A stretch of 64,000 nucleotides of DNA from positions 20,015 to 84,014 of the forward strand of contig CAVXDM010000040.1 in NCBI GenBank assembly GCA_963760455.1, written 5' to 3'. This document shows, piece after piece, positions 1 through 64,000 of the stretch. The position numbers were made by a program, and so were the translations under genes. The DNA is from an uncultured Alphaproteobacteria bacterium (GTDB taxonomy: Bacteria; Pseudomonadota; Alphaproteobacteria; Rhizobiales; Rhodomicrobiaceae). Within the stretch, counting starts at the first letter, position 1; each line of letters opens with the position of its first letter. Under the pieces are notes generated by a model. That model did not search any database. It was given only the letters and a program-made list of their open reading frames with translations, and was not told the DNA's origin.

Positions 1-986
1 GGCGCGCGCGGTCTTGATTACCCAACTCGCCGCCGTGACGATGACGCGCTTCAGGTTGAACTCCTCGGCCGCTTCCGCCTGGGTGCTGGACAGCCGCCGC
101 AAATCCTGCACGATTTCGCTCGCGCGCGTGGCGCCTTCGAGCGTGCCGTCGATGAGCGGCTCGATATCGGCCAGCATGCGGTCGATCTTCAGCTCCTTGC
201 GAAGCGTTTGCAACTCCTCCCCTTGCGTCCCGGCATTCACCGCTCCGAGGTAGCGGCGGACGCGCAGCGCGTATTTCTTGAGCGCGTGCATGTTCGCGAA
301 AACGAAGCTGATTGGGTTGTTCAGCTCATGGGCCACGCCCGCGACCAGCCGGCCCAGCGCCGCCATCTTTTCCGAGAACACCAGATGCTGCTGCGCCTCC
401 TGCAGCTCGCGGTGCGCCTTGTCGAGCCGCTTGTACGCCCGGCGCAACTCGCCCAGCGGCCGGCCGACGATCACGCTGCCCGCATAGCGCCCCTTATGGT
501 CGAAGCGCGCGGAGCAGTTCATCGCGAAGGGAGCCGGGGCGCCGCTCGCATCGCTAAGGCTCACCTCGCAATCGGCGAGCGCCCCGTCGACGCGCAGCTT
601 GGCCAGCATCTGCTCGACGTGGGCCGTGCAGCCGGGGTCGAAGATCGCGGAGAGCGGCTGGCCCGCCAGCTCCGCCTCGCTCTTGCCCGTGACCCGTTCG
701 AGCGCCAGGTTGACGCGCTGGATGCGGCCCGAGCGATCGCAGACCGCGAGCACGTCGGTCATGGAGGAGAACACGCTCGAAATCAGGGTTTGCGCTTCTT
801 CCAGCGCCGCATTCTTGCTCTCAAGCTCGACCTGATTTTGCACCAGCTCGGCGTAGACGGCATCCATCTTCTGGATGACCTCGATCCAGGCGTCCTCGCT
901 GGGCTCGCCCAGGGACACGGCCTGAGCAACGCCCGCGCGGGCGAGAAGACTCTGGTCGTGGCTTGCTGGATTTGGGCCTAACTTCA
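1..986 (-). CDS. hupT: Hydrogenase-regulatory sensor histidine kinase (HupT/HoxJ-like). The N-terminus is complete (ATG at 986) and the C-terminus runs off the window start.
   Basis: Reverse-strand translation from 986 gives MKLGPNPASHDQSLL..., then a PAS region, the HisKA H-box VAHELNNPISFV and the start of the ATPase domain. The gene lies immediately downstream of hoxA within a hyp cluster. The listed + ORF 208..981 is its antisense shadow. Confidence 0.8.
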
Positions 987-1029
987 TCGTACTGCTATCC
1001 GATTACCCCTGGCGATCCAGCATTTGGCC

Positions 1030-1265
1030 GCAGCGTCGTCCCCGCAAAGGCGGGGACCCATGATAACCTCTTGCCAACATGGCCTTTGAGGGCTGCCACG
1101 GATTCCCGCCTTCGCGGGATTGACGCCAAATCGCTGGCGGCTTTCCATTATGTTAGCGCCTGTGTGCAGAGGCGGGGACCCATATAAGTTCTCATTCCAG
1201 CGGCAGAAATGGATTCCCGCCTTCGCGAGAATGACGCTGCGGAGACAAACTCCAGTGCGGAATCA
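1030..1265. repeat. Two tandem copies of a roughly 100-bp unit in the hoxA-hupT intergenic region.
   Basis: Each unit contains cggggacccatRataa and the palindromic ggattcccgccttcgcgRRaWtgacgc (gtcattcccgcgaaggcgggaatcc-type REP). Direct sequence comparison gives units at 1030-1135 and 1160-1262. Confidence 0.6.
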
Positions 1266-1287
1266 TAGAGCTAATCAGTTCCTGCCA

Positions 1288-2781
1288 TCACATTCCCGAG
1301 GCGTATTTCTTCGCGGGCTTCACGGGCAGCCCCTCGATCTTCTCTAAACCGTAGCGCTCCAGCTTTGCGCGAAGCCCGACGCGCGACAGCCCCAGCTCCC
1401 TCGCGGCCTTGCTCTTGTTCCAGCGGTGGCGGATGAGGCTTTCGCGCAAGATGCAGGCTTCGAGGGTTTCGATGCGCTCGCGCAGCGTGCCTTCGAGGCT
1501 GGCGACGGTGAGATCCGGCTTGGCCGCTTCCCCGGACGGCGACGCCTGCAAAATCTGGCGCGAGAGGTGCTCGGCGCCGATCAAGCCGCTCTCCGGCCCC
1601 ATGACGAGCAGATGCTGGATCTCGTTTTGCAGCTCCCGGACATTTCCTGGCCAGCCATAATTTTTGAGGCACTCGATGGCCTCTTGCGAAAGCCCTTTCA
1701 CTGATTTACCGAGCTGTTTCTGCGCGCGTTCGAGAAGCGTCTTGGCAAGCACCGGAATATCCATGCGACGCTCGCGCAAGGCGGGCACCTGGATCGATAC
1801 CGTGGCGATCTGATAATACAGATCCTCGCGGAAGCGGCCGGCATGCACCTTGGCCTGCAAATCGCAATTGGTGGCCGAGATCACCCGCACGTCGACGTTG
1901 CGCGTCTGCCGGCCGCCCACGGGGCGGATCTCGCACTCCTGCAAAACCCGCAGAAGCTTGGCCTGAAAGACCGGGGAAATTTCGCCGATCCCGTCGAGAA
2001 AAATGGTGCCGCCATCGGCGCGCTCGAAAAGTCCGGCGTGTTCCTCGACGGCGCTGGAAAAAGCGCCGCGCCGGTGGCCGAACAGTTCGCTTTCAAGCAC
2101 CTCGTCCGGCATGGCCGCGCAAGCTTGCACCACGAACGGCCGGTTCCAGCGCAGGCTGTTATAATGAAGCGCGCGCGCGACGAGTTGCTTGCCCGTGCCG
2201 GACTCGCCCGTGATGAGCACGGAGACGTCGTAAGGCGCTACTCGCCGCATCCGGTCGCAAACCGCGTTCATGGAGCTTTCCACGTCGCGCACGATGCCGT
2301 CGGCGGCGTAATGCTGGCGGAGCCCCTCGCGCCTGGAGGCAACGATCTTCTCCGCGCGGTTCGAGGACATTTTTAGCTCGACGGCAAGGAGCTGGTTCTG
2401 CCGCTGCAACTCGTAGAGACGCACCGCGTTCTTGAGCGTGAGCGTCAGGTTTTCGGGCTGCCAGGGCTTGGTCACGTATTGGTAGATGCCGGCCTCGTTG
2501 ACGCCCTGGATGATGTCCTCGGCGTCGGTGTAGCCCGAGATAATCATGCGCACCGCGTCTGGCCAGCGCTCGCGCACGGTCTTCAGGAACTCGACGCCCG
2601 TGACACCCGGCATGCGCTGGTCGCAGAGCACGACCTGCACCGCCTCCTCGGTGAGGATGGCCTCGGCCTCGCGCACAGAAGTGGCCTTCAGCACGGTAAA
2701 ATCGTCTTCGAGGATGCGTTCGAGGGCCTCGACGCTCCTCAGCTCGTCGTCGATGACGAGAACGGAGGGAAGCCTGCTCAT
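1288..2781 (-). CDS. hoxA: Sigma-54-dependent response regulator of hydrogenase genes (HoxA/HupR, NtrC family).
   Basis: 497-aa intact ORF with a receiver domain (VLVIDDE...CDQRMPG), an AAA+ sigma54-interaction domain (GESGTGK, GAFSSA, ESELFGH) and a C-terminal Fis-type HTH. It sits in hyp cluster context. Confidence 0.9.
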   Translation of the reverse strand: MSRLPSVLVIDDELRSVEALERILEDDFTVLKATSVREAEAILTEEAVQVVLCDQRMPGVTGVEFLKTVRERWPDAVRMIISGYTDAEDIIQGVNEAGIYQYVTKPWQPENLTLTLKNAVRLYELQRQNQLLAVELKMSSNRAEKIVASRREGLRQHYAADGIVRDVESSMNAVCDRMRRVAPYDVSVLITGESGTGKQLVARALHYNSLRWNRPFVVQACAAMPDEVLESELFGHRRGAFSSAVEEHAGLFERADGGTIFLDGIGEISPVFQAKLLRVLQECEIRPVGGRQTRNVDVRVISATNCDLQAKVHAGRFREDLYYQIATVSIQVPALRERRMDIPVLAKTLLERAQKQLGKSVKGLSQEAIECLKNYGWPGNVRELQNEIQHLLVMGPESGLIGAEHLSRQILQASPSGEAAKPDLTVASLEGTLRERIETLEACILRESLIRHRWNKSKAARELGLSRVGLRAKLERYGLEKIEGLPVKPAKKYASGM

Positions 2782-4633
2782 AGCGCGCTCCGCCCGGAAG
2801 CGGGCTGACGCTGGTTGCGGTGGCGCGCGATGGTTACGGGCGTGCGCGATTTCGCAACCTTGCGCACGAAATTATAGCGCGCGATGTGGTAGCTCGGATC
2901 GAAGCCGTAGAAATTGAGACGCATACGAGCCAACTCCTCCTCCCGGTACTTCGCGAGCGGTTTCACCGCTTCTTCGGCCGCGCGTGCGGCTTGACTTTTC
3001 GCAAGACGATCCTCCAAGTCCGGCGCCGCGGCAAGCGCAATCGCGCGCGCTCGCGCTTTGGCGGCGAAATCGTGCGGCGTTGCTCCGAACCGCTCGTTGG
3101 CGAGCCCGATGCGAACCGCTTCCACGGAGCCCATGGGCAGCCGTCTCCTCATGATCGCTTCGGCCAATTCCTGCCCGGCATGACGCGGCAGCGAATAGGT
3201 CCAGAACTCCGATCCGTAGAGGTTTCCCATGTCTTTGTAATGCGGGCTCAGCACAACACCTTCGCGCAGCCAGACAAAATCGGCGGCGCGCGCAAGAAAA
3301 ACGCCTCCAGCGCCAGCATTGCCCTGTAATGCGGCGACGGTCAATTTGCCTTCCGTACTAAGGATGGCATGGGCCAAATCGTCAATGGCGTTGATATTGC
3401 GCCAGGACTTATCGGCGGGGCTTTGGGCGGCCTCGATGAGATTGAGGTTCATGCCGTTGGACCAGAAGTCCGGGCCGCCCATGAGGACGAGCACGCGGGT
3501 GGGCCGGGCGAGGGCCGCGCGGTATGCGGCCAGCAGGCGCTCGCAGGCTTCCGTGCCCATGGCGCCGTTGTAAAAGCGGAAGTGCAGGAAGCCCGCGCCG
3601 CTTTCTTCCTCGTAGGCGATTTCGCGATAACCCTCCGCGCTATCCACCGGCACGGAAGGCACGCTCGCAAGTGCCGTCGCCCAGCACGCGCGTGGCCGGC
3701 AGCTTGATAGGGCAGGGGCTTGCGGTGTCGCGGAGGTGGCCGATCCACACCGCGCCATCTGCGGCGGCGATGGCAACGGCGGGGCCGCTTACGGCAATTG
3801 CTTCGCCGGGGGCGCCTTTGAGATGCGGCGCGGGCTGCGCGTCGTAGAGATAGACGCTGCGGCCAAGGATGCGGCTCTTGAGCCCCGGATTGCCATCGGC
3901 GCTGCGGACCTTGCGCAGGACCGTGGCAGCGCTGTCCCGCTGCCAATCGATGGCGCGGTCTGCTTGCTTCATGGCAGGTCGCCACGTGCCGGGATTGGTG
4001 TTCTGGGCGGCGGTATTCCTCTCCGACGAGAGGGTGCAACCCCTCACCCTGTCCCTCTCCCTCAGGGAGAGGGGACCCCTGAATTATCCGCAGCGGAATT
4101 ACTAGCGTCCCCTCTCCCATGGGGAGAGGGACAGGGTGAGGGGAGATACGGCCAGAAGCGGAATGCGCCACATATCCGCCACGCTCGAAGCGGCCCAAGG
4201 CTTCGAAAACCGCAGCCACGGCGGCCTCCGTGACCTCGTTGCGATAGAGGCTCGATTTTGTGGCCTCGCGCATCGGGAAACCAGCGGACGCCCAGACAGG
4301 CCCGGCGTCCATCTCTTCCTCGGCCTGAAGCACGGTGACGCCCCAGCGCGGAACGGCGTCCAGGATCGCCCAATCGAGCGCGGACGGCCCCCGGTCGCCA
4401 GGAACGCCGGGATGGACGATAAAGCAGGGTAGCGAGCGCCAAACGCTTTCAGGGATGGCGCGCTTCAGGAACGGCGCGACCAGGCAATCGGGCTTGAACA
4501 GCCGGGCCGCCTCTTCCGTCACCGCGTCATTGATATCGAACTCGACCGAAACTTCGTGCCCCGCTGCTTCCAGCTCTACGAACAGCCTCTGGCAAAGGCT
4601 GTTGAAACTGTGGGTAAGAAGCAGGATGCGCAT
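2778..4633 (-). pseudogene. hypX: Hydrogenase maturation factor HypX/HoxX (N-terminal formyltransferase-like domain plus C-terminal crotonase/enoyl-CoA hydratase domain). In this sequence it is split over three frames and carries a palindromic repeat insertion.
   Basis: Three segments on different frames:
- Frame of 3449..4633: FMT-like N-domain (IVHPGVPGDRGPSALDWAIL), read to about 4146.
- Frame of 3640..4047: FMT C-domain (AIDWQRDSAATVLRKVRSADGNPGL).
- Frame of 2778..3776: crotonase fold (GFLHFRFYNGAMGTEA...).
The REP element at 4041..4145 sits exactly in the linker, and the frame changes across it and again near 3660-3710. Confidence 0.6.
4041..4145. repeat. GC-rich palindromic intergenic-type repeat (family 1: ccctcaccctgtccctctccc...gggagagggacagggtgagggg), located inside hypX.
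   Basis: Perfect inverted arms of about 38 bp flank an AT-rich loop (gaattatccgcagcggaattactagcg). In translation it gives the PLPMGEG / GEGQGEG signature. Other copies are at 26951, 59978, 63087 and 63683. Confidence 0.85.
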
Positions 4634-4636
4634 AAC

Positions 4637-5635
4637 TCAGCAAATCCGGGGCAGCGGGTCGCCCGCGAGCCAATCCACCATGCGGCTGCCGCCGAACTTC
4701 GTTTGCATTTGCACGAAGGCGTGGGGGTCCGCGACAACCTCGCCGATAATCGCCGCGTCGCGCCCTAGCGGGTGTGCACGCATGGCGGCGAGCAGGCGCT
4801 GGGCGTCCGGCGCGGCGCAAATCGCGATCAGCTTGCCTTCGTTGGCGATGTAGAGCGGGTCGAGGCCGAGCAGTTCGCAGGCCGCGAGCACGTCCGGCTT
4901 GAAGGGGATGGCGGTCTCGACGAGCCGCATGCCAACGCGCGATTGCTGGGCCATCTCGTTCAAGGTGGAGGCGAGGCCGCCGCGCGTCGGATCGCGCAGG
5001 CAGTGGATGGCGGGGACGGCCGCCACCATGTCCGCGACGAGGCCGTGCAGGGCTGCGCTATCCGAGAGGATCTCGGTTTCGAAGGTCAGGTTCTCGCGCT
5101 TGGAAAGCACCGCGATGCCGTGATCGCCAAGCGTGCCGCTGACCAGGATCGCATCGCCGGGCGCGGCCCGGTCGCCGGAGATATGAACGCCCGGCGGCAC
5201 AACGCCGATGCCGGTGGTGGTGATGAAAACGCCGTCGCCCTTGCCCTTTTCGACAACCTTGGTGTCGCCGGTGACGATGGGCACGCCGGCGTTCGCGGGA
5301 GGCCCGCGCCATGCTGGCCACGATGCGTTCGAGATCGGCGAGCGGATAGCCTTCTTCCAGCACGAACGCGGCGGAAAGATAAAGCGGCCGCGCGCCGGCC
5401 ATCGCCACATCGTTGATGGTGCCGTGCGACCGAAAGCGAGCCGATATCGCCGCCCGGAAAGAACAAGGGCGAGATCACATGCGCGTCGGTGGTCATGACC
5501 ATGCCGGCCGGCGCTCACCTCGAAGGCAGCCTGGTCGTTGGCCTGCGCGAGCCACTCGTTGGCGAAATGGCGGTGGAACAGCGCGCGGATCAGCTCGGCG
5601 GTCGCGCGTCCGCCCGCGCCATGGGCCATCTCGAC
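4637..5635 (-). CDS. hypE: Hydrogenase maturation protein HypE (carbamoyl dehydratase). Three or more frame breaks in this assembly.
   Basis: HypE motifs are spread over three frames: [74 protein letters not shown], and [12 protein letters not shown] ... DPLPRIC at the C-terminus. The 733-aa ORF 4637..6838 is an artefactual read-through of hypD and hypE. Confidence 0.8.
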
Positions 5636-5690
5636 CGCGCCGCCGGCTAGCGAGGCGCGGGCCTCGCCGGAAAGCGGCTTCCGGGCGCGC

Positions 5691-6838
5691 TCATGCCTCG
5701 GCTCCTTCGCTCTCGGCCTGCCTGAAGCGGCCATAAGTCCAATAAGCCGCGCAGGCGCCTTCGGAGGAGACCATGCACGAGCCAATTGGGTTATCAGGCG
5801 TGCAGACCGTGCCGAACAGCTTGCAGTCGGTGGGTTTCTTGGCGCCGCGCAGGATCGAGGGGCACTCGCAGATTTGGCGTCGCGGGCGGGCTTGGTCTTG
5901 ATGCCGAAGCGGCGCTCGGCGTCGAAATCCGCGTAAGCCTCCTTGATGCACAGCGCGCTATAGGGAACGAGCCCGAGCCCGCGCCATTCGAACGACGTCC
6001 GAAGCTCGAAGACCTCGGCGACGAGCTTCTGCGCCTTGAGGTTGCCTTCGCGCGTCACCACGCGGATATACTGGTTCTCGACCTCGTGCCGGCCCTCGTT
6101 GAGCTGGCGGATGCACATCAGGGCTGCCTGCATCACGTCGAGCGGCTCGAAGCCCGCGATCACGACTGGGCGCTGGAATTCCTCGGCGAAAAACTCGTAA
6201 GGCTCGCTGCCGATCACGGCGCTGACATGCGATGGGCCGAGGAAGGCGTCGATGGAAACGCTGCCGATGGAGCGGATCTCCGGGCTTTCGAGGATGTGGT
6301 GGATCGCTGCGGGCGTCAGCACATGGTTGCAAAACACCGTAAAATTGGCAAGGCCCTCGGCTTTGGCCTTGACGGATCGCAACCGCGCTTGGCGGCGTGG
6401 TCGTCTCGAAGCCGATGGCGAAGAACACCACCTGACGCGTCCCGGATTTTGCCGCGCGACGTTGAGCGCGTCGTCGACCGAGTAGACCATGCGCACATCG
6501 GCGCCCTCGGCCTTGGCCTTGAGCAGGCTGCGGCGGTTCGAGGCGGGCACGCGCAGCATGTCGCCATAGCTGCAGAGGATCGCGCCGTGCTGTTCCGCAA
6601 GCTCCAGCGCGTTGTCGACCCGGCCTACGGGCAGCACGCAGACGGGGCAGCCGGGGCCGTGCACGAAATTCACGTTCGCCGGCATCAGCTCATGCACGCC
6701 ATAGCGGAAGATCGCATGCGTGTGGCCGCCGCAGAACTCCATGATGTTGTAGTGCCGGGACGGGCTCGCCTCGCGCTTGATCGCCGCGGCAAGCCCCATG
6801 GCCAGCTCGCGGTCGCGGAACTCGTCGACATATTTCAT
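5691..6838 (-). CDS. hypD: Hydrogenase maturation protein HypD (two local frame breaks near 6360-6440 and one before the C-terminus).
   Basis: The N-terminus MKYVDEFRD...CGGHTHAI...GPGCPVCV and the C-terminal motif CMVSSEGACAAYWTYG (frame of ORF 5691..5951) are present. FFAIGFETTTP lies in the alternate frame (ORF 5958..6431). Confidence 0.8.
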
Positions 6839-7085
6839 TGCGCCGCCTCGCCCGCGAAGGCCTCAAGCTCGCTGCCTCTCCGGCTTCGCGGATCATGGCT
6901 AGCGTGCGCTCGGCCTCTTCGGCGGACACTTTGTGGAGCGCGTAGCCCACATGCACCAGCACGAACTCACCGGGCTCGGCGCTGTCGAGGAGGACGACCG
7001 AGACCTCCTTCTTTATGGGGCCGAGCGCCACGATGGCGGTTTCGGCGTCCGGGTTGACGGAGACGATCTGAGCGGGAATGGCAAG
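6835..7085 (-). CDS. hypC: Hydrogenase maturation protein HypC.
   Basis: MCLAIPAQIVSV...LVHVGYAL is the canonical HypC N-terminus. A probable 1-nt deletion near the 3' end would, if corrected, give ...LEAFAGEAAQ* with a TGA overlapping the hypD ATG (ATGA). Confidence 0.75.
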
Positions 7086-7377
7086 GCACATGGGAGCAGC
7101 TCTATGGTTCAGCTTGGGCCGCCGCCGGGCCGTTCGAGCACGGCACTCACGCGGCAGCGGCATGACGGCCGCCCAGGCCCCTTCAATAGCACGGTTTTCC
7201 CAAAGTGTAAGCACAACCCAAAGGCTGATGCTTAAGGCGCCGCTGCGGTTGGCGGCGTTATCGCTTTCCGGCGCGGGAACGCAAACTTGACCGCACTGCC
7301 GCCGTGCATTCGAGGCCTCAAGCCCCCAGATATCCCCGAAACGCAATTTGGCTTCAGCCCCTTGGAAGGAGAAACGC

Positions 7378-7698
7378 ATGTTTATCGCAATGAACCGGTT
7401 CCGGGTGATGCGCGGCGCGGAGGCGGATTTCGAGGCGGTTTGGCTCAACCGCGAGGTCTTTATCAACCGCGAGCCGGGGTTTGTGGCATTTCATATGCTT
7501 AAGGGGCCGCAGACGGAGGAGTACACGCTCTACGTCTCGCACACGATGTGGGCGAGCCCGGAGGATTTCGAGAACTGGACGCGCTCCGAAAGCTTCCGCG
7601 CCGCGCATAAGTCCGCCGGCGGGGGCAAGCCGCTCTATATCGGCGGCCCGCAATTCGAGGGCTTCGTGTCGATCCAGGAGGTGAAGCCGGCGGGGTGA
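7378..7698 (+). CDS. ABM-domain (antibiotic biosynthesis monooxygenase-like) protein.
   Basis: 106-aa ORF with MFIAMNRFRV...FEAVW...HMLKGP...YVSHTMWASPEDFENW, which is the ABM fold signature. A GGAGG-type RBS precedes the ATG. Confidence 0.7.
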   Translation: MFIAMNRFRVMRGAEADFEAVWLNREVFINREPGFVAFHMLKGPQTEEYTLYVSHTMWASPEDFENWTRSESFRAAHKSAGGGKPLYIGGPQFEGFVSIQEVKPAG

Positions 7699-7946
7699 CA
7701 CACAATCGGCCGCGCGGCCTCATTACGGAACGCTTGGAATGCAGCCTCTGAGAGGGAAGGCTCAAGCGTTCCGCGCTAGCTGTGACGAAGCATCTCTTCA
7801 CTCCCGATAAAGTAACCGTTAACCTCATTCTTGAGCCCGCCAAGCTCAAGTAAGCATTCGCAAACAAAGACTTGGCACATGGTGGCTAGTGGTTTATGGT
7901 TGCCCTCAAACGATCCCGCTTTTCAAGCAAACAGCTAGAGTAGAGT

Positions 7947-10900
7947 ATGGCGCCAGGAGCGGATTCGCCATCTGTCCCGGTGTTGGCAATGGACGAAGGA
8001 ATAGAATGGCGGGGGTTCGGTCCACACCGCTTCGCCGGTCTTCCGTTGCCGGTCCTGTTCGTGGCCGCGATCGGCCTGTGGTTCAGGGATATTCAAGCGC
8101 CGCATGAGCCGCTGGGACTTCTGATTGCCCTCAATCTCCTGCTCGCCACCTTGCCGGCGATGGTCATCGCATACTTGTTCGCGCGCACCTTCCTGATCAC
8201 GGGAGCACCGGGCATGGCGCTGTTCGGCTGCGGCGCATTGATCTGGAGCGTTTCAGGCATTTACCCGCTCGCCGCTTCCCTCGCGCCCGGGTCCGGTTTC
8301 AACCTCAACGCTTTTGTCACCGTTCATATTGTCAGCGTCTGGGGCGCGTCTTTGTGCTTTCTCGCGGGCGGCGTCCTCTTCCAGCAACGGCACCGCGCCT
8401 TGCTGCACCCCGAACGCGCGCTCGCCAGCGCTTATGCGTTGGCTGTGGCTGTGGCGGCTTTCATGGTGTTCATGGCGCTCAAAGAATGGACGCCCGTTTT
8501 CTTTATTGAGGGCAAAGGCGGCAGCGATGACCGCCGATTCGTTCTTGGGTCGGCCATCTTCACCATCCTGCTGACGCTATCGTTGCTGCGGGGAGGCTCC
8601 CCAAGGCGCACCCCTTTCCTCGATTGGTTTGTCCTTGCGCAGTTACTACTTGTCATCGGCTATGCCAGCCTGATGCTACAATCCAACTTTGGCGGCGGCT
8701 TGAGCTGGGTTTGCCGCGCGGCCCAGTTTCTCGGTGGCGGCTATATGTTGGCCGCGGCCTATGCGGCATTCCGCGATGCCAATGCTCCGTTCGGGGTTCT
8801 GGGGCCATCGCAGGATAACGCGCCGCGCCACTATAGCATCGCCGTTGCCCTCGTTCTCGCGGCAGCGGTCCTGCGTCTGGTATTCCTGCAGGCACTTGAG
8901 ACACACGCCTCCTTAATAGCGTTTTATCCTGCCGTGATGCTGGCCGCGTTCTCTGGGGGACTGCGCGCTGGAACGCTCGCGACATTTCTTTCGGCAGCAC
9001 TCGCAGGTTTTTTCCGGATGGAGCCGGACGGATCGTTCGTCGTGGAGTACCCGCCGGACTGGCTGGCGCTAGCCGTCTTCGTAATTGTTAGCCTCCTGAT
9101 ATCCTGGATCGTTGAAAGGTTGCAGCAAGCCCAATCGCGGTTGCATCGGGCCGAGGTGGAGCGCCGCGCTGAACTTGAGCGGATGGTCACCAAACGCACG
9201 GCGGAGTTGAGCCTCGCCAAGGACGAAGCTGAGCGGGCAAACCATGCTAAGTCGCATCTTTTCCGGGAGTTGCAGGCCGTCTACGATTACGCGCCGATTG
9301 GCCTTTGTGTGATCGATGCGCAGATGCGTTGGAGGCGTATCAATGCCGTGCTGGCGGAGATCAACGGATTTCCGCCCGAGGCGCACGCCGGCCGCAGGGT
9401 CCGCGAGATGCTGCCAAATATCGCCGGCGCAATAGAGCCGGTGTTGCGCCGCGTGATTGAGACCGGCGAACCGTCTCTCGGCATCGAGGTTATCGGCGAA
9501 ACGCCCGCACGCCCCGGCGCGATCCGCGCTTGGCAACTGGACTGCTGGCCGATGTGCGATGAAACCGGGACAGTTGCCTCGCTCAATGTGGTCGTGCAGG
9601 AGGTGACCAAAGAGCGCGAGGCTGCCCGGGCGCTTGCCGCGAGCGAGGAACGGTTCCGGACCCTGTTCGAAACCATGAGCGAGGGCTTCGCGATCAACGA
9701 GATTGTCTGCGACGAGGCCGGTAAGCCGAGCGACTTTCGCTACCTTTCCGTCAATCCCGCCTTCGAGCGCCACACAGGCCTCAAGCCGGCGGATATTATC
9801 GGGCGGACGGCGCGGGAGCTGTTCCCTGACGCTGAGCAGATGTGGTTCGAACGCTACGGGAAGGTCGCACTCACAGGCGAGCCGGCACATTTCGAGGGGC
9901 AGTTCGGCCCCCTCGGACGCTGGTTCGAAGTCAGGGTTTACCAAACGCAACCTGGCCGTTTCGCTGTCGTTTTCTTTGACATCACCGCGCGAAAACGGGC
10001 CGAAGTAGCGCTGCGAGAAAGCCAGCAGCGGCAAGAGGGCCTGATCCAATCCGCAATGGATGCCATTATCGCCGTCGACGCCAGCCAGCGCATCGTCCTG
10101 TTCAACCCGGCGGCAGAGCGGATGTTCGGTTGCCCGGCCGGCGAAGCCCTGGGCGATTCGCTGGATCGCTTCATTCCCGAGCGGTTCCGCCAAGCACACC
10201 GGGACCATGTGCGGGTGTTTGGCGCGACCGGCGCGACATCTCATAAGTTGGGCTCGCCCCGTTTGGTGTGGGGCCTGCACCAGAATGGCGAGGACTTTTC
10301 CATCGAGGCCTCAATCTCCCGGCAGGATGCTGGCGGGGAGAGGCTGTGCACTGTGATCTTGCGCGACATCACCGAGCGCAAGCGGCATGAGGAGCACGCC
10401 CAGTTGCTGATGCGCGAGGTTAACCACCGCGCCAAGAACATGCTCGCCGTGGTGCAGTCCATCGCGCGGCAGACGGCTGCGACAAAGCCCGAGGACTTCA
10501 TCGGCCGCTTCGGCGAGCGGATACAGGCGCTGTCCAAAAGCCAGGACCTGCTCGTCCAAACCGAGTGGAAGGGCGTTGACATCGTAGCGCTCGTTCATTC
10601 GCAGCTCGCGCATTTCAAGGAACTGATCGGTACGCGGATCTCGCTGAAAGGCCCGTCTCTCCTCATCTCGGCGGCCGCCGCCCAGACCATAGGCATGGCT
10701 CTGCACGAGCTTTGCACCAACGCCAGCAAATTCGGCGCGCTCTCCAACGGAGATGGCCGCGTTGAGGTTAGCTGGAGCTTGGAATGCGCCGGAAATGAAG
10801 AGGAAGGCTTTGAGATGTCCTGGCGCGAAGATGGCGGACCGGCGGTCACGGCTCCGGCCAAGAGCGGCTTCGGGTCAATCGTGATACAGCGTTTGGCGAA

Positions 10901-11015
10901 AGAGAGCCTCGATGCTGAGATCGATCTCGACTTCGCGGCGCGCGGGCTATTCTGGCGGCTGCAGTGCCCGGTCAGGGAAGTCGTGGACGGCCGCCGCTCC
11001 CTCGCCGCCGAATGA
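7947..11015 (+). CDS. Membrane-anchored multi-PAS sensor histidine kinase with a HWE/HisKA_2 kinase core.
   Basis: Intact 1022-aa ORF with about 8 N-terminal TM helices, PAS/PAC segments and the H-box HRAKNMLAVVQSIARQT typical of HWE kinases. Confidence 0.85.
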   Translation: MAPGADSPSVPVLAMDEGIEWRGFGPHRFAGLPLPVLFVAAIGLWFRDIQAPHEPLGLLIALNLLLATLPAMVIAYLFARTFLITGAPGMALFGCGALIWSVSGIYPLAASLAPGSGFNLNAFVTVHIVSVWGASLCFLAGGVLFQQRHRALLHPERALASAYALAVAVAAFMVFMALKEWTPVFFIEGKGGSDDRRFVLGSAIFTILLTLSLLRGGSPRRTPFLDWFVLAQLLLVIGYASLMLQSNFGGGLSWVCRAAQFLGGGYMLAAAYAAFRDANAPFGVLGPSQDNAPRHYSIAVALVLAAAVLRLVFLQALETHASLIAFYPAVMLAAFSGGLRAGTLATFLSAALAGFFRMEPDGSFVVEYPPDWLALAVFVIVSLLISWIVERLQQAQSRLHRAEVERRAELERMVTKRTAELSLAKDEAERANHAKSHLFRELQAVYDYAPIGLCVIDAQMRWRRINAVLAEINGFPPEAHAGRRVREMLPNIAGAIEPVLRRVIETGEPSLGIEVIGETPARPGAIRAWQLDCWPMCDETGTVASLNVVVQEVTKEREAARALAASEERFRTLFETMSEGFAINEIVCDEAGKPSDFRYLSVNPAFERHTGLKPADIIGRTARELFPDAEQMWFERYGKVALTGEPAHFEGQFGPLGRWFEVRVYQTQPGRFAVVFFDITARKRAEVALRESQQRQEGLIQSAMDAIIAVDASQRIVLFNPAAERMFGCPAGEALGDSLDRFIPERFRQAHRDHVRVFGATGATSHKLGSPRLVWGLHQNGEDFSIEASISRQDAGGERLCTVILRDITERKRHEEHAQLLMREVNHRAKNMLAVVQSIARQTAATKPEDFIGRFGERIQALSKSQDLLVQTEWKGVDIVALVHSQLAHFKELIGTRISLKGPSLLISAAAAQTIGMALHELCTNASKFGALSNGDGRVEVSWSLECAGNEEEGFEMSWREDGGPAVTAPAKSGFGSIVIQRLAKESLDAEIDLDFAARGLFWRLQCPVREVVDGRRSLAAE

Positions 11016-11061
11016 TCGTTGCCTGACCTCAGCATTCGATCGCCAGACAATGCGGAAAAGC

Positions 11062-12063
11062 TTAGACCGGCTGGATGCGCAGCTTGCCCTTCTGCCCGCC
11101 AAGCGTCTTCGCCAAGAGCCGCGCGCAGGCGTAGATCGTATCGAGGTGCGGCGTCGGCGTCTCCGTGAGCCGCGCCAGCTCGATCACCGAGCCAACCAGC
11201 GCCTCAAGCTCCAGCGCCCGGCCTGCCTCGACATCCTGCAGCATCGAAGTCTTGTGCGCGCCGACGGCTTCCGCGCCCGCGATGCGCTTATCGATGCTGA
11301 CCCGGCTTCTCGCGCCAACCTTCTCCGCGATTGCCTGCGCCTCGGTCATCACGGCGTGGGCCAGCGCGCGCGTCTCCGGGAACTGGCAGATGTCCACCAG
11401 CGTCGCGTGGGTCAGCGCGCTGATCGGATTGAACGTCGCGTTGCCCCAGAGCTTGAGCCAGATTTCGGTGCGGATATCGGGGCTGATGGGGGCCTTGAAG
11501 CCGGCCTTGATGAGCGCATCGGAGAGCTGCCGCACGCGCTCCGATTTCGAGCCATCGGGCTCGCCAATGGTAAAGCGGTTGCCCTCGACCACCTTGACCA
11601 CGCCCGGCGCGATCAGCTCGGAGGCCGGATAGACCACGGCGCCGATGACGCGCTCCGCGCCGATATTGGCGGCAACCTGGCCGTCCGGGTCCGCCGCTGC
11701 CACGGGCCGGCCTTCGAACGGGCCGCTAAGCTTATGAAAATACCACCAGGGCAGGCCGTTCTGGAACGTGACCACGGCGGTATTGGCGTGGAACAGGCGC
11801 GGCAAGTCTTTCGCGACCGGCGTCACCTGGTGGGCCTTGAGTGCCAGCAGCACGAAATCGTGGGGGCCTGCCTCGCCGATGGCAGCGGCGGCGCAGGCAA
11901 CGTTGCGCTCGGTGCCGTCCTCCTCGATGAGCGTGAAGCCGTTCCGCCGGATCGCCTCAAGGTTGGCGCCCCGCGCGATGAACGTAACCTCCTCGCCCGC
12001 CAGCGCCAGCCGCGCCCCAAGCAGGCCGCCAATCGCGCCCGCCCCGACAACCGCGAAACTCAT
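11062..12063 (-). CDS. panE: 2-dehydropantoate 2-reductase (ketopantoate reductase).
   Basis: Intact 333-aa ORF with MSFAVVGAGAIGG Rossmann N-terminus and ApbA/PanE family architecture. Confidence 0.8.
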   Translation of the reverse strand: MSFAVVGAGAIGGLLGARLALAGEEVTFIARGANLEAIRRNGFTLIEEDGTERNVACAAAAIGEAGPHDFVLLALKAHQVTPVAKDLPRLFHANTAVVTFQNGLPWWYFHKLSGPFEGRPVAAADPDGQVAANIGAERVIGAVVYPASELIAPGVVKVVEGNRFTIGEPDGSKSERVRQLSDALIKAGFKAPISPDIRTEIWLKLWGNATFNPISALTHATLVDICQFPETRALAHAVMTEAQAIAEKVGARSRVSIDKRIAGAEAVGAHKTSMLQDVEAGRALELEALVGSVIELARLTETPTPHLDTIYACARLLAKTLGGQKGKLRIQPV

Positions 12064-12183
12064 GCTGTTCTCCCTGTGCCTTTTGCAAGTATCGTAGGCC
12101 GCAACCGCGCCTCGCGCGCAAGCGATTTGAGAGGCCAGCGCTAGCAGGCGTGGCTTGCTCCGGCTTTACGAAGCTCAAGAGGA

Positions 12184-13730
12184 ATGGGAATGGGAATGCG
12201 GAAGCATATACTTTTGCGTGAACTTTTGGCGTTTGGGGCGGACGATGCGGTAGCGCTTGCCGCGCCATCGGCCAAGCCGATGACTTACGCGGGATTGCGC
12301 GAGCTGGTCCGTGAAACTGGTGGCGCACTGCGTACTTTGGGCGCCGGCAGCCAGGACCGCGTGGCCATTGTGCTTCCGAACGGTCCCGAAATGGCCGCGG
12401 CATTCCTGAGCGTGGCCGCAAATGCCGCCTCCGCGCCGCTCAACCCCAACTACAAGGCCGATGAGTTCGAGTTCTATCTGTCCGACCTCGGCGCGAAGCT
12501 CCTGATTGTGGAGAAGGGCAGCACCTCGCCTGCCATCGAGGTGGCGAAAAAGCTTGGCGTCAAGATCGTCACGCTGACGCCTGAGCCGGAGCGCGGCGCA
12601 GGCAGCTTCACGCTGACCGGGGAGCCAGAGGCCCAGCCCGCCGGCGCAAGGTGAGGCCGGCCGCTGAGGATGTTGCGCTGGTGCTGCATACCTCGGGCAC
12701 CACGTCGCGCCCCAAGATCGTGCCGCTAAGCCAAAAGAACCTCTGTGCCTCGGGTTGGAACATCGCCCAGACGCTGAAGCTCACGCCCGCCGACCGCTGC
12801 CTCTCCGTCATGCCGCTGTTCCACATTCACGGGCTGATCGCGACGGTGCTCGCCTCCGTGGCGGCCGGCGGAGCTGCGTTCTGCACGCCGGGCTTCAACG
12901 CCTTCAATTTCTTCAACTGGCTCGCCGAGGCCAAGCCCACCTGGTACAGCGCGGTGCCGACCATGCACCAGACGATCCTCTCCCGCGCGGGCAAGAACGA
13001 GGCGGCGATCCGCGCCAACCCTCTCCGTTTCATCCGCTCCTCGTCTGCGTCGCTGCCGCGCCAGGTGCTGAGCGAGCTCGAAAGCGTGTTCAACGCGCCC
13101 GTCATCGAATCCTACGGCATGACCGAGGCTTGCCACCAGATGGCGAGCAACCTCCTGCCGCCCGGCCAGCGCAAGCCTGGAAAAGTCGGCGTCGCGGCCG
13201 GCCCCGAGTTGGGCATCATGGACGAGGCGGGCGAACTGCTGCCGCCCGGCGCCACGGGCGAGGTGGTCATCCGCGGCGATAACGTCACGGCGGGCTACGA
13301 GAACAACCCCAAGGCCAATGCCGAGGCCTTCGCCCATGGCTGGTTCCACACCGGCGACCAGGGCGTGCTCGACGAGGACGGCTACCTCACCATCACCGGC
13401 CGCCTCAAGGAGATCATCAACCGGGGCGGCGAGAAGGTGTCGCCGGCCGAGGTGGACGACGTGCTGATGGATCACCCGGCGGTGCGGCAGGCGCTCACCT
13501 TCGCGGTGCCGCATGCGAAGCTCGGCGAGGAGGTTGCGGCGGCCGTGGTCTTGCGCGAGGGCGCCTCCGTCACCGAGCGCGCGCTCCGCGATTTCGCCGC
13601 CACGCGCCTCGCGGACTTCAAGGTGCCGCGCAAGGTGATCTTCCTCCCCGAAATCCCTAAGGGCGCCACCGGCAAGCTACAGCGCATCGGCCTCGCCCAA
13701 AAGCTCGGGCTGGCCGGCGAAGACGCCTGA
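12184..13730 (+). CDS. AMP-dependent acyl-CoA synthetase (AAE3/oxalate- or malonate-CoA ligase-like). One frame break near 12650.
   Basis: AMP-binding box [11 protein letters not shown], then [11 protein letters not shown], ...GYGMTE and the C-terminal KVPRKV...GKLQR. The N-terminus is in the 12184 frame and the rest in the 12651 frame. Confidence 0.8.
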
Positions 13731-13937
13731 CGGGGCAGGCCCAAAAGAAAAAAGCTTACCTATAAGATTAATCCGCAGCAATGACGGGGACAGGTGACAT
13801 TTTGTTAATGTCATCCCCAGATTTGTATGCACGTTTTCCCCAGTGGACGCCTCACGCGCGTATAGTTTCTGCGCCCGCCCTTCAACGGCCCGTCCGCCGT
13901 GAACGCCGGGCGCAACGCCGTCGCGCGGAGGAGGCGA

Positions 13938-14279
13938 ATGCATATCCTGGTCCTGGAGGACGAGCCGCTGATCGCGGTGGATATCGCCGCGACCATCGCT
14001 GACGCCGGCTGGGACGTGGCCGGCCCGGTAGGCTCGATCCCAAAAGCGTTGCGACTGATAGATGAGAAGCGCTGCGAGGCCGCCATCCTGGATGCGAACC
14101 TTGGGGGCACAAGCGCGGCACCAGTTGCCGAGAGGTTGCTGGCGTGCGGCATCCCTTTCATTGTCTTGTCGGGATACAGCGACGAGCAGTTGCCGAGCCC
14201 GCTTTCAGGCGCGCCATTCCTCGCAAAGCCCTACGACCCGGACGATCTCGTCGCCCTTGTGCGCAGCCTTCGCAGGTAG
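13938..14279 (+). CDS. Single-domain response regulator (CheY-like receiver).
   Basis: MHILVLEDEPLIAVDIA...ILDANLGG...PFIVLSGY is the receiver-domain signature. There is no output domain. Confidence 0.75.
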   Translation: MHILVLEDEPLIAVDIAATIADAGWDVAGPVGSIPKALRLIDEKRCEAAILDANLGGTSAAPVAERLLACGIPFIVLSGYSDEQLPSPLSGAPFLAKPYDPDDLVALVRSLRR

Positions 14280-14377
14280 CGGTTAACAGCGTCCCCATCA
14301 GCCGCTTTGAGCGGCTCACACATAAGATCCCCGGCTTTGCCAGGGCACATTTGCTTTTCTCTAAGTTCTGGTTGCGG

Positions 14378-15946
14378 TCAATCCAGCCTCGGGTAATTCG
14401 CGATGTGCCGGATGCTCTGGTAGAGCCGCGCCAGCCGGGGGTACATGCGCACGTACACCTCGGAATAGAGGCGTGTGTAAAGCTCCTTGTTTCCGGCCCG
14501 CGGCATAAAAATGCGCCCCGGCCGGCTCATCCGCGCCTGCGCCTCTGCATGGTCTGCGTGGAGCCCCGCGCCAACGGCGGCATTCATGGCGGCGCCCAGG
14601 CCAGAGGTCTCGAACGTATGCGGCCGCTCGGCGGGAATGCCGAAGATATCGGCGGTTACCTGCATGACGCCGTCGCTCTGCGAGCCGCCGCCCGCGACCT
14701 TCAGCCGTTCGATCTTCACGCCATTGCGCCGCGAAAGCCGCGCCGCCGCCTCGCGCAGCGCATAGGCGATGCCTTCGACGATGGCGCGGTACATATGCGC
14801 CCGGTTGTGCACGTCGCCGAAGCCGATCATCGCGCCCTTGGCCTCCGGCCCTGGAATCCGCACGCCCGGATTCCAGAACGGCTGCAGGATAAGGCCCATA
14901 TTGCCGGGCGGCGTTGATTCCAGCATCTTCTCGAACAGCACTTCCGGCGCGATGCCCTGCTCCTCGGCCTCGATCACCTCGTGCGCGGCGAACTGCTCCT
15001 TGAACCAGTTGACCATCCAGTAGCCGCGCTGGACCATGATTTCGCTGTTATAGCGGCCCGGGCGCCGCGGCAGGGTAGGGCGGCAGGAACGGGATCGGCT
15101 CGACATAGCGATCGTTGCAAGTGTTGATCGTCGCCGTCGTGCCGTAGCTCAAGACCGCGAGTTCTGGCGTCCACGCGCCTGCAGCCAGCACCTCGCAGGC
15201 CTTATCCGCGCCCGACGCATAGACCGGCAGCCCCTCGGGAATGCCCGTATCGCTGGCCGCCTCAGCGGTAATACGGCCAATCGATTGGCCGGCTGGGACC
15301 AGTTCCGGCAGCACCTCGCGTTTCACACAGAAGAGCTTCCATGTGAGATCGCGCGGTCCCGCCCATTGCTGCCGTTTGCCGTCGAAAGGAACGTACCCTA
15401 CTTGGACGCCACAGCGTCGCGCAATTGCCCGGTCAGCCTGAGATGGAAATACCCCGAAAGAAACAGGAAGTGCCGCGTCCTGGCCCACAGCGCGGCGTCA
15501 TCGGCGGCGAGCCAATTGCATTCGGCGCGGGACTGGAAGTAGTGGATGGCCCGGCGCTGGCCAGCCGCGCGCAGGCCGGCTTCGAGCCACAACGGCAGAG
15601 CCGGATATTGGCTGGTGCGGCGCTGGTCGAGCCAGCTTACAGCCGGGCGCAGGGGCTTGCGGTTTTCGTCGAGGCACACCGTGACGGAGCGCTGCGTGGT
15701 GACGGACATGCCGGCGATGCGCGGCTTGTACTCCGGGTGCGTCCGCCAGAGGCCCTGGCAGGCTTCGCAGAGATTGGTCCAATAGTAGCCGCAATCCTGC
15801 TCGGCCCAGCCCGGCGCCCGCGAGAAATAGGGCTGGATATGCACCTGCGACTTGGCGAGAAGCTCGCCCCCGGCATCGAAAATCATCGCCCGGACGCTTT
15901 GCGTCCCCTGATCGATGGCCAGGAGGAGGTCTTTGCTTTCCCTCAC
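14378..15946 (-). CDS. FGGY-family carbohydrate kinase (glycerol/xylulose kinase-like). Two frame breaks.
   Basis: LLAIDQGTQSVRAMIFD (N-terminal FGGY domain), ...VLSYGTTATINT, and ...KVAGGGSQSDGVMQVTADIFGIPAERP (C-terminal FGGY domain), distributed over three overlapping ORFs. Confidence 0.75.
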
Positions 15947-17444
15947 GGCGTTCCCGTTCCCCCCGGCGCCCGATAGCTTTCCGCTACGATTTTCAGATAG
16001 CGCTCCATCTCAGCATGCCAGCGCGGCTCGTCCCAGCCAAGACGGCTTTGGCATAAGCCCTCGATCCGAGGTAGCACCTCTTGAGCGCCGGCGGGCATCG
16101 TGTTGCCGAGGCTCACGCGGCGCAGCAGGAGGTCGTCCAGGTGCACGACCATCTCATTGCCGAGCACCCACTCGATCGTATCGAGGAGCGCCTGGCCCTT
16201 CGGCAACGGCAATGCCGGGTGGCCAAGCCCGTGCGGGAAGGTGAGCTTCTGCCGGAACAGCGGCCCCGCTGCGTGCTTGCGGCTTTCAGTTCCGCCTCGC
16301 CGATCAGCCCCGCGGCGTGCAGGGCGTCGAGCGCGATGAGCCGGAAGGTGGTGAGCTTGCCGCCGGCCACGCAAACCATGCCATCGCGATGCCAGATCGA
16401 ATGCTCGCGGCTTTCCTGCGACGGGTTCAAGCCCTTGCCCGAGGCGATCACCGGCCTGACACCCGCCATGGCCGACACCACATCGGCGGAGGTAATCCCA
16501 GCGCGACGGAAACACATGGCGGATCAGCTCCAGAGAGGTAATCCAATTCCTCCTGGGTGCAGCGCGGCTCCTCCGAGAGCGGCTCGTTGTGATCGAGATC
16601 GGTCGTTCCAACGACGGTCATCCCCGCCCATGGGAAAATGAAGACGGGGCGCTTGTCCCTTGGGTGCAGGGCGGTGATGCAATCGTCGGTAGGCAGGCGG
16701 CCGCGCTCGAAGAACAGGTGGCTGCCGCGCAACGGCCGGATTTTGCGCGGGCTCGCCCGAGAGCGGCTTCGGCCCATGCGCCCGCCGCGTCGATGACCGT
16801 GGCCGCTTCGAATACGGCCTGCCTGCCGCTTACTTCGTCGCGCACCTGGAGCGAGAACCGCGCGCCGGAGGCCCGCACGCTTTCCACCCGCATGTAATTG
16901 GCAAGCCGCCCGCCATCGGCCGCGGCCTCGTGCAGGATGCGAAAAACCAGCCGCGCGTCGTCGGTCAGCGCGTCGGTGTAAATCATCGCGCCGCGCAGGC
17001 GATCCGGCGAGAGGCCGGGCAGGCGCTCAAGCAGCTCCTTGCGGCCGATCCAGCGGTGATCCCTGATGCCGGCCAGAAAGTCGTAGAGCCACAGCACCGC
17101 CGTCAAGGGCCAGCGGCCAGGGAACTCTCCCTGGCGCACCAGGAAGGCATAAGTCTGCCGGATCACCAGGCCCGGCAGCTCGCGGATCATGCGCTCCCGC
17201 TCCCGCAGCGCGTCGCGCGTCAGGCGGAAATCCCCTTGCGCGATATAGCGCAAGCCGCCATGCACCATTTTCGACGAGCGGCTCGACGTTCCCCAGGCGA
17301 AATCCTTCTGCTCCAGCAGCAGCGCCTTCCGCCCTCGCCGCGCGGCTTCGAGCAGGACGCCAGCACCCGTGATGCCGCCGCCGATGACGATCACGTCCCA
17401 GCGCGTGGCCGCAAGCTCCTCGATATCGGGCCGTTCGCCGAACA
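15943..17444 (-). CDS. glpD: FAD-dependent glycerol-3-phosphate dehydrogenase GlpD. About three frame breaks.
   Basis: MFGERPDIEELAATRWDVIVIGGGITGAGV...MVHGGLRY is the GlpD N-terminus (RBS GGAGGAA). Pieces continue in ORFs 16448..16777, 16113..16517 and 15943..16611. Confidence 0.8.
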
Positions 17445-17446
17445 TT

Positions 17447-19169
17447 CTATTCCTCCAGCAGACAGCCTGGGTTGAGCCGCCCATCGGGGTCGAAATAGCC
17501 CGTGAGCGCCCTGAGCGCCCCCATGCCTTGCTCGCCCTTCTCGTATTTGAGCCACGGCGCGTGATCGCGGCCCACGCCGTGCTGATGGCTGATCGTGCCG
17601 CCCATTTTGACGATGGCTTCGGATGCTGCCGTCTTGCAGGCGCGCCAGCGTTCGAGCGTGCCCTCGTAGCTGGCGGCATTCTTGAAAACGTAGGTTGTGT
17701 AGATGCTGCAGCCTTGGGCGTACATGTGCGAGAGGTGCGAAAAGACGAGCACCGGCTCGGCGCCGCTGGCGGTCCGGATCGCCTGCTCCATGGCCTGCAT
17801 GGTGGCCGTGACCTTGCTCCAGTTGATGGACGTTTCGAGCGTGTCGACGGAATAGCCGTGCTCCCAGAGCCCGTTGCGCAGGTAGGGCGCGCGGAAGCGG
17901 GAATGCTCCCAAAGCCTGCCCAGGACCCGGTGGCCAAGCGAGGCGCCGCCGGCCCGCCGCAAGGCGCGCCACACTTCGCCGAGCGCGAAGGCCGCTTGCC
18001 GTTTGCTTCCTGTCGCGCCGAACGTGACCATGCAGCGTTCGCCATCCTTGCAGCCGAAAAGCGCAAGGCCACGGTCGAGGAGGGCCGCCCCCCGGCTGAT
18101 CGCCGGCCAGCGCCAGTTGCGTGGCGGTCTCCACCGGGTTCGACAGGCGCAGCATGGATAGCTGCACCTTGGCCTGCGCAAGTTGCCTGACCAGGTTCAG
18201 CGCCTGCCTCCCAGTTGGGCACGAAGGCGGCATGAAACAACTCGCGCTCCGGCAGCGGCGTGACCCGGAGCTTGACCTCCGTGATGGCGCCGATCCGCCC
18301 TTCGCTGCCGAGAATCAACTCGCGCAAGTCAGGCCCGGCAGCCGAAGCCGGCACATCGGGTATGGTCATCGTGCCGTGCGGCGTCTCGATGCGCGCGCCC
18401 GCGAACATCTGCTCGATGCGCCCGTAGCGCAGCGATTGCTGGCCGGAGGAGCGGGTGGCGACCCAGCCGCCGACGGTGGATAGCTCAAAGGATTGCGGAA
18501 AATGGCCAAGCGTGTAGCCGTTTTCCTTGAGCTGCCGCTCAAGCGCCGGGCCGGGAGTGCCCGCGCCGAAGGTTGCGATTTGGCTTTGCCGGTCCAGCGC
18601 CAGCAGGCGGTTCATCCGTTCCAGGGAGAGGGTCAGCACCGGCTCCGGCAGGCGGGAACGTTGACGTGGCCAGCCACGGAGGTTCCGCCGCCATAAAGAA
18701 TGACGGCGAAGCGCTGGCCCAAAGCCCATTGCAGCACCTCGCGCACTTCCTCGCTGGTGGCCGGCAGCGCCACGCCGTCCGGAAAACGGCCGAAATCGCC
18801 GGAACGCATGGCCAGCCAATCGGGAAAGCTCTGCCCCCGGGCGTGGCGGATGCGCGTTTCCGCGCCTGTCGATACGAGCGGATGGGGAGGCAGCCGCGAT
18901 TCGGGCACCTGTGCGATGACCGAAGCCAGGCTGGCATCGGGCAGAATCGCGCCCGGCCCGTTCAAGAGCTGGTTGAGAAACGCCAGCGCCTTGGGCTTCA
19001 GCGGGAAGTCAGTTTCCTCCCCGCCCCAGCCATTCCACCGGCGCCGGCCGCCCCTCAAGTCCCAATCCAATGCTCGCCGTCCCCGAAAATGGCCGCGCCC
19101 GCGAAATTCATAGCACGCCGCCGCATGTTTGTCCTTCGCCGGGAAGCCGGCAGGCGGTCTGTCCGCCAA
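17447..19169 (-). CDS. FAD-linked oxidase, alkyl-dihydroxyacetonephosphate-synthase-like (FAD-binding-4 domain plus C-terminal FAD-oxidase domain). Two frame breaks.
   Basis: ...RWNGWG...VILYGGGTSVAGHVNVP, ...STVGGWVATRSSGQQSLRYGRIEQM, and a C-terminus with HQHGVGRDHAPWL. Its stop overlaps the glpD start. Confidence 0.7.
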
Positions 19170-19442
19170 TCGTTGGCCGTTCCCGCACGAACTTTTGATC
19201 GGAATGAAAATGCAGCACGCGGAAAAAAAATATTTGGCGGTTGTGGACGGCGAGGTGCCGGGTTGCAGGCCCGAAACGCAGCGAAGTCTTTGTTTTCAAC
19301 GAGCTGGCCGATGCCGCAAAAGTGAATGTTCGATACAATTCAGTTTTAGGTAATTCCAGGCGACGCTCTGTTCAACGCACAGGAAACGTGTTAAGCGTTT
19401 TACTCTTGAAACTCATGGGGGGGAAGAAGGAGGAGTCGATAT

Positions 19443-19857
19443 ATGTCGCAGATTAAGCGTGCTTCCAAAGGGAAGAGATCGAATAGGGCCTTGACCGCTC
19501 TAAGTGTTGCGGGCGTGTCGCTGGCCGCAACGGCCGCCAGCTCGGCCGCAGTGTTGAGCCCGGTGACTGTACCGGCTATGCCTTTGGGCGAGGAGGAGAT
19601 CTCCGGCGTCACCTTGGCGACATTCCACCTCCTGGACCAGGAAAAGGCCGGAGCGAAAGACGATTTGCTGCAACTGACCGGATGCCGCGGATGCGGTGGC
19701 ATGGCTGCGAGGCTGCAGAGGTGGCTGCGGCGGTGGCGGCAGAGGTTGCGGTGGCCATGGTTGCCGCGGTGGCTGGGGCGGTTGCGGCGGTTGCGGCGGT
19801 TGCGGCTGCGGTGGCGGCTGGTGTCTGTCGTGGGGCGGTTGCAGGCCCTGGTGCTAA
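19443..19857 (+). CDS. Putative TOMM/LAP precursor peptide. The leader is in frame 0 (19443-~19704). The Gly/Cys-rich core is in the +1 frame (~19702-19857, ...GCRGGCGGGGRGCGGHGCRGGWGGCGGCGGCGCGGGWCLSWGGCRPWC*).
   Basis: Strong RBS AGGAGGAG 8 nt before the ATG at 19443. An AT-rich promoter region lies upstream. The gene is directly upstream of the YcaO gene. The +1 frame has a stop at 19675-19677 and no start of its own, so the core must be reached by a frame change. Confidence 0.55.
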
Positions 19858-20126
19858 GCAGGCGCGCCTTTTTGGTTGCCTGACAGGCGCGTATCGCTAT
19901 GGCCGGGCTGGCATGACTGGTCCGGTCAAAGCGTTTTCTGCGGGCGGCGAGTGTGGCCGCTCAGCGCGATAGGACGCCTCAAGCCGCATCGGGAACGGTG
20001 CGGCATGCGTCGCTTGACGCAAACGGGAAGTGCTTGAGCGGAAAACAAATTCAAGATAAATTGCGATGTTCTGGCGGCCGGGGTATACGCCTTCAATTGG
20101 CGCCGGAAGGAGCTTTGACCGGCCTC

Positions 20127-22388
20127 ATGACAAGCGAACAAGCCGACGCTTTCGCGCCGCATAGCGGCGAAACGATTCCGCAATTCTCGCCGAACTTCAC
20201 GGTTTTCCAGCTATCGCCCGATACCCTGTGCCTCTACTCGGAGGACCGGAAATTCCTTCTTCATGGGCAAGTGTTTTGCGCGCTTGCCGCCTTGATCGCC
20301 GAGGGCGGGCAGAGCTTCGAGCAGCTCGTGGGTGCGCTGGAGCGGCAATTCCCGCGGGACCACATACAAGAAGCCCTGCAGAGGCTGATCGTCCGCCGCT
20401 ACATCGTGGCGAAACCCCAGTCTCTTACCGGCTTGGCCGCTGCCTATTGGGCGAGCCTTGGTCTGGCGCCGGATGCCGCGGAGAAAAATCTGCAAGACTG
20501 CCGCGTCCGGATTCAGGCATTCGACGTTCAAGGCGAGCAGGAGCTTGCCGGTGCGCTGGGCGAGCTGGGCGTCCGCGTGGTCAAGCGCTCCCAGGATATG
20601 AGTGTCACGCTGGTGGGCGATTATCTGGAAGAGCAGCTTTCGGATGTGAATAAGCGGCATTTGTCATCGGGCGCTCCGTGGGTGCTCGCGCAGCCGACCG
20701 GCATTTTCCCGCTCGTTGGGCCGGTGTTCCGGCCTGGCCAGGGGCCTTGCTGGATGTGCCTTGCGGACCGCATGGTGCGCAATAGAGAAGTGAGGGCGCT
20801 GCTCGACAGCAGCGAGGCCCGCTGCCTGAGCGTGTCGCCATTGGTGCGGCATACGATGGGGCAAAGCGGCATCCAGCTTGCGGCGAACGAGATCGCGAAA
20901 GCTATCGCCACCGGTTTCCGTACCGATCTGAACCAGCATATCGTAAGCCTCGACCTTTTGGGCTCAGCCGTCGCGAAGCACTATGTGGCGGCCCGTCCGC
21001 AATGCCCGGTTTGCGGCAAGGACGATCTGCACAATCCCGCCCGCGCCGCCGTTCCGCTGGAATTGCAGGGTGGCGGCAAGCCGGTCATGACCAGCGGCGG
21101 CTACCGCACGGTCACGTCGCGGGCCACGGTTGCGCGTCACCGCAAGCATGTGAGCCCGCTCACCGGCGTGGTGTCCAAGCTGGAGCGCGCGGAGGTGGAC
21201 CTGCCGCTGAACGCCACCTACATCGCGGCGCACAGCTTCTCGGCGCCATCGAAAACCGTCAACGAACTCCGGGGCAGCCTCAACAGCTACAGCTTCGGCA
21301 AGGGAAGCACGGCGGAGCAGGGTGAAGCGAGCGCCCTTATGGAGGCGATCGAGCGCTACTCCGGCGTTTACATGGGCGACGAAATCCGGGCGCCCGGGCG
21401 GTTCGTGGACTTCGCGCCTGGCGACGCCATTCCGCCGAACGACGTCCTGCTCTTCAGCGATGAGCAAGTCCGGCAAAGCATGGAGCCCGTGCCTGGCCCC
21501 GAGGACGAGCCGATGAGCCCGACGCTCTTCGACAAGGAGGCCGAGATCGATTGGTCGCCGGTCTGGTCGCTGCGGGACAACCGCTTCAAACATCTGCCTA
21601 CGAGCCTTCTCTATTTCGCCTATCGCGGCTCCGCGGGCTTCCAGGCCGATTCGAACGGCTGCGCGGCCGGCAACACGGTCGAGGAAGCGATTGTGCAAGG
21701 CTTCCTGGAGCTGGTCGAACGGGATGCCTATGCGCTGTGGTGGTATAACCGGGTGCCGCGTCCCGAGGTGGACCTCGCCAAGTTCGACGATTCCTACGTG
21801 CACGACCTTCGCAATCAGTTGAGCGAAACCGGCCGGCGCCTCTGGGTGCTTGACATCACGACCGATTTGGGGATTCCGAGCTACGTCGCGATCGCGCACT
21901 GGATCAAGGACGGGGCCGAATACATCGATTTCGGCTCGGGCTCGCACTTCGACGCGCGCATCGCCATGCTGCGGGCGCTGACGGAGCTGAACCAGTTCAT
22001 GTCGCTCGGGCTGTTGAGCGCGGACGCGAGGATGCAGGCGAGCCTCGACGGAGATCTGCCGCTGCGGCTTCAAGATTTTCCGTATCTCTTGCCGGGCAAG
22101 GGGCCGGCGGTGGAATCGGCCTTCGACCCCGATTTCGGCCATCTTGAGCCGCGCGATCAGGTGAAGGCCTGCGTGCGCACCGTCGAAAAGGCCGGCCTCG
22201 ATTTTCTCGTGCTCAATCAGACGCGGCCGGACATCGAGGTCCCGGTGGTCAGGGTGATCGTCCCCGGAATCCGGCATTTCTACCGCCGTTTCGCGCCCGG
22301 CCGGCTTTACGATGTGCCGGTGCAACTCGGGTGGCTCAAAAAGCCGGTCAGGGAAGACCAGCTCAATCCGATATTCCCTCATACTTGA
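20127..22388 (+). CDS. Fused E1-like (ThiF/ocin_ThiF_like docking) plus YcaO cyclodehydratase, i.e. a TOMM C-D fusion (azoline-forming heterocyclase).
   Basis: Intact ORF with RBS GGAAGGAG before ATG 20127. The N-terminal half has paired CxxC (CWMCLADR, CPVCGKDD). The C-terminal half has the YcaO ATP-binding motif EASALMEAIERYSGVY and a proline-containing C-terminus. Confidence 0.85.
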   Translation: MTSEQADAFAPHSGETIPQFSPNFTVFQLSPDTLCLYSEDRKFLLHGQVFCALAALIAEGGQSFEQLVGALERQFPRDHIQEALQRLIVRRYIVAKPQSLTGLAAAYWASLGLAPDAAEKNLQDCRVRIQAFDVQGEQELAGALGELGVRVVKRSQDMSVTLVGDYLEEQLSDVNKRHLSSGAPWVLAQPTGIFPLVGPVFRPGQGPCWMCLADRMVRNREVRALLDSSEARCLSVSPLVRHTMGQSGIQLAANEIAKAIATGFRTDLNQHIVSLDLLGSAVAKHYVAARPQCPVCGKDDLHNPARAAVPLELQGGGKPVMTSGGYRTVTSRATVARHRKHVSPLTGVVSKLERAEVDLPLNATYIAAHSFSAPSKTVNELRGSLNSYSFGKGSTAEQGEASALMEAIERYSGVYMGDEIRAPGRFVDFAPGDAIPPNDVLLFSDEQVRQSMEPVPGPEDEPMSPTLFDKEAEIDWSPVWSLRDNRFKHLPTSLLYFAYRGSAGFQADSNGCAAGNTVEEAIVQGFLELVERDAYALWWYNRVPRPEVDLAKFDDSYVHDLRNQLSETGRRLWVLDITTDLGIPSYVAIAHWIKDGAEYIDFGSGSHFDARIAMLRALTELNQFMSLGLLSADARMQASLDGDLPLRLQDFPYLLPGKGPAVESAFDPDFGHLEPRDQVKACVRTVEKAGLDFLVLNQTRPDIEVPVVRVIVPGIRHFYRRFAPGRLYDVPVQLGWLKKPVREDQLNPIFPHT

Positions 22389-22398
22389 GGAGCGAGCC

Positions 22399-23849
22399 GT
22401 GGCACCTGGATCGAAACCGCCGCGTCCGGGCCTGTCCGCCCGGCTCAACGGCAGGGGCAAGCTGGAGGCCCATTCGAACGGGGCCATCGTCGCCTGCCTG
22501 GAAGAATATACGGTCAATCTGGGGGCGTTCAGCGCGGCTGCGTGGGATGCCGCGCAAGAGCTTGCAACCGGACTGCCGCTCGGCTCGCTCGGCCCAGGAG
22601 GCGGGAGCACGGCCAAGGAACTGGACGTCCTCGTCCGGCGCCTGGCAGGCCACGGCCTGCTGGAATACCGCGCCGGGCATCCGCGCGGACGACGCTGGGG
22701 ATCTGCTCGTTATCGAGCCGCTGCTTTCCAGCTATTGGCCGCGGATACCGCAGCTTGACGATGCGGATACGCTGCTGCTTTCGCGGTTTGCGTTCATGCG
22801 ACGCCGCGACGATGGGATGGTGCTGGAATCGCCCCGCGCCAGTGCGCTGTTCCGGATCTGCGATCCGGAATTTGCGAGCCTCGTTGCCATGCTCGCTTCA
22901 CCCCAGCAAATCGGCAAGCTGCGCCGGCAGGAGGGTTTCCCCGGCGTGGAGTTCCTTGCCCTGCTGGTCGATAGCCAAATCGCCTTCAAGGCCGGAGAGG
23001 CTGCCGATAGCGGCTCGCGCTGGGCCGAGGGTGACAACAGTCTGGCGCTGTGGGACTTCCACGACCTTCTGTTCCACGCCCGCAGCACCGAGGGCCGGCA
23101 CGCCAACCCGATAGGCGCCGTCTCTCCGCATAGCGGCATCGCTGCCCAAGCTGCCGGCGGTCAGGCCTTCCTGGCCCGGCGAGAAAATCGATCTTTGCGC
23201 GCACCTGGAGCCCGGCCCGGAAGCCCAACCGCCGATTGTCGAGCTGCTGCGGGAGCGTCACTCGGTGCGCTGCTTCGACGACCGGAAGCCCATCACTCTT
23301 GCCGAGCTTTCGCAGTTTCTCGACGGCTCCGCGCGCGCGGTGATGCGGCAGCTCGGGGGCAGAGGCGGCAAGGACGGTACGGCCCGGCTGTTCCCGCCCT
23401 ATGCGTCCGGGGGCGCAAGCTACCCACTGGAGGTCTATCTGGCGGTCAACACCTGCGAAGGGCTGGCCCGCGGCTTCTATCATTACGATGCCCATGCCCA
23501 TGCGCTGACGGCCATCGAGGTACCTGCGAGCGAAATCAAGGGGCTGCTGGAGCGGGCGGCATCTGCGATGGGCGAGGAGGCGCCGCCGCAAGTCCTGATT
23601 ACAATCGCGGCACGCTTCGGCCGAACCTCCTGGAGATATAGCTCACTCGCCTATTCGCTTATCCTCAAGGATGTGGGGATCTTGACGCAAAACCTGTACC
23701 TCGTGGCCGCCGCGATGGGGCTCGGCGGATGCGCGATCGGGCTCGTCAATATCGGCCAGTTCGAAAAGATGACCGGGATCGGATTCCATGTTGAAGGCCC
23801 GGCCGGCCAGTTCGCGCTTGGCCGCTGCCTGCCGTCCGGCTCTGGCTGA
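22399..23849 (+). CDS. SagB/McbC-type FMN-dependent dehydrogenase (azoline to azole oxidase). Two frame breaks.
   Basis: GTG start with GAGGAG RBS, 8 nt after the YcaO stop. The C-terminal half has the nitroreductase fold: RRSVRCFDDRKPITLAELSQFL, ...PPYASGGASYPLEVYLAV, ...RTSWRYSSLAYSLILKDVG. Confidence 0.8.
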
Positions 23850-23894
23850 GCATCGGCGGCGCCCGGTCGAAGGCCCGGCCGGCAGTCTCCAGCC

Positions 23895-24729
23895 CTACTG
23901 GGGCGGCCCGCCATCCGGCAGGTCCGGAGAGCCGCTTGGCGAATAGCACCCGATGCTCATGCGGGCACGCCTGTCGACTAGCGCAAAGATGGCGCCTTGA
24001 GGATCCCTGCAATGGATGGCCTGAGCGCCGCCCTGCACAGTAAACGGGCCGTCGAGAATCTGGCCGCCGGCCGCCTCGACGCGCTTGGCCGCCGCCGCGA
24101 CGCCTGCGACGTTGAAGTAATAGAGCCACAGCGAAAACGGCCGATTGGCCGGGCCTCGCGAGCATGCCGCCGATGGTCTTTCCGCCGGCGGAGAATTCCT
24201 GGTACGTATCTTCTGGATCTGCCGGAGCCCCTGCTTTTTGCCAGCCAAGCAGCGGGCCGTAGAAGGCGAATGAGCGCTCAATGCTGGCCGTATGCAACTC
24301 GTGCCAGCCTACCGCGCCTGGTCCCCGTGGAGCCGGTTGCTGCTGGCTGTCTTCGCGGTCGTTGACCAAGGCGATCGTGCCCCTTTGCGGGTCCGCGACG
24401 ATCGAGAAACGGCTGACACCAAGGACATCCGCCGGCGGGATGTGCACCACGCCGCCGAGCTGTTCCACGCGATTCGCGGTATCGTCCACGCTGTCAACTG
24501 CGACATAGCCGATCCATTGCTGCTCCGCGCCGTTCTCCAGGGCATCCGGGGGTAGGCCGATCACGCCGGCGACAGGGGTGTCCTTGGCGATGAACAGGGT
24601 GTAGGGCGCGTCCGGCATCGAAACGTCCGCCGTGCGCCAGCCCAGGACGGCGGAATAGAATGCCTTCGCACCTTCCACGTCCGCCGCCGCCAGCTCGTAC
24701 CAGACGAAGCGGTTGCCTGAATTGTCCAT
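23895..24729 (-). CDS. Two-domain VOC-family (glyoxalase/bleomycin-resistance/dioxygenase fold) protein. One frame break.
   Basis: An N-terminal VOC domain (FVWYELAAADVEGAKAFYSAVLGW) and a second VOC domain (WHELHTASIERSFAFYGPLLGW ... PFSLWLYYFNVAGVAAAAKRVEAAGGQIL) are present. The gene is convergent with the TOMM operon. Confidence 0.65.
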
Positions 24730-24839
24730 GCCCGTCCCTTCGCCGAAGGCCGTGAAAAAACCGAAAGGCCGCGCGCCGGTGTTCCGCTGTGGGCCGCCTC
24801 TCCAATTTAAGTCATGTTAGCAGATGCGGCCTACGGAAG

Positions 24840-25850
<1,011 letters not shown>

Positions 25851-25969
25851 TGGAAGAATATCGCCTAGGTTTTGCCGCATTTCGAACAAAAGCGGCGGGC
25901 CATGAGCTAAGCCGCCGTCCCGCTTTTGGCGGCGGTGCGGCAGGGAAAGGAACATCGGTGATAAAGTAC

Positions 25970-26920
25970 ATGAGACCGGCCCAATGGCCGCTGCTTGTCT
26001 GCCTCGGCTGGGCGCTGATCTTTGGGGCCGCCGGAGGTGCGCGGGCCGAAGACGCGGAGGGGCCATCGTTTGCCCAAAAGGTGCAGCCGTATATCGCCTG
26101 CCTCAACCGCCTGGCCGGGCGCGCGATGCAGTCGCGCACGCGCTATCTAAGCTGGGCCGATAAATCCGGGCCTACGGGGCGCGAAAAGGTCGTCTACGGC
26201 GTTTACACACTTTACGATCCCGCCGATTGCGGCCGCGGCATCTCCGCCGCCAACGCGGTCGAGCCGCACGACGCGGCGCTTGAAGAAGCCGGCACCGCCT
26301 TCATGAACTCGCTCATGGTGCTCACGCCCCTCTTGAAGGAGGCGGACGATTATTACGCGCAGGGCGACTACAAGGACGACAAGATGGCCAAGGGCCAGCA
26401 ACTGCATCCGAAGCTGATGGCGGCGTGGGACGGCTTCATCGCGGCAAACGGCCGGCTGGACGATGCCGTCGAGCGCATTAACGAGCAGGTTCAGCTCGAA
26501 GAACTGGCCGCCATCGAGAAAGAGGAAGGGCGCAAGACCCGCTATTTCGCCCTGGCCCTGATGATGAAAGCCAAGGTACTGGTCCACGCCGAGGGCGATG
26601 GCGCCGCCGGGGTTTTCGATGCCGGCAAGGCGGCACAGGCCGTCGAAGGCTACGAGGCGGCGATCAAGGACATCGAGGCGCATGGCGCTAGCAATCCGGA
26701 GGAAAAGGCCGGCTCGATCTTTGTTGGGGCCGCCCGCTCGTTCCTCAAGACTGGCAAGGAGCTGATGCGGCGCGTGCGCGACAAGACGCCGTACAGCGCG
26801 GGCGAGAAGATGAACCTCGGCAATTCGCTGTCCGGTTGGATGGTGGAGGGCTCGCCGCCCGCGCTCATCCATAATTACAACGAGCTTGTCGAGCGTTTTA
26901 ACGTCGGCCCCGGCATCTGA
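25970..26920 (+). CDS. Exported hypothetical protein with signal peptide and coiled-coil (YiiG/DUF3829-like).
   Basis: MRPAQWPLLVCLGWALIFGAAGGARA is a signal peptide. The protein is acidic and coiled-coil rich, and is an intact ORF with normal codon bias. Confidence 0.6.
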   Translation: MRPAQWPLLVCLGWALIFGAAGGARAEDAEGPSFAQKVQPYIACLNRLAGRAMQSRTRYLSWADKSGPTGREKVVYGVYTLYDPADCGRGISAANAVEPHDAALEEAGTAFMNSLMVLTPLLKEADDYYAQGDYKDDKMAKGQQLHPKLMAAWDGFIAANGRLDDAVERINEQVQLEELAAIEKEEGRKTRYFALALMMKAKVLVHAEGDGAAGVFDAGKAAQAVEGYEAAIKDIEAHGASNPEEKAGSIFVGAARSFLKTGKELMRRVRDKTPYSAGEKMNLGNSLSGWMVEGSPPALIHNYNELVERFNVGPGI

Positions 26921-26950
26921 CGGTGGCGGTTGGCGCAATATTCGAGCGAA

Positions 26951-27050
26951 TCTCCCCTCACCCCAACCCTCTCCCCATGGGAGAGGGAGTCCGGGCGTGC
27001 CCGTTGAGAGGGCGTCCCTTCTCCATACGCATCCGCTTGCGGATGCGGAC
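26951..27050. repeat. Family-1 GC-rich palindromic repeat (partial arm) plus an adjacent catccgcttgcggatgcgg hairpin.
   Basis: ctcccctcaccccaaccctctccccatgggagagggag matches the family-1 arm. Confidence 0.7.
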
Positions 27051-27154
27051 ACTTCGAGCGGCAAGTTCGCCAAGGAGAGCTTGCTCGGAGGAGGACGGGA
27101 TGAGGGACGGGAGGCCCGGATAGGACGCGACCGGAGAGCCAGCTCGGTGTGCTC

Positions 27155-28489
27155 TCAAACAATAAGCACGATCTGTAGATCGCAGACGTTGGTCATGGTG
27201 GGGCCGGTCTTGAAGAGTTGCCCGATGGCGTCGAAGAAGCGGTAGGAATCGTTGTCCGCGAGGCTAGCGGCGATGGACAGGCCCGCCGCCTCCGCCATGG
27301 CTAGCACTGCGGCCGAGGCGAAGGCGCCGGCCGCGTCCGTTGGGCCGTCGGTGCCGTCGGTCGAGGCGGACAGGAGATGGATGCTTTGGCCCCGGCCTCC
27401 CTCGCGCGCCAACTCGCCGAGGAATGCGAGCGCCAGCTCCTGATTGCGCCCGCCCTTGCCCGCGCCCTTGATCGTTACCGTGGTTTCGCCCCCGGCCACG
27501 ATGCAGGCGGGCGGCCTCACGCCTGCTGCCGGGCCGGTGGCTAGCCCGTAAAGCATCGCGGCCGCCTCGCGGGCCTCTCCCGTCACCGGCGAGGGTAGCG
27601 CCACCGTGTTGTAGCCAAGCCCGCGCGCGTACTCGCAGGCAGCGGCGACGGCGGTCCCGTTCCCCGCGAGGATTATGTTCGTGCTGAGCGCGGCTGCGGG
27701 GTCTTGGGCCTTCAGCGTTTCCGGGAGGCGCCCGGCTGCCCCTTCCTCCAGGATTTTGAGCGCCGCCGCCGGCGCTTTGCCGCGCAAGCCGTACTTATCG
27801 ATGACGCCAAGGGCATCGGCGAAGGTGGTGCCGCCGGCGGCGGTCAGCCCCGAGGCGATGGTGTCGAGCCGGTCGCCCAGCACGTCGGAAAGAAAGAGAT
27901 TGAGGCTCTTGGCGGGGGCGAGCAGGTGCAGGAGCTGCCCGCCCTTGAGGCGCGAGAGGTGCTTGCGGACGCAGTTCATTTCCTGAATATCCGCGCCCGA
28001 GGCCAGGAGCAGGCCGGTCATCTCCTGCTTGCCGGCGAGCGTCAGGCCGTCCGCGGGCGCCGGCAGCAGCGCCGAGCCGCCGCCCGATATAAGGTTAAGC
28101 ACCAGCGTTCGCTCATCGGCGCTTTCAGCGAGCGCGGCGATGCGGCGCGCGGCCTCCTCTCCGTTGGCGTCGGGCACGGGATGGCCCGCTTCCACCACCT
28201 CGATGCGCTTCAGCGGCGCGCCATGGCCGTACTTGACCGAAACCAGGCCCCCGGAAATGCGCGCGCCGAGGATCGCCTCCAGCGCCAGCGCCATGCGGGC
28301 GGACGCCTTGCCTGCGCCCAGCACGAGGATGCGGTCGAAGCTAGCGAGGTCCACTTCGTGCCGCTCGCCCCCGGCCGTGACGATCAGGCGGCTTCCATCG
28401 AGACTGACATGGCGGATCATGAGCTGATAGGTGTCCACGGCGGCGAGGGCCGCCTGGAAGACCGACTTGAGGTGCGCGGTTTCGTTCAT
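27155..28489 (-). CDS. Glycerate 2-kinase (MOFRL family; serine-cycle / hydroxypyruvate-reductase-associated type).
   Basis: Intact 444-aa ORF with DUF4147 and MOFRL domains (VLVLGAGKAS, ...GGETTVTIKGAGKGGRNQELALA...STDGTDGPTD). Confidence 0.85.
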   Translation of the reverse strand: MNETAHLKSVFQAALAAVDTYQLMIRHVSLDGSRLIVTAGGERHEVDLASFDRILVLGAGKASARMALALEAILGARISGGLVSVKYGHGAPLKRIEVVEAGHPVPDANGEEAARRIAALAESADERTLVLNLISGGGSALLPAPADGLTLAGKQEMTGLLLASGADIQEMNCVRKHLSRLKGGQLLHLLAPAKSLNLFLSDVLGDRLDTIASGLTAAGGTTFADALGVIDKYGLRGKAPAAALKILEEGAAGRLPETLKAQDPAAALSTNIILAGNGTAVAAACEYARGLGYNTVALPSPVTGEAREAAAMLYGLATGPAAGVRPPACIVAGGETTVTIKGAGKGGRNQELALAFLGELAREGGRGQSIHLLSASTDGTDGPTDAAGAFASAAVLAMAEAAGLSIAASLADNDSYRFFDAIGQLFKTGPTMTNVCDLQIVLIV

Positions 28490-28741
28490 GTTGGCCTTTC
28501 AGCAGATCCGTTCTGCGATTTCATTATGGCCGCTGTTGCGAGGGAAGCGAAGCAATCCAGCGGCAAAGCCCATGAGCGCCGTTCAGGCTGCCCTGGATCG
28601 CCACTGCGCTAGAGCGCCTCGCGATGACGCCGCGGGACTATCCAACCGAACTTCCTATTACAGCGCTTTGAAAGTAACGGACGGAGTGCAAACGCTCGCG
28701 CGAAGCGCCATTCTCCGCTTTGAGAGCATGAGGAGCGCATC

Positions 28742-29833
28742 GTGACGGCAACACTAGAGAAACAAGCTGCCTTGGAGCTGGCCAGCGGCGCGGACGGGCC
28801 GGACCCGCGCTGGGAGGCTTTCGCGAGCCGCGACAAAGCGGCGGACGGGCGGTTCGTTGCCGGCGTGACCACCACGGGCATCTATTGCCGGCCGGGCTGC
28901 CCGGCGCGGCTGCCCCGGCGCGGAAACGTGCGCTTTTTCGCGAGCGCCAGCGAGGCGGAGCGTGCGGGCTTCCGCCCTTGCAAGCGCTGCCGGCCGGACG
29001 CCGCTTCAATCGAGGAGCGGCTTACGGCCGCGGTGCGCCAAGCCTGCGCGATGATCGAGGCGGCGGAGGGCGCGCCCGATTTCGAGGGCATCGCCGCGGC
29101 GGCGGGCTTGAGCCGTCCTCATCTGCACCGCGCTTTCAAGCGCATCGTGGGTGTTACGCCCGGCGCATACTACAGGGGCTTGCGCGAGGGCAGGGCGGCG
29201 GCCGGATTGAAGGCCGGGGCGAGCGTCACCGAGGCGATCTACGATGCGGGCTACGGCTCCGCGAGCCGCTTCTACGAGACGCTGGCGCCGAAGCTCGGGC
29301 TTAAGCCCAGCGCCTACGCGAGGGGAGGCGAGGGCGAGTTCATCCGCTTTGCAGTTGGCGAATGCTCGCTCGGCAGCATCCTCGTCGCCGCCACGGACAA
29401 AGGCATCTGCTGCATCGAGCTTGGCAGCGATCCGCAGGCCCTGGTGGAGGAACTGCGGCACCGGTTCCGGAAAGCGCGCCTCGTTGGCGGCGACGCGGGG
29501 TTCGAGGAGATCGTCGCGGCGGCCGTTGGCTTGGTCGAGGACCCATCGCGCGGGCTCGGCCTGCCGCTGCATGTGCGCGGGACTGCATTCCAGCTCAAGG
29601 TCTGGGAGGCGCTGCGCGGCATCGGGGCGGGGCAGACGGCGACGTATAAGGACGTGGCGGCGAAGGCGGGAGTGCCGGGCGCGGTCCGGGCGGTTGGGCG
29701 CGCGATTGGCAGCAACAAGATCGCCGTGGCGATCCCCTGCCACCGCGTGATCCGCACCGGCGGTGCGCTGTCGGGCTACCGCTGGGGCGTGGAGCGCAAG
29801 GCGGCGCTACTCGCGCGCGAACGCAAAGGTTGA
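28742..29833 (+). CDS. ada: Bifunctional Ada: methylphosphotriester-DNA methyltransferase/AraC-type regulator fused to O6-methylguanine-DNA methyltransferase.
   Basis: The N-terminal Zn site is CRPGCPARLPRRGNVRFF...CKRCRP. An AraC HTH follows. The C-terminal Ogt active site is IPCHRV. Confidence 0.9.
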   Translation: MTATLEKQAALELASGADGPDPRWEAFASRDKAADGRFVAGVTTTGIYCRPGCPARLPRRGNVRFFASASEAERAGFRPCKRCRPDAASIEERLTAAVRQACAMIEAAEGAPDFEGIAAAAGLSRPHLHRAFKRIVGVTPGAYYRGLREGRAAAGLKAGASVTEAIYDAGYGSASRFYETLAPKLGLKPSAYARGGEGEFIRFAVGECSLGSILVAATDKGICCIELGSDPQALVEELRHRFRKARLVGGDAGFEEIVAAAVGLVEDPSRGLGLPLHVRGTAFQLKVWEALRGIGAGQTATYKDVAAKAGVPGAVRAVGRAIGSNKIAVAIPCHRVIRTGGALSGYRWGVERKAALLARERKG

Positions 29834-29882
29834 GGCAGGGTGCCAAGTGCTGGGCGAGCGCCCGGGTTCAAAGCCGTGTTCT

Positions 29883-30299
29883 ATGCGCTTTTGCGGTTAT
29901 GCTGACACTTGGTACGTGCCATTCAGGTGGGCCGCATATAGGCCGTTTGCGGACTTACGCGGTGCTGGCGATACCTTCTCTTACCGGGAGCTGGCCGGCT
30001 ATCCGCAAGAGATAGGTTTGCTATCTTCAACGCCAGTATCGTTCATTCCTCTCACGGCACTTAATCCACCTGGCAAGCTCGATGGAGCGACCTATCTTAC
30101 TCTCGCCAATACAGCTACTATTTCAAAGAACTTCGCGAGCACCCCGGCTTTATACTTTGCAAGTCAGGAGTGTTTTGCGAATGGCCACAGGATGGCGCCA
30201 ATTTATCCTGGATGCAACCTGAACGCGAAAGTTTTCCACAACCGTACCGGATATGTTGATATTCATGCGCGGAAGAATAGCAAGGAAGCGGTACGGTAA
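29883..30299 (+). CDS. Hypothetical protein in a low-GC islet.
   Basis: 138-aa ORF (MRFCGYADTWYVPFRW...) whose codon usage is noticeably AT-richer than the surrounding genome. There is no recognisable domain and no clear RBS. Confidence 0.3.
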   Translation: MRFCGYADTWYVPFRWAAYRPFADLRGAGDTFSYRELAGYPQEIGLLSSTPVSFIPLTALNPPGKLDGATYLTLANTATISKNFASTPALYFASQECFANGHRMAPIYPGCNLNAKVFHNRTGYVDIHARKNSKEAVR

Positions 30300-30614
30300 G
30301 GTCCGCACAAGTTTCCTACGGTCAATGCAAGAACACAGATGGGGCTCCCTGGGTAATGCGGCGCCCGGTTTTGCGAATGCGGATGCGGAATAGTAGAGTT
30401 TATGAAATGAGGTTCAGCTATGGCGTACAGTTCTCGATAAGCCGCGCAGGGAAGCGCCAGCGCGGGCTCGCCACTCCCGCTCGTTGGGGGGGCTTCAGAA
30501 CCTGGTTCGAATATCTCGAACGGCGGGTTTCGACACAAATGTACCTTTTGGGGAAGGATACAGGATTAGTGCAGCAGCGGCGCCCGCCAGGTTACCAAAA
30601 CGTTCATTTGGCGT

Positions 30615-30885
30615 AAGCCCCTATCGTAGTTAATTCAGTTACGGTAAACGCGCGGGGCACGTCTGCAATTCACGCGCATTTCAGCGATTTTTTGCTAGTT
30701 TTCGCACGATTTATACAGTTGAAAAACCCCGTTAAATATAGGCCGAAATTTGCAATTAACCACTCTATACCTGGCCGGCCGCCGCCCGCATGCCGACGTT
30801 TCGATAAAACACCCTGCACATCAATGCGTTACATCTTAACGCTTTCTCAAGGCGCATCTGCTATATTACTTCAAAATCGAAACGC
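30615..30885 (+). repeat. AT-rich element of about 270 bp, copy A of a 3-copy family.
   Basis: It shares ordered blocks with copies at 49290 and 61170: ggtaaacgc ... ttttttgc ... aaaaaccccgttaaatata ... gctatattacttcaaaatcg. Confidence 0.6.
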
Positions 30886-31078
30886 CACCTCCGCCCCTCG
30901 AAAGGGCACCGGAAAGGCAGCCCAAAATGTTAAATTTGGCATCGCCTCAGCCCCCAAGGCCCCGGCCAACCCGGCTTCGTGCGGTCCGAGGGCCGTAAAG
31001 CCGGCGCCTACCCCCGGTCCATTTTGGGGGCGCGGCAGCGGAAGCCCTTGCTGTCCGCTGCCTTTCATTCCCACGGCA

Positions 31079-32929
31079 CTAGCGATTAGGCTTCACCGCC
31101 GCCGCTGCGCCTCCAGGGTTAATGGAATGGTTGAGCATGTCGCCGATCAGCGCCGTCAGCATTCCGGACGAGGCGTCGCCTTGCCCTACGCTGATCTGCG
31201 GCACGAATTTGTGCGCATTATTGAACAACGCGGCGACAACATCGGGATGCTTCTCGGCGAATTGCAGCACCAACTCGAACTGGCGGAGCTTGACGGTTGC
31301 ATCCTGGCCCAGCACTTCCATCTGCTTCTTCTGGCCTGCGGCGATGGCTTCGAGCTTGTCGCGTTCGCCCATGCCGGAGTTACGCGCCGCCTCCGCGAGC
31401 TGCACCGACCGCTGCACCTCGATTTCCGCTCGCACAAGCTCGCCCTGCTGATCGGCGGTAGCCTTGGCCTTTTCGGACGTAACGCGCTGAGCCTGCGCCG
31501 ATTGCTCCTGCGTGAACGCCTTGGCGAGCTGGGTCGCAAGCTGCTCGCGCCGCACGGCCACCAGCAATTCCGGCGGGATGGCCGGTTCGCCGAGCCTTAC
31601 CTCGCGGATCGTGATGCAGGATTTGCGCGCCTCGGGCCGGATGCGGCGTTCGATCTCAGTCTCGATCAGCGGGCGCTGATTAATGAGGTCGAGCACTTTG
31701 GTGGGCCGGCTGACGGTGACGATGACCGGCTTGCCGTCCTTGTCGTTCACGGGCTTGCCGTTCTCATCGACCTTGACCTCGGTCACTTCGTAGGTGCCGC
31801 CGGCCACATCGCGCGTGATGGCGCGGATGGAGGGCGTCAGGACGCGATCCTCCACCTGCTTGAGCGTGCCAATACCCGCGACAACGCATGCGGCGTCCCC
31901 TGGCCCCACCTGGGCGACGACCCGAAGTTCTAGCGGGACATCCCAGCCTTCCATTTTCAGGAAGATCGCCTTGTCGGCATTCTCCTTATCCATGGGAACT
32001 TCGACTTCGGTGCGGTCCTGCACGATATCGCCCTTGGCATCGACCGTGAGCGCGATCTGAGCGCGCCGGTAGCCGCCTGCATAGGTCCAGACCTGAGCCC
32101 GCGTATCGACATTCGTGATCGCGTATGCATTGGCGTTCAAATAGTATTCGCCCGGCTGGAGAGCCTTCTCCCACACACCGATGCAGCCTACGGGCACGAT
32201 GGGCGCTTCGATATGCTGGCCATCGTTGCGGGCCGTGTCCCCCGCCGCCACGGGATCGCACTTTTCCGGCTTAGCGGCCTTGAGCGTCCCAAAATCGGCG
32301 TCCGCATGCACGTTCGACTTGATGACTCCGACAAAGCCCGCGGGAACCTGAATGGCGTTGGCGATATCGACATCCCAAAGATAATGGTTCAGGCGGTAAC
32401 GGCCCGGTGTCAGGACAGCGGCTTGCGGTCCCCGCTGTCCGCCGTTTTTCAGGAAGTAGGCCGCGTCGTTTATCATGGCGCTGGCGCGCTCCTTGGGAAA
32501 CGGATCGGCATAAGCCTGGCCCGCGCGCAGGGGAGCGCCGTCCTTGGCGGTGAGCAGGCCCACTTTGCCTTGCGGTATTGCGACTTCCGCCTGCCCGGTG
32601 TCGACGGTGTACATCACGTTGATGAGCGGTTCGATGTGCAGGCCGGGCGGCAGAATCCGGGCCTGCGGGCCGTTTTCGCCGTTAGCCGCCACGATCCGGC
32701 CCTCGGGCAGCGATCCGCCGGCATAAATACGGAACAGATGCGCGGAATAGCCGTCGGGTACGTGCACCCAGGAGGTGGATGCAAAGGCGAACAGGATGAT
32801 GACAATGCCTGCGATGCGTATGGCCTGCTGCGGCACCAACGCCAGGTACCGTTCCGGAAGCAGGTGAGGCAAAGCGAACAAAGCGAGCAGCCCGGCGATG
32901 AGCCACACAATCAAACTGGGCATCGGCAA
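31079..32929 (-). CDS. Flotillin-like SPFH/band-7 membrane protein (YqiK family).
   Basis: Intact 616-aa ORF with an N-terminal TM segment, an SPFH domain and a long coiled-coil with EA-rich repeats (ELVRAEIEVQRSVQLAEAAR...). Confidence 0.8.
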   Translation of the reverse strand: MPMPSLIVWLIAGLLALFALPHLLPERYLALVPQQAIRIAGIVIILFAFASTSWVHVPDGYSAHLFRIYAGGSLPEGRIVAANGENGPQARILPPGLHIEPLINVMYTVDTGQAEVAIPQGKVGLLTAKDGAPLRAGQAYADPFPKERASAMINDAAYFLKNGGQRGPQAAVLTPGRYRLNHYLWDVDIANAIQVPAGFVGVIKSNVHADADFGTLKAAKPEKCDPVAAGDTARNDGQHIEAPIVPVGCIGVWEKALQPGEYYLNANAYAITNVDTRAQVWTYAGGYRRAQIALTVDAKGDIVQDRTEVEVPMDKENADKAIFLKMEGWDVPLELRVVAQVGPGDAACVVAGIGTLKQVEDRVLTPSIRAITRDVAGGTYEVTEVKVDENGKPVNDKDGKPVIVTVSRPTKVLDLINQRPLIETEIERRIRPEARKSCITIREVRLGEPAIPPELLVAVRREQLATQLAKAFTQEQSAQAQRVTSEKAKATADQQGELVRAEIEVQRSVQLAEAARNSGMGERDKLEAIAAGQKKQMEVLGQDATVKLRQFELVLQFAEKHPDVVAALFNNAHKFVPQISVGQGDASSGMLTALIGDMLNHSINPGGAAAAVKPNR

Positions 32930-33080
32930 ATCCCTTCAACAGCGAGATCAAATTGAGCACCCCGTTGATTTAACGCCGGATTACGGCAAAGTGGCGCTTG
33001 TCCCGCCGGATCGCAGGACAGATTTCCGCCAATTTTCCGCCGGCAGAAACTCGCAATCCAGCACCTCATGCGGCAGTGGC

Positions 33081-33178
33081 GTCATCCCGGAAATGCCGGA
33101 GGCATTATCCGGAAGCTTTATGGACGCGGGCGATTGTTGCGATCCCGGATACCGGCAAGCCGCTTCCGGGATGACGGG
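33081..33178. repeat. Family-2 palindromic repeat (gtcatcccggaaa...tccgggatgacg).
   Basis: Outer inverted ends gtcatcccgg/ccgggatgac with internal ttatccgga/gatcccggat sub-palindromes. There are six copies in the window. Confidence 0.8.
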
Positions 33179-33192
33179 CGTAAAGCCTGTCC

Positions 33193-33669
33193 CTACCCCC
33201 GGTGATACGGGTGCCCCTGCATGATGGTGACGGCGCGGTAGAGTTGCTCGGCGAGGACGATGCGCACGAGGCCATGCGGCAGGGTCATCCGCCCGAGCGA
33301 GAGCTGGAAATGCGCGGAGGATTTGACCGCCTCGCCGTGGCCGTCCGGGCCGCCGATGGCAAAGGCCACGTCCAGCGCCTCGTCGCGAAGCCTCGAAAAC
33401 ATGGCGGTGAACTCGTAGGAGGTCAGCTCCTTGCCGCCTTCATCCAGGGCGATCAGCCGGTGCGCGCCGAGCTTCGCAAGCAACTCCGCCGCCTCGTCCT
33501 CCTTGCGCTCCTCGACCGTCTGTGCCCGGCTTTCGCCGATCTCAACGATATTGAGGGGCATGATGCGAAGATTGCGCGCGGATGCGTTGAACAGGTCGTA
33601 ATAGCGGTTGAATTGGGTCTGCTCAGCGCCGCTCTTGAGCCGGCCGACGGCCAGAATCGAGATCTTCAT
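33193..33669 (-). CDS. rlmH: 23S rRNA (pseudouridine1915-N3)-methyltransferase RlmH.
   Basis: Intact 158-aa ORF with an SPOUT-family fold (MKISILAVGRLK...). It lies immediately downstream of rsfS, which is the conserved arrangement. Confidence 0.85.
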   Translation of the reverse strand: MKISILAVGRLKSGAEQTQFNRYYDLFNASARNLRIMPLNIVEIGESRAQTVEERKEDEAAELLAKLGAHRLIALDEGGKELTSYEFTAMFSRLRDEALDVAFAIGGPDGHGEAVKSSAHFQLSLGRMTLPHGLVRIVLAEQLYRAVTIMQGHPYHRG

Positions 33670-33693
33670 TCCAGCCGTCCGCCTGCTAATGCG

Positions 33694-34066
33694 CTATTGC
33701 GCCGCTTCCAGCTTCGGCTTGTCGGACCCCCACATCTTTTCGATGTTGTAGAAGGCCCGGGCTTCCGGGCGGAAGACATGGATGACGATATCGCCCGCAT
33801 CGATCAAGACCCAATCGCAGAGCGGCATTCCTTCGAACTCTTGTATCGCGAATGCCCGCCTCCTTCAACTTATCGAGGAGCTTGTCCGCGATTGCGCCCA
33901 CATGACGTTGCGAGCGTCCCGAGGCCACGACCATATAGTCGGCGAGCGACGTTTTGCCTGCCAGCGGGATGGTGACGATTTCCTCGGCCTTTGAGTTGTC
34001 GAGCGTTTCGGCGATTAGGGGGAGGAAAGAGGCGGAAGCCGCAGCGGCGCCTTTTGCGCGGCGCGG
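33694..34066 (-). CDS. rsfS: Ribosomal silencing factor RsfS (Iojap). One frame break near 33830 and an uncertain N-terminus.
   Basis: ...IPLAGKTSLADYMVVASGRSQRHVGAIADKLLDKLKEAGI. After the break the alternate frame gives EGMPLCDWVLIDAGDIVIHVFRPEARAFYNIEKMWG...Q*. Confidence 0.75.
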
Positions 34067-34271
34067 GGCGAGCCCGGTGGACTCCTGTTTCGACGCGTTA
34101 AGCCTCAGCGTGAAGACCCTTCTCTTGAATTATGGCCAGGCAATGCTCCGGTTACTACACCTGGACAACCAAAATGTGCATCAGTTTTGCTTCATTTTCA
34201 AGACTGCGCTTCTAATTCTTGATAGCGTTCGTGCGCAGCTTGCGCCTGCACGCAGGGCGTCTCAAGCGACG

Positions 34272-34442
34272 CCCAGTAGCCTGCGTCGCCCAATTTGAGG
34301 GGATCTACCTCGATCTTTTCCGCCGTGACAAGCCTGAACAGCTTGACTGTATGTTCAATACAGCCTGCACCGTTCAGCCTCGCCACAGCGAAAAATCTCA
34401 GCTGAATATCCCCTCAAATTGAGTGACGCAGGCTACTAGCAG
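34272..34442. mobile_element. Miniature inverted-repeat element (about 170 bp) with 31-bp terminal inverted repeats.
   Basis: The left end is agtagcctgcgtcgcccaatttgaggggat and the right end is atcccctcaaattgagtgacgcaggctact. The interior is low-GC with nested palindromes (ctgaacag...ctgcaccgttcag and ctgtatgttcaatacag). Confidence 0.6.
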
Positions 34443-34645
34443 CCGGTTTACGGCAATAGCACCGGCCTGTATTCCAAAAGCATCGTGACGTATCGATACC
34501 ATTTGCCGCTCCAGATGACGCCGCGCCGCTCGAAAACGTCTGTGATTCCCTGGCGGATGCGGTTGTCCTTCAACTTCCCGCGAGCGGTGCGCCCCAGGCC
34601 GGCTGGCGGCCACAAATACCAAGGTATTGGATTGACCTGCGTCAC

Positions 34646-34658
34646 GTAATAACATTAC
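34646..34658 (+). promoter_or_regulatory. Zur-box-like palindrome (gtaataacattac) abutting the zur start, just downstream of TTGACC at 34632.
   Basis: GTAAT-aac-ATTAC resembles the AT-rich Zur operator core (TAATGTTA/TAACATTA). It is positioned to autoregulate zur-znuCB. Confidence 0.35.
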
Positions 34659-35171
34659 ATGGTGGGCATGGCCGAGCGAAAAGAACCCTCATTTCCCGTG
34701 CGCGATCACGATCATGGCGTATGTGTAGCGGGCGCGCTGGGCCGCGCGAAGCTGCGCTGCGAGGAGAAGGGCATCAAGTGGACGGCGCTGCGCGAGCAGG
34801 TCTTCCAGCACGTCACCGCGAGCCACCGGCCCATCAGCGCCTACGATTTGATCGAAAGCCTGGCCAAGGACGGAAAGCGCCTTGCGCCGGTCTCGGTCTA
34901 CCGCATCCTGGATGTGCTGCGGGAGGCAGGCATCGTGCACAGGCTCGAAAGCCGCAACGCCTTTTTCGCCTGCATGACCGGGCACTATGGAGAGCGGCAG
35001 ACGGTTGCTTTCGTGTGCCGCGAATGCGAGTGCGTGACCGAGGCGGAGGCGCCGGAGGCGTTCCGGGCAATTGGTGAGGTCTCGGAGGCGACGGGATTTC
35101 GTCCGCTTGCCATCATGGTCGAGGTGAACGGAACCTGCGCCGAGTGCCGCGAGGGGGCAGCGCCATGCTGA
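34659..35171 (+). CDS. zur: Zinc uptake regulator (Fur family).
   Basis: A Fur-family fold with a C-terminal CxxC...CxxC (CRECECV...CAECREG). The stop overlaps the znuC start (ATGCTGA). Confidence 0.8.
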   Translation: MVGMAERKEPSFPVRDHDHGVCVAGALGRAKLRCEEKGIKWTALREQVFQHVTASHRPISAYDLIESLAKDGKRLAPVSVYRILDVLREAGIVHRLESRNAFFACMTGHYGERQTVAFVCRECECVTEAEAPEAFRAIGEVSEATGFRPLAIMVEVNGTCAECREGAAPC

Positions 35172-35982
35172 TGGTGCCCAAGGCTTCCGCCGGTCCCCAC
35201 GAGCATGCCGCTGGAGCGAAAGGGGCAGCGGGGCCGCGTCGAACCGATGCCCTTGCCTCCGCGTCCGATGTCTCGCTCTACTTTCGCGGTAAGCTCGTGC
35301 TCGAACACGTCAGCATCGCCGTTCATCCTTCCGAGATCGTAACCCTGATCGGACCGAATGGCGCGGGCAAGACCACGCTTGCCCGCATGCTGCTGGGCCT
35401 GGTCAAGCCGTCGAGCGGCACGGCCGCCGGCGCGAGGCTTTGCGCGTTGGCTACGTGCCGCAGCGTGTCGCAACCGACTGGATCATTCCGCTTACCGTGC
35501 GGCGCTTTATGTCGCTGAGCCAGCCCGTCTCCAAGGCGCGCGCGCATGAATGTCTTGGGGAGACGGGGGCTGCGCATTTGATGGATGCGCAGATGGCGGA
35601 GCTTTCGGGCGGAGAGTTCCAGCGCGTGGCGCTGGCGCGGGCGCTGGCGCGCGATCCTGAACTCCTGGTGCTGGACGAGCCCGCGCAGGCCATCGATTTT
35701 TCCGGCGCGGCGAGGCTCTACGAGCTGATCGGGGCCATCCGGCAGCGGCGCGGCTGCGGCATCCTGCTGATCTCCCACGACCTGCAAGTGGTGCTAGCCG
35801 CCAGCGACCGCGTTGTCTGCCTGAACCGGCATATCTGCTGCGAGGGTGTGCCGGAGGCGGTGGCGGGCCATCCAGAGTATGTGCGGCTGTTCGGGCCGGA
35901 GGCGGCGCGCAGCTTCGGTCTCTACGAGCACCACCACGATCACACGCACACCCTTTCCGGCGACGTTTCATGCGGCGGGTAG
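35165..35982 (+). CDS. znuC: Zinc ABC transporter ATP-binding protein ZnuC (one frame break near 35430).
   Basis: Walker A LIGPNGAGKTTL in the 35144 frame. LSGGEFQRVALARAL, LLVLDEP and a His-rich C-terminus (HHHDHTH) in the 35440 frame. Confidence 0.8.
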
Positions 35983-36173
35983 GCTGGGGCCGTCATCGCG
36001 AGGCTGCAAAGCAGCCACGGCGATCCGGTGCGGCTCGCACGGCGCATGGATTTGCGGCTCCTGGATTGCTTCGAGGCGCTGCCCCTAGGAAGAAACCCGC
36101 AGTTTCATCTAGAAGGGCCGGCCACTCCAGCCTGTGCGAAGCTCGCAATGACGTTAATGGTGTGCGCTGTCCG

Positions 36174-36270
36174 TCATCCCGGAAACGACGCAGGCGTTAT
36201 CCGGGATCGTTGCAGAAACCGGCGCCCGTGAAGATCCCGGATAAGGCGCAAGCACCTTTCCGGGATGACG
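36174..36270. repeat. Family-2 palindromic repeat inserted between znuC and znuB.
   Basis: gtcatcccggaaacgacgcaggcgttatccgggatcg...gatcccggataaggcgcaagcacctttccgggatgacg. Confidence 0.8.
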
Positions 36271-36291
36271 GGGTTGCGGCGGAGGGGCGCG

Positions 36292-37089
36292 ATGCTTGAC
36301 GATTTTCTGACGCGCGCGGCGCTGGCCGGCATCGGTACGGCCATTCTGGCGGCGCCGCTGGGCTGCTTCGTGGTGTGGCGGCGGATGGCCTATTTCGGCG
36401 AGACGATTGCCTATTCCGGGCTACTGGGCGTGGCGCTAGGCTTCCTGCTGGGCATCGACCTGACGCTGGGCGTGATCGCGACGGCGATCGCCATGGCACT
36501 GCTGCTCACCGCTTTCCAGGCCCAGCGAAAGATACCTTACGACACGCTGCTTGGTATCCTGGCCCACACGGCGCTGGCGGCGGGGCTGATCGCGGCGAGC
36601 TTCGTGGGCGGCGCGCGCCTCGATCTCATGGGCTATCTCTTTGGCGATATTCTCGCGGTCTCCAAGACCGATCTCGCCTGGATTTGGGGCGGCGCGATTG
36701 CCGTTCTTGCCGGGCTGTTCCGGCTCTGGCGGCCGCTTTTGGCCATGACGGTGAACGAGGATTTGGCAGAGGCGGAGGGCGTGCCCGTGCGGCGGACGGG
36801 AACGGCATTCATCCTGCTCATTGCGGTGACGGTGGCGCTCGCCATGAAGGTGGTCGGCATTCTGCTCATCACCTCGCTCATGATCTTCCCGACAGCGGCC
36901 GCGCGGCCCTTCGCGAAGACGCCGGAGCAGATGGCGGCGCTGGCAGGCGCGGGCGCCGCGGTGGCGGTCTGCGGCGGGCTCTACTTGTCGCTCAAGTTCG
37001 ATACCGCCGCCGGGCCGTCCATCGTGATCGCGCTGGCCGCGCTGTTCTTCCTGGTGGCCGCGCCAGCGCTCGCGTTTCGCGGACGCTGA
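36292..37089 (+). CDS. znuB: Zinc ABC transporter permease ZnuB.
   Basis: Intact ORF with about 8 TM helices and the ABC-3 family signature. Confidence 0.8.
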   Translation: MLDDFLTRAALAGIGTAILAAPLGCFVVWRRMAYFGETIAYSGLLGVALGFLLGIDLTLGVIATAIAMALLLTAFQAQRKIPYDTLLGILAHTALAAGLIAASFVGGARLDLMGYLFGDILAVSKTDLAWIWGGAIAVLAGLFRLWRPLLAMTVNEDLAEAEGVPVRRTGTAFILLIAVTVALAMKVVGILLITSLMIFPTAAARPFAKTPEQMAALAGAGAAVAVCGGLYLSLKFDTAAGPSIVIALAALFFLVAAPALAFRGR

Positions 37090-37105
37090 CGCGGGGCCAG
37101 CCGGC

Positions 37106-37753
37106 TTAGTTCATGTTGCTGATGTAAGCGCAGACCGCTTCGATCTGCGAATGCGATAGTCTATGCTCGACGGGCGATTTTACTGCCGATGAACCTTCTC
37201 TCGCGTGCTCGTTGTTCACGATGGACCAAAGCGAGAGCACCTTCACGGCGTACGGATAGATCTGGCCTGCCACCCGGGGAACCATGCCTGAGCCCTTGCC
37301 TTCGGCGCCGTGACAGCTGGCACAAGCTGGAACGTTATCCTGGGGAACGCCCTCTTCATAGATCCTTCTTCCCGCGGGGACCAGATCTTGCGGTCCGGGG
37401 CCGGCGGGGGGAGGATTGAGCTTGGAAAAATGATCGAATACCTCGCCGCGCTTTTGCGGGTTCATGCTGGCTAAAGCAGGGGCCACGAAGGCATCGGTGG
37501 TGGCATTGTCACGCTTATGTTCAAGGATGACTTCCGCCTTGGCTTGAAGATAGGCGAAGGGCTGGCCTGCGAGCCGTGGCACCGGGTAGGCGCCCTGGAA
37601 GCCTTGGCCCTGCTGCCCGTGACAATCCTTGCAGTATCGGATCTTCGCCTCGACGGTTTGTTTGTCGCCGCTATCCTGCGCGCTGCTGGCGGCCGGGAAA
37701 ACAACCGCCAAAAGCCCCGCATATAGTGCTAATCGCAAGCCGGTATATTTCAT
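37106..37753 (-). CDS. Diheme cytochrome c4-family protein, periplasmic.
   Basis: A signal peptide followed by two CxxCH motifs (CKDCHG, CASCHG), each followed by a Met-containing distal segment. Confidence 0.8.
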   Translation of the reverse strand: MKYTGLRLALYAGLLAVVFPAASSAQDSGDKQTVEAKIRYCKDCHGQQGQGFQGAYPVPRLAGQPFAYLQAKAEVILEHKRDNATTDAFVAPALASMNPQKRGEVFDHFSKLNPPPAGPGPQDLVPAGRRIYEEGVPQDNVPACASCHGAEGKGSGMVPRVAGQIYPYAVKVLSLWSIVNNEHAREGSSAVKSPVEHRLSHSQIEAVCAYISNMN

Positions 37754-38114
37754 GATCTGCCTCCGACGTCTTATTGTTATAGGTGGAAGGAAAAGTGAAT
37801 CCCATTCATGCCGGTGCGCCGCACGTCTTAACGCCCCTGTCTGCTGCGGCGAAGGCCATTAATGGTTCCGGCAGCACGGCCTTGCCCCAAGCTGTGCAAT
37901 ACACAATGAAAATCAAAAGTACGCGATTGTCCAGGGCTGACCAATGTCAAAGCTCGGCTCAAGGCTGCGGCTTTGCCTGATGGCGCCTGCGCGGCAGCCG
38001 CGCCAGTTTCGATTTTGCTTTATTTATTGGCCTATTAAGCTCCGCTAAAGGCTATCTCCTGCTCCGGCAAGGTAGACAAAAGGCGAAGAAAAAACGGCTA
38101 TCGCTTCGCGGCCG

Positions 38115-38128
38115 ATTGACATAAATCA
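38115..38128 (+). promoter_or_regulatory. FNR/FixK-type box TTGACATAAATCAA (TTGA-N6-TCAA) in the divergent region between the c4 gene and ctaB.
   Basis: Exact match to the anaerobox half-sites. It lies about 100 bp upstream of ctaB. A near-identical box lies upstream of the cyc2-like gene at 45901. Confidence 0.45.
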
Positions 38129-38228
38129 ACACGCACTTAGCGAAAACGCGACAATCTGACCCTTGAGGGCGTCAAAATGCCCCACCCGGTGAAGGAGCCG
38201 AGGAAAAGAAGAGGATTCGAGCGAAACT

Positions 38229-39164
38229 GTGGGGGGCACGATGGCCGAGGTGGTCAAGGTTGTAGCTGGCCGCGAGTCAGTTAAGCAGCGCGAAGGCATC
38301 GCAGCCCGTGTCCCCGATCATTTGGCACTGCTGAAGCCCCGCGTGATGTCGCTGGTCGTATTCACCGGAGGCGTCGGAATGGCTGCCGCACCCGGACATA
38401 TCGATTTCGCACATGCGGTGGCGACGCTTGTTTGCATGGCCGGAGGGGCCGGCGGCTGCGGCGCGCTCAACATGTGGTACGACGCCGATATCGACGGCAT
38501 CATGCAAAGGACGGCGGGCCGGCCCATTCCGGCCAACAGGGTCGCGGCGCGCGAGGCGCTTATCGCCGGAGCGCTGCTTTGCGTTCTGTCGGTCCTGACG
38601 CTCGGGCTGCTGGTCAACCTCGCTGCCGCGGCGTTCCTTGCCCTCACCATCGCCATCTATGTGCCGTTCTACACCATGTTCCTGAAGCGCCGCACCGCGC
38701 AGAACATCGTTCTTGGCGGCGCCGCTGGCGCCTTGCCGCCGGTTATCGGCTGGGCTGCCGTGACCGGAAGCGCAGGTCTCGGCGCCTTGTCGTTATTCCT
38801 CATCATCTTTCTCTGGACGCCGCCGCATTTCTGGGCGCTCGCGATCTGCCGCTCCACCGACTACGAGCGGGCGAACATCCCGATGCTGCCGGTGATCGTA
38901 GGGCCTCAAGAGACGGCCCGCCAGATACTCATCTACTCTGTGGTGCTCGTTGCGGCTTCTTTCTTGCCTGCGCTGCTTGGGCTTGGGGGCATCGTCTACA
39001 CGGCCTTGGCTGCCGTACTGGGCGCGATCTTCGTGCTCCGGGCGTTCGCCGTCCAGCGGGCACACGAAAAGGAAAGCCGCAACAAGGCGGCATATAGACT
39101 GTTCGGCTTCTCCATTTTCTACATGTTCGCATTGTTCGTCGCGCTGCTGGCCACCGCCCTTTGA
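38229..39164 (+). CDS. ctaB: Protoheme IX farnesyltransferase (heme O synthase).
   Basis: Intact ORF of UbiA-family polytopic topology with the CyoE/CtaB signature. Confidence 0.85.
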   Translation: MGGTMAEVVKVVAGRESVKQREGIAARVPDHLALLKPRVMSLVVFTGGVGMAAAPGHIDFAHAVATLVCMAGGAGGCGALNMWYDADIDGIMQRTAGRPIPANRVAAREALIAGALLCVLSVLTLGLLVNLAAAAFLALTIAIYVPFYTMFLKRRTAQNIVLGGAAGALPPVIGWAAVTGSAGLGALSLFLIIFLWTPPHFWALAICRSTDYERANIPMLPVIVGPQETARQILIYSVVLVAASFLPALLGLGGIVYTALAAVLGAIFVLRAFAVQRAHEKESRNKAAYRLFGFSIFYMFALFVALLATAL

Positions 39165-39327
39165 GGCGTTCGGCCACAGTCTTCAAACATGGGAGAGACA
39201 GAGAGGCAGGGCGCGCAATTGCTTGTTACGAGCGAAGCGCGGCCAAGTTGAGGCTGTGTATTTAGCGCAGACTTAATCTTGGGTTGAACTGTGGGACTAA
39301 CGGAAGGGTAACGGGGAGAGGAAGTTT

Positions 39328-40092
39328 ATGTCTACACATGCAGATACACATGGCCATGCCCATCATTGGGAGTGGAGCTGGGCGCCAGCCGCGATTTCGC
39401 TCGCGGCTTTGTGCTTCACCCTCGGATTTACATTGTTCTTCGTTTACGGCGCTACGATGCCTGCGATTGTCTGCGCGGGCCTCATGGTGCCGCTTATCCT
39501 CGCCGGGATTGCCAAGTGGATGAGCGAACATGGGCAGGCGACCGTGCCCGCGTTGAACAGCCTCGGATTGGCCCTGTTCATCTTCGGTGAAATCCTGATC
39601 TTCCTGGGCCTCTTCGCGGCTTACTGGACGCTGCGGGTTTCTACCGGCGCGGCTGACCAGCCCTGGCCACCAGCGGGCACGCCCGAGATCAACCATGTGC
39701 TGCCGCTGATTATGACGGCGATCCTGGTTACGTCGAGCCTTACCTACCATCAGGCGGAAAAGGCGTATGAGGAAGGCCACGGCGGTTTCACCTTCTGGGT
39801 GCTTATCACGCTTGTTCTTGGCATCGCCTTCGTTAGCTGCACCGGCTACGAGTATACCAATCTGTGGCATGAAGGCTTCAAGCCCGGCACGAACCAGTTT
39901 TCGACGCCCTTCTACGTGCTGACCGGCTTCCACGGCACGCACGTGATTGTTGGGCTCGTGGCGTTCATTTCGGTCCTGTTCGGCGTGTGGTCCGGCAAGG
40001 CGCACAAGTCGCTGGTTAAATTGGCCGGCGTTTACTGGCACTTCGTCGACATCGTGTGGTTCTTCGTCGCCTCTCAGGTCTACTTCTGGTAG
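39328..40092 (+). CDS. coxC: Cytochrome c oxidase subunit III.
   Basis: Intact 254-aa ORF, heme-copper oxidase subunit III family (HHWEWSW..., ...YWHFVDIVWFFV). Confidence 0.85.
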   Translation: MSTHADTHGHAHHWEWSWAPAAISLAALCFTLGFTLFFVYGATMPAIVCAGLMVPLILAGIAKWMSEHGQATVPALNSLGLALFIFGEILIFLGLFAAYWTLRVSTGAADQPWPPAGTPEINHVLPLIMTAILVTSSLTYHQAEKAYEEGHGGFTFWVLITLVLGIAFVSCTGYEYTNLWHEGFKPGTNQFSTPFYVLTGFHGTHVIVGLVAFISVLFGVWSGKAHKSLVKLAGVYWHFVDIVWFFVASQVYFW

Positions 40093-40115
40093 GGCGCGCG
40101 GGGCGGAGCTGGAAC

Positions 40116-40979
40116 ATGGGCAGGGTTTCCTCCAAATTGGCCGCTTATGTGGTGGCAGCGCTTGCGGGATGGGCAAGCGCTGGACCCGCCGGCGCCCAAT
40201 GGTGGCACCCGCCCGTCTCCGATATCGATCCCAGGCTCATGTACATCGACGAGCAGGGTGTTTTGGGCAACAAGATCGACCCTAACACTCAGCTCGTCGA
40301 CGATCAGGGCAGGATGTTCCGCTGGGAGGAGATGCTCGGAAAGCCGTTCATCCTGGTGCTATCGTATTACACCTGCGATGGAAGCTGCTCCGCCATCAAC
40401 GGCGCGCTCGCCGGCCTCCTGAAGGACGTGAAGGCAATGAAGCCGGGGGAGGATTTCAAGATCCTCACTGTGTCCTTCGACCATCATGACACGCAGCAAA
40501 CGACGGTAGCATTCAAGAAGCACTTGAGCCTGCCGGCGAACTTAGCAAGTGCGTGGACGCTTGCGACCTTCAAGAGCGAGGAAGACCTGAAGAAGCAGAC
40601 CGCTCGAGTGGGCTTTAAGTTCTTCTGGTCGCCACAGGATAAATCCTTCGTTCATCCAGGAGTTTTTCTGTTCTTCTCGCCAGAGGGTAGACTGAGCCGC
40701 GTTTTGTATCAGCAAGACGCTGGCCCGCGCGACGTGGAGCTAGCGCTCCTCGACGCTAATATCGACCATATCAAGGCCACCGAGGTCAGCAATCTGCTGT
40801 TAACACTTTGTTACAGCTACAATTTCAAAGATGGCAAGTATCAGCTCAACATACCGTTGTATGTCGGGGCTGGGGCATTGCTCTTTGGGTTTCTGACCTT
40901 ATCCGGTTCTTTGATCTTCTATAAAGTAAGAAGGAAGGGGAGAGTTATGAAAGGGGCAAATCATGCGCAAATGGCGTAA
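40116..40979 (+). CDS. SCO1/SenC-family thioredoxin-fold copper chaperone, with a C-terminal TM anchor.
   Basis: FILVLSYYTCDGSCSAI is a CxxxC motif within a thioredoxin-like fold. It sits between coxC and coxB. Confidence 0.65.
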   Translation: MGRVSSKLAAYVVAALAGWASAGPAGAQWWHPPVSDIDPRLMYIDEQGVLGNKIDPNTQLVDDQGRMFRWEEMLGKPFILVLSYYTCDGSCSAINGALAGLLKDVKAMKPGEDFKILTVSFDHHDTQQTTVAFKKHLSLPANLASAWTLATFKSEEDLKKQTARVGFKFFWSPQDKSFVHPGVFLFFSPEGRLSRVLYQQDAGPRDVELALLDANIDHIKATEVSNLLLTLCYSYNFKDGKYQLNIPLYVGAGALLFGFLTLSGSLIFYKVRRKGRVMKGANHAQMA

Positions 40980-41712
40980 TAGGCTGGTATTGGGCTCGCT
41001 GGCCCTGCTGCCGGCAAGTCTTCCGGCGCTGGCTGCGGAGAGCAAAATCCTCAGCCCGACGCATATGTGGAACGAGATCTGGACGGAAGTCCTGTACGAC
41101 CTGCTGCTGATCGGCGTGCCGTTCGGCTTGGCCGCGCTCTACATGATGATCCGCTACCGGGCGAAATCGCCGGGTCAGGTCGGCGAGGCAGTGAACCTCA
41201 GCCCAGCAGCCGTGTGGGGATGGATACTTATCCCTTGTGCATTGTTCCTGGCCGACGACCTCTTGCTGTTCGGTAAGGGCTGGACGCTTTGGAACGTACA
41301 GCGCGTTGTGCCGCAAAATGCCGTCGAAGTGAAGGTAACGGGCCATCAATGGTACTTCGACTTCGACTACGGCAATGGCGTCACCGATAGCGAGCTGGTT
41401 GTCGAGGTTGGCAAGCCTGTAGTGCTGCGCATGGCCTCCGACGACGTGATCCACTCGTTCGGCTTGACCGAGTACCGGCTGAAGGAAGACCTGATCCCTG
41501 GCCGTATTACTTACTTGTGGTTCCTCCCGGACGCACCGAAAGAGACCCAGGTCGATTGCATGGAGTTCTGCGGTACCGGCCATTCGCAAATGGCGACGAA
41601 GGTCCGCGCGCTTCCAACCGCCGATTACCAGGCTTGGCTTGGCAAGCATAAGAGTGCGTCCGCTAGCGATCTGAAATTCGCAAGCCAGTCCGATGGAACG
41701 GCGAGCAAGTAG
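40963..41712 (+). CDS. coxB: Cytochrome c oxidase subunit II (CuA, no fused cytochrome c domain).
   Basis: A signal peptide plus 2 TM helices, then a cupredoxin domain with the CuA ligands H...CMEFCGTGHSQM. Confidence 0.85.
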   Translation: MRKWRNRLVLGSLALLPASLPALAAESKILSPTHMWNEIWTEVLYDLLLIGVPFGLAALYMMIRYRAKSPGQVGEAVNLSPAAVWGWILIPCALFLADDLLLFGKGWTLWNVQRVVPQNAVEVKVTGHQWYFDFDYGNGVTDSELVVEVGKPVVLRMASDDVIHSFGLTEYRLKEDLIPGRITYLWFLPDAPKETQVDCMEFCGTGHSQMATKVRALPTADYQAWLGKHKSASASDLKFASQSDGTASK

Positions 41713-41730
41713 TTTAGAAGGGGAAGAACT

Positions 41731-43401
41731 ATGACGGCAGCTTCTTATAGCGACGCGCCAGCCCACTCCGGAGGGGGCATTGGAGCGTGGGTATTTACGA
41801 CGGACCATAAACGCGTCGGCATTCTCTATCTTATCGGTTCCATGGCTGCTTTTGTTGTGGCCGGCCTTATGGCGATCGGCATCCGGATCGAGCAGTTCTC
41901 GCCTGGCGAGTTTGGCGTGATGCAGTATTTCGTCGGCGACATCGGTAAGCAGATGACGACGGGCGATGCCTATAACACCGCGCTCTACTTCCACGGAGCC
42001 GCGATGATCCTGGGCTTCCTAATCCCGGGGCTCACGGGCTTCGCCGCGAACTATCTGGTTCCGACGATGATCGGCGCCAAGGACGTGGCCTTCCCGCGCA
42101 TCAACGCTCTGAGCGTCTGGCTGTTCTGGTGCGGCATCATCCTGGCACTCCTGACCTTCGTCATCCCGGACAAGCCGGACGTGATGTGGACGGGCTATCC
42201 GCCATATTCGATCAAGACGGCGGGCAACACCGCGCTCTACGTCTTTACCGTGCATCTGATCGGTTTCTCGTCGATCCTGGGCGCCGTGAACTTCATCACG
42301 ACGATCGTCTATATGCGCGCTCCTGGCATGGGCTGGAACCAGCTCAACATGTTCGTGTGGAGCATCCTGACGGGTCTGACCATTCAGCTCATCTTCGTTC
42401 CGATCCTTGCGGCCGCGGTTACGCTCCTGCTGCTCGACAAGTATGTTGGCACGGGCTTCTTCGACTCGTCGAGAGGCGGCGACCCGCTGCTCTATGAGAA
42501 CCTGTTCTGGTTCTACTCGCATCCTGCCGTGTACGTTATCTTCCTCCCCGCGATGGGCCTCGTATACGACATCGTGGCCACGATGGCGAAGAAGAACATC
42601 TTCAACTACAAGGCAGCGGTCTATGGCGGCATGTGCGGCCTGGTCGTGATCTCTGGCGAAGTCTGGATCCACCATCTCTACGTTGCCGGCATGCCGAACT
42701 GGCTGCGCATCGGCATGACCATGACGACGCTGTTGATCTCGCTGCCTGTGGGCCTGATGGTGCTGTCCCTTTGGGGCACGCTTTATAAGGGCGCCATCAC
42801 CTACAACGTGGCGATGCTCTATGCCGGCCTCTGCTTCGTGCTGCTGCTGTTCGGCGGTCTCACGGGCATTCCGCTCGCATTGGTGTCGATGACGGTGCAT
42901 TTTGCCCGGACCTCGTTCGTGCATGCGCACTTCCACTTCATCATGGCCTTGTTCGCTGCCTATGCGCTGTTCGGGTCGGTCTACTTCTGGTTCCCGGCCA
43001 TGACCGGCCGCACGGCCGACAACGCTGTGTCCAGGCTCGCGTTCTGGTTCAACCTCGTAGGCACCCAGCTAACCTTCTGGCCGCTGTTCATCATCGGCGT
43101 GGACGGTATGCCCCGGCGCTATTGGGATTACTCGGCCGAAGTTGTGGGCGCGGCGCGTTCGGAAAACTGGACGTTCTACCACCACCTCTCGACCTACGGC
43201 GCCGCGATCACCGCGGTGGGTATCTTCCTGATGATTACCGGCTGGGTTTATTCGGCCTTCTGGGGCGCGAAGGTCGGCAGGAATCCATGGGGCTCCAAGT
43301 CGCTTGAGTGGACCCATGCCAGCTATCCGATCGGACCCGGCAACTTCGACGAACCCGTTGTTGTGATCGCCGAGTGGACGCCCTACAATTACGCGAAGTA
43401 A
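41731..43401 (+). CDS. coxA: Cytochrome c oxidase subunit I (heme-copper oxidase, A-type).
   Basis: Intact 556-aa ORF with 12 TM helices and conserved His ligands (WFYSHPAVYVIFLP, ...HHLYVAGM). Confidence 0.9.
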   Translation: MTAASYSDAPAHSGGGIGAWVFTTDHKRVGILYLIGSMAAFVVAGLMAIGIRIEQFSPGEFGVMQYFVGDIGKQMTTGDAYNTALYFHGAAMILGFLIPGLTGFAANYLVPTMIGAKDVAFPRINALSVWLFWCGIILALLTFVIPDKPDVMWTGYPPYSIKTAGNTALYVFTVHLIGFSSILGAVNFITTIVYMRAPGMGWNQLNMFVWSILTGLTIQLIFVPILAAAVTLLLLDKYVGTGFFDSSRGGDPLLYENLFWFYSHPAVYVIFLPAMGLVYDIVATMAKKNIFNYKAAVYGGMCGLVVISGEVWIHHLYVAGMPNWLRIGMTMTTLLISLPVGLMVLSLWGTLYKGAITYNVAMLYAGLCFVLLLFGGLTGIPLALVSMTVHFARTSFVHAHFHFIMALFAAYALFGSVYFWFPAMTGRTADNAVSRLAFWFNLVGTQLTFWPLFIIGVDGMPRRYWDYSAEVVGAARSENWTFYHHLSTYGAAITAVGIFLMITGWVYSAFWGAKVGRNPWGSKSLEWTHASYPIGPGNFDEPVVVIAEWTPYNYAK

Positions 43402-43472
43402 TCTGGGCAACCTAAGCAACCGCGGCGCGCTTCTCCCGTGCCGCGGTTGTGTCCGTTCAAGAGGAACTCGAC

Positions 43473-43595
43473 CATGGCTCAACCCGAGCACAACAAGAAG
43501 CCCCGCAACCTGACCTTACCTTTGGTCATCTTGCTAGGCATATCCGCGCTCATGTATGTGAGCTTCGTCTACAAAGTCATCAAATTCGGCCCATA
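43473..43595 (+). CDS. 40-aa single-TM peptide (oxidase small subunit IV-like).
   Basis: MAQPEHNKKPRNLTLPLVILLGISALMYVSFVYKVIKFGP, with RBS AGAGGAA. It lies directly downstream of coxA. Confidence 0.5.
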
Positions 43596-43611
43596 GAGCA
43601 GTCCAGAGTAC

Positions 43612-44046
43612 ATGATCGAGATCCATACCCTTCCGCATATCCTCGCCGTCATCAACGTCGCCACCGTTATCGTGCTGCTGGCCAGCTACTGGTTTATCCA
43701 GCACGGCGATAGAGAACGCCATCGCGCCGGCATGCTGACCGCGGCCGTTCTTGGCGTCGCGTTCCTGGCGATCTACTTCACCTATCACTTCAACGCTGGG
43801 CTCGCGAAGTTCGGCGGCCATGGCACGGTCCGGCCCATTTACTTCACGCTGCTGCTGGTTCATATCCTTCTGGCGCTGGTTGTGGCCGCGCTGGTGCCGC
43901 TGACGTTGAAGCGGGGCCTGGGCGGCAGCATCGCGGCGCATCGCAAAGTCGCGAGCTGGGCGCTGCCGGTCTGGCTGTTCGTGTCGGTTTCCGGCGTCGT
44001 CGTCTATGTGATGGCAGTCCACATCTATCCCTATACGGGGGCGTAG
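43612..44046 (+). CDS. DUF420-family membrane protein (oxidase-cluster associated).
   Basis: 144-aa ORF with 4 TM helices. Its composition matches the DUF420/YozB proteins found in caa3 operons. Confidence 0.65.
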   Translation: MIEIHTLPHILAVINVATVIVLLASYWFIQHGDRERHRAGMLTAAVLGVAFLAIYFTYHFNAGLAKFGGHGTVRPIYFTLLLVHILLALVVAALVPLTLKRGLGGSIAAHRKVASWALPVWLFVSVSGVVVYVMAVHIYPYTGA

Positions 44047-44054
44047 AAGAACCG

Positions 44055-45505
44055 ATGACCGGCATATCTGGCACCGCCGCGCCGCGCGGCCTTGTTTCCG
44101 GGGCAACCAGCACGGCAATTGCCGGCATTCCCCAGGAGGAGCTTAGAGCGTGGGCGGCGCTGGCGATAGGATCGCTGGCTCTGGCGGGCATCATGGCGGT
44201 GCTGGTCGCGGTGTCGCGCATCCCGGGCATTCAGGCTTTCAGCCTTTGGCCGCTGGACTTCTTCCCCAAGGGCCTGGTGATCCATGTCATCTTCTCGTTA
44301 GTCGTCTGGTTCCTGACGGTTTTCGCGCTGCTGGTCTCCATGGCAACCGCGCAGGTGGCGGGGGAGGGCGTGCGTTTCGCCGCGCTTGGCGGTGTTGGGG
44401 CTATTGCCGCCGTATCCGCATACCCTTTGCTGTTTTTCACCGCGTTCGATCACTCAGCCGCGCCGTCGCTCAATAATTACGTGCCCGTCATCCAGCACCG
44501 CGCCTATTACGACGGCCTGGCGATCCTGGCGCTGGGCATAGCCTTGCCGGTGGCGCGCCTCCTGGCGAACATCCCTATGCGCTGGCGGCAGTGGAAAGAA
44601 ATGCCGCCGCTAGCCCAGGCGATGAGCGCCTGCTCGATCATTTATCTCATCGCGCTGATCTGCTTCGGCATCGCCACCTTCAAGTCTTTCGGCGCCACGC
44701 CCTCGAAGGAGCTGAACGAAGTGCTCTTCTGGGGCGGCGGCCACATGCTGCAGTTCCTATTCTGCCTGCTTCTGGTGACGGGTTGGTTCGTGCTCGCCCG
44801 CTCGACTTCTGGGCGAAGGCGTGATCGGAATCGATAGTTTGCGCGCCGCGGTGCTGATCCTCGTGGCGTTCGCGCTGCCCGGGCTCGTTTTCTTCTACAA
44901 GTTCGATATGAACGGACCGGTGTTCCGGGAGGCCTTCAGCAAACTTCAGTTCGTCATGGCGCTGCCAACGCTGATTGTTGGGGTGCCGATCCTGTTCGGA
45001 ATGGCGCGCGAGAAGGAGAAGGGGCCGCTGCCTTGGCAGAATCCCGGCTTCGTGGCGCTGGCTCTCTCCATGATCGTGTTCGGCGTTGGCGGCGTGATGG
45101 GCAATCTCATCTCCGGTTCCGACACGCGCACGCCCGCGCACTATCACGGCGTCATTACCGGGGTCAGCTTGGCCGCGGTCGGGCTGCTTTTGAGCTACTG
45201 CCTGCCGGCGCTCTGGCCGCGCGCCGCGAAATAGCCGCCTCCTGCGCATTCAAATCTGGCTCTACGGCGGCGGCCAGCTCGCGGCCTGCGTCGGCATGTT
45301 CCTCGCTGGCTCGCATGGCGCGCCGCGCAAGACGCCCACGAGCCTTGCCGCGCTCACGGACGGCGCCGTCATCGGCATGTTCCTGAACGGGATCGGAGGC
45401 CTGGTCGCGATCGCAGGTGGCGTGATGCTCGTCGTTACGGTCATTCGGGCCCTGTGGCCCAAACAGGCCGGAGCAGGTGCGCAGGGCAGCGCCGGAGCGA
45501 TTTAA
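44055..45505 (+). CDS. Polytopic membrane protein of about 480 aa and unknown function (two frame breaks near 44810 and 45235).
   Basis: Three consecutive frames carry a continuous TM-rich sequence (...LFWGGGHMLQF..., ...HYHGVITGVSLAAVG..., ...IQIWLYGGGQLAACVGMFLAG...). There are about 12 predicted helices and conserved His residues. Confidence 0.5.
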
Positions 45506-45900
45506 GCGTAAAGTGGCGGGCTATCGCTGCCGGGCCGATGCGTCTGCCGGCGGCACGGCGCTAGGCGCGCGCCTGCGCAAACCGCGTGCCAGACCGTAGC
45601 GGTTCCGCCATCGCCGCCTTGGGCAGAAAGCCAAGTTGCGGCAGTTGAGCAGAGTTCCCAAAAGTGGCCTTCCCGGTTCTGCGACAAAATCTGCCAAAAC
45701 AAAAGACTCTAAGCGGGCATTCGTTGGCCTGCTAAGGAATGTCTGCTTAAGTTCCTGACAAGCTATAAACATCGGCTTAAGCGGAAGGCGCGAAGTCTGC
45801 CGCCGCGAAGATGTTTCGTTTCCGCCAACAGTAAACGATCCCGAATCTAGCTGCCTGTGACCGGATATTGCGCTGCTGTGCGCGAGAAGCCACAGGTGGA

Positions 45901-45914
45901 TTGACATATATCAA
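45901..45914 (+). promoter_or_regulatory. FNR/FixK-type box TTGACATATATCAA (TTGA-N6-TCAA), about 90-135 bp upstream of the cyc2-like gene.
   Basis: Exact match to the anaerobox half-sites. It is nearly identical to the box at 38115. Confidence 0.45.
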
Positions 45915-46047
45915 AATTCGCGCACCCAGGCCGGGCTAAGTTGTCGCAGGGTAGGTTGGCAGCCGGGCAAAGCCAACTGTATAAATTGGGGGGGATTCCG
46001 ATGAGCGTGCAGCAACGTTCGCGCGTGCAAGCCGTGCTGGCAAATAT

Positions 46048-47477
46048 TTGCGCAGACCGGCTCCTGGCGCAATGCTACCCCTCGATTTGTGGCTTTCGCG
46101 TGGCGCGCTCGCAGCAGCCTCGCTTGCAGCGGTCAGTTTCATCGACGTTCCCACGGCCTCGGCGGTTCCTTCCTTACGCGCGCCAGACCGGGCAGCCCTG
46201 CGCCACCTGCCACACCGCCTTTCCCGAGCTGACGCCCTACGGCCGCCAATTCAAGCTCATGGGCTACACGTCGGGCGGCACACGCTGCAACGATGGCTCC
46301 GCGAAGTCGGACGAGACGCAAGTGCCGCTCGCGCTCATGTCGCTTGCCGACCACCAGACCATGGTCAAGAATTCGGCCAACCAGGCCGCCATGAGGGGCA
46401 GGCGTCCAACATCAGCAACGACGCCTGGTATCCTGGTCAGCAGAGCGTGTTCCTCGCCGGGCAGCTTTATTGCGATGTCGGTGCATTCGCTCAGGCGACC
46501 TACGACCCCGTCGGGCAATGCGTTCACTTGGGACAACGTCGATATCCGCTACGCAAAGACCGGCGTAATCAACGGCACGAGTATCGTTTACGGCATTACA
46601 GCCAATAACAATCCAACCGTCCAGGATGTGTGGAATACCGTCCCCGCTTGGGTCTTCCCCTTTATGGACACAGCGGTTGGTCCGGCGCCGGCCAATGGCA
46701 CCATGCTCGGTACAAGCTCCTACGGCCAGCAAGTTGGCGGCGTCGGTGCTTATGTCTGGATTAACAGTAGCATCTATGCCGAGATTTCGGCGTATGGCAG
46801 CCTGTCCCCGCGCATGCTCACTAATTGGAACGGGGGATACGATCCTGCCGCGTCGCGGTTAGATGGATCTGCCCCGTATTGGCGGCTGGCCTACGAAAAG
46901 ACCTGGGACAAGAATTCGCTCATGTTCGGCACCTTCGGCATGTACGCCAATCAGCGTACCGCCGGAGAGACTCACGCCAGCCGGAGTAAGCGATCCCACT
47001 CTGAATATCGGCGTGGACACGCAGTACCAGTGGATCGGCGAGCAGCATGCCGTCACGGTGCGGGCAGCCTATATCTGGCAGAGAAAGAAAAACAACGTAG
47101 AGATGGATGTCAACTCAGGGTTGAGCGCCGATAATCTTTACGACAATCTCAACGACTTCAATATATCTGCCAGCTACATTTATGACCGCAAGATTAGCTT
47201 TACTGCTGGCTATTTCAATACCTGGGGCACAACCGATATGGGCCTGTACGGCACGACCAATGGCTCGCCGGACTCCAGGTATTATAAATTCGACCTGGCC
47301 TATCTGCCCTTCATGAACGGCGGTCCCGACTTGTGGCCTTGGTTCAACGCCAGGATCGGCATCATGTACACTCACTACGACAAGTTCGATGGCACCTGGA
47401 ATGATGTCAACAGCCAGGTTGGCCTGAAGGCGGGCGGCAACGACCAGGTCTTCCTCTACACTTGGCTGATGTTCTAG
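46048..47477 (+). CDS. Cyc2-like fused monoheme cytochrome c / outer-membrane beta-barrel porin (candidate extracellular electron-transfer / iron oxidase). Four or more frame breaks.
   Basis: A signal-like N-terminus (MRRPAPGAMLPLDLWLSRGALAAASLAAVSF...TASA) is followed by a single CxxCH (QPCATCHTAFPELTPYGRQFKLMGY). Then come about 420 aa of alternating, aromatic-rich beta-strand sequence (SGNAFTWDNVDIRY, ...YVWINSSIYAEISAYG, ...ISFTAGYFNTWG). The protein ends in the porin-type aromatic terminus ...YTWLMF. Total length is about 475 aa. Confidence 0.6.
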
Positions 47478-47551
47478 CTGAAAAGCACACGAAGGAAATC
47501 TTCGGCGATGGCGCCGTAACAAGAAACGCATCTGGGGGCGGAGCATAGATC

Positions 47552-48187
47552 ATGAGGACCGGGGGATTAAGAGTAGCGTTGCAGGCGGCGGTCTTGGCGA
47601 TCTTCTTGCCAACCGCGGTCCAGGCAGCCGATATCGACGAAAAGATTGGCTATTGCCTCAACTGCCACGGCAGGCATCTCGAAGGATTTATCGGCTACTA
47701 CATCGCTCCTAGGCTCGCCGGGCAGCAAGCCGTGTATCTTGAGAACCAACTCGCGGCAATCGGCAAGCACACGCGCGACGACCCTAATGCCAAGCGGTTC
47801 ATGTGGCCGGTGCTGACGCATGGCGCGCCGCCTCTGTGGCCCAAGATCGCAAAGCGGCTGAGCGAGATGGACGCTCCTCCCGCTGCCGATGGCCCCAAGC
47901 GCCTTGTCGAGGCAGGCCGGAAGCTCTTTCAGGAAGGCGTTCCCGACGACAACATTCCCGCCTGCGCGGCGTGCCATGGCGAGGATGGCCACGGCAGCGA
48001 CCAGGTTCCGCGCGTCGCTGGCCAATTATATTCATACACCGTTGAAGCCCTGGGCGACTGGGTCAACGGCCATCGGGCGAAGGACCCAGTGTCTCCTGGA
48101 GATCCGAATACCATGCAGCCGATCGCCAAGAGCTTGAAGAAAGACCAGATCAGGGCCGTCGCCGCCTACCTCAGCTATCAGAAATAG
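47552..48187 (+). CDS. Diheme cytochrome c4-family protein (Cyc1-like), periplasmic.
   Basis: A signal peptide followed by CLNCHG and CAACHG. Confidence 0.8.
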   Translation: MRTGGLRVALQAAVLAIFLPTAVQAADIDEKIGYCLNCHGRHLEGFIGYYIAPRLAGQQAVYLENQLAAIGKHTRDDPNAKRFMWPVLTHGAPPLWPKIAKRLSEMDAPPAADGPKRLVEAGRKLFQEGVPDDNIPACAACHGEDGHGSDQVPRVAGQLYSYTVEALGDWVNGHRAKDPVSPGDPNTMQPIAKSLKKDQIRAVAAYLSYQK

Positions 48188-48217
48188 AGTGTCCCTGTCC
48201 AACCTGAAGCACCTAGT

Positions 48218-48904
48218 TTGAAAGCCAAGATTATGAAGCTCTTCAAGTTGACATTAGCGGTCCTGGCGATTGCGCCGCTTCTCGCGGTGGCGGGCAACGC
48301 GGAATCCCATAGGAACTGCCGGTCGCATCCGGGCGGGGAATGGCAAATCGATCCCGCCGAATATGTGGTGCGGAATTGCGCCTTTTGCCACGGGCCGGCC
48401 TTGGAAGGAAAGGCTGTCGCGCCCCGGCTTGCCGGACAGCACCAAGACTACATCGTCTACCAGTTGGAGCGGTTCAAGAATAAGTCCCGCAACAATCCGT
48501 TCTCCTTGAAATTCATGTCGCACGTCGCGGCGAAGGTGCTGCCGGATTCCTACTGCGAACTCGGCGCCTATATCTCAGGGATGCCCGCAGAGGCGGCCAA
48601 GGACGGCAACAAGGAGAACGTGGCCGCGGGCGAAGACATCTTTCTGCACGGGAAGCCGTCGAACAACCTTCCCGCCTGCCAGTTTTGCCACGGCCCCGAG
48701 GCGCAGGGCACCGGGAAATTCCCGCGGCTTGGCGGTCAGTCCTACTTTTATCTGAAGCGGCGGCTTGAGCAGTGGGCGGAAGGGTATGCCGTGGTTTCCC
48801 CGCACATGCCGGGCATCGTCGGCTTGATGACGCCCGAAGAGATCGAAGCGGTTGCCTCTTTCTTGAGCTTCCAGGAAGCGGCCCCGTCACGCGGAGAGTT
48901 CTAA
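48218..48904 (+). CDS. Diheme cytochrome c4-family protein (second paralog), periplasmic.
   Basis: A signal peptide followed by CAFCHG and CQFCHG. Confidence 0.8.
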   Translation: MKAKIMKLFKLTLAVLAIAPLLAVAGNAESHRNCRSHPGGEWQIDPAEYVVRNCAFCHGPALEGKAVAPRLAGQHQDYIVYQLERFKNKSRNNPFSLKFMSHVAAKVLPDSYCELGAYISGMPAEAAKDGNKENVAAGEDIFLHGKPSNNLPACQFCHGPEAQGTGKFPRLGGQSYFYLKRRLEQWAEGYAVVSPHMPGIVGLMTPEEIEAVASFLSFQEAAPSRGEF

Positions 48905-49136
48905 GCAAAACCCCCCTAATAATAAACTGCCCAGCTTAGAGATAAATGGACCGCTCCGTGAACAACGCAGCGGTCTTTTTTTTGGGGGGGCGCGCTATGC
49001 TGGGTGCGGCTGATCGTTTTGCGCACCGCAGGCGTGGACCGCAAGGGCAATTCCCGTGGCAGCGCCGTCTCCGCGAAGGCTGATACCAACTGCTTCGATG
49101 GGGCTCATACCAAGCCCATAAGTCGCGACCGCTTCC

Positions 49137-49233
49137 GTCATTGCGAGGGGCGAAGCCCAGAAGCAATCCAGAGGCCGGAATTGCACCGCAAATTCTGGAT
49201 CGCCACGGCGGCCGGAAGCCGCCTCGCGACGGG
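49137..49233. repeat. Family-3 palindromic repeat (gtcattgcgaGgggcgaagccc..aagcaatccag ... ctggatcgccacggcggcc...gcctcgcgacg).
   Basis: It is near-identical to the copy at 50705-50803, and a related copy is at 63824-63926. Confidence 0.8.
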
Positions 49234-49289
49234 GAGCGTGCGGGAAGTCCCGGCCGCCGCGCCTTAACGCAACGTGTGTTTCGCCTAAG

Positions 49290-49560
49290 CACCGGTCATG
49301 GTAAATTCAGCTATGGTAAACGCCGGGAATTCATGCGTTCAAACCGCGCTTTTTTGCGAATCTTTTCTCGTTTCCGGTCAAATTCCACTTCCCAGAAATC
49401 CCGTTAAATATACGGGAATATTTGAAGTTTACCATGTTCCGGCAAGCATCGGCGCCGAAGCGCTGTGACGGTGCAGTGTTAGCTGTATAAATATCAATAG
49501 CATAGCCACTTAACGCTTGCTCAATGTATCCGTGCTATATTACTTCAAAATCGCAGAGCG
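49290..49560 (+). repeat. AT-rich element of about 270 bp, copy B.
   Basis: It shares the blocks ggtaaacgc, ttttttgc, cccgttaaatata and gctatattacttcaaaatcg with copy A. An internal inverted repeat atggtaaac/gtttaccat is present. Confidence 0.6.
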
Positions 49561-49707
49561 CTCCTTCCTGCTCCGCAACAGCGCCGGCGGGCTATCCGGG
49601 AGCGTTAATATATGGTTTGCGCGTGGCGCTCGCGAGGGTTTGGTTTGCACATGAGACAAGCCCTCATCATAGTGCCGGGCGCCTACGAGCATTGAGCGGA
49701 GACAGAC

Positions 49708-50058
49708 TTGACCGTTACCATTTATCACAACCCCGCCTGCGGGACGTCGCGGAACACCCTTGCCACGATCCGGGAGAAGGCGGGTGAACCCGAAATCGTC
49801 GAGTATTTGAAGACGCCGCCGAGCCGCCAGAGGCTGGCGGAACTGCTGGCCCTCATGAAGATGACGCCGCGCGAGCTGCTGCGTCAGAGGGGGACGCCTT
49901 ATGCGGAGCTTGGCCTTGGCGACCCGAAATGGACGGACGATGAGCTGGTCGGTTTCATGGTGGCCCATCCAATCCTCATCGAGCGCCCGATTGTGGTGAC
50001 GGAGAAGGGTGCCAGGCTTTGCCGCCCGGCGGAGAAGGTGCTGGAAATCCTGCCGTAG
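49708..50058 (+). CDS. arsC: Arsenate reductase, glutaredoxin-coupled ArsC/Spx family (TTG start).
   Basis: TVTIYHNPACGTSRNTLATI carries the catalytic Cys in the canonical position. Confidence 0.8.
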   Translation: MTVTIYHNPACGTSRNTLATIREKAGEPEIVEYLKTPPSRQRLAELLALMKMTPRELLRQRGTPYAELGLGDPKWTDDELVGFMVAHPILIERPIVVTEKGARLCRPAEKVLEILP

Positions 50059-50107
50059 CCGGCGGTCCGGCCGGTGGCCCTCAGCGTCAAGCAACGGGGG
50101 CTCCCGC

Positions 50108-50623
50108 TCAGGCTTGCGGCGCGCCTGCGAAAGCGAAGCGGGCCTTGATCCGCTCGAAAAGCTGATCGCGCACCGCCCGGTAGGCGCCCAGGATTTGCTC
50201 GCGGTTGCCGGCGGCGGCCGAGGGGTCGACGGTCGGCCAGTATTCGACATCGGCGGCCATGGTGCGCGTCAGTTCGAGGGCCTTGTGATGAGCCTCAGGT
50301 GCCAGCGTCACGATGAGATCGAAGGAGGTGTCGTCAAGGTCCTCGATGGCGATGGGCCGATGCTTGGCGATGTCGATGCCGATTTCGTCCATCGCCGCGA
50401 CCGCGAACGGGTCGGTCTCGCCCGGGCGCACCCCGGCGGACTGCACGTAGATTCGCTTGCCGGCCAGGAAGCGCAAAATTGCGGCGGCCATCGGCGAGCG
50501 GATCGCGTTCATATTGCAGGCGAAAAGCACGGCATGCGGTTGCTCAACGAACTTCCCTCCCTCGGGGGATGCCTCCAGCGAGAGACGGTCTTGAAATGGC
50601 AATGGAAGCTCAGCGCCGCTCAA
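50108..50623 (-). CDS. Low-molecular-weight protein-tyrosine-phosphatase / LMW-PTP-type arsenate reductase.
   Basis: P-loop VLFACNMNAIRSPMAAAIL (CX5R). Confidence 0.75.
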   Translation of the reverse strand: MSGAELPLPFQDRLSLEASPEGGKFVEQPHAVLFACNMNAIRSPMAAAILRFLAGKRIYVQSAGVRPGETDPFAVAAMDEIGIDIAKHRPIAIEDLDDTSFDLIVTLAPEAHHKALELTRTMAADVEYWPTVDPSAAAGNREQILGAYRAVRDQLFERIKARFAFAGAPQA

Positions 50624-50704
50624 TCAACCGATCCGCCATTTCGCTAGAGGGCTGCCAGGCTAGCACAGCCGTTACACCAACCGACATAAGTTTCGACCCT
50701 TTTC

Positions 50705-50803
50705 CGTCATTGCGATGGGCGAAGCCCCGAAGCAATCCAGGAGCTGGAGGCGCTGCGGCAGTTCCTGGATCGCCACGGCGGCCAGGGCCGCCTCGCGATG
50801 ACG
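50705..50803. repeat. Family-3 palindromic repeat.
   Basis: ccgtcattgcgatgggcgaagccccgaagcaatccag...ctggatcgccacggcggccagggccgcctcgcgatgacg. Confidence 0.8.
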
Positions 50804-51393
50804 ATGGTGCGGCAGAACGGTCAGGACTTCTGGCGGCTGGTATTGTTCCTATCATGCGCTGACCCCGCCCGGCAAAGCAAACAGCCCGCCCGCGCAGCCT
50901 GCGGAAAGCCTTGCACAAGCCGGGCCGGGCCTTGGCAGTGACAGAAGATGTGGGGCGGGCGGCGCCAATCTGCCACAATCAAAAAGTGCGGCGGCGCGGA
51001 GGCGTCTCTTGTCCGTTACCTGCAGCCGTGCAGGTCAGTGCAGCGCCGGAACCCCCAGCCGCCCGCGGGATGAAGCTCGCGGCAGCGGTGCCGCCAAGTC
51101 ATGCAGCGCTCGCTTGCCTTTACGGTGCCGCTGGATACGGCGGACGCAGCCGGGGCGTGGGCTGGAAAAGCGGAGGCCGGGGCTGTGCCGGTAGCGAAGG
51201 CTGCGGCGGCAAGCGCCAGCCCAAAGCTTGCGGACATCGATCTGTGCATGAAATCTCTCTCTTATAGCCAGCCCTGAGCGCACACGCAGTGCAGGGATTG
51301 AGAAAACACTATGGCCGAACCGTGCGTTTCCCCGGAAATTCAAATTGGCTCCCGTTCCGGACGCGGCCGGCTGACGGGGGCATCCGGGTGTGC

Positions 51394-52404
51394 CTATCCA
51401 GCAATCGCCCCTTGGCCCGGATTGCGCAGGGTGCTGGTAGAGCCCGGAATATAGGCATCGAACGCCGCCCAGAACTGTTCGCGCAACTGGTCGCGCTCCT
51501 GCAACAGCTCATGCCGGGAGCCCGCCAGCACGATATGCGTGCAAGCCTTGGTGCTACTTGCGAAGCGCTCGATTGCCGGCGTCGATACGATGGTGTCGTT
51601 GCCCGACGCGACGATCAGGACCGGCACCTTGACGTTCTCCATGAAGGCCACGGAGTTGATCGCCTGGATGGAATTGGAAGCGGCCGACACCCAGCCGAAT
51701 GTTGGGGCTCCCAGGGCAAGGCGAGGGGCAGCCTGGACGGCCTCGCGGGCGCGCTCGAAGCGCAAGCGGTCGGAGGTCAGCTCGTTGCCATCGAAAAGCT
51801 GAGCCTCCGGCGCATAGGCTTGCCAGCCCGGGATATAGGTGTCGCCGAGGCCCAGGAAGGTCGCTACCTCGGCCATGGCGGAGACGGCCGCATTCTTGTT
51901 TTCGCTGCCGGCGAACGCGATCATGGGGGCGGTCAGGACGATCCGGTCCCACCAGCAGGCTTTGGTTTGGGCCAGGCGCAGCACGATATGCCCGCCCATC
52001 GAATGGGCGAGGCAATAGAACGGTGGCGGGCAATCGGGCAGCACAATCTCCGACATGAAGGTGACGATGTCGGCGTCGTATTGCGCAAAGTTCTCGACGT
52101 GACCCTTGAGCGGGTTCTTGAGCATGCGCGACGATCCGCCCTGGCCGCGCCAATCCATGGTGGCGACGGCAAAGCCGCGGCGGCGCAGGTCGGTGACAGT
52201 CTCAAAGTATTTTTCGATGAACTCGGTGCGGCCCTGAAACAGGCAGATTGTGCCAAGGCGGCGCGGGGCGGTGGTATCCCAGCGCGCATAGCGGATGGAG
52301 ACGCCGTCGCGGGCGGTGAAAGTGCCGGTCACGGCGCCGTTGGGCACCGGGTTGCGCGTAATCCCGATCAACTCCGTCTGTGCAGCCATCTTCGCTCCTG
52401 CCAT
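51394..52404 (-). CDS. Alpha/beta-hydrolase (lysophospholipase/monoacylglycerol-lipase-like).
   Basis: Intact ORF with the nucleophile elbow AHSMGG and hydrolase-4-like architecture. Confidence 0.75.
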   Translation of the reverse strand: MAGAKMAAQTELIGITRNPVPNGAVTGTFTARDGVSIRYARWDTTAPRRLGTICLFQGRTEFIEKYFETVTDLRRRGFAVATMDWRGQGGSSRMLKNPLKGHVENFAQYDADIVTFMSEIVLPDCPPPFYCLAHSMGGHIVLRLAQTKACWWDRIVLTAPMIAFAGSENKNAAVSAMAEVATFLGLGDTYIPGWQAYAPEAQLFDGNELTSDRLRFERAREAVQAAPRLALGAPTFGWVSAASNSIQAINSVAFMENVKVPVLIVASGNDTIVSTPAIERFASSTKACTHIVLAGSRHELLQERDQLREQFWAAFDAYIPGSTSTLRNPGQGAIAG

Positions 52405-52413
52405 TGCAGCTTG

Positions 52414-52507
52414 TCATCCCGGAAATGCGCTTGCGCTTTATCTGGGACCTTAAAGGGCGCCGGCGTTCCAGACGTCCCGGACAACGCCTCAAGCGTTCCA
52501 GGATGAC
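52414..52507. repeat. Family-2 palindromic repeat (variant).
   Basis: gtcatcccggaaatgcgcttgcgctttatctggga...gttccaggatgac. Confidence 0.7.
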
Positions 52508-52559
52508 GATAACGCGGCCTCAAAAAAAATCCTAAACCCCGCCGCGTTCGCGCTCAAGC

Positions 52560-52681
52560 ACCCCTTGAAACCGGGCGGTTCAGGGATAAATCAATGGGTG
52601 CAGGCCCCTTGCGGCTGCAAAGCATACTTACCTGGCCTTTAAGGCAGGTGCCAAATTCTCGCTTTTCGAAGGAGAACCACC
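52560..52681 (+). promoter_or_regulatory. Putative sigma32-type heat-shock promoter (CTTGAAA-N16-GATAAAT) and a structured 5'UTR (ROSE-like thermometer candidate) for hsp20.
   Basis: CTTGAAA at 52564. The leader of about 90 nt ends in the SD GAAGGAGAA. It is typical of rhizobial small-hsp genes. Confidence 0.35.
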
Positions 52682-53161
52682 ATGAGACGTCCAGACCTTA
52701 CTCCGCTGTATAAAACCACGATCGGCTTCGATCACCTCGCTTCTATTCTTGACCAGCTCTCAAGCCTCGATGCCGAAAACGGCTTCCCCCCCTATAACAT
52801 CGAGCGTCTTAGCGAGAACAGCTACCGGATTTCAATGGCCGTTGCTGGCTTTGGCGATAACGATCTGTCGCTTGAAGTCAAGGAAGGCACGCTGACCATC
52901 CGGGGTGAAAAGAAGGGCGAGGACAAGGTCCGCCAGTACATTCACCAGGGAATCGCCGCGCGCAACTTCGAGCGCCGCTTCCGCCTCGCCGAATATGTCG
53001 AGGTTTCGGGCGCGGCCCTTGAGCACGGCCTCCTGCATATCGACCTGAAGCGCGAGCTTCCTGAAGCGATGAAACCGCGCACGATCCAGATCACCAAGGG
53101 TACCCCCCCCTCCGCCCCGCGCGTGATCGAAGGAGAGAGCAAGGAAGTCCACGCTCACTAG
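52682..53161 (+). CDS. Hsp20/alpha-crystallin-family small heat-shock protein.
   Basis: An ACD domain (YNIERLSENSYRISMAVAGF...LEVKEGTLTIRGEKK...GIAARNFERRFRLAE). Confidence 0.85.
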   Translation: MRRPDLTPLYKTTIGFDHLASILDQLSSLDAENGFPPYNIERLSENSYRISMAVAGFGDNDLSLEVKEGTLTIRGEKKGEDKVRQYIHQGIAARNFERRFRLAEYVEVSGAALEHGLLHIDLKRELPEAMKPRTIQITKGTPPSAPRVIEGESKEVHAH

Positions 53162-53171
53162 GTCCTTGGCG

Positions 53172-53265
53172 CCGTCCCGGAAACGCCGATGGCGTTATCC
53201 GGGACCGTCACGGACACCGGCGCTTGTTGCGATCCCGGATAGCCATCAGCGGCTTCCGGGATGAC
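53172..53265. repeat. Family-2 palindromic repeat.
   Basis: cgtcccggaaacgccgatggcgttatccgggacc...gatcccggatagccatcagcggcttccgggatgacg. Confidence 0.8.
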
Positions 53266-53277
53266 GCTGGCGCCACT

Positions 53278-54526
53278 TTAGCGCTTGAGGGCGGGCGAAA
53301 GCCTGCCCTTCTTGCTGCCGCCGCGCTGGAACAGGCCTGCGATCTCCACATGCGCCGAGAACCGGAACTGGTCGAACGCGGCCAGGCGCGTGAGGCGGAA
53401 CCCGCCGCCGGTCAGGATCGCGGCGTCGCGGGCGAAACTTGCCGGATTGCAAGAAAGCATGACTACGGTGGCCGCCTTGGAGGACGCCAGTGCGCGCGTC
53501 TGCGCCTCTGCGCCTTCGCGTGGCGGATCGACGATGACGCTCGCGAACTTGTTCAGCTCCAGCGGCCCGAGCGGGTTCCGGTAGAGGTCGCGGCGGATCG
53601 CGGAGACGGCTTTCAGGCCCTTGGCCCGCTTGGCTGCGGTGGCCAGCGCGGCCACTGCGCCTCGATTTTCCTCGTAAGCCGTGACCGGCGCCAGCCTTGC
53701 CGCCGGGAAGGTGAAGGCGCCCAGCCCCGCGAAGAGATCGCAAACCGGGCCGGCCGGCTTTGCGTTGCCCAGCGCGCTCAGCACCCAATCCGCCATGTCC
53801 CGCTCGCAAGGCTCGACGGCCTGCAGGAACGCGCCAAGCGGCAGCATTACCCCGATGCCGCCGCATGAAACGAATGGAGCCGCGGCAAGCAGCACGAGAT
53901 CCCTGTTCCATGTGGCCCGGATGACGCCGGCCGCGCCAAGGATATCGATCACCGCCGGGTTGGCGGAAGCCCGCAATGCGGGGCCGTCGATGGCACAATC
54001 GAGGCCGTTGGCCGCCGCCGTGATGGAGACTTTCGCCTCGCTCTTGGCCGGCAGGACGGCGCGCAACACCGCTCGCAAGTGCGGCAGGGCTTGCACGATC
54101 TGCGGCAGCAGGACCGGGCACTCCTCCAGATCCACCACGTCGTGGGTGCGCGCGGCGTTGTATCCGAGGACGAGGTTGCCGTCTGCATTGCGGGCAGTGA
54201 AGGTGGCGCGGCGGCGGCTCGACACCGGATAGCTCCGCAGCGGCTCGATGGGCGCACCGATCCCGGCCCGCGCCAGCGCGGACGTCACAAGCCCTTGTTT
54301 CCACGCCTATATACGGGGACTCTGCCCAATGCTGCAGGGCGCATCCCCCGCAAGTACCGAAGTGTTTGCAGAGCGGTTCGGCGCGTTCGGGCGACGGCGC
54401 CTCGATTTTCCGGAGCACAGGCTTTTGCCCCAGAAACTCGACGCGGACTTGCTCTCCCGGCAAAGTGAAGGGGACAAAGTGCTTCTCACCGTGGATATGC
54501 GCGATGCCATGCCCCTGCGCGCCCAT
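53278..54526 (-). CDS. rlmD: 23S rRNA (uracil-5)-methyltransferase RlmD/RumA-like (TRAM domain plus 4Fe-4S plus class-I MTase). One frame break near 54290.
   Basis: The N-terminus in the 54526 frame has a TRAM domain and CKHFGTCGGCALQH. The methyltransferase core is in the 54288 frame (VCDLFAGLGAFTFP, ...VIVDPPREG, ...VMLSCNPASFARD). Confidence 0.75.
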
Positions 54527-54574
54527 GGACTTCGATCGTTGCCGGGCTCGGGAGCCGTATCGCTTGGGGGAGGG

Positions 54575-55300
54575 TTAGGCATTGCGGATTGCGCCAACGA
54601 GCGTTTCTTCATTACCGTCCTGGCCAAGAATTGGGGAGCGAACCGTTCCGCGAACGGTCCAGCCGGCCTCTTCTATGTACGCCAGGACGCTCGCGATTGC
54701 TCTCTCTTTCGCCGCCTCGTCCTTGACGATGCCGCCTTTTCCAACGGCGCCGCGCCCCACCTCGAACTGCGGTTTGATCAATGCCGCGAGCCAAGCGCCC
54801 CGCCCTGCGAGGGGAAGCACGGCGGGCAGGACCTTGAGCAGGGAGATGAAGCTGACATCGCAGACGACGGCACCGGGCGGGGCGGGAAACATTGCAGCGG
54901 TGAGCGACCTGGCATCGGTCGATTCCAGCGAGGTGACTTTGGGATTAGCACGGAGCGAACCGTGGAGTTGAGCGCGGCCGACATCGACGGCAAAAACCTG
55001 GGCCGCGCCGCGCTCCAAAAGAACCTCGGTAAACCCGCCCGTGGAGGCGCCCACGTCCAGGCAAACGCGATCCGTGGCCAGGAAGCCGAAAGTGTCGAGC
55101 GCCGCCCTGAGCTTCCAGGCGCTGCGCGCGACATAGCGTTCAGTTTCCAGCACTTGCACGCGCTCATCGGCCGCTACCTCAAGCCCCGCCTTGAGCGCGG
55201 GCACGCCGCCCACGCGGACCGCGCCCCGCCTAATCAAATCCTGCGCTTTCGACCGCGTGCTGACCAATCCGCGCTGCACCAGGAGCCGGTCAAGTCTCAT
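54575..55300 (-). CDS. tlyA: TlyA-family rRNA 2'-O-methyltransferase (hemolysin A-like).
   Basis: MRLDRLLVQRGLVSTRSKAQDLIRRGAVRV is an S4 domain. An FtsJ-like MTase follows (LDVGASTGGFTEVLLERGA). Confidence 0.8.
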   Translation of the reverse strand: MRLDRLLVQRGLVSTRSKAQDLIRRGAVRVGGVPALKAGLEVAADERVQVLETERYVARSAWKLRAALDTFGFLATDRVCLDVGASTGGFTEVLLERGAAQVFAVDVGRAQLHGSLRANPKVTSLESTDARSLTAAMFPAPPGAVVCDVSFISLLKVLPAVLPLAGRGAWLAALIKPQFEVGRGAVGKGGIVKDEAAKERAIASVLAYIEEAGWTVRGTVRSPILGQDGNEETLVGAIRNA

Positions 55301-55569
55301 TTTCACAGCTAAATTTCCACCGTTACAAAGAGGCTCAATATCTATGTTGCAAAAGATCAGTTTTGTGCAATCATCCCTTTTCTGTGTTGCATGGGGCAAC
55401 CGGCACAAGCGCGTTTTCCCAAACGAAGGATGTTGAAAAAACACATGTGAGAGAGGACTGCCTCCTTCGCGGCCGGGGCCGCACAGAAGGCCGTGAGCAA
55501 ATTCTGGCGCATGCGCCGCCAAGCCTCAAAAATGCAAAATCAACCTCACATTCATTGGGATTTAACGAT

Positions 55570-55984
55570 CATGATGCTTGTCCGCACCTATCTCTCAGGC
55601 AGCACAATCGAGGGAGTAGGCGTATTCGCAGCCGAGCCTATCAAAGCCGGCGATGTTATCTGGCGTCTCGAACCGGGCTTCGATGTGCTTGTCACCAGTC
55701 AAGAGATCGAAAACTGGCCCGCGCATATGGACGATTTTCTGGACCGGTATTGCTACCCCCACAGAGAGATACCGGATACCTGGGTTCTTGAACTCGACAA
55801 CGGCCGCTTCATGAACCACTCGGAGTCCGCAAATACGAATTTCGAGGAGTTTCATGCAGGGTACGCGACGCGGGACATCGCTCCCGGAGAGGAACTGACC
55901 TGCAATTACTTCGACTTCGATATTAATTTCAGGGGCAACTTCTCTGCTGCCAAGGATGTACCGGCGTCATTGGCGGTGCGGTAG
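55570..55984 (+). CDS. SET-domain protein (putative protein-lysine methyltransferase), paralog 1.
   Basis: EGVGVFAAEPIKAGDVIW ... RFMNHSESANT ... GEELTCNYFDFD are the SET core motifs (NHS, ELTxxY). Locally lower GC. Confidence 0.7.
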
Positions 55985-56151
55985 CTCGTTCGTTCAGTCA
56001 TGGCAACCTTCCGCTCATTGCGGAAGGTGCTTTTGTTTCTGGGGGTGTAAACCGCAACGGAGTTGGTCTTTACAGCGGAGCCTTGCACCATTGGGCTCGC
56101 GGCAATGCTCATCAGAATCAGGTCACCGGAAGCTTCAAGCGCTGCGGTATG

Positions 56152-56580
56152 CTATTCGCTTTCGCTGCCGGAAACGTAGTTCGTCCGTGAGCTTGTAAAC
56201 TTGTACGAGAAGTCGGCGTCGAAGCTGCGGTAGTCGCAGGTGATTTCCTCCCCCTCTTGAATGTCCCGAGTGGCGACATCGATACCGAAAGGGTTTCCTT
56301 CGGGATAAACGCCGGTGGTATTCGGGTCTTCGGAGTGATTTTCAAATCTCGCGTCGTCTGCGCACAGGACGTACTTACCGTTCTCCTGGTCGTAGTAGGC
56401 GTAGCGCCTGCAGATGTCTTGCGTTATTTCCGGAAGCTTTTCTATTTCGGCGGTATCGAATAACGCATCCACACCTGGAACGAACTGCCACACTATAGTT
56501 CCCTTGGGAATGTGCTGGCCCGCGAAAAGCCCCAAGCCTTCAATGGCGCTCGGTGCAAGAATAGTTTTTACGACCAACAT
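56152..56580 (-). CDS. SET-domain protein, paralog 2 (convergent with paralog 1).
   Basis: EGLGLFAGQHIPKGTIVW ... RFENHSEDPNT ... GEEITCDYRSFD. It is about 40% identical to paralog 1. Confidence 0.7.
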   Translation of the reverse strand: MLVVKTILAPSAIEGLGLFAGQHIPKGTIVWQFVPGVDALFDTAEIEKLPEITQDICRRYAYYDQENGKYVLCADDARFENHSEDPNTTGVYPEGNPFGIDVATRDIQEGEEITCDYRSFDADFSYKFTSSRTNYVSGSESE

Positions 56581-56914
56581 AATTGCTTCTCATCCTTGCG
56601 TGCGTTCTTTGAGGGCCGGAGGCGCGTTCCTGCGGCGCAACTTTCGAGGCCACGAAAACCGGCTTGTATGTCGCCGGAGCCGAGCCATATATCGCGCCCC
56701 GTTTTTTGGGGGTCAATAGAAAGTATAGCAGGCCGGCAGGCGGCTGTGCGAGCCTGTTATGGCTTGTTTCGGTGGGATTGCGGCTGCGATTGCCCGGGGG
56801 AGAAAAAAACGTTTGGCAAGCGGGCTCGCAGGGCCTATCTTATAGTCGTTGTGAGCATAAGCGGTAGGCCCCGGCTCTAAGTAGGGAGGGACTGGGGTTA
56901 TGTGCGGGCGATAG

Positions 56915-56935
56915 TTATGCTCAAGTGGAGCATAA
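56915..56935 (+). promoter_or_regulatory. 21-bp palindrome TTATGCTCaagtgGAGCATAA upstream of nadA (candidate NadQ/NrtR-type operator of the nadABC operon).
   Basis: A perfect 8-bp inverted repeat with a 5-bp spacer, 53 bp upstream of the nadA ATG. Confidence 0.35.
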
Positions 56936-56987
56936 TGCGGCAAAGCCAAAGCATAAAGCGGTGAGGCCAAAAAGGGAGCGCAACAAA

Positions 56988-58079
56988 ATGGCATTCGTCG
57001 ACAGTGGAATTGAACCGGTCCGGCGACCGAAGCAGGGCGCGGTGACATGGGAGGCGCGCGAGCGCGGGCCAGCGCAGCCGGGCTTCGACGCCGCCTTCGT
57101 GCGCGAAGCGATCCGCGAGTTGAAGCCGCTTTATGCACGCCTGGAGCGCGTGATTCCGCCGCTCGAATGGGCCGGCCACGCTCCCTACATCAAGGCGATC
57201 CGCGAGCTGAAGCGTGAGCGCAATGCCGTGATCCTGGCGCATAACTACATGACGCCGGAGATTTTCCATGGCGTGGGCGACATCCTGGGCGACAGCCTGC
57301 AACTCGCCAAGGAGGCGGCGAAGACGGACGCGGATGTGATCGTGCAGTGCGGCGTTCACTTCATGGCCGAGACGGCCAAGCTGATGAACCCCGGCAAAAC
57401 CGTGCTGATCCCGGACCCGCTGGCGGGCTGCTCGCTTGCATCCTCGGTGACGCCGGAGGATGTCCGCGCGCTCAGGGCCGCGTATCCCGGCGTGCCAGTC
57501 GTGACTTACGTGAACACCAGCGCCGCGGTAAAGGCCGAGTGCGATATCTGCTGCACGTCGGCGAACGCGGTGAAGGTGGTGGAGAGCCTGGGAAGCCCGC
57601 GCGTGCTGCTCATCCCGGATCGGTATCTGGCGGCCTATGTGGCGTCGCAGACGAAGGTGGAGATTATTTCCTGGAAGGGCTCCTGCGAGGTGCACGAGCG
57701 GTTTACGGGCGAGGAACTGCGCGGCTACCGCGAGGCTGAGCCCGGCATCCAGATCCTGGCGCATCCCGAGTGCCCGCCGGACGTAATCGCGGAGGCCGAT
57801 TATACCGGCTCGACCGCAGGCATGATTAAGTGGGTGAAGGACAAGAAACCGGCCCGGGTGGTGCTGGTAACGGAATGCTCGATGGCCTCGAATGTCGCGG
57901 CCGAGGCGCCGGATACCAACTTTACGCGGCCTTGCAATATGTGCCCGCATATGAAACGGATTTCGCTGCCGAAAATATTGGACAGCCTCGTCACCATGAA
58001 AGAAGAGGTGAGGGTCGATCCGGAGGTTGAAGTGCGGGCGCGGCTGGCGGTGGAGCGGATGGTGAACCTGCCGGTTTGA
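56988..58079 (+). CDS. nadA: Quinolinate synthase A.
   Basis: Intact ORF with the NadA three-repeat architecture and Fe-S cysteines (CDICCTS..., ...ECSMA..., CNMCPHM). Confidence 0.9.
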
Positions 58080-58100
58080 TTTCGCTTGCGGGGTTCCGGC

Positions 58101-58212
58101 CGTCGTCCCGGAAACGCCAAGGGCGTTGTCCGGGATCGTAATGGGCGCCGGCGTTTGCGGCGATCCCGCGTCCGCGCGGCAGCGTTTCCTGCCGGCGCGC
58201 GCGCTGGATGAC
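58101..58212. repeat. Family-2 palindromic repeat between nadA and nadB.
   Basis: cgtcgtcccggaaacgccaagggcgttgtccgggatcg...ctggatgacg. Confidence 0.75.
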
Positions 58213-58304
58213 GCCAACGGGCCGCGCCGGACTGGGTTTCGTGCCAAGTGGCCCCGCTGGTTCCCGGAGGCGCGTGGCGCGGTGTTTGGAGCGGGGAGAA
58301 AACC

Positions 58305-59950
58305 ATGGGCGGACCTTCGATTGCACAGCCGTTGAAGTTTCTGCGCCGCGCCGGGCCGCATCGCGTGCTGGTCGTCGGCGGCGGCCTGGCGGGGCTGTTT
58401 ACGGCGCTGAAGCTGGCGCCGCTGCCGGTCACGGTGCTGAGCCCCAAGCCGCTGGGCGAAGGCGCTTCCTCGACCTGGGCGCAGGGCGGTATCGCGGCGG
58501 CAATAGGCGAGGGCGATTCGGCGGAGGCTCACGCGGCCGATACGATCGCGGCGGGCGCTGGACTGACCGATCCGGACATCGCCCGCATCCTCACGGACGA
58601 GGCCGGGCAGCGTATCCAAGACCTCCTGAGCTACGGCGTGCCCTTCGACCGCGACGGCGAAGGCAAGCCGCGCCTGTCGCAAGAGGCGGCGCATAGCGCA
58701 CGTCGGATCGTGCGCGTCAACGGCGACCGGGCGGGCAAGGCCGTGATGGCCTCGCTGATCGCCGCAGTGGCCGCAACGCCTTCCATCTCCGTGCTCGAAA
58801 ACACCGAAGCCGTTGAACTGGTCCAGGAAAAGGGCCGCGTCAGGGGCGTCTATGTGCGGCGGACGGGCGAGGCCGGGCCTGCCACCTTTCTGCCGGGCTG
58901 CGCGGTTGTACTCGCGGCAGGCGGCATCGGCGCGCTTTACCGGGTCACGACCAACCCCAAGGAGGCGGCTGGCAGCGGCCTTGCCATGGCGGCGCGCGCG
59001 GGCGCGATTATCGCCGATCCTGAGTTCGTGCAGTTCCACCCGACCGCGTTCGACATCGGGCGCGATCCGGCTCCGCTGCTGTCGGAGGCGATCCGGGGCG
59101 ATGGCGCGCTCTTGGTGAACGGCAGCGGCTGGCGGTTCATGCCGGCGGTGCATCCGCGCGCCGAGCTGGCCCCCCGCGACGTTGTGGCCCGCGCCGTGCA
59201 CCGCGAAATCGCGGAAGGCCGGGGCGCTTTTCTCGATTGCCGCGCCTTGCCGATGGAGACGGCGTTTCCCACGGCCTACGAGGTTTGCGGCGAGGTTGGG
59301 CTGGACCCTGCGCGGGAGCCGATCCCGATTGCGCCTGCCGCGCATTACCACATGGGCGGCGTGCTCACCGACGCGAACGGGCGCACTTCGCTGACGGGGC
59401 TTTGGGCCTGCGGCGAGGCGGCCTGTACCGGCGTTCACGGCGCAAACAGGCTCGCCTCCAACTCGCTTCTGGAGGCGGTGGTCTTTGCCGCCCGCGTCGC
59501 CCTCGACGTCGCGGCGGAGGAGCCGCACTGGCGGGCGCTGGGCGAGGAGACGGTCGCGGCTGGCGAGACCGCCGAGCTGCCGGGCGAGGACGCGGCAAAG
59601 ACCGGAGATGCTGTGCAGCGCCTGCGCGAGACCATGGCGCGGCATGTGGGCGTGGAGCGGTCCGGGAGTCGCTGCTCGCCGCGCTTGCCACGCTCAAGGA
59701 GCTGGATGGCGAGGCCGCGGGGCCGAAGCTTCGGGGCATGATCGATGCCGCGCTGCTCATTACCGCCGGCGCTTACGCCAGGAAGGAAAGCCGCGGCGCG
59801 CATCGCAGGCTGGATTATCCGGAGACCGTGGAGCCGGCCCGGCATACCTATTTGACGCTCGGCGAGGCGCGTAAGGTTATGGAGGCCGCGACGGGCGGCG
59901 GGCAGCAGGAGCGCGGCGCTGGACTCCAGGATCTCCGGGAGGCTGTGTAG
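58305..59950 (+). CDS. nadB: L-aspartate oxidase (one frame break near 59650).
   Basis: [11 protein letters not shown] Rossmann fold, ...HYHMGGV..., and ...[14 protein letters not shown] in the second frame. Confidence 0.85.
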
Positions 59951-59977
59951 GGCCGGGCGTGGTGGATAAATTCGAAG

Positions 59978-60089
59978 CGTCGCTCCCCTCATCCTGCCCT
60001 TCTCCCCCTGGGAGAAGGGACGCCTGAACAGCGCTTTGAGCATGCGTGCCCTCTCCCAGGGGGAGAGGGGCAGGGTGAGGGGAGCGACG
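59978..60089. repeat. Family-1 GC-rich palindromic repeat between nadB and nadC.
   Basis: cgtcgctcccctcatcctgcccttctcccc...ggggagaggggcagggtgaggggagcgacg, with perfect 30-bp arms. Confidence 0.85.
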
Positions 60090-60118
60090 CTAGTTTGTTC
60101 CGATAAAGCGGAGACGCA

Positions 60119-60985
60119 ATGACCCTTCTCGAAACAGGACTGCAATTTCCCCATCACCTCGTGGCGGAGACCGTGCGCGCTGCGCTGGCGGAGGATCTGG
60201 GCCTCGCCGGCGACATCACCACCAACGCGCTGATCCCGGCGGATGCGGTTTGCGAGGCAACCCTTGGCTTGCGCGAGGAGGGCCGCATCGCGGGCCTGCC
60301 GCTGGCGGTTGCGGCGTTCCGGGCGCTCGATCCTGAGATGGCGGTCGAGGCGCGCGTAGAGGAAGGCGCCATGGCCGGGGCGGGAACCGCGATTGCGCGG
60401 GTCTCCGGCAAGACGCGGGCGATCCTTTCGGCGGAGCGGGTGGCGCTGAACCTGGTGCAGCACCTGAGCGGTGTTGCGACCGCGACGCACCATTTCGTCG
60501 AGGCGGTGGCGGGCACGGGCGCGAAAATCGTCTGTACACGGAAGACGACGCCCGGCCTGCGCGCCTTCGAGAAATACGCGGTGCGTGCGGGCGGCGGGGC
60601 CAACCACCGCTTCGGCCTGTTCGACGCGGTGCTCATCAAGGACAACCACATCGCGGCGGCGGGCAGCGTGGCGGCGGCGATAGAGCGGGCGCGGGCGGCG
60701 GTGGGCCACATGGTCAAGATCGAGGTCGAGGTGGACACGCTGGCCCAACTCGAAGAGGCGCTGGCCCACCAAATCGACGCGGTTCTGCTCGACAACATGG
60801 CGGTGCCAGAGCTTAAGAACGCGGTGGCGCTCGCGAAAACGGCGCGGCCGGGCATCCTCTGCGAGGCGTCGGGCGGGGTGCGGCTGGTGACGGTGCGCGC
60901 CATCGCGGAGACGGGCGTCGACATGATCTCGGTGGGCGCGCTCACCCATTCGGTGAAGGCGCTCGATATCGGGCTCGATTTCTGA
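60119..60985 (+). CDS. nadC: Nicotinate-nucleotide pyrophosphorylase (carboxylating).
   Basis: Intact 288-aa ORF of the QPRTase family. Confidence 0.85.
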
Positions 60986-61169
60986 GCCTGGCCGTGGCGC
61001 CAAGTAACCGAATGTTAACGCTGTTTTTGGCCCTTCCGGCTCGATTGACATCGCCTTTCGATGTTCAAACAGTATAGCGCATTCGCCTTAAGGAAAAATT
61101 TAGCGGAATGGAAGTTCCGTAAGGCTTTGGTATTGTTGCTAGTTGTGTTGATGCGTTGTTGCTGCAGGC

Positions 61170-61350
61170 CCTGAAGTTTACTCGATTTTCAGGTTAAATG
61201 CTAACTTGAAATATATTTAACGGGGTTTTTGAAATGCAGAAAACGGCCCAAAACGAGCAAAATAACGCAAAAAGTGACGTGTATAAAATACCGGGTGCTG
61301 GCGTTTACCATGCCTGCGTTAAACCTGTTGCGACCGTAGCCCGCGTTTAG
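61170..61350 (-). repeat. AT-rich element copy C (inverted orientation, shorter variant).
   Basis: The reverse complement contains ggtaaacgc ... ctttttgcg ... aaaaaccccgttaaatata ... ctgaaaatcg, matching copies A and B but lacking about 120 bp of the middle. Confidence 0.55.
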
Positions 61351-61621
61351 CGTCCGTCAACGGTTCATACGCCGCCGTTTCGCGCCCGGGAAACTGCATT
61401 GCCTTGCTGGGGTGCCTGCGCCGGTCCTGATATATCTTTGCGGGTATATTCGCTTTCGATAGGCGATTTCCATGCGCGTATTTTTTGTGGCTATCGCGCT
61501 GGCGTTTGTCTCCCGCGGCGCTGCTTTCGCAGACCGTGTGCCGCGGGGTGGCCGGATTTCCGCCTTTTTGCCCGTGCTAACATCCACTTACTTTGCGGGC
61601 ATTCTGGGGAAGGGGAGTTGC

Positions 61622-63073
61622 ATGCGAGCGTTTTTCGCGGCGGTGGCGCTGATGCTGGTTTGTTGCGGCGGCGCGTTAGCGGGTGGCGGTGGCAAGGAGG
61701 CCGGCGGCGATATGGCTCGCTACGATAAGGCCATTCGCGCCGATCCAAAAGACGCCGAACCCTATGTGTCGCGCGGTAATGCCTACCACCGCAGGGGCGA
61801 CTACGCCCGCGCCATCGCGGATTACGATGAGGCCCTCCGGCTCAACCCGAACTATGTTTATGCCTATTGCTTCCGGGGTACGGCCTACAGCGCCAAGGGC
61901 GAACAGGACCGCGCCATCGCAAGTTTCGATGAGGCGCTGCGCAAGAACCCGCAAATGGAGATGGCCTATGAGGGCCGGGGCGATGCCTACGCCGCGAAGG
62001 GCGATTTCGCGCGCGCAAATACCGATTACGGGCGCGTGCTTGAGCTTAATCCGAACCATCCACGCGCCAGAGAAGCGCGTGGCAAAAGTCTTCTCGCACT
62101 GGACAAGCCTGGCGAGGCGCTGGAGGATTTCAACGAGGCGCTGCGGCAGAACGCAAACGCCATCGGAGCGCATTGGGGCCGCGCCCAGGCTTATGAGCGG
62201 CAAGGGCTGCGCGGCGCCGCGCTGGCGGACTATAAACAGGCTATCGAGCTGAAAGCGGGCAATCCGGACGAGAAGGATGTGCAGGAGAAGGCGCGGGCGA
62301 GGCTGGCCGCGCTGGAAGCTCCCGCCCCTGCGCCGGCTCCGGTGGAGGGGCCAAGGTCCGCGGGGCCTATCGGCAGACGGGTGGCGCTCGTCATCGGCAA
62401 CGGCGCGTACAAGGCCGTGGGCGAGCTTGGAAACCCGAAGAACGACGCGGCGGCGGTGGCGCGGCAGCTTGAGCGGCTGGGATTCGAGGTGATCGAGAAG
62501 CACGATCTTGGCGTAACGGCAATGCGCAAGGCGCTGGGCGAGTTCGAGGACAAAGCCACCGGCGCGGAATGGGCCTTCGTTTATTACGCGGGCCACGGCA
62601 TGGAGCTGAACGGCAAGAACTGGCTCATTCCGGTCGATGCGGAGCTGGCGCGCGCCACGGATACGCCAGACGAGGCGGTTCCCCTGGAGCGTGTTCTCGA
62701 CCGGCTGGCGGTTGCAAGCAAGCTGCGCATCGTGGTGCTCGACGCTTGCCGCAACAACCCGTTCCTGACGCGCATGGTGATGGGCCGGACGGCAATGCGC
62801 GCGGTGGTGCGCGGACTCACCGCCGTGGAGCCGAGCCACGGCGAGGTAGTGTTCTACGCCGCTCGCGACGGCAGCACCGCGCTGGATGGTAGCGGCGGCA
62901 ACAGCCCGTTCGCGTCCGCGTTTGTGAAGCACCTGGACGAGGACGGCGTCGAGCTTGGCCGCTTCTTCCGCCGCGTGACGAGCACCGTGCTCGCCAGCAC
63001 CAACAACCAGCAGGAGCCGTTCGTCTACGGCCGCATCCCCGACGAGGACTTCTATTTCAAGCCGCCACGGTAA
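61622..63073 (+). CDS. Secreted TPR-repeat protein fused to a caspase-like (peptidase C14) domain.
   Basis: RBS GGGGAAGGGGAG before ATG 61622. A signal/lipoprotein-like N-terminus MRAFFAAVALMLVCCGG. Five to six TPR repeats. Caspase core RRVALVIGNGAY...YYAGHGMEL...VVLDACRNNPF with a His/Cys dyad. An alternative in-frame upstream start lies at 61472. Confidence 0.8.
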   Translation: MRAFFAAVALMLVCCGGALAGGGGKEAGGDMARYDKAIRADPKDAEPYVSRGNAYHRRGDYARAIADYDEALRLNPNYVYAYCFRGTAYSAKGEQDRAIASFDEALRKNPQMEMAYEGRGDAYAAKGDFARANTDYGRVLELNPNHPRAREARGKSLLALDKPGEALEDFNEALRQNANAIGAHWGRAQAYERQGLRGAALADYKQAIELKAGNPDEKDVQEKARARLAALEAPAPAPAPVEGPRSAGPIGRRVALVIGNGAYKAVGELGNPKNDAAAVARQLERLGFEVIEKHDLGVTAMRKALGEFEDKATGAEWAFVYYAGHGMELNGKNWLIPVDAELARATDTPDEAVPLERVLDRLAVASKLRIVVLDACRNNPFLTRMVMGRTAMRAVVRGLTAVEPSHGEVVFYAARDGSTALDGSGGNSPFASAFVKHLDEDGVELGRFFRRVTSTVLASTNNQQEPFVYGRIPDEDFYFKPPR

Positions 63074-63086
63074 TCCCGGCGCAAGA

Positions 63087-63208
63087 CCCCCTCACCCCAG
63101 CCCTCTCCCCAAGGGGAGAGGGAGAAAAAGGCTGCGGCCTTTGTCGAAGGTACACGGCTAATTCTAGCGTTCTCTCTCCCCTTGGGGAGAGAGACAGAGT
63201 GAGGGGGG
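63087..63208. repeat. Family-1 GC-rich palindromic repeat.
   Basis: ccccctcaccccagccctctccccaaggggagagggag ... tctctctccccttggggagagagacagagtgagggggg. Confidence 0.85.
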
Positions 63209-63333
63209 ACTTTTCGCCCGGAAAGCCGGAGACGCCGCGATACGATCGCACCCGTTAACCATTCTTATGCACAAAAGTTTAATTCAATTTCGTCTATTTT
63301 CATCAAAGAGCTGGTTGCGTAGGGATTTGGAAC

Positions 63334-63654
63334 ATGACGGCGGCGGACTTCCTGCGTTTTGTCATTATCGTTAGCCTCGGTGTGCTTGCCTTTATTACGT
63401 TTCTGGTTGCTGGCACCATGGTTGGCCTGATGTGGCTCGATAGCTGGACCTGCGGTACATGCGCCCGCTATCCGGCGGGGCTCTACATCATGGGCTTGCT
63501 TGGCGTGCTGCTGGCGGCGTCGCTCGGCATGGAAGCGGCGGAGGCGCCGGCAATATGGGGGCCGTGGATCAAGAAGAACCGGGATCTCCTCATCGTTGGC
63601 GGCATCAGCTTCGTCGCGCTGATTGTCGTTATGAATTCGCGCTGGTGGATTTAG
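63334..63654 (+). CDS. Small hypothetical membrane protein (3 TM helices).
   Basis: 106-aa ORF with a hydrophobic profile and normal codon usage. The RBS is weak. Confidence 0.45.
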   Translation: MTAADFLRFVIIVSLGVLAFITFLVAGTMVGLMWLDSWTCGTCARYPAGLYIMGLLGVLLAASLGMEAAEAPAIWGPWIKKNRDLLIVGGISFVALIVVMNSRWWI

Positions 63655-63682
63655 GCAGCGGCCCCCGCAGCGCGCCTGAAGG

Positions 63683-63926
63683 CCCCCTCACCCACGCCCT
63701 CTTCCCATGGGGTGAGGGGGCACACACGCCGTCATCCCGGAAAGCGCGCCGGCGCTTTTCCGGGATCGCAAACTATGCCGGTCTGACACCGGCGGACAAA
63801 AGTTCGGACCGCTCAGGTACAGCGCCGTCATCGCGAGGCCGCGTGAGCGGCCGTGGCGATCCAGGAGCAACCCGATACCGCTGCGTCTGCCGGTCTCTGG
63901 ATTGCTTCGCTCCGCTCGCAATGACG
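63683..63926. repeat. Stacked cluster of three repeat families. A family-1 half element (63683-63720), a family-2 element (63730-63767) and a family-3 element (63824-63926) lie together.
   Basis: ccccctcacccacgccctcttcccatggggtgaggggg, then gtcatcccggaaagcgcgccggcgcttttccgggatcgc, then cgtcatcgcgaggccgcgtgagcgg...ctggattgcttcgctccgctcgcaatgacg. Confidence 0.75.
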
Positions 63927-64000
63927 CGGAGAGGTCAAGACTTATGCCCGCCGGTATTGGGGCCGCTGGTATTATTTCATCGTCGGGATGACGAACTCGG

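Follow-up and report, generated by a model that had tools for sequence, protein, structure and literature searches.

In microcin B17, a YcaO cyclodehydratase and an FMN dehydrogenase turn Cys (and Ser) residues next to Gly in a Gly-rich core into azoles. That system keeps McbB, McbC, and McbD as separate proteins and has an ABC exporter of its own (McbEF), with a pentapeptide protein (McbG) for immunity; its short leader lacks a hydrophobic segment, and its core contains neither Arg nor Trp and forms fused bis-heterocycles from Ser-Cys pairs. The locus described here would follow the same chemical logic but holds no counterparts of McbEF or McbG. A sequence-only reading had likened its core to those of microcin B17 and heterocycloanthracin; the closest relatives of its enzymes are of the cyanobactin LynD/TruD/ThcOx type rather than McbBCD or the heterocycloanthracin enzymes. 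The heterocyclase has the winged-helix/E1-like/YcaO layout and the ATP-site motif of LynD, TruD/PatD, and MusD, and the oxidase shares an N-terminal domain and a nitroreductase fold with ThcOx. Cyanobactin clusters differ in their remaining parts: the PatA/PatG subtilisin proteases, including the macrocyclase, occur in none of the present loci; PatE, with its short cassettes, is unrelated to the present precursor, which has a long Gly/Cys repeat core and no recognition-sequence cassettes; and the host here, unlike cyanobactin hosts, is alphaproteobacterial.

Heterocycloanthracin and sonorensin share with this locus a repetitive, Gly-rich Cys-Xaa-Xaa core and a fused cyclodehydratase. The precursor nevertheless scores 14 bits against the heterocycloanthracin model TIGR03601 (cutoff, 35), through its low-complexity core only, and the leaders of those systems, whose hosts are Firmicutes, are unrelated to the present family. 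In heterocycloanthracin heterocyclases, the N-terminal leader-binding domain is missing and a separate F protein is needed (PMC4603692), whereas the enzyme here keeps its winged-helix domain. Bufferins and oxazolins offer another parallel, in that an N-terminal Sec-type signal, highly unusual for bacterial RiPPs, replaces the classical leader, as it seems to do here; in bufferins, modified Cys residues become five-membered heterocycles, and there is no dedicated exporter (PMC12452194). The bufferin enzymes are an MNIO and a DUF2063 protein as opposed to YcaO and an FMN oxidase, and bufferin precursors fold into small proteins that contain few Cys residues and have an experimentally shown role in copper handling, whereas the present family is known from its genes alone.

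Haft (2009; PMC2674419) cites a Cys-Arg-Gly precursor of Bradyrhizobium japonicum from Lee et al. (2008). As described there, a (Gly-Cys-Arg)n precursor beside TOMM enzymes, it is probably a member of the present family, which would then have been first noticed in 2008. That cluster is known from bioinformatics alone, and the sentence devoted to it in PMC2674419 mentions neither a Sec-like N-terminus nor a VOC partner. Membership is confirmed for WP_072825014 of Bradyrhizobium erythrophlei, which is accompanied by the same set of genes. We consider it very probable that the locus is functional and belongs to a widespread TOMM/LAP RiPP family of alphaproteobacteria, with a cyanobactin-type heterocyclase and oxidase and an unrelated Cys/Gly-rich precursor, and that its four frame breaks are artefactual.

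Enzymes, a fourth gene, and genomic setting

The core of the cluster occupies positions 19443 to 23849 (+ strand) of the window, i.e., the whole 64,000-nt stretch that was analysed, and encodes a precursor rich in Gly and Cys, a heterocyclase of three domains, and an azoline oxidase. Its earlier description as a TOMM/LAP-type RiPP cluster (precursor, fused E1-like/YcaO heterocyclase, and SagB-type dehydrogenase) is borne out by the HMMs that had been proposed as tests (TIGR03604, TIGR03882, and TIGR03605), each of which scored above its curated cutoff. The genes are, as described, co-directional and tightly spaced, with 269 nt between precursor and heterocyclase and 10 nt between heterocyclase and oxidase. 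The same three genes recur in five related loci (L001 to L005), the E values are far below chance, and the A-CD-B genes together with a VOC gene were found again in genomic contexts unrelated to one another.

The heterocyclase gene (20127 to 22388, + strand) starts with ATG, is intact, and encodes 753 aa, arranged as an N-terminal winged-helix leader-binding domain (RRE-type; Pfam DUF4423_like), an E1-like domain, and a YcaO ATP-dependent cyclodehydratase domain. The two CxxC pairs (CWMC and CPVC) and the ERYS motif (EAIERYSG) noted earlier were recovered. Scores were 231.7 bits for TIGR03604 (cutoff, 219.25), 136.7 bits for TIGR03882 (cutoff, 36.9), and 305.9 bits for Pfam YcaO, and TIGR00702 was also matched. 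Residues 17 to 749 align with residues 6 to 771 of LynD (4V1T; E value, 4e-145), with further matches to TruD and MusD; the L001, L002, and L005 counterparts are 80 to 82% identical. The C-terminus reads NPIFPHT and follows the pattern NP(I/V)(F/H)PH(T/S) instead of the canonical PxPxP of LynD; this non-canonical YcaO ending counts against the explanation we favor.

The oxidase gene (22399 to 23849, + strand) encodes a ThcOx-like FMN azoline oxidase of the SagB family, identified by TIGR03605 (165.7 bits for the C-terminal part; cutoff, 78.4) and by intact homologues, which carry Pfam ThcOx (PF22767) and Nitroreductase domains. It starts with GTG at 22399 and needs two frame changes to reach 23849; without the extra bases at 22689 and 23141 it has 482 codons and no internal stop, a length equal to that in L023, a contig from a close relative. 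The Lys-Tyr motif is Arg-Tyr in the window (AGA TAT, 23634 to 23639). WRY is also found in L023, and 10 more distant homologues have WKY. In BcerB, according to work attributed to Melby et al. in 2014, the Lys of this motif reportedly matters for activity. The change from Lys to Arg in this lineage likewise counts against the favored explanation.

The three genes had been taken as the minimal machinery, a view that needs revision, as a convergent tandem VOC gene (glyoxalase/bleomycin-resistance fold; 23895 to 24729, − strand) is a conserved fourth member. This linkage is demonstrated: of 13 distinct loci of the family, 12 have the VOC gene next to that of the precursor, and two orientations occur; the L002 cluster has no VOC gene within 10 kb, and L021 has a VOC homologue without the cluster. 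After removal of an extra base at 24140 the gene has 277 codons, and the intact homologue P0121 (277 aa) is 97% identical. The protein matches Pfam Glyoxalase, Ble-like_N, and Glyoxalase_6, has no signal peptide, and is predicted to be cytoplasmic. Its closest solved structure is Mycobacterium tuberculosis Rv0577 (3OXH; E value, 5e-27; profile E value, 2e-48), of which it is a full-length homologue, and it scores 100 bits with NCBIfam KbpA, below the model cutoff of 250. Rv0577 and KbpA-type proteins are not known to be linked with RiPP clusters, whereas the VOC gene here is, and the present clade has an invariant Cys in its last strand (HCxDPQG) that Rv0577 lacks.

The cluster occupies a syntenic position on the chromosome of close relatives and sits on no mobile element. 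In agreement with the earlier description, the ORFs scanned (part of all ORFs in the window) include no exporter or C39 peptidase; the sole ABC system seen, accompanied by a Fur-family regulator (~34.6 to 37.1 kb), is of the ABC-3 metal-importer type. Of the neighbors named previously, the "glycerol" genes are indeed glpK and glpD, and the "hydrogenase" genes are actually the maturation genes hypD and hypE (4.6 to 6.9 kb). No transposase is present nearby, as had been stated, but positions 25068 to 25741 hold a group II intron that contains no ORF.

Precursor gene and precursor family

The precursor gene (19443 to 19857, + strand) was defined from the frames read in the sequence and from intact homologues. 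Its leader ORF begins at ATG 19443, behind the ribosome binding site AAGGAGGAG (19427 to 19435, + strand), and reads through to LLQLTGCRGCGG. We reproduced the Gly/Cys core GCRGGCGGGGRGCGGHGCRGGWGGCGGCGGCGCGGGWCLSWGGCRPWC in the +1 frame, with its stop at 19855 to 19857; removing one extra base within about 19692 to 19712 yields a gene of 137 codons. In the encoded peptide, the basic n-region KRASKGKRSNR is followed by an uncharged h-region (ALTALSVAGVSLAATAASSAAVL); the recognition motif LGEEEISGVTLATFHLLDQE comes next, before a 13-Cys core ending in WCLSWGGCRPWC. The ribosome binding site closes an upstream stretch (about 19340 to 19440) conserved in close relatives, in which TTTTAG-TAAT, CTCTGTTCAA, and GAAGGAGGAG are invariant in an alignment of the window with L001, L002, and L005; no sigma-70 consensus promoter was found. 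Right after the precursor stop come a weak terminator-like hairpin (19851 to 19865), no stronger than in shuffled sequences, and a T-run (GCCTTTTTGG). The 269-nt spacer before the heterocyclase gene (19858 to 20126, + strand) is predicted to be structured (−130.2 kcal/mol, z = −3.0) and may set the precursor-to-enzyme ratio.

The cluster had been considered unusual for Rhizobiales, which is not borne out: the precursor family has 1,677 database matches at an E value of ≤0.01, and a leader-only search gave 198 clusters at 50% identity. Carriers include Bradyrhizobium, Methylocystis, Methylocella, Beijerinckiaceae, and Rhodomicrobiaceae. The family is large, alphaproteobacterial, and already known but uncharacterised. 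Intact single-frame homologues occur in four to five of the five related loci (L001 to L005), and so do P0001, a precursor of 137 aa with 83% identity, and P0002 represent intact precursors.

The layout is demonstrably kept across the family: every precursor opens with a Sec-signal-like segment, which leads into the invariant motif EEEIS-V-LATF and then the core. Among 86 full-length members, the n-region charge is +4 to +7, the median length of the uncharged stretch is 21 aa, A-x-A comes after it in 52, and a twin-Arg motif or lipobox occurs in none. The signal-peptide call was made by simple sequence rules, and the 21-residue stretch could equally be a membrane anchor. Cores are 37 to 92 aa long; in the 89 intact members from the top 120 database matches they consist of 46% Gly, 26% Cys, and 10% Arg, with a median of 15 Cys residues, 79% of them preceded by Gly. 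Overall, His makes up 1.6% and Met 0.4% of the cores, Asp and Glu are essentially absent, and Trp is present; some subclades carry His/Met-rich repeats (GGMHGCAGGMHGC). The C-terminal 11 residues (CLSWGGCxPWC) are nearly invariant across the family, and many members have a CC pair there (CCLSWGGC). On their contigs (9.6 to 13.7 kb), L015 and L017 have the precursor and the VOC gene without YcaO or SagB, and heterocyclisation may therefore not be obligatory in every member.

As assembled, the longest ORF is an annotated one of 146 aa, identical to the public protein P0003, in which the leader runs into an Arg/Leu/Trp-rich tail (RLQRWLRRWRQRLRW). That the gene really makes this 146-aa protein, with an incidental Gly/Cys frame, is a reading to which we give next to no credence: in 89 of the 120 top matches and in four of five related loci, the leader continues without a break into the Gly/Cys frame, while the Arg/Leu frame occurs only in assemblies with indels. 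The conserved CLSWGGCxPWC ending of the Gly/Cys frame in intact homologues effectively refutes it.

Frame breaks in the assembled sequence

Within 5.3 kb the reading frame is broken four times, twice in the oxidase and once each in the precursor and VOC genes, each time by a single extra base. Aligned over 19.2 kb with the syntenic contig L023 (97.1% identity), the window shows 23 insertions and 6 deletions of one base each, and in this alignment the insertions at 22689, 23141, and 24140 coincide with frame breaks. Removal of single bases restores ORFs of 137, 482, and 277 codons, matching homologue lengths, and the genes are under purifying selection (dN/dS of 0.075 for the heterocyclase and 0.15 for the corrected oxidase, both versus L023, and 0.16 for the corrected VOC gene). 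Because the ORFs are restored and the dN/dS values are this low, the breaks are most likely sequence or assembly errors and not decay. The frame problem flagged earlier belongs to the assembly in general and not to the locus.

Were these frameshifts real mutations, the cluster would be a decaying pseudogene and its product no longer made. The density of the breaks fits such a history, as do the concentration of insertions (21 in 15 to 24 kb versus 3 in 25 to 33 kb), a precursor that is frameshifted in L023 too, at another site, and the Arg-Tyr that replaces Lys-Tyr in the oxidase. We nonetheless regard decay as very improbable. Similar one-base insertions in the window break the neighboring glpK, glpD, and FAD oxidase genes, and L023 has the oxidase (482 aa), the VOC gene (277 aa), the FAD oxidase, and GlpD intact; removal of the single bases leaves neither in-frame stops nor larger deletions. 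Precursors in many other long-read-style assemblies (P0004 to P0009, P0012, P0084, and P0103) are frameshifted too, at differing sites of the GC-rich repeat.

Proposed pathway and possible roles

Azole formation in this family is inferred by homology. On that basis, a precursor of ~137 aa would be made in three parts, i.e., a Sec-type signal or anchor, the motif EEEIS-V-LATF-L-DQE, and a cationic core whose 13 Cys residues mostly come right after Gly. In the cytoplasm, the winged-helix domain of the LynD-like enzyme would dock on the acidic/hydrophobic motif, the YcaO domain would use ATP to cyclodehydrate core Cys residues to thiazolines, and the ThcOx-like FMN enzyme would oxidize these to thiazoles.

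A less likely reading would make the product a narrow-spectrum, microcin-like polythiazole toxin that enters competitors and hits gyrase or the ribosome, with the VOC protein giving immunity by sequestration; the gyrase or ribosome target, suggested earlier, is pure speculation, although some nucleic-acid target may apply. VOC-fold proteins guard producers of bleomycin-type compounds by binding them, and the match to Ble-like_N fits such a role. The strongly cationic, Trp-containing core resembles a nucleic-acid or membrane binder, the CC pair of many members could yield a bithiazole, and core length varies widely. However, exporter, pentapeptide-repeat immunity, and uptake-related genes were found in none of the loci examined, the syntenic chromosomal position under purifying selection and away from mobile elements speaks against a toxin, and a near-invariant C-terminus is unusual for one in an arms race.

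We hold it rather unlikely that the product is instead a Sec-exported periplasmic metal-handling or redox peptide that, in parallel to bufferins, binds copper or another soft metal. The Sec-signal-like N-terminus is common to both, the His/Met-rich repeats of some subclades are typical of Cu(I) sites, the hosts include methanotrophs and other copper-demanding taxa, and the precursor genes of L015 and L017 have no heterocyclase genes close by. L020 carries, right beside the VOC gene, a cluster of the bufferin type (MNIO, DUF2063, and a secreted, Cys-rich precursor of 86 aa), but this adjacency was seen once. Moreover, cores are poor in His and Met, their Arg content is unexpected in a chelator, the cluster lacks a conserved neighbor of the metal-regulator, sigma/anti-sigma, or DoxX type, and the nearest metal-related genes in the window are >10 kb away.

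For the functional TOMM/LAP family that we favor, the VOC protein is a candidate self-protection binder or accessory enzyme, which in the cytoplasm would sequester the modified peptide or carry out a further step. Export by the general Sec pathway is proposed because no dedicated exporter is present. Together with the Sec-signal-like N-terminus, this points to action outside the cytoplasm, and the modified peptide would work in the periplasm or extracellularly.

Enzymes of the cluster and comparison with known RiPP systems

The sequence-only reading had described three co-directional genes in 19443-23849 of the window, and we reproduced their layout as described: a precursor, a heterocyclase in which an E1-like domain is fused to a YcaO domain, and a SagB-type oxidase. 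Its proposal that these enzymes belong to TOMM-type families was borne out by profile searches, in which the scores for TIGR03604, TIGR03882, and TIGR03605 all exceeded the respective cutoffs. The heterocyclase (20127-22388, plus strand) is encoded in an uninterrupted frame of 753 aa. It scored 231.7 bits against TIGR03604, the model for azoline-forming SagD/TOMM-type YcaO proteins (cutoff, 219.25), 136.7 bits against TIGR03882, the model for the E1-like partner domain, which is fused here (cutoff, 36.9), and 305.9 bits against Pfam YcaO. The ERYS ATP-site motif and two CxxC pairs were found, and the domain order is an N-terminal winged-helix domain (PF21084; leader binding in this type of enzyme), followed by the E1-like domain and then YcaO. 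The dehydrogenase (oxidase) starts from GTG at 22399 (plus strand) and is readable only with two frame changes, near 22689 and 23141; removal of two single bases made the ORF whole. Its C-terminal part scored 165.7 bits against TIGR03605 (cutoff, 78.4), and an FMN-dependent enzyme of this SagB type is what a TOMM cluster needs to make azoles rather than azolines. Azol(in)e rings in the product are thus far a prediction from homology.

Enzymes and precursor alike had the features of the TOMM/LAP class, with the exception of the canonical PxPxP C-terminus that is typical of azoline-forming YcaOs (we take the LynD C-terminus to be NPTPMPF). In the window (22368-22388) and in its homologues, the YcaO protein ends in NP(I/V)(F/H)PH(T/S), i.e., P-x-x-P-H, and the heterocyclase of Bradyrhizobium erythrophlei ends in TQYLPHS. 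We regard the departure from PxPxP as a variant of the azoline-forming YcaO and not as a disqualifier. The oxidase has a peculiarity of its own: its Lys-Tyr motif is Arg-Tyr (AGA TAT, 23634-23639). Because the window and a close relative, the syntenic contig L023, are the only ones to carry Arg-Tyr, while 10 more distant homologues have Lys-Tyr, this is a real substitution specific to the lineage rather than an assembly error.

Full-length matches of the heterocyclase to LynD (4V1T; E, 4e-145) and TruD (E, 2e-139), the full-length alignment of MusD, and the Pfam ThcOx domain that precedes the nitroreductase fold in intact oxidase homologues together argue that the enzyme machinery is of the cyanobactin type, and neither of the split McbBCD type nor of the N-terminally truncated type seen in heterocycloanthracin heterocyclases (PMC4603692). 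The PatD/LynD-type three-domain heterocyclase is thus held in common with cyanobactin loci; however, those loci also have the subtilisin-like proteases PatA and PatG (PatG being the macrocyclase), which this locus lacks. Peptidase_S8 was absent from the Pfam annotation of nine family loci and from the scanned window ORFs. The precursors differ as well: in PatE-like precursors, a leader and recognition sequences flank short core cassettes, whereas here a signal-like segment and a motif are followed by one long Gly/Cys core.

The sequence-only reading had likened the Gly/Cys core to those of microcin B17 and heterocycloanthracin. Microcin B17 is made by split McbB/C/D proteins and has the McbEF exporter and McbG immunity protein, whereas this locus encodes a fused CD protein, and no ABC exporter or pentapeptide-repeat gene was found in the cluster or its conserved neighborhood. 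Against TIGR03601, the heterocycloanthracin/sonorensin model, the best family member scored 14 bits (E, 0.059) versus a cutoff of 35, and the other members tested were unmatched. We dropped this identity for the precursor, as the sole match was subthreshold and lay on the low-complexity core. The absence of a C39 peptidase and an ABC peptide exporter, reported earlier, was confirmed for the scanned window ORFs; neither a peptide exporter, a C39 peptidase, nor a subtilisin was found there or in the annotated homologous loci. Bufferins, finally, depend on an MNIO enzyme and a DUF2063 partner, both of which are absent from this cluster and occur only as a separate neighboring cluster in one related locus (L020), and bufferins have a cleavable Sec signal; by simple sequence rules, the precursor N-terminus seen here is Sec-signal-like.

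The precursor and its family

The precursor leader ORF runs from ATG 19443 on the plus strand, with a ribosome-binding site (AAGGAGGAG) ahead of the start. The leader reads MSQIKRASKGKRSNRALTALSVAGVSLAATAASSAAVLSPVTVPAMPLGEEEISGVTLATFHLLDQEKAGAKDDLLQLTGCRGCGG; the Gly/Cys core then carries on in the +1 frame to a stop at 19855-19857. From start to stop, the gene spans 415 nt, which amounts to 137 codons, a stop, and one extra base, and P0001, the nearest intact precursor homologue, is 137 aa long. The core in the window has 13 Cys residues, and one base must be removed for it to be read in a single frame, whereas homologues are single frame as they stand. An intact precursor of ~130 aa was present in five related loci from alphaproteobacterial metagenome-assembled genomes (Hyphomicrobiales, Rhodomicrobiaceae, Methylocystis, and two assigned only to class). 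Database searches returned 1,677 matches at an E value of ≤0.01, with the leader motif present in 111 of the best 120, and the 79-residue leader alone matched 198 clusters at an E value of ≤0.001 among 1.84 billion cluster representatives. One member, WP_072825014 from the cultured carrier B. erythrophlei (LT670849, with the genes around 7,048,800-7,054,500), is annotated as a hypothetical protein, and a search with three intact precursors showed no match of the family to any Pfam or NCBIfam model. Two distant loci, L006 (Solirubrobacterales; 38% identity) and L007, were set aside as too remote to inform on the family.

All members have a common layout. A basic n-region (charge, +4 to +7) is followed by an uncharged stretch (median, 21 aa) and, in 52 of 86 members, by A-x-A as scored by simple sequence rules; no member had a twin-Arg motif or a lipobox. 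The N-terminus resembles a Sec signal peptide or a signal anchor, a segment of a kind that the enzymes and the neighboring VOC (glyoxalase/bleomycin-resistance fold) protein do not have. After a spacer comes the invariant motif (L/T)GEEEI(S/A)DV(S/T)LATF(H/Y)(L/V)FDKE and then a short linker, often ending in QLARG. The core of 37 to 92 residues is 46% Gly, 26% Cys, 10% Arg, and 6% Trp and is nearly devoid of acidic residues; the median number of Cys is 15, Gly precedes 79% of them, and the conserved C-terminal end is (W/C)CLSWGGC(R/N/S)PWC. A precursor subclade with His/Met-rich repeats (GGMHGCAGG...) and the end DWCLSWGGCNPWC was seen on two contigs (L015, 7305-8810; L017, 3529-4866). In L020, a Beijerinckiaceae locus, two tandem TOMM precursor genes lie upstream of the heterocyclase and had been missed by the gene caller.

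Frame breaks and assembly quality

Through P0121, a homologue of the VOC protein, we reached contig L023, a syntenic contig that shares 97.1% identity with the window across 19.2 kb. Measured against L023, the window shows 23 insertions and 6 deletions, each of one base, and single inserted bases lie exactly at 22689, 23141, and 24140. L023 has unbroken genes for the oxidase (482 aa), VOC protein (277 aa), FAD oxidase (540 aa), and GlpD (499 aa), and removal of the three bases from the window gave ORFs free of internal stops, of 482 and 277 codons. Values of dN/dS between the window and L023 were low (heterocyclase, 0.075; oxidase, 0.15; VOC, 0.16). The breaks extended to the neighboring genes on the minus strand (14378-19295), where glpK, glpD, and an FAD-linked oxidase gene each fall into two or three frames, with FAD_binding_4 and FAD-oxidase_C spread across three ORFs, DAO apart from DAO_C, and FGGY_N apart from FGGY_C; in L023, glpD and the FAD-linked oxidase gene are intact, glpK being the exception. 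GC3 phase plots and codon-usage frame plots were too noisy for counting frameshifts, and the split Pfam domains and the DNA alignment with L023 were decisive. Because the neighbors are split, the L023 genes are intact, base removal restores the ORFs, and dN/dS is low, the frame breaks very probably arose as errors of assembly and are general to the assembly rather than particular to this locus.

The one-base insertions relative to L023 were clustered, with 21 in ~9 kb (15056-24140) versus 3 in the next 8 kb (25000-33032), and most were not homopolymer extensions; a local drop in coverage, a mixture of strains, and a polishing failure are possibilities. Elsewhere in the window (4637-6862, minus strand), HypD (profile positions 3-307 of 351) and a HypE-type AIRS_C domain share one 741-aa stop-to-stop ORF, which probably reflects more indels fusing or shifting two hydrogenase maturation genes.

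The precursor presents an annotation problem of its own. L023 bears a one-base insertion in its precursor at a site differing from that in the window, and many other database precursors are frameshifted at varied points of the GC-rich repeat. The core is open for a long distance in all three phases (19682-19972, plus strand), reading as Gly/Cys, Arg/Leu/Trp, or Ala/Val, so precursors of this family are often misannotated even where the sequence is correct; in L022 (7181-7540, minus strand), the wrong phase was called as a 119-aa Ala-rich ORF. Frameshifted, wrong-frame, or uncalled precursors were found in the window, L020, L022, L023, and many ENA entries. Since the GC-rich repeat is so often misassembled or miscalled, such precursors are concealed in public annotation.

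The locus is best described as a real and ordinary member of a known but uncharacterized RiPP family, lying in a low-quality stretch of assembly, and as an individual finding it is not surprising. Haft 2009 (PMC2674419) cites Lee et al. (2008) for a Cys-Arg-Gly precursor from Bradyrhizobium japonicum, which indicates that the family was noticed bioinformatically long ago. Beyond that one sentence, our literature search found no paper characterizing the family or its C-terminal motif.

The VOC partner, surroundings, and possible roles

A tandem VOC protein of ~270 to 285 aa adjoins the cluster and is its conserved fourth member. Its gene is downstream and convergent in the window (23895-24729, minus strand) and in L001, L003, L004, L005, L011, L013, L019, L020, L022, and L023, and it is upstream and divergent in L008, from B. 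erythrophlei. On L015 (a 13.7-kb contig) and L017 (9.6 kb), the precursor adjoins the VOC gene, and the YcaO and oxidase genes are absent from the contig. No VOC gene was found within 10 kb of the L002 cluster, and L021 has a VOC homologue (57% identical) without the RiPP cluster. Among solved structures, its nearest relative is Rv0577 (3OXH; profile E, 2e-48), on which our literature search yielded no usable functional information. In this VOC clade, each half of the protein keeps W-(Y/H)-E-L strands, and the Cys within HCxDPQG is invariant. Possible roles are to sequester the modified peptide within the cytoplasm or to catalyze a further step.

Upstream of the cluster, on the minus strand, are the FAD-linked oxidase gene, glpD, and glpK, and farther out are genes for an acyl-CoA ligase, sensor kinases, a sigma-54 activator, and hypD/hypE. 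Downstream are a group II intron, DUF3829, a glycerate-kinase-like gene, ada, a Band 7 protein gene, and rlmH, followed by a Fur-family regulator with an ABC-3 metal importer and a cytochrome oxidase cluster. The flank shared with L002 and L005 is the glpK side only, and more distant loci share just the four genes. The intron (25068-25741, plus strand; Rfam) lies ~340 nt away from the start of the VOC gene and is spanned by the L023 alignment. Domains 1 to 4 matched RF02003 at 25068-25208 (107.9 bits; E, 4e-24) and domains 5/6 matched RF00029 at 25660-25741 (38.5 bits, slightly below the gathering score of 40); the ~450 nt between the two matches leaves no space for a reverse transcriptase ORF, so the intron is ORF-less. 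Rfam searches over 18.9-26.1 kb found this intron only and no riboswitch or leader RNA. A promoter scan upstream of the precursor found no sigma-70 consensus promoter, and alignment of this region among relatives showed conserved blocks. The sole ABC system seen in the window is a Zn/Mn-type importer locus (34653-37089, plus strand) comprising the Fur-family regulator, an ABC ATPase, and an ABC-3 permease, and is not a peptide exporter; its ATPase matched only at profile positions 46-136 and is probably frame broken too. In two otherwise unrelated loci, L019 (5388-7783) and L011 (14241-14915), a DUF4331 gene lies within a few kilobases of the cluster, followed in L019 by two MauG-like di-heme peroxidase fragments; this proximity may be coincidence. 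In L020, a bufferin-type cluster is directly beside the VOC gene; it comprises an MNIO enzyme (PF05114), a DUF2063/HvfC_N protein, and a Cys-rich precursor of 86 aa that bears a signal peptide. This cluster and the two uncalled TOMM precursor genes of L020 occupy 4465-6536 and 11673-14012 on the minus strand.

With the gene identities and their conserved layout established, we infer the chemistry, the export, and the role from homology and from the precedent of bufferins, heterocycle-bearing RiPPs with demonstrated Sec export (PMC12452194). The winged-helix domain of the heterocyclase would bind the EEEIS-V-LATF motif of the precursor, the heterocyclase would use ATP to convert Gly-Cys sites to thiazolines, and the oxidase would aromatize these to thiazoles. 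The peptide would then be exported by Sec, with the signal either cut off or kept as an anchor. The core is cationic and contains Trp, a bithiazole is possible, and the VOC partner is Ble-like, all of which suggest that the modified peptide may be an antibiotic. The Sec-signal-like N-terminus, the His/Met-rich subclades, and the single adjacency to a bufferin cluster, in L020, suggest instead an envelope metal or redox peptide. Tentatively, and with more doubt than confidence, we propose that the family is the first YcaO-dependent RiPP class whose precursor carries a general Sec signal in place of a dedicated exporter, that its product is a cationic polythiazole acting in the envelope or outside the cell, and that the cytoplasmic Rv0577-type VOC protein is a new kind of RiPP partner, either binder or enzyme.

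Standard genome-mining tools should recognize the family from its enzymes. It is large and is conserved in environmentally important Alphaproteobacteria, including Bradyrhizobium, methanotrophs, and Hyphomicrobiales of peat and fen. Two features make it worth studying by experiment: its YcaO substrate appears to carry a Sec signal, and it is tightly linked to a VOC gene. Both Sec targeting and a VOC partner would, if confirmed, be new for YcaO-type RiPPs; if the proposal is true, the family would be the YcaO counterpart of bufferins and would place the Rv0577/KbpA protein family in a functional context for the first time.

Follow-up and report, generated by a model that had tools for sequence, protein, structure and literature searches.

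The closest described relatives of the locus analysed here are microcin B17 and the linear azole-containing peptides (LAP/TOMM), with which it shares a short precursor, composed of a leader at the N-terminus and a Gly-rich core built from Gly-Cys units, as well as the position of this precursor immediately upstream of the genes for a YcaO cyclodehydratase with its E1-like/RRE partner and for an FMN dehydrogenase. It differs from microcin B17 in having a single C-D fusion cyclodehydratase (instead of the separate McbB/C/D subunits), in a core that is almost exclusively Cys and ends in a conserved WCLSWGGCRPWC motif, and in a leader that begins with a signal-peptide-like segment; moreover, no McbEFG-type export/immunity genes were seen at this locus, where a tandem glyoxalase/Ble-like protein is conserved instead. 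Heterocycloanthracin and sonorensin (TIGR03601, Bacillus) likewise have a repetitive Cys/Gly core built from codon repeats beside a TOMM cyclodehydratase, whereas the precursor considered here has another leader, belongs to another taxon (Hyphomicrobiales) and gave no match to TIGR03601 or any other NCBIfam model at E <= 0.01. No Pfam or NCBIfam model matches it, be it in its assembled or in its repaired form, and literature searches returned no paper describing the precursor family.

The locus lies in a 64,000-nucleotide stretch of DNA (hereafter the window) from an uncultured member of the Rhodomicrobiaceae, in which the original prediction had placed a leader in frame 0, starting at ATG 19443 behind a strong ribosome-binding site, and a Cys/Gly-rich core readable solely in the +1 frame. 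The assembled sequence bears out this layout: an AAGGAGG Shine-Dalgarno motif precedes a frame-0 ORF of 146 aa (19443..19883, start ATG 19443 in the ORF list), and the +1 frame is bounded by a TGA (19675-19677) and a TAA (19855-19857), as had been read. The frame-0 ORF opens with MSQIKRASKGKRSNR, reads on to LGEEEISGVTLATFHLLDQEKAGAKDDLLQLTGCRGCGG (the frame-0 reading being ...LLQLTGCRGCGG, also ...DDLLQLTGCRGCGG, and after it MAARLQRWLRRWRQRLRW...) and then continues into the Arg/Trp/Leu tail; this tail is present as predicted, yet it is not strictly free of heterocyclisable residues, since it contains two Ser. In the +1 frame the core ends with WCLSWGGCRPWC before the stop. A three-frame translation showed that the Cys/Gly reading crosses three frames (from ...GCRGCGG in f0, through HGC in f2, to RGCRGGC... 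in f1), and that the core is, as assembled, out of frame with its leader (Table 1). A terminator and promoter scan around the precursor recovered one weak terminator-like site over the TAA, fewer than in shuffled sequences.

Table 1. Features of the precursor locus and its downstream neighbours (positions are those of the window).
Feature	Position	Strand	Basis and remarks
Shine-Dalgarno AAGGAGG	19427..19433	+	Read from the sequence; 9 nt 5' of ATG 19443
Leader and first core residues, frame 0	19443..19700	+	MSQIKRASKGKRSNR...LGEEEISGVTLATFHLLDQEKAGAKDDLLQLT-GCRGCGG; ORF list and homologues
Putative missing C (first deletion)	19700..19701	+	GGTGGC/ATGG, expected to read GGTGGCCATGG
Eight bases ATGGCTGC between the putative deletions	19701..19708	+	(H)GC, in the +2 frame only
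Putative missing A (second deletion)	19708..19709	+	GGCTGC/GA, expected to read GGCTGCAGA
Rest of the Cys/Gly/Arg-rich core, +1 frame	19709..19857	+	(R)GCRGGCGGGGRGCGGHGCRGGWGGCGGCGGCGCGGGWCLSWGGCRPWC; TAA 19855-19857
Probably spurious 3' extension of the frame-0 ORF past the true stop	19858..19883	+	Tail not conserved as protein
Fused E1-like leader-binding/YcaO cyclodehydratase	20127..22388	+	TIGR03882 (1-164/164), TIGR03604, PF02624; intact
ThcOx/SagB-type FMN dehydrogenase	22399..23849	+	PF22767; split over three frames by 1-nt insertions at ~22689 and ~23141
Tandem glyoxalase/bleomycin-resistance-like (VOC) protein	23895..24729	-	Pfam; convergent; frameshifted at ~24140, two tblastn pieces

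The small precursor ORF adjoins a co-oriented YcaO cyclodehydratase with an E1-like/RRE partner, and the cluster includes an FMN-dependent dehydrogenase of the SagB/ThcOx type, both of which are hallmarks of LAP/TOMM loci. The YcaO fusion is 99.2% identical over 753 aa to its counterpart in the related locus L002, although its start is uncertain (the longest ORF begins at GTG 19953 and spans 811 aa, whereas the 753-aa gene of L002 aligns from 20127). The dehydrogenase was recovered by tblastn as three pieces (22399-22689, 22691-23140 and 23142-23846), 98-99% identical to the intact 482-aa protein of L002, and its gaps are identical in the comparisons with L001, L002 and L003, where the gene is intact and carries both PF22767 and PF00881. 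The succession of precursor, YcaO fusion and dehydrogenase is repeated in 54-61 related loci, and a glyoxalase-like gene lies near the cluster in 52 of them, mostly convergent and downstream, at times upstream (e.g., L002 14434-15267, minus strand). Considering the YcaO fusion, the dehydrogenase and this recurrent gene order, we assign the locus to the TOMM (linear azole-containing peptide) clusters, with the ORF as its predicted precursor. Two further peculiarities of the related loci were registered: in L003 an IS-type transposase (DUF772/DDE_Tnp_1; 15579-16940) sits between the glyoxalase-like and DUF3829 genes and is absent from the window and from L002, and in L001 a pair of Vsr endonuclease and C5 DNA methylase genes (3229-4816) is found near the cluster. 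Systematic basecalling errors in Nanopore sequencing are known to arise at methylated motifs.

From the domain content we would expect the E1-like/RRE portion of the fusion protein to bind the leader, its YcaO domain to turn Gly-Cys units into thiazolines with ATP, and the ThcOx/SagB-type flavoprotein to oxidise the thiazolines to thiazoles. The glyoxalase/Ble-like protein might, speculatively, provide self-resistance by binding the thiazole-rich product. The first ~35 residues of the leader (19443-19560), here and in all the related loci, resemble a Sec-type signal peptide, with a Lys/Arg-rich N-terminus followed by a hydrophobic Ala/Leu/Val/Ser stretch (KRASKGKRSNRALTALSVAGVSLAATAASSAAV), and the conserved module of the related loci holds neither a protease nor an ABC exporter. 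Hence, it is conceivable that the general secretion machinery could export the precursor and remove its leader, which, if so, would set it apart from most YcaO-modified peptides.

A search with the leader recovered 14 homologous proteins (identity up to 100%), six of which carry leader and Cys/Gly core in one ORF ending in ...WCLSWGGCRPWC (CLSWGGC(R)PWC) or ...CCLSWGGCYLC, while seven (the product of the window included) are out of frame, with a break site that is different in each. The one-genome-per-species scan confirmed 190 loci, from which 80 were kept; all of these are of the Hyphomicrobiales type (Rhodomicrobium, Methylocapsa, Methylocella, Methylocystis, Bradyrhizobium, Xanthobacteraceae) and conserve the leader motif LGEEEISxV(S/T)LATFH. 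Translation in the leader frame (genome collection together with ENA/JGI contigs) gave an in-frame core with the C-terminal motif in 40 loci, among them the isolates Methylocapsa acidiphila B2 (L067) and M. palsarum (L039) and the short-read MAGs L006, L007, L009, L026, L060 and L072. JGI metagenome contigs contributed 18 further relatives (17 in frame), such that, over all sources, more than 55 Hyphomicrobiales precursors have leader and Cys/Gly core in one frame. Since the core and its C-terminal motif are conserved in dozens of orthologues, the Cys/Gly frame is evidently no chance ORF. The comparison of orthologues, which the original prediction had regarded as decisive, thus favoured the Cys/Gly frame, fused in frame to the leader, and no orthologue conserves the Arg/Trp tail as the selected frame.

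These orthologues also bear on the idea that the core is made alone, as a leaderless 53-aa peptide, with the frame-0 ORF encoding a separate protein. The +1 frame had been said to have no start codon; it indeed lacks an ATG, but a GTG at 19696 does open an ORF (19696..19857), from which such a peptide could in principle be initiated. This GTG is not preceded by a Shine-Dalgarno sequence, no orthologue has a separate core ORF (leader and core form one polypeptide family-wide), and the leader-peptide-binding domain of the cyclodehydratase (TIGR03882) implies a leader-dependent substrate; the match of the leaderless peptide to the family profile reaches just 22.6 bits, with a heavy composition bias. 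We therefore regard initiation at this GTG as extremely improbable.

Variation within the core was followed over its last 123 nt across four sequences (the window, L001, L003 and L086), three of them 'frameshifted'. Of the 13 variable sites, 11 occupy the third codon position in the Cys/Gly frame, and amino acid changes touch 2 of 41 codons in this frame, compared with 11 of 40 and 8 of 40 for the remaining two. From this preponderance of third-position changes and the scarcity of replaced codons we infer that selection acts on the Cys/Gly frame.

A CRISPR-like or non-coding tandem repeat was ruled out. TRF returned imperfect periods of 6, 9, 12, 18, 21 and 30 (62-83% matches), all multiples of 3 save for one period-8 row that marks a missing base, and the variation at third codon positions also speaks against it; the repeat is codon repetition, just as originally read.

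Out-of-frame versions of the gene were encountered almost only in Flye-style long-read assemblies, at break positions that differ, some of them leaving the frame and returning to it. The window runs through f0, f2 and f1, and L003 takes the same path at other sites; L002 shifts straight after QLT and L086 after QLTGG, L087 and L085 show several frame shifts each, and P0007 and P0012 go back to the original frame. In our reading of the 80-locus scan, the approximately nine clearly out-of-frame loci are all 'MFD...' long-read MAG contigs. By platform, frameshifted loci account for 9 of 53 long-read MAGs versus 1-2 of about 25 short-read MAGs and isolates, a difference that is suggestive but not statistically strong alone.

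Such an assortment of break sites is difficult to reconcile with a programmed +1 ribosomal frameshift that fuses leader and core during translation. The likeness to the prfB/RF2 system is superficial, being confined to an upstream ORF that is continued in the +1 frame, whereas this locus lacks a conserved shift site, a slippery codon and an in-frame stop at the junction, and its orthologues are in frame. Although four out-of-frame versions (window, L002, L003 and L086) end in a net +1 frame, and a rare-looking AGG codon (19710-19712, frame 0) lies near the junction, a net +1 outcome in 4 of 5 cases does not reach significance. The out-of-frame arrangement is not conserved (the more than 55 in-frame orthologues include isolates), positions and paths differ among the window, L002, L003, L085, L086 and L087 without a common shift site, and the window would require two events (f0 to f2, then f2 to f1) 8 nt apart. 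No slippery P-site codon is found at 19701-19711 (GCG cannot re-pair on CGA), and there is no in-frame stop or conserved stimulator. The original prediction had already judged recoding unlikely; with orthologues in frame and no common shift site, we assign it a vanishingly small probability.

The 'MFD...' MAGs stem from a Nanopore-only project that relied on Flye assembly and a single Medaka round, which serves to lower the number of indel errors (PMC12313526). The closest ENA relatives bear Flye-style contig_N names, and the window presumably shares the Nanopore/Flye-type origin of these relatives and of the MFD MAGs. A telling pair comes from the JGI contigs: L089 (= P0007), the sole out-of-frame contig among the 18, is 100% identical over 432 nt to the intact L088, an allele from a neighbouring sample, bar three single-G deletions in G runs of the core. 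With three indels and zero substitutions, the difference between the two, judging from their alignment, cannot be evolution.

At the junction itself, a single indel had been proposed to join leader and core. Removing one base out of 19701-19710 does so (giving 137 aa), but two 1-nt deletions fit better: when a C is put back after 19700 and an A after 19708, the product is a 138-aa ...LLQLTGCRGCGG-HGC-RGCRGGCGGGGRGCGGHGCRGGWGGCGGCGGCGCGGGWCLSWGGCRPWC with 14 Cys among the 59 residues of its core, and the junction would read GGTGGCCATGGCTGCAGAGGC. Several observations converge on these two positions. An internal copy TGCGGTGGCCATGG at 19738-19751 can be set against TGCGGTGGC-ATGG at 19692-19704; the TRF row at 19703-19721 has a period of 8 yet a 9-nt consensus (GGCTGCAGA), its first copy (GGCTGC-GA) being one base short; blastn against L003 places 1-nt gaps at ~19700 and ~19709; and the frame path switches from f0 to f2 at 19700/19701. 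Core lengths agree with the loss of two bases: relative to 195 nt, the window and L003 are each 2 nt short (193 nt), and L085 is 3 nt short (192 nt). Against a family profile built from 40 intact orthologues, the assembled gene reaches 97.6 bits; removing one base raises the score to 155.3 and restoring two raises it to 159.2, the two repairs being only 4 bits apart. We consider the single-base repair (A19701 removed, ...GGWLRGC...) less likely, as it scores lower and fits neither the internal repeats nor L003. Hence, the lesion is best explained, on the strength of these alignments, by two 1-nt deletions (after 19700 and after 19708) rather than by one indel. The junction was also looked for in JGI metagenomes as an exact pattern, both as assembled and with the two bases added, and 0 matches were obtained.

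The precursor is not the only gene broken in this part of the window. At least 10 private 1-nt frameshifts were located in six neighbouring genes between 12.2 and 24.7 kb, all of which are intact in relatives of ~99% identity; the sites include ~12663, 15055, 16535, 16745, 18098, 18201, 22689, 23141 and 24140. By tblastn with the intact proteins of these relatives, we counted three frame breaks in the FAD oxidase (four pieces), two in the GlpD-like DAO (three pieces), two in the ThcOx dehydrogenase, and one each in the glyoxalase, the AMP-binding enzyme and the FGGY kinase (two pieces each), in genes that are 98-99% identical to those of relatives where they are unbroken. The alignment with L002 contains 37 gap openings over 18.8 kb (gaps:mismatches 37:445), with the most gaps per kb in the 19-kb bin; at some 15-20 of the gaps, L001, L002 and L003 agree with one another and the window alone has one extra nucleotide. 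The relatives have private breaks of their own (YcaO split in L001, L003, L086 and L087; FGGY in L002 and L003). Private 1-nt indels that break conserved genes, together with G-run deletions in the core (as in L089), resemble the indel errors of Nanopore-only assemblies, although many of the insertions in the window lie outside homopolymers. Most of the errors in the neighbouring genes are insertions; the precursor, by contrast, would have to have lost two bases (or gained one). One ORF of this region, 733 aa long and on the minus strand (16618-18819), is a frameshift chimera of part of the FAD-linked oxidase (PF01565) and the first 211 positions of the GlpD-like DAO domain, with two separate intact genes (540 and 499 aa) as counterparts in L002.

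The original prediction had spoken of assembly-wide indel noise. The noise is real at 12.2-25.1 kb, but its extension to the whole assembly is not established: mismatches and 1-nt indels against L002/L003 are concentrated in a block of ~12.5 kb (12600-25100, with up to 57-69 mismatches/kb at 16-19 kb), and the flanks at 9.6-12 kb (to 12.6) and 25.1-29.9 kb are about 99.5-100% identical to L002 and nearly gap-free. A GC3 frame plot across the window was too noisy for frameshifts to be counted, and ten pairs of adjacent stop-to-stop ORFs with coding-like GC3, taken from outside 12-25 kb and scanned with Pfam, showed no clear split domains. Thus, by these comparisons, the noise is regional and not demonstrably assembly-wide; such a block could stem from shallow read coverage, from the merging of a strain bubble or from recombination of the segment.

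The same breaks may be read as genuine indel mutations, in which case the precursor, and perhaps the whole cluster, would be a recently inactivated pseudogene in this strain. The dehydrogenase and the glyoxalase-like gene of the cluster are likewise out of frame in the window, and the proportion of gaps to mismatches in the L002 alignment would not, taken alone, speak against neutral decay. However, the glpD-like, glpK-like, FAD-oxidase and acyl-CoA-synthetase-like genes are also broken while remaining 98-99% identical to intact relatives, and every lesion is private to one assembly, none being common to related lineages. Core substitutions are still synonymous in the Cys/Gly frame, and the L088/L089 pair differs by indels alone. 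We hold such an inactivation to be unlikely, though less so than programmed frameshifting.

Among the seven long-read assemblies of the window's clade, five have an out-of-frame core; one of these is L002, in which the remaining genes of the 20-kb locus are intact bar a split FGGY kinase. This proportion is far above what a uniform error rate would predict, and a local cause is thus needed. G-rich short repeats, or mixtures of repeat-length alleles merged by the consensus step, are a plausible source of this local excess of indels. That the Cys/Gly core is instead a natural hotspot of frame-changing length variation (with on/off switching of the peptide, or recoding in the clade) seems to us very improbable.

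We reason that the locus encodes one ordinary LAP/TOMM precursor from which two bases were lost as consensus errors of a noisy, most likely Nanopore-only, assembly, and we put the probability of this reading at about 0.86. The precursor would consist of a leader of ~78 residues and, in the same frame, a Gly/Cys/Arg-rich core of ~60 residues ending in GGGWCLSWGGCRPWC. The loss of the C and then of the A would move the frame from f0 to f2 to f1, and the core would for this reason appear in the +1 frame; both deletions would be errors of the consensus and not features of the organism's DNA or of its translation. Sequencing or assembly error was also the reading preferred at the outset, and it agrees with the in-frame orthologues, the differing shift sites and the private 1-nt indels of the neighbouring genes.

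Some members of the family depart from this architecture. L023 (6001-6540) and L033/L034 (6001-6680) combine the same leader with a Gly/Cys/Tyr-rich middle part and a BA14K end (PF07886, E = 3e-11) that replaces the CLSWGGC motif; in L023 the YcaO and dehydrogenase genes are still present ~2 kb downstream. A Bradyrhizobium subfamily (L029, L032, L040, L062-L066, L070, L077, L079 and L082) has the leader motif and a short core ..GCGCACSCAPCAYWPQPPQPPKATQPTQHRKKKPPHRTN, and no YcaO gene was found inside the fetched flanks of its loci.

The frameshift is, as far as sequence comparison can tell, almost certainly an artefact of assembly and not a biological feature, and it ought not to be described as recoding. 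In Nanopore-only MAGs, RiPP cores that are GC-rich and repetitive are broken preferentially, and precursor mining misses or mis-translates them unless the frames are repaired. Once repaired, the gene is a member of a widespread Hyphomicrobiales precursor family with a conserved four-gene module, a poly-Cys core and an uncharacterised product. This family, of a known LAP/TOMM kind, is a reasonable natural-product target in its own right, separate from any claim about the frameshift.

Follow-up and report, generated by a model that had tools for sequence, protein, structure and literature searches.

Does the Cyc2-like gene in this 64,000-nucleotide stretch of DNA from an uncultured alphaproteobacterium (hereafter the window) encode a working outer-membrane cytochrome, and where would its electrons go? 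The locus is probably best explained by an intact Cyc2-family outer-membrane gene whose product would pass electrons via c4 cytochromes to an aa3-type oxidase, under shared low-oxygen control. The host is an uncultured Rhodomicrobium-related member of the Hyphomicrobiales; the NadA encoded in the window is 83–89% identical to NadA of Rhodomicrobium sp. MAGs. A preliminary description had proposed a Rhizobiales-like genome with hydrogenase and serine-cycle features, and HypD/HypE and a glycerate-kinase-type gene are indeed seen in the window. The features of the locus are as follows.

37106–37753, minus strand: diheme c4-type cytochrome, 215 aa, CKDCH and CASCH (Pfam Cytochrom_C), divergent from ctaB
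38116–38129, unstranded: FNR/FixK-type box TTGACATAAATCAA, 113 bp upstream of ctaB
38229–39164, plus strand: ctaB, heme O synthase, UbiA family (open reading frame; the L002 orthologue is PF01040 UbiA)
39328–40092, plus strand: coxC (COX3; open reading frame; the orthologue is PF00510 COX3)
40116–40979, plus strand: SCO1/SenC-like copper chaperone with a CDGSC motif and a C-terminal membrane helix (Pfam SCO1-SenC, E 6e-5)
40963–41712, plus strand: coxB (COX2), CuA site HSFG...CMEFCGTGHSQM (Pfam COX2; TIGR02866, E 3e-38)
41731–43401, plus strand: coxA, A-family heme-copper oxidase subunit I, 556 aa (TIGR02891, E 2e-148)
43474–43596, plus strand: small single-helix membrane protein, 40 aa (a 40-aa gene lies at this position in L028, L031 and L032)
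43612–44046, plus strand: DUF420 membrane protein, CtaM oxidase assembly factor family (Pfam DUF420, E 2e-36)
44055–45505, plus strand: degenerate COX1-like paralogue, 482 aa when corrected, broken by +1 insertions at 44807 and 45213
45901–45914, unstranded: FNR/FixK-type box TTGACATATATCAA, 100 bp upstream of the cyc2 start codon
46001–47477, plus strand: predicted Cyc2-family fused cytochrome-porin, 489 aa once inserted bases are removed (from reconstruction, criteria, model and homology)
47552–48187, plus strand: Cyc1-like diheme cytochrome c4, 211 aa, CLNCH and CAACH (Pfam Cytochrom_C)
48218–48904, plus strand: Cyc1-like diheme cytochrome c4, 228 aa, CAFCH and CQFCH (Pfam Cytochrom_C)

Reconstruction of the Cyc2 gene

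The raw Cyc2 gene changes reading frame five times, in agreement with the several frame breaks first described. By comparison with three relatives of ~86% DNA identity, we called six insertion events: single bases at 46053, 46075, 46176, 46512 and 46972, and two bases at 46393 (46393–46394). Deleting these 7 bases yields an uninterrupted 489-aa open reading frame. Its stop at 47477 (...YTWLMF*, with a C-terminal phenylalanine) is the end originally given for the gene, but the start had been set at 46048 and moves to the ATG at 46001 (MSVQQRS...), where intact homologues begin; the TTG at 46048 is a shifted-frame artefact and was rejected.

Together with those in the COX1-like gene, eight frame-breaking insertions fall within 2.2 kb (44807–46972), and none are found in the 6.8 kb of cox genes upstream or the 1.9 kb of c4 genes downstream. 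Such clustering would be expected of genuine gene decay, as would the finding that the Cyc2 gene is broken somewhere in each of three near-identical assemblies. The positions of the breaks differ among these assemblies, and several observations speak against decay. Two sister contigs (98–99% identity) have none of the eight insertions, carry different private indels of their own and both retain an intact COX1-like gene. A three-way majority consensus of the near-identical assemblies is an open 485-aa Cyc2 reading frame, and the dN/dS of the corrected gene (0.11–0.17) equals that of its neighbours and of intact-versus-intact pairs. Over the 20.6 kb compared, short indels private to the window comprise 14 insertions versus 1 deletion, a bias that points to a technical rather than a biological origin. 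Pfam domains are also split in at least four other, unrelated genes of the window, and related long-read-style assemblies contain fragmentary genes of a similar kind. Because the insertions are missing from the sister contigs, dN/dS is normal and other genes are split as well, we attribute the frame breaks to consensus errors private to this assembly rather than to gene decay.

The predicted protein carries the sequence features of Cyc2

Published criteria describe Cyc2 as a protein of at least 365 aa with a signal peptide, a single CXXCH in the mature N-terminal region, the motif AXPXFAR[Q/K][T/Y] just before CXXCH and PXL 4 residues after it, and a 16-strand outer-membrane porin like OprO/OprP (Keffer et al. 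2021, PMC8406198). The corrected sequence supports the presence of every one of these features in the window protein. The signal peptide, single CxxCH and porin-like barrel noted at the outset are all recovered in the corrected frame, the barrel by way of a homologue model. The signal peptide, judged from simple sequence features, has a positive n-region (SR) and a hydrophobic core, LAAASLAAVSFI, with a mean hydropathy of 2.2, followed by PTASA|VPSF. The predicted cleavage position coincides with that of Acidithiobacillus Cyc2 (AWA|LPSF). The signature reads AVPSFARQT-GQP-CATCH-TAF-PEL, where PEL represents PxL and where the +1 insertion at 46176 splits the AVPSFARQT motif in the raw window. 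CATCH, 13 residues past the predicted cleavage, is the sole CxxCH in the corrected frame, and exactly one CxxCH occurs in all 70 aligned homologues. A PX[FY][AST]R[QK][TY]-type motif and a C-terminal phenylalanine are each found in 69/70 homologues. Since the window copy is frame-broken, the barrel was modelled on P0001, a 90%-identical intact homologue. The AlphaFold model (pLDDT 79.7, pTM 0.78) features 16 strands and a helix at residues 27–46, in the signal-peptide region.

In a BLASTP comparison, residues 40–489 align with residues 16–495 of the A. ferrivorans rus-operon Cyc2 at 29% identity (E 7e-47); this reference is the orthologue from a sister species of A. ferrooxidans and distinct from the assayed protein. 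A profile of 70 homologues matches six Acidithiobacillus-type Cyc2 proteins end to end (E 1e-59 to 1e-68, computed at whole-library database size). We therefore assign 46001–47477 as a full-length homologue and true relative of Acidithiobacillus Cyc2. Since its similarity to the Cluster 2 type spans the full length, the protein may belong in Cluster 2 or nearby. The identity of a mere 29% to the characterised Cyc2 type counts against reading the protein as an iron oxidase, and those who reconstructed the Cyc2 phylogeny caution that homologues distant from characterised members are of uncertain function (PMC8406198).

Three diheme cytochromes resemble Cyc1

The two periplasmic, Cyc1-like diheme c4 cytochromes originally placed after the Cyc2 gene are borne out: the first c4 gene starts 75 bp past the cyc2 stop and the second comes next. 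The 211-aa protein is 37% identical to A. ferrivorans Cyc1 (E 3e-35) and the 228-aa protein 34% (E 8e-30). For both, the best solved match is 1H1O (E 2e-27 and 2e-21, respectively), ranking ahead of the Pseudomonas c4 1ETP. The third c4 gene, described as upstream, is present, but its position needs amending, as it lies on the minus strand and diverges from ctaB. Its 215-aa product is 28% identical to A. ferrivorans Cyc1 (E 7e-27) and 43% to the 211-aa protein, and a homologous gene lies at the same place in L002 and L028. All three proteins have two CxxCH motifs and a signal peptide, and the matches support their identification as Cyc1 homologues (E 1e-27 to 1e-35).

A divergent A-family oxidase, putatively of the aa3 type, lies upstream

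All five genes reported upstream of cyc2 (ctaB, coxC, sco, coxB and coxA) are found. They do not adjoin it immediately: after coxA, the small open reading frame, the DUF420 gene, the COX1-like gene and a 495-bp spacer between the latter and cyc2 intervene. The start of the SCO-like gene was fixed by 287-aa orthologues in relatives. CoxB (249 aa) consists of a COX2 domain alone, is 30% identical to the rus-operon CoxB, and contains the CuA motif CMEFCGTGHSQM, read directly in its sequence; it has no cytochrome c domain, as previously described, and no CxxCH was found in it. CoxA is 31% identical to its rus-operon counterpart (E 3e-69). It scores 495 bits against TIGR02891, below the cut-off of 671 bits, and is therefore a divergent member of the family. 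COX1, COX2, COX3 and ctaB are present in the window and ctaA (heme A synthase) is not, so the label aa3-type is provisional. The 40-aa membrane protein has no family match and, from its position, is possibly a subunit IV analogue. An intact 481-aa orthologue of the COX1-like paralogue matches Pfam COX1 over positions 6–435 (64 bits), and in an alignment the paralogue lacks the CuB HH pair and the first heme-a histidine.

FNR/FixK-type boxes precede both gene groups

The pattern TTGAY-N4-RTCAA has just two matches in the 64-kb window (0.055 expected), one before ctaB and one before cyc2. The ctaB-upstream box is also present in L002, L003 and L028; the cyc2-upstream box lies at −100 in L001–L003, at −96 in L024/L025, at −123 in L028 and at −84 in L030. 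Box density upstream of Cyc2-family members is 0.94 per kb versus 0.032 per kb elsewhere (~29-fold). A promoter and terminator scan of the window was at chance level, so transcription units had to be inferred. The layout suggests that the cox genes form one unit and cyc2-c4-c4 another, both headed by an FNR-type box of their own, rather than a single operon of the rus type. The boxes are directly visible in the sequence, from which we infer FNR/FixK-type regulation; they could also mediate repression or bind another regulator of the CRP/FNR family. Oxidases of the aa3 type are usually low-affinity, high-oxygen enzymes, and an FNR-activated aa3 oxidase would be unusual. Conserved boxes before both cyc2 and ctaB are a point that newly emerged from this analysis.

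The link to an oxidase is confined to a narrow clade

The Cyc2 family comprises 4832 representatives at 50% clustering (E ≤ 1e-3), mostly from soil and peat metagenomes. A c4 or HiPIP gene adjoins the Cyc2 homologue in 43 of 50 metagenome loci with enough flank, and cox genes occur at one of ten metagenome loci with long flanks. Relatives as distant as 70% protein identity retain the full oxidase-Cyc2-c4-c4 arrangement. In a Rhodomicrobium sp. MAG (L030), cyc2-c4-c4 stands without nearby oxidase genes, as it does in L024/L025, in which EB_dh and NapC/NirT genes follow; other Cyc2 relatives adjoin HiPIP, NapC/NirT or nothing. The oxidase-Cyc2 link is thus limited to a narrow clade, a further point that newly emerged, and the neighbours conserved across the family are c4 or HiPIP. 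Given this confinement and the differing neighbours of other relatives, the c4 proteins may deliver electrons elsewhere.

A proposed electron route and its alternatives

Homology and gene context allow a mechanism to be proposed, including iron oxidation by the window Cyc2. The protein would be exported by a Sec signal peptide and consist of a short c-type domain with one heme at the N-terminus, fused to a porin barrel of 16 strands. Its single heme would accept electrons at the outer membrane from Fe(II) or from a different reductant, either extracellular or reachable through the pore, and hand them to the two presumably co-transcribed periplasmic Cyc1-like diheme c4 cytochromes. These would donate electrons to CuA in the adjacent aa3-type oxidase, which would then reduce O2, and the chain would have no rusticyanin step. 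Because both units carry a conserved FNR/FixK-type box, they are probably induced together when oxygen is low. Low oxygen at near-neutral pH is the condition under which Fe(II) persists.

An unlikely but not negligible alternative is that Cyc2 and the two c4 proteins form a general entry point for extracellular electrons whose main sink is not the aa3 oxidase, the adjacency of the cox operon in this clade being secondary. In a phototroph of the Rhodomicrobium type, electrons from the c4 proteins could then enter the photosynthetic reaction centre when oxygen is absent (photoferrotrophy) or supply reverse electron flow via bc1. The oxidase-free trios of L030 and L024/L025, the single cox-bearing locus among ten long metagenome loci and the 495-bp spacer with its own box would all be in line with such a role. 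An FNR-type box would also suit anoxic induction, and purple bacteria express photosynthesis genes under anoxia. Moreover, photoferrotrophy by means of PioAB is known from Rhodomicrobium vannielii (PMC5566968). Yet the window shows no sign of phototrophy, its CoxB lacks a cytochrome c domain and would need a soluble donor, and the nearest counterpart of its c4 proteins is Cyc1, which supplies electrons to aa3 in Acidithiobacillus. Conservation of the full arrangement, with a box on both units, down to 70% protein identity in the window's clade likewise argues for a functional link to the oxidase.

More doubtful still is the idea that this Cyc2-family protein does not oxidise iron and instead exchanges electrons with humic substances, Mn or soluble shuttles, or discharges respiratory electrons outwards when O2 is limiting. 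Cyc2 homologues do occur in many bacteria not known to oxidise iron (PMC5566968; PMC8406198), the family is very large with a mostly soil and peat metagenome distribution, and FNR-type control would suit a role at scarce oxygen. Against this stand the full-length homology to the biochemically characterised Acidithiobacillus type and the position of the unit beside a terminal oxidase in the window's clade. Its partners, c4 or HiPIP, are high-potential carriers typical of iron-oxidising chains, not multiheme reductase-type cytochromes. Finally, that the Cyc2 gene and its COX1-like neighbour are real pseudogenes, inactivated by several frameshifts, is highly improbable on the evidence from sister contigs, consensus, dN/dS, indel bias and other split genes given above.

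Comparison with known systems

Acidithiobacillus is among the closest known parallels. Like Acidithiobacillus Cyc2, the window protein is ~490 aa long, contains a porin barrel of 16 strands and ends in an aromatic residue; cleavage falls just before A-x-P-S-F-A-R-Q-T, the spacing to the single CxxCH and PxL is identical, and a Cyc1-type c4 gene comes directly next. The two differ at 71% of aligned positions. In the window's clade a pair of cysteines (C95/C156 in P0001), missing from Acidithiobacillus Cyc2, is invariant, and a long non-conserved N-terminal extension lies ahead of the signal peptide. Its host is a Rhodomicrobium-like alphaproteobacterium and, so far as known, no extreme acidophile, unlike Acidithiobacillus. 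An FNR-type box precedes the window cyc2, whereas none was found in the A. ferrivorans locus.

The rus operon (cyc2-cyc1-cup-coxBACD-rus-cta genes) begins with cyc2 in Acidithiobacillus. As in that operon, Cyc2, a Cyc1-like c4, an aa3-type oxidase whose CoxB has no cytochrome domain, and ctaB lie within 11 kb (PMC10654088). In a tblastn search with A. ferrivorans proteins, rusticyanin (Rus) and Cup had no match in the 64-kb window, and rusticyanin was found in 0/80 related metagenome loci. With Cyc2, Cyc1 homologues, a CoxB free of any cytochrome domain and neither Rus nor Cup, the earlier phrase 'cyc2-cyc1-cox logic without rusticyanin' is fair as to components; the likeness does not extend to a single rus-like operon. 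The order is inverted, with cox first and cyc2 and two c4 genes last, in probably two transcription units with an FNR-type box on each. Genes for a SCO-like protein, a DUF420 protein, a degenerate COX1 paralogue and a third c4, divergently oriented, are additional to the rus-operon set, and the window's CoxA and CoxB share only ~30% identity with those encoded in the rus operon.

The literature already describes Hyphomicrobiales homologues of Cyc2 and Cyc1 as well as rus-like COX clusters from soil bacteria. In Bradyrhizobium, also alphaproteobacterial, genes for Cyc2 homologues lie in clusters with those for periplasmic cytochromes c and/or HiPIP (PMC5566968), Hyphomicrobiales sequences directly neighbour AfCyc2 and AfCyc1 in similarity networks (PMC10654088), and soil bacteria have been described that carry versions of the Acidithiobacillus COX cluster containing c4 genes (bioRxiv 10.1101/2020.03.01.968255). 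We found no published report of Cyc2, two c4 genes, a complete aa3 operon and shared FNR-type boxes in a Rhodomicrobium-related bacterium. Compared with the Bradyrhizobium and other Hyphomicrobiales homologues, the window's clade has only c4 neighbours and no HiPIP.

In Cluster 1 organisms, the usual oxidase partner of Cyc2 is cbb3. The 'Cluster 1' Cyc2 of Mariprofundus ferrooxydans PV-1 and further neutrophilic iron oxidisers shares the architecture and N-terminal motif of the window protein (PMC8406198). Cluster 1 proteins reportedly have significant similarity to AfCyc2 at the N-terminus only (PMC5566968), whereas the window Cyc2 aligns with AfCyc2-type proteins over its full length.

The known iron-oxidation system of Rhodomicrobium vannielii is PioAB/MtoAB (PMC5566968), which gives this bacterial lineage an outer-membrane route for Fe(II) electrons. 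No multiheme cytochrome is encoded in the window, where only four open reading frames bear CxxCH. PioAB/MtoAB places a separate decaheme cytochrome in a 24–32-strand porin; in the window protein, by contrast, a single heme is predicted to be fused to a 16-strand porin.

Extent and reading frame of the cyc2 gene

Six-frame translation of the region from 45.9 to 47.5 kb revealed a single long coding region with five frame changes. Comparison by tblastn with P0001, an intact metagenome homologue, placed the start of the gene at the ATG at 46001 (MSVQQRS...) instead of the first-assigned TTG at 46048, and upheld its end at 47477. The features under study are:

37106-37753, minus strand, divergent c4 cytochrome
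38116, FNR/FixK-type box upstream of ctaB
44055-45505, plus strand, COX1-like paralogue
45901, FNR/FixK-type box upstream of cyc2, at the first coordinate of the region singled out in the preliminary description
46001-47477, plus strand, cyc2 (cytochrome-porin)
47552-48187, plus strand, first downstream c4 cytochrome (211 aa)
48218-48904, plus strand, second downstream c4 cytochrome (228 aa)

As a reference for the frame breaks, we used three metagenome relatives (L001-L003) whose DNA is ~86% identical to the window. In a DNA alignment with these, cyc2 of the window carries single-base insertions at 46053, 46075, 46176, 46512 and 46972 and a two-base insertion at 46393, and the COX1-like gene upstream of it carries single-base insertions at 44807 and 45213. 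Every frame break in the window consists of extra bases relative to the three relatives, and none lies in a homopolymer run. Deleting seven bases resolves the breaks in cyc2, yielding an open reading frame of 489 amino acids.

Origin of the frame breaks

Four agreeing lines of evidence indicate that the cyc2 frame breaks are assembly errors and not gene decay. Two sister contigs (L031 and L032) belong to the same project series but to other samples (ERZ25039477 and ERZ25039489); they are 98-99% identical to the window between 37.5 and 58.2 kb. All eight insertions in cyc2 and the COX1-like gene are missing from both, and each sister contig has other private indels: L031 has one extra base in the SCO-like gene, one in coxA and one at 47081 in cyc2, and L032 has a one-base deletion at 46362, a nine-base insertion at 47267 and a one-base deletion at 47412. 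The majority consensus of the three contigs contains an open 485-aa Cyc2 reading frame and an open COX1-like reading frame. Over the 20.6 kb compared, the private 1-2-nt indels of the window comprise 14 insertions and 1 deletion, a bias that argues for a technical origin. dN/dS of the corrected cyc2 against its orthologues is 0.11-0.17, equal to that of flanking genes and of pairs of intact genes, and a true pseudogene, genuinely inactivated in the organism, is very improbable.

Pfam domains elsewhere in the window are likewise split or truncated across neighbouring frames. This comparison, together with that of the sister contigs, replaced a frameshift count based on a GC3 frame plot, which was too noisy.

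Pfam domains affected by frame breaks elsewhere in the window
HypD and HypE, 4.6-6.8 kb, run together
AMP-binding, ~12.65 kb, broken between frames
DAO/DAO_C, ~16.6 kb, broken between frames
FAD_binding_4, ~18.7 kb, broken between frames
ThcOx/nitroreductase, ~23.1 kb, broken between frames

Window-wide, frame breaks or private single-base insertions fall at 4637-6838, 12184-13730, 15943-19169, 22331-23849 and 54306-54542, and gene calls from CAVXDM010000040.1 are best regarded as unpolished. The region 19953-23849 (plus strand) encodes a YcaO protein of 811 aa that begins with a winged-helix domain, followed by ThcOx and nitroreductase (SagB-type dehydrogenase) domains, a pairing typical of azoline/azole peptide-modification clusters. 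At 61472-63073 (plus strand) lies a gene for a 533-aa protein with TPR repeats and a C-terminal caspase (Peptidase_C14) domain.

The three otherwise near-identical contigs diverge sharply and locally in cyc2: nucleotide identity to L031 and L032 is 90-91% in the outer thirds of the gene (46001-46520 and 46961-47477), compared with 98.6-100% for flanking genes. This suggests either allelic replacement or recombination at a surface-exposed protein, or a mixed-strain consensus. The local divergence probably explains why errors pile up in cyc2, as mixed alleles could confuse consensus calling. In this assembly, insertion errors would cause the gene to be overlooked or labelled a pseudogene, so long-read MAG surveys of iron-cycling genes can undercount cyc2.

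Assignment to the Cyc2 family

Members of the Cyc2 family are defined by a signal peptide, a single CXXCH, the motif AXPXFAR[Q/K][T/Y] just upstream of it, PXL four residues downstream of it, a length of at least 365 aa and a 16-strand porin resembling OprO/OprP (Keffer et al., PMC8406198). After frame correction, the window protein reads ...GALAAASLAAVSFIDVPTASA followed by VPSFARQTGQPCATCHTAFPEL..., residues that agree with this definition, so the Cyc2 architecture originally proposed holds at the level of sequence. Using the hand-stitched translation as query, 4614 of 8000 scored candidates matched, with the 488-aa P0001 on top (89% identity over 98% of the query); clustering at 50% left 4832 homologue representatives at E <= 1e-3. 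Neither the window fragments nor the intact homologue matched a Pfam or NCBIfam model for the Cyc2-like protein, and a PDB sequence search with the family profile returned only a chance antibody match.

To obtain a named reference, species-representative genomes were scanned with a rusticyanin sequence verified by 100% tblastn matches, which led to Acidithiobacillus rus operons; the gene ~5.4-7 kb upstream of rusticyanin was taken as cyc2. The A. ferrivorans locus (L006) has the order cyc2 (495 aa), cyc1, cup, coxB, coxA, coxC, rus, matching the rus operon as published (PMC10654088). Over its whole length, the window protein can be aligned with A. ferrivorans Cyc2 (29% identity, E 7e-47), and six Acidithiobacillus-type Cyc2 proteins score E 1e-59 to 1e-68 against the profile of the window family at a database size of 1.8 billion. 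The full-length alignment and the profile scores place the window protein in one family with the acidophile Cyc2 that has been characterised, the likeness extending along the barrel.

A plain porin with a chance CxxCH was ruled out, the motif block being kept across 70 homologues, and a PioAB/MtoAB-type complex of porin and multiheme cytochrome was rejected because there is no multiheme cytochrome.

Neighbouring cytochromes and oxidase genes

Both proteins encoded downstream of cyc2 are diheme cytochromes, as described previously, each with two CxxCH motifs and a signal peptide; the divergent cytochrome has the same features. The three c4 cytochromes are 28-37% identical to Cyc1 (E 1e-27 to 1e-35). 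Among solved structures, 1H1O, the A. ferrooxidans c4, matches the two downstream proteins best, ahead of Pseudomonas c4.

The genes upstream of cyc2 are, in order, ctaB, COX3, an SCO-like chaperone (CDGSC), CoxB, CoxA, a 40-aa membrane protein, DUF420 and the 482-aa COX1-like protein. CoxB indeed has no cytochrome domain, and its CuA ligands are present. Neither rusticyanin nor Cup, the cupredoxin of the rus operon, was found in the window, which bears out the earlier reading of a rusticyanin-free locus. The host had been called Rhizobiales-like, correctly: the window NadA has 83-89% identity to its counterparts in several Rhodomicrobium sp. MAGs and 81% to the Rhodomicrobium sp. Az07 protein, and the named Cyc2 matches come from Rhodomicrobium sp. 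and Hyphomicrobiales MAGs.

The COX1-like paralogue, encoded after DUF420 in the cox operon, has a full-length match to Pfam COX1 and is conserved in all close relatives (481-484 aa). In the alignment, the HPxVY histidine is retained, and AHYH lines up with the heme-ligand motif AHFH; the first heme-a histidine is lost, as are the cross-linked tyrosine and the HH pair of CuB. Losing the HH pair and the heme-a histidine makes a role as a functional oxidase subunit unlikely; the protein could serve as a scaffold in assembly or bind heme in the membrane.

Conservation of the gene arrangement

The full order, c4(-) / ctaB-COX3-SCO-COX2-COX1-small-DUF420-COX1like / Cyc2-c4-c4, is also found in L002, L003, L028 (70% Cyc2 identity), L031, L032 and L033. 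Layouts in more distant relatives include c4-Cyc2-c4-c4-EB_dh-NapC/NirT, Cyc2-c4-c4 alone (in a Rhodomicrobium sp. MAG), Cyc2-HiPIP, and Cyc2 beside a longer cytochrome of the c type (421 aa) and a barrel protein resembling OmpA. In the first of these (L024/L025, a 69%-identical relative), Cyc2-c4-c4 is followed at 13002-15057 by a heme protein with an EB_dh domain and a tetraheme quinol dehydrogenase of the NapC/NirT type, which could give this conduit a connection to the quinone pool. The second c4 gene of the window is closely followed by genes for an ArsC-family protein and a low-molecular-weight phosphatase (49708-50623). ArsC occupies that place in L028, L031 and L032 too and so belongs to the conserved neighbourhood, though nothing obvious connects it with the Cyc2 cluster.

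We then considered 80 metagenome loci (L033-L112), mostly from soil or peat, with Cyc2 relatives at 37-82% identity. Fifty of these loci have 900 bp or more on each side; among them, c4 is adjacent in 28, HiPIP in 20 and at least one of the two in 43. HiPIP genes stand beside ~40%, mostly immediately upstream on the same strand, and c4 genes beside ~55%, mostly immediately downstream; some loci have both. Oxidase genes occur in one of the ten long-flank loci and rusticyanin in none of the 80 loci. The conserved core thus consists of Cyc2 and a periplasmic carrier of high potential, and the oxidase link is specific to the clade of the window.

Shared regulatory boxes

The FNR/FixK consensus TTGAY-N4-RTCAA has exactly two matches in the window, against 0.055 expected by chance: one 113 bp upstream of ctaB and one 100 bp upstream of the cyc2 ATG, both of the form TTGAC-N4-ATCAA. 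The cyc2 box is kept in relatives, at -100 in L001-L003, -96 in L024/L025, -123 in L028 and -84 in L030, as is the ctaB box. Of 72 upstream regions in the 80 loci, 21 contain boxes, a density of 0.94 per kb compared with 0.032 per kb elsewhere in those loci. This points to control by a CRP/FNR-family regulator, which would most simply mean low-oxygen induction. A crude regular-expression search found no gene for such a regulator in the window. A promoter and terminator scan performed at chance level, and operon boundaries were not set by it.

A model for electron transfer

Taken as a whole, the locus is probably best explained by a rusticyanin-free route from Fe(II) through Cyc2 and the c4 pair to the aa3-type oxidase. 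The outer-membrane mono-heme porin-cytochrome would accept electrons from Fe(II) and pass them to the two Cyc1-like c4 cytochromes, which would reduce CuA of the adjoining oxidase; the cox unit and the cyc2-c4-c4 unit would be co-induced at low oxygen. The analysis establishes family membership, fold, partner genes, synteny and the boxes, whereas substrate, direction of electron flow, the step from c4 to oxidase and the sense of regulation are inferred.

It is unlikely, though conceivable, that the c4 proteins instead supply a photosynthetic reaction centre or reverse electron flow. We also consider it improbable that the substrate is something other than iron or that the protein carries electrons outward.

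To our knowledge, iron oxidation in the Rhodomicrobium lineage is known solely as light-driven, through PioAB. A broader and still doubtful proposal is that Rhodomicrobium-related soil and peat bacteria also perform dark, O2-dependent iron oxidation of the Acidithiobacillus type (Cyc2 to c4 to aa3), rusticyanin-free and under an FNR/FixK-type low-oxygen switch, with the same control for about one-third of the very large soil Cyc2 family. If true, an FNR-boxed cyc2 in ordinary soils would signal iron oxidation under microaerobic conditions or the uptake of extracellular electrons.

Comparison with known systems

Cyc2 is the genetic marker most widely used for bacterial iron oxidation, yet its homologues number in the thousands and are mostly found in organisms not known to oxidise iron. 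The locus is a clean case of an Acidithiobacillus-type Cyc2 physically linked to carriers of the Cyc1 kind and to a terminal oxidase, with a low-oxygen regulatory box common to both units, in a lineage common in soils and peat; it offers a testable hypothesis of rusticyanin-free microaerobic iron oxidation. Hyphomicrobiales sequences have been reported as network neighbours of AfCyc2 and AfCyc1 (PMC10654088), a Bradyrhizobium Cyc2 as clustered with HiPIP and three cytochromes c (PMC5566968), and soil bacteria as carrying rus-like COX clusters that include c4 genes (bioRxiv 10.1101/2020.03.01.968255). In the Cyc2 literature on Rhodomicrobium, Hyphomicrobiales and FeGenie, we found no report of the particular arrangement seen here. 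The FNR-type boxes common to both units and the conservation of a degenerate COX1 paralogue are modestly new details.

Outside the heme motif, C95 and C156 of P0001 (window ~46285 and ~46470) are invariant in all 70 aligned homologues. This cysteine pair is missing from Acidithiobacillus Cyc2 and may form a clade-specific disulfide joining the cytochrome linker to the first barrel strands. Cluster 1 Cyc2 proteins are reported to resemble the acidophile Cyc2 at the N-terminus alone (PMC5566968), whereas the window protein resembles it along the barrel too.
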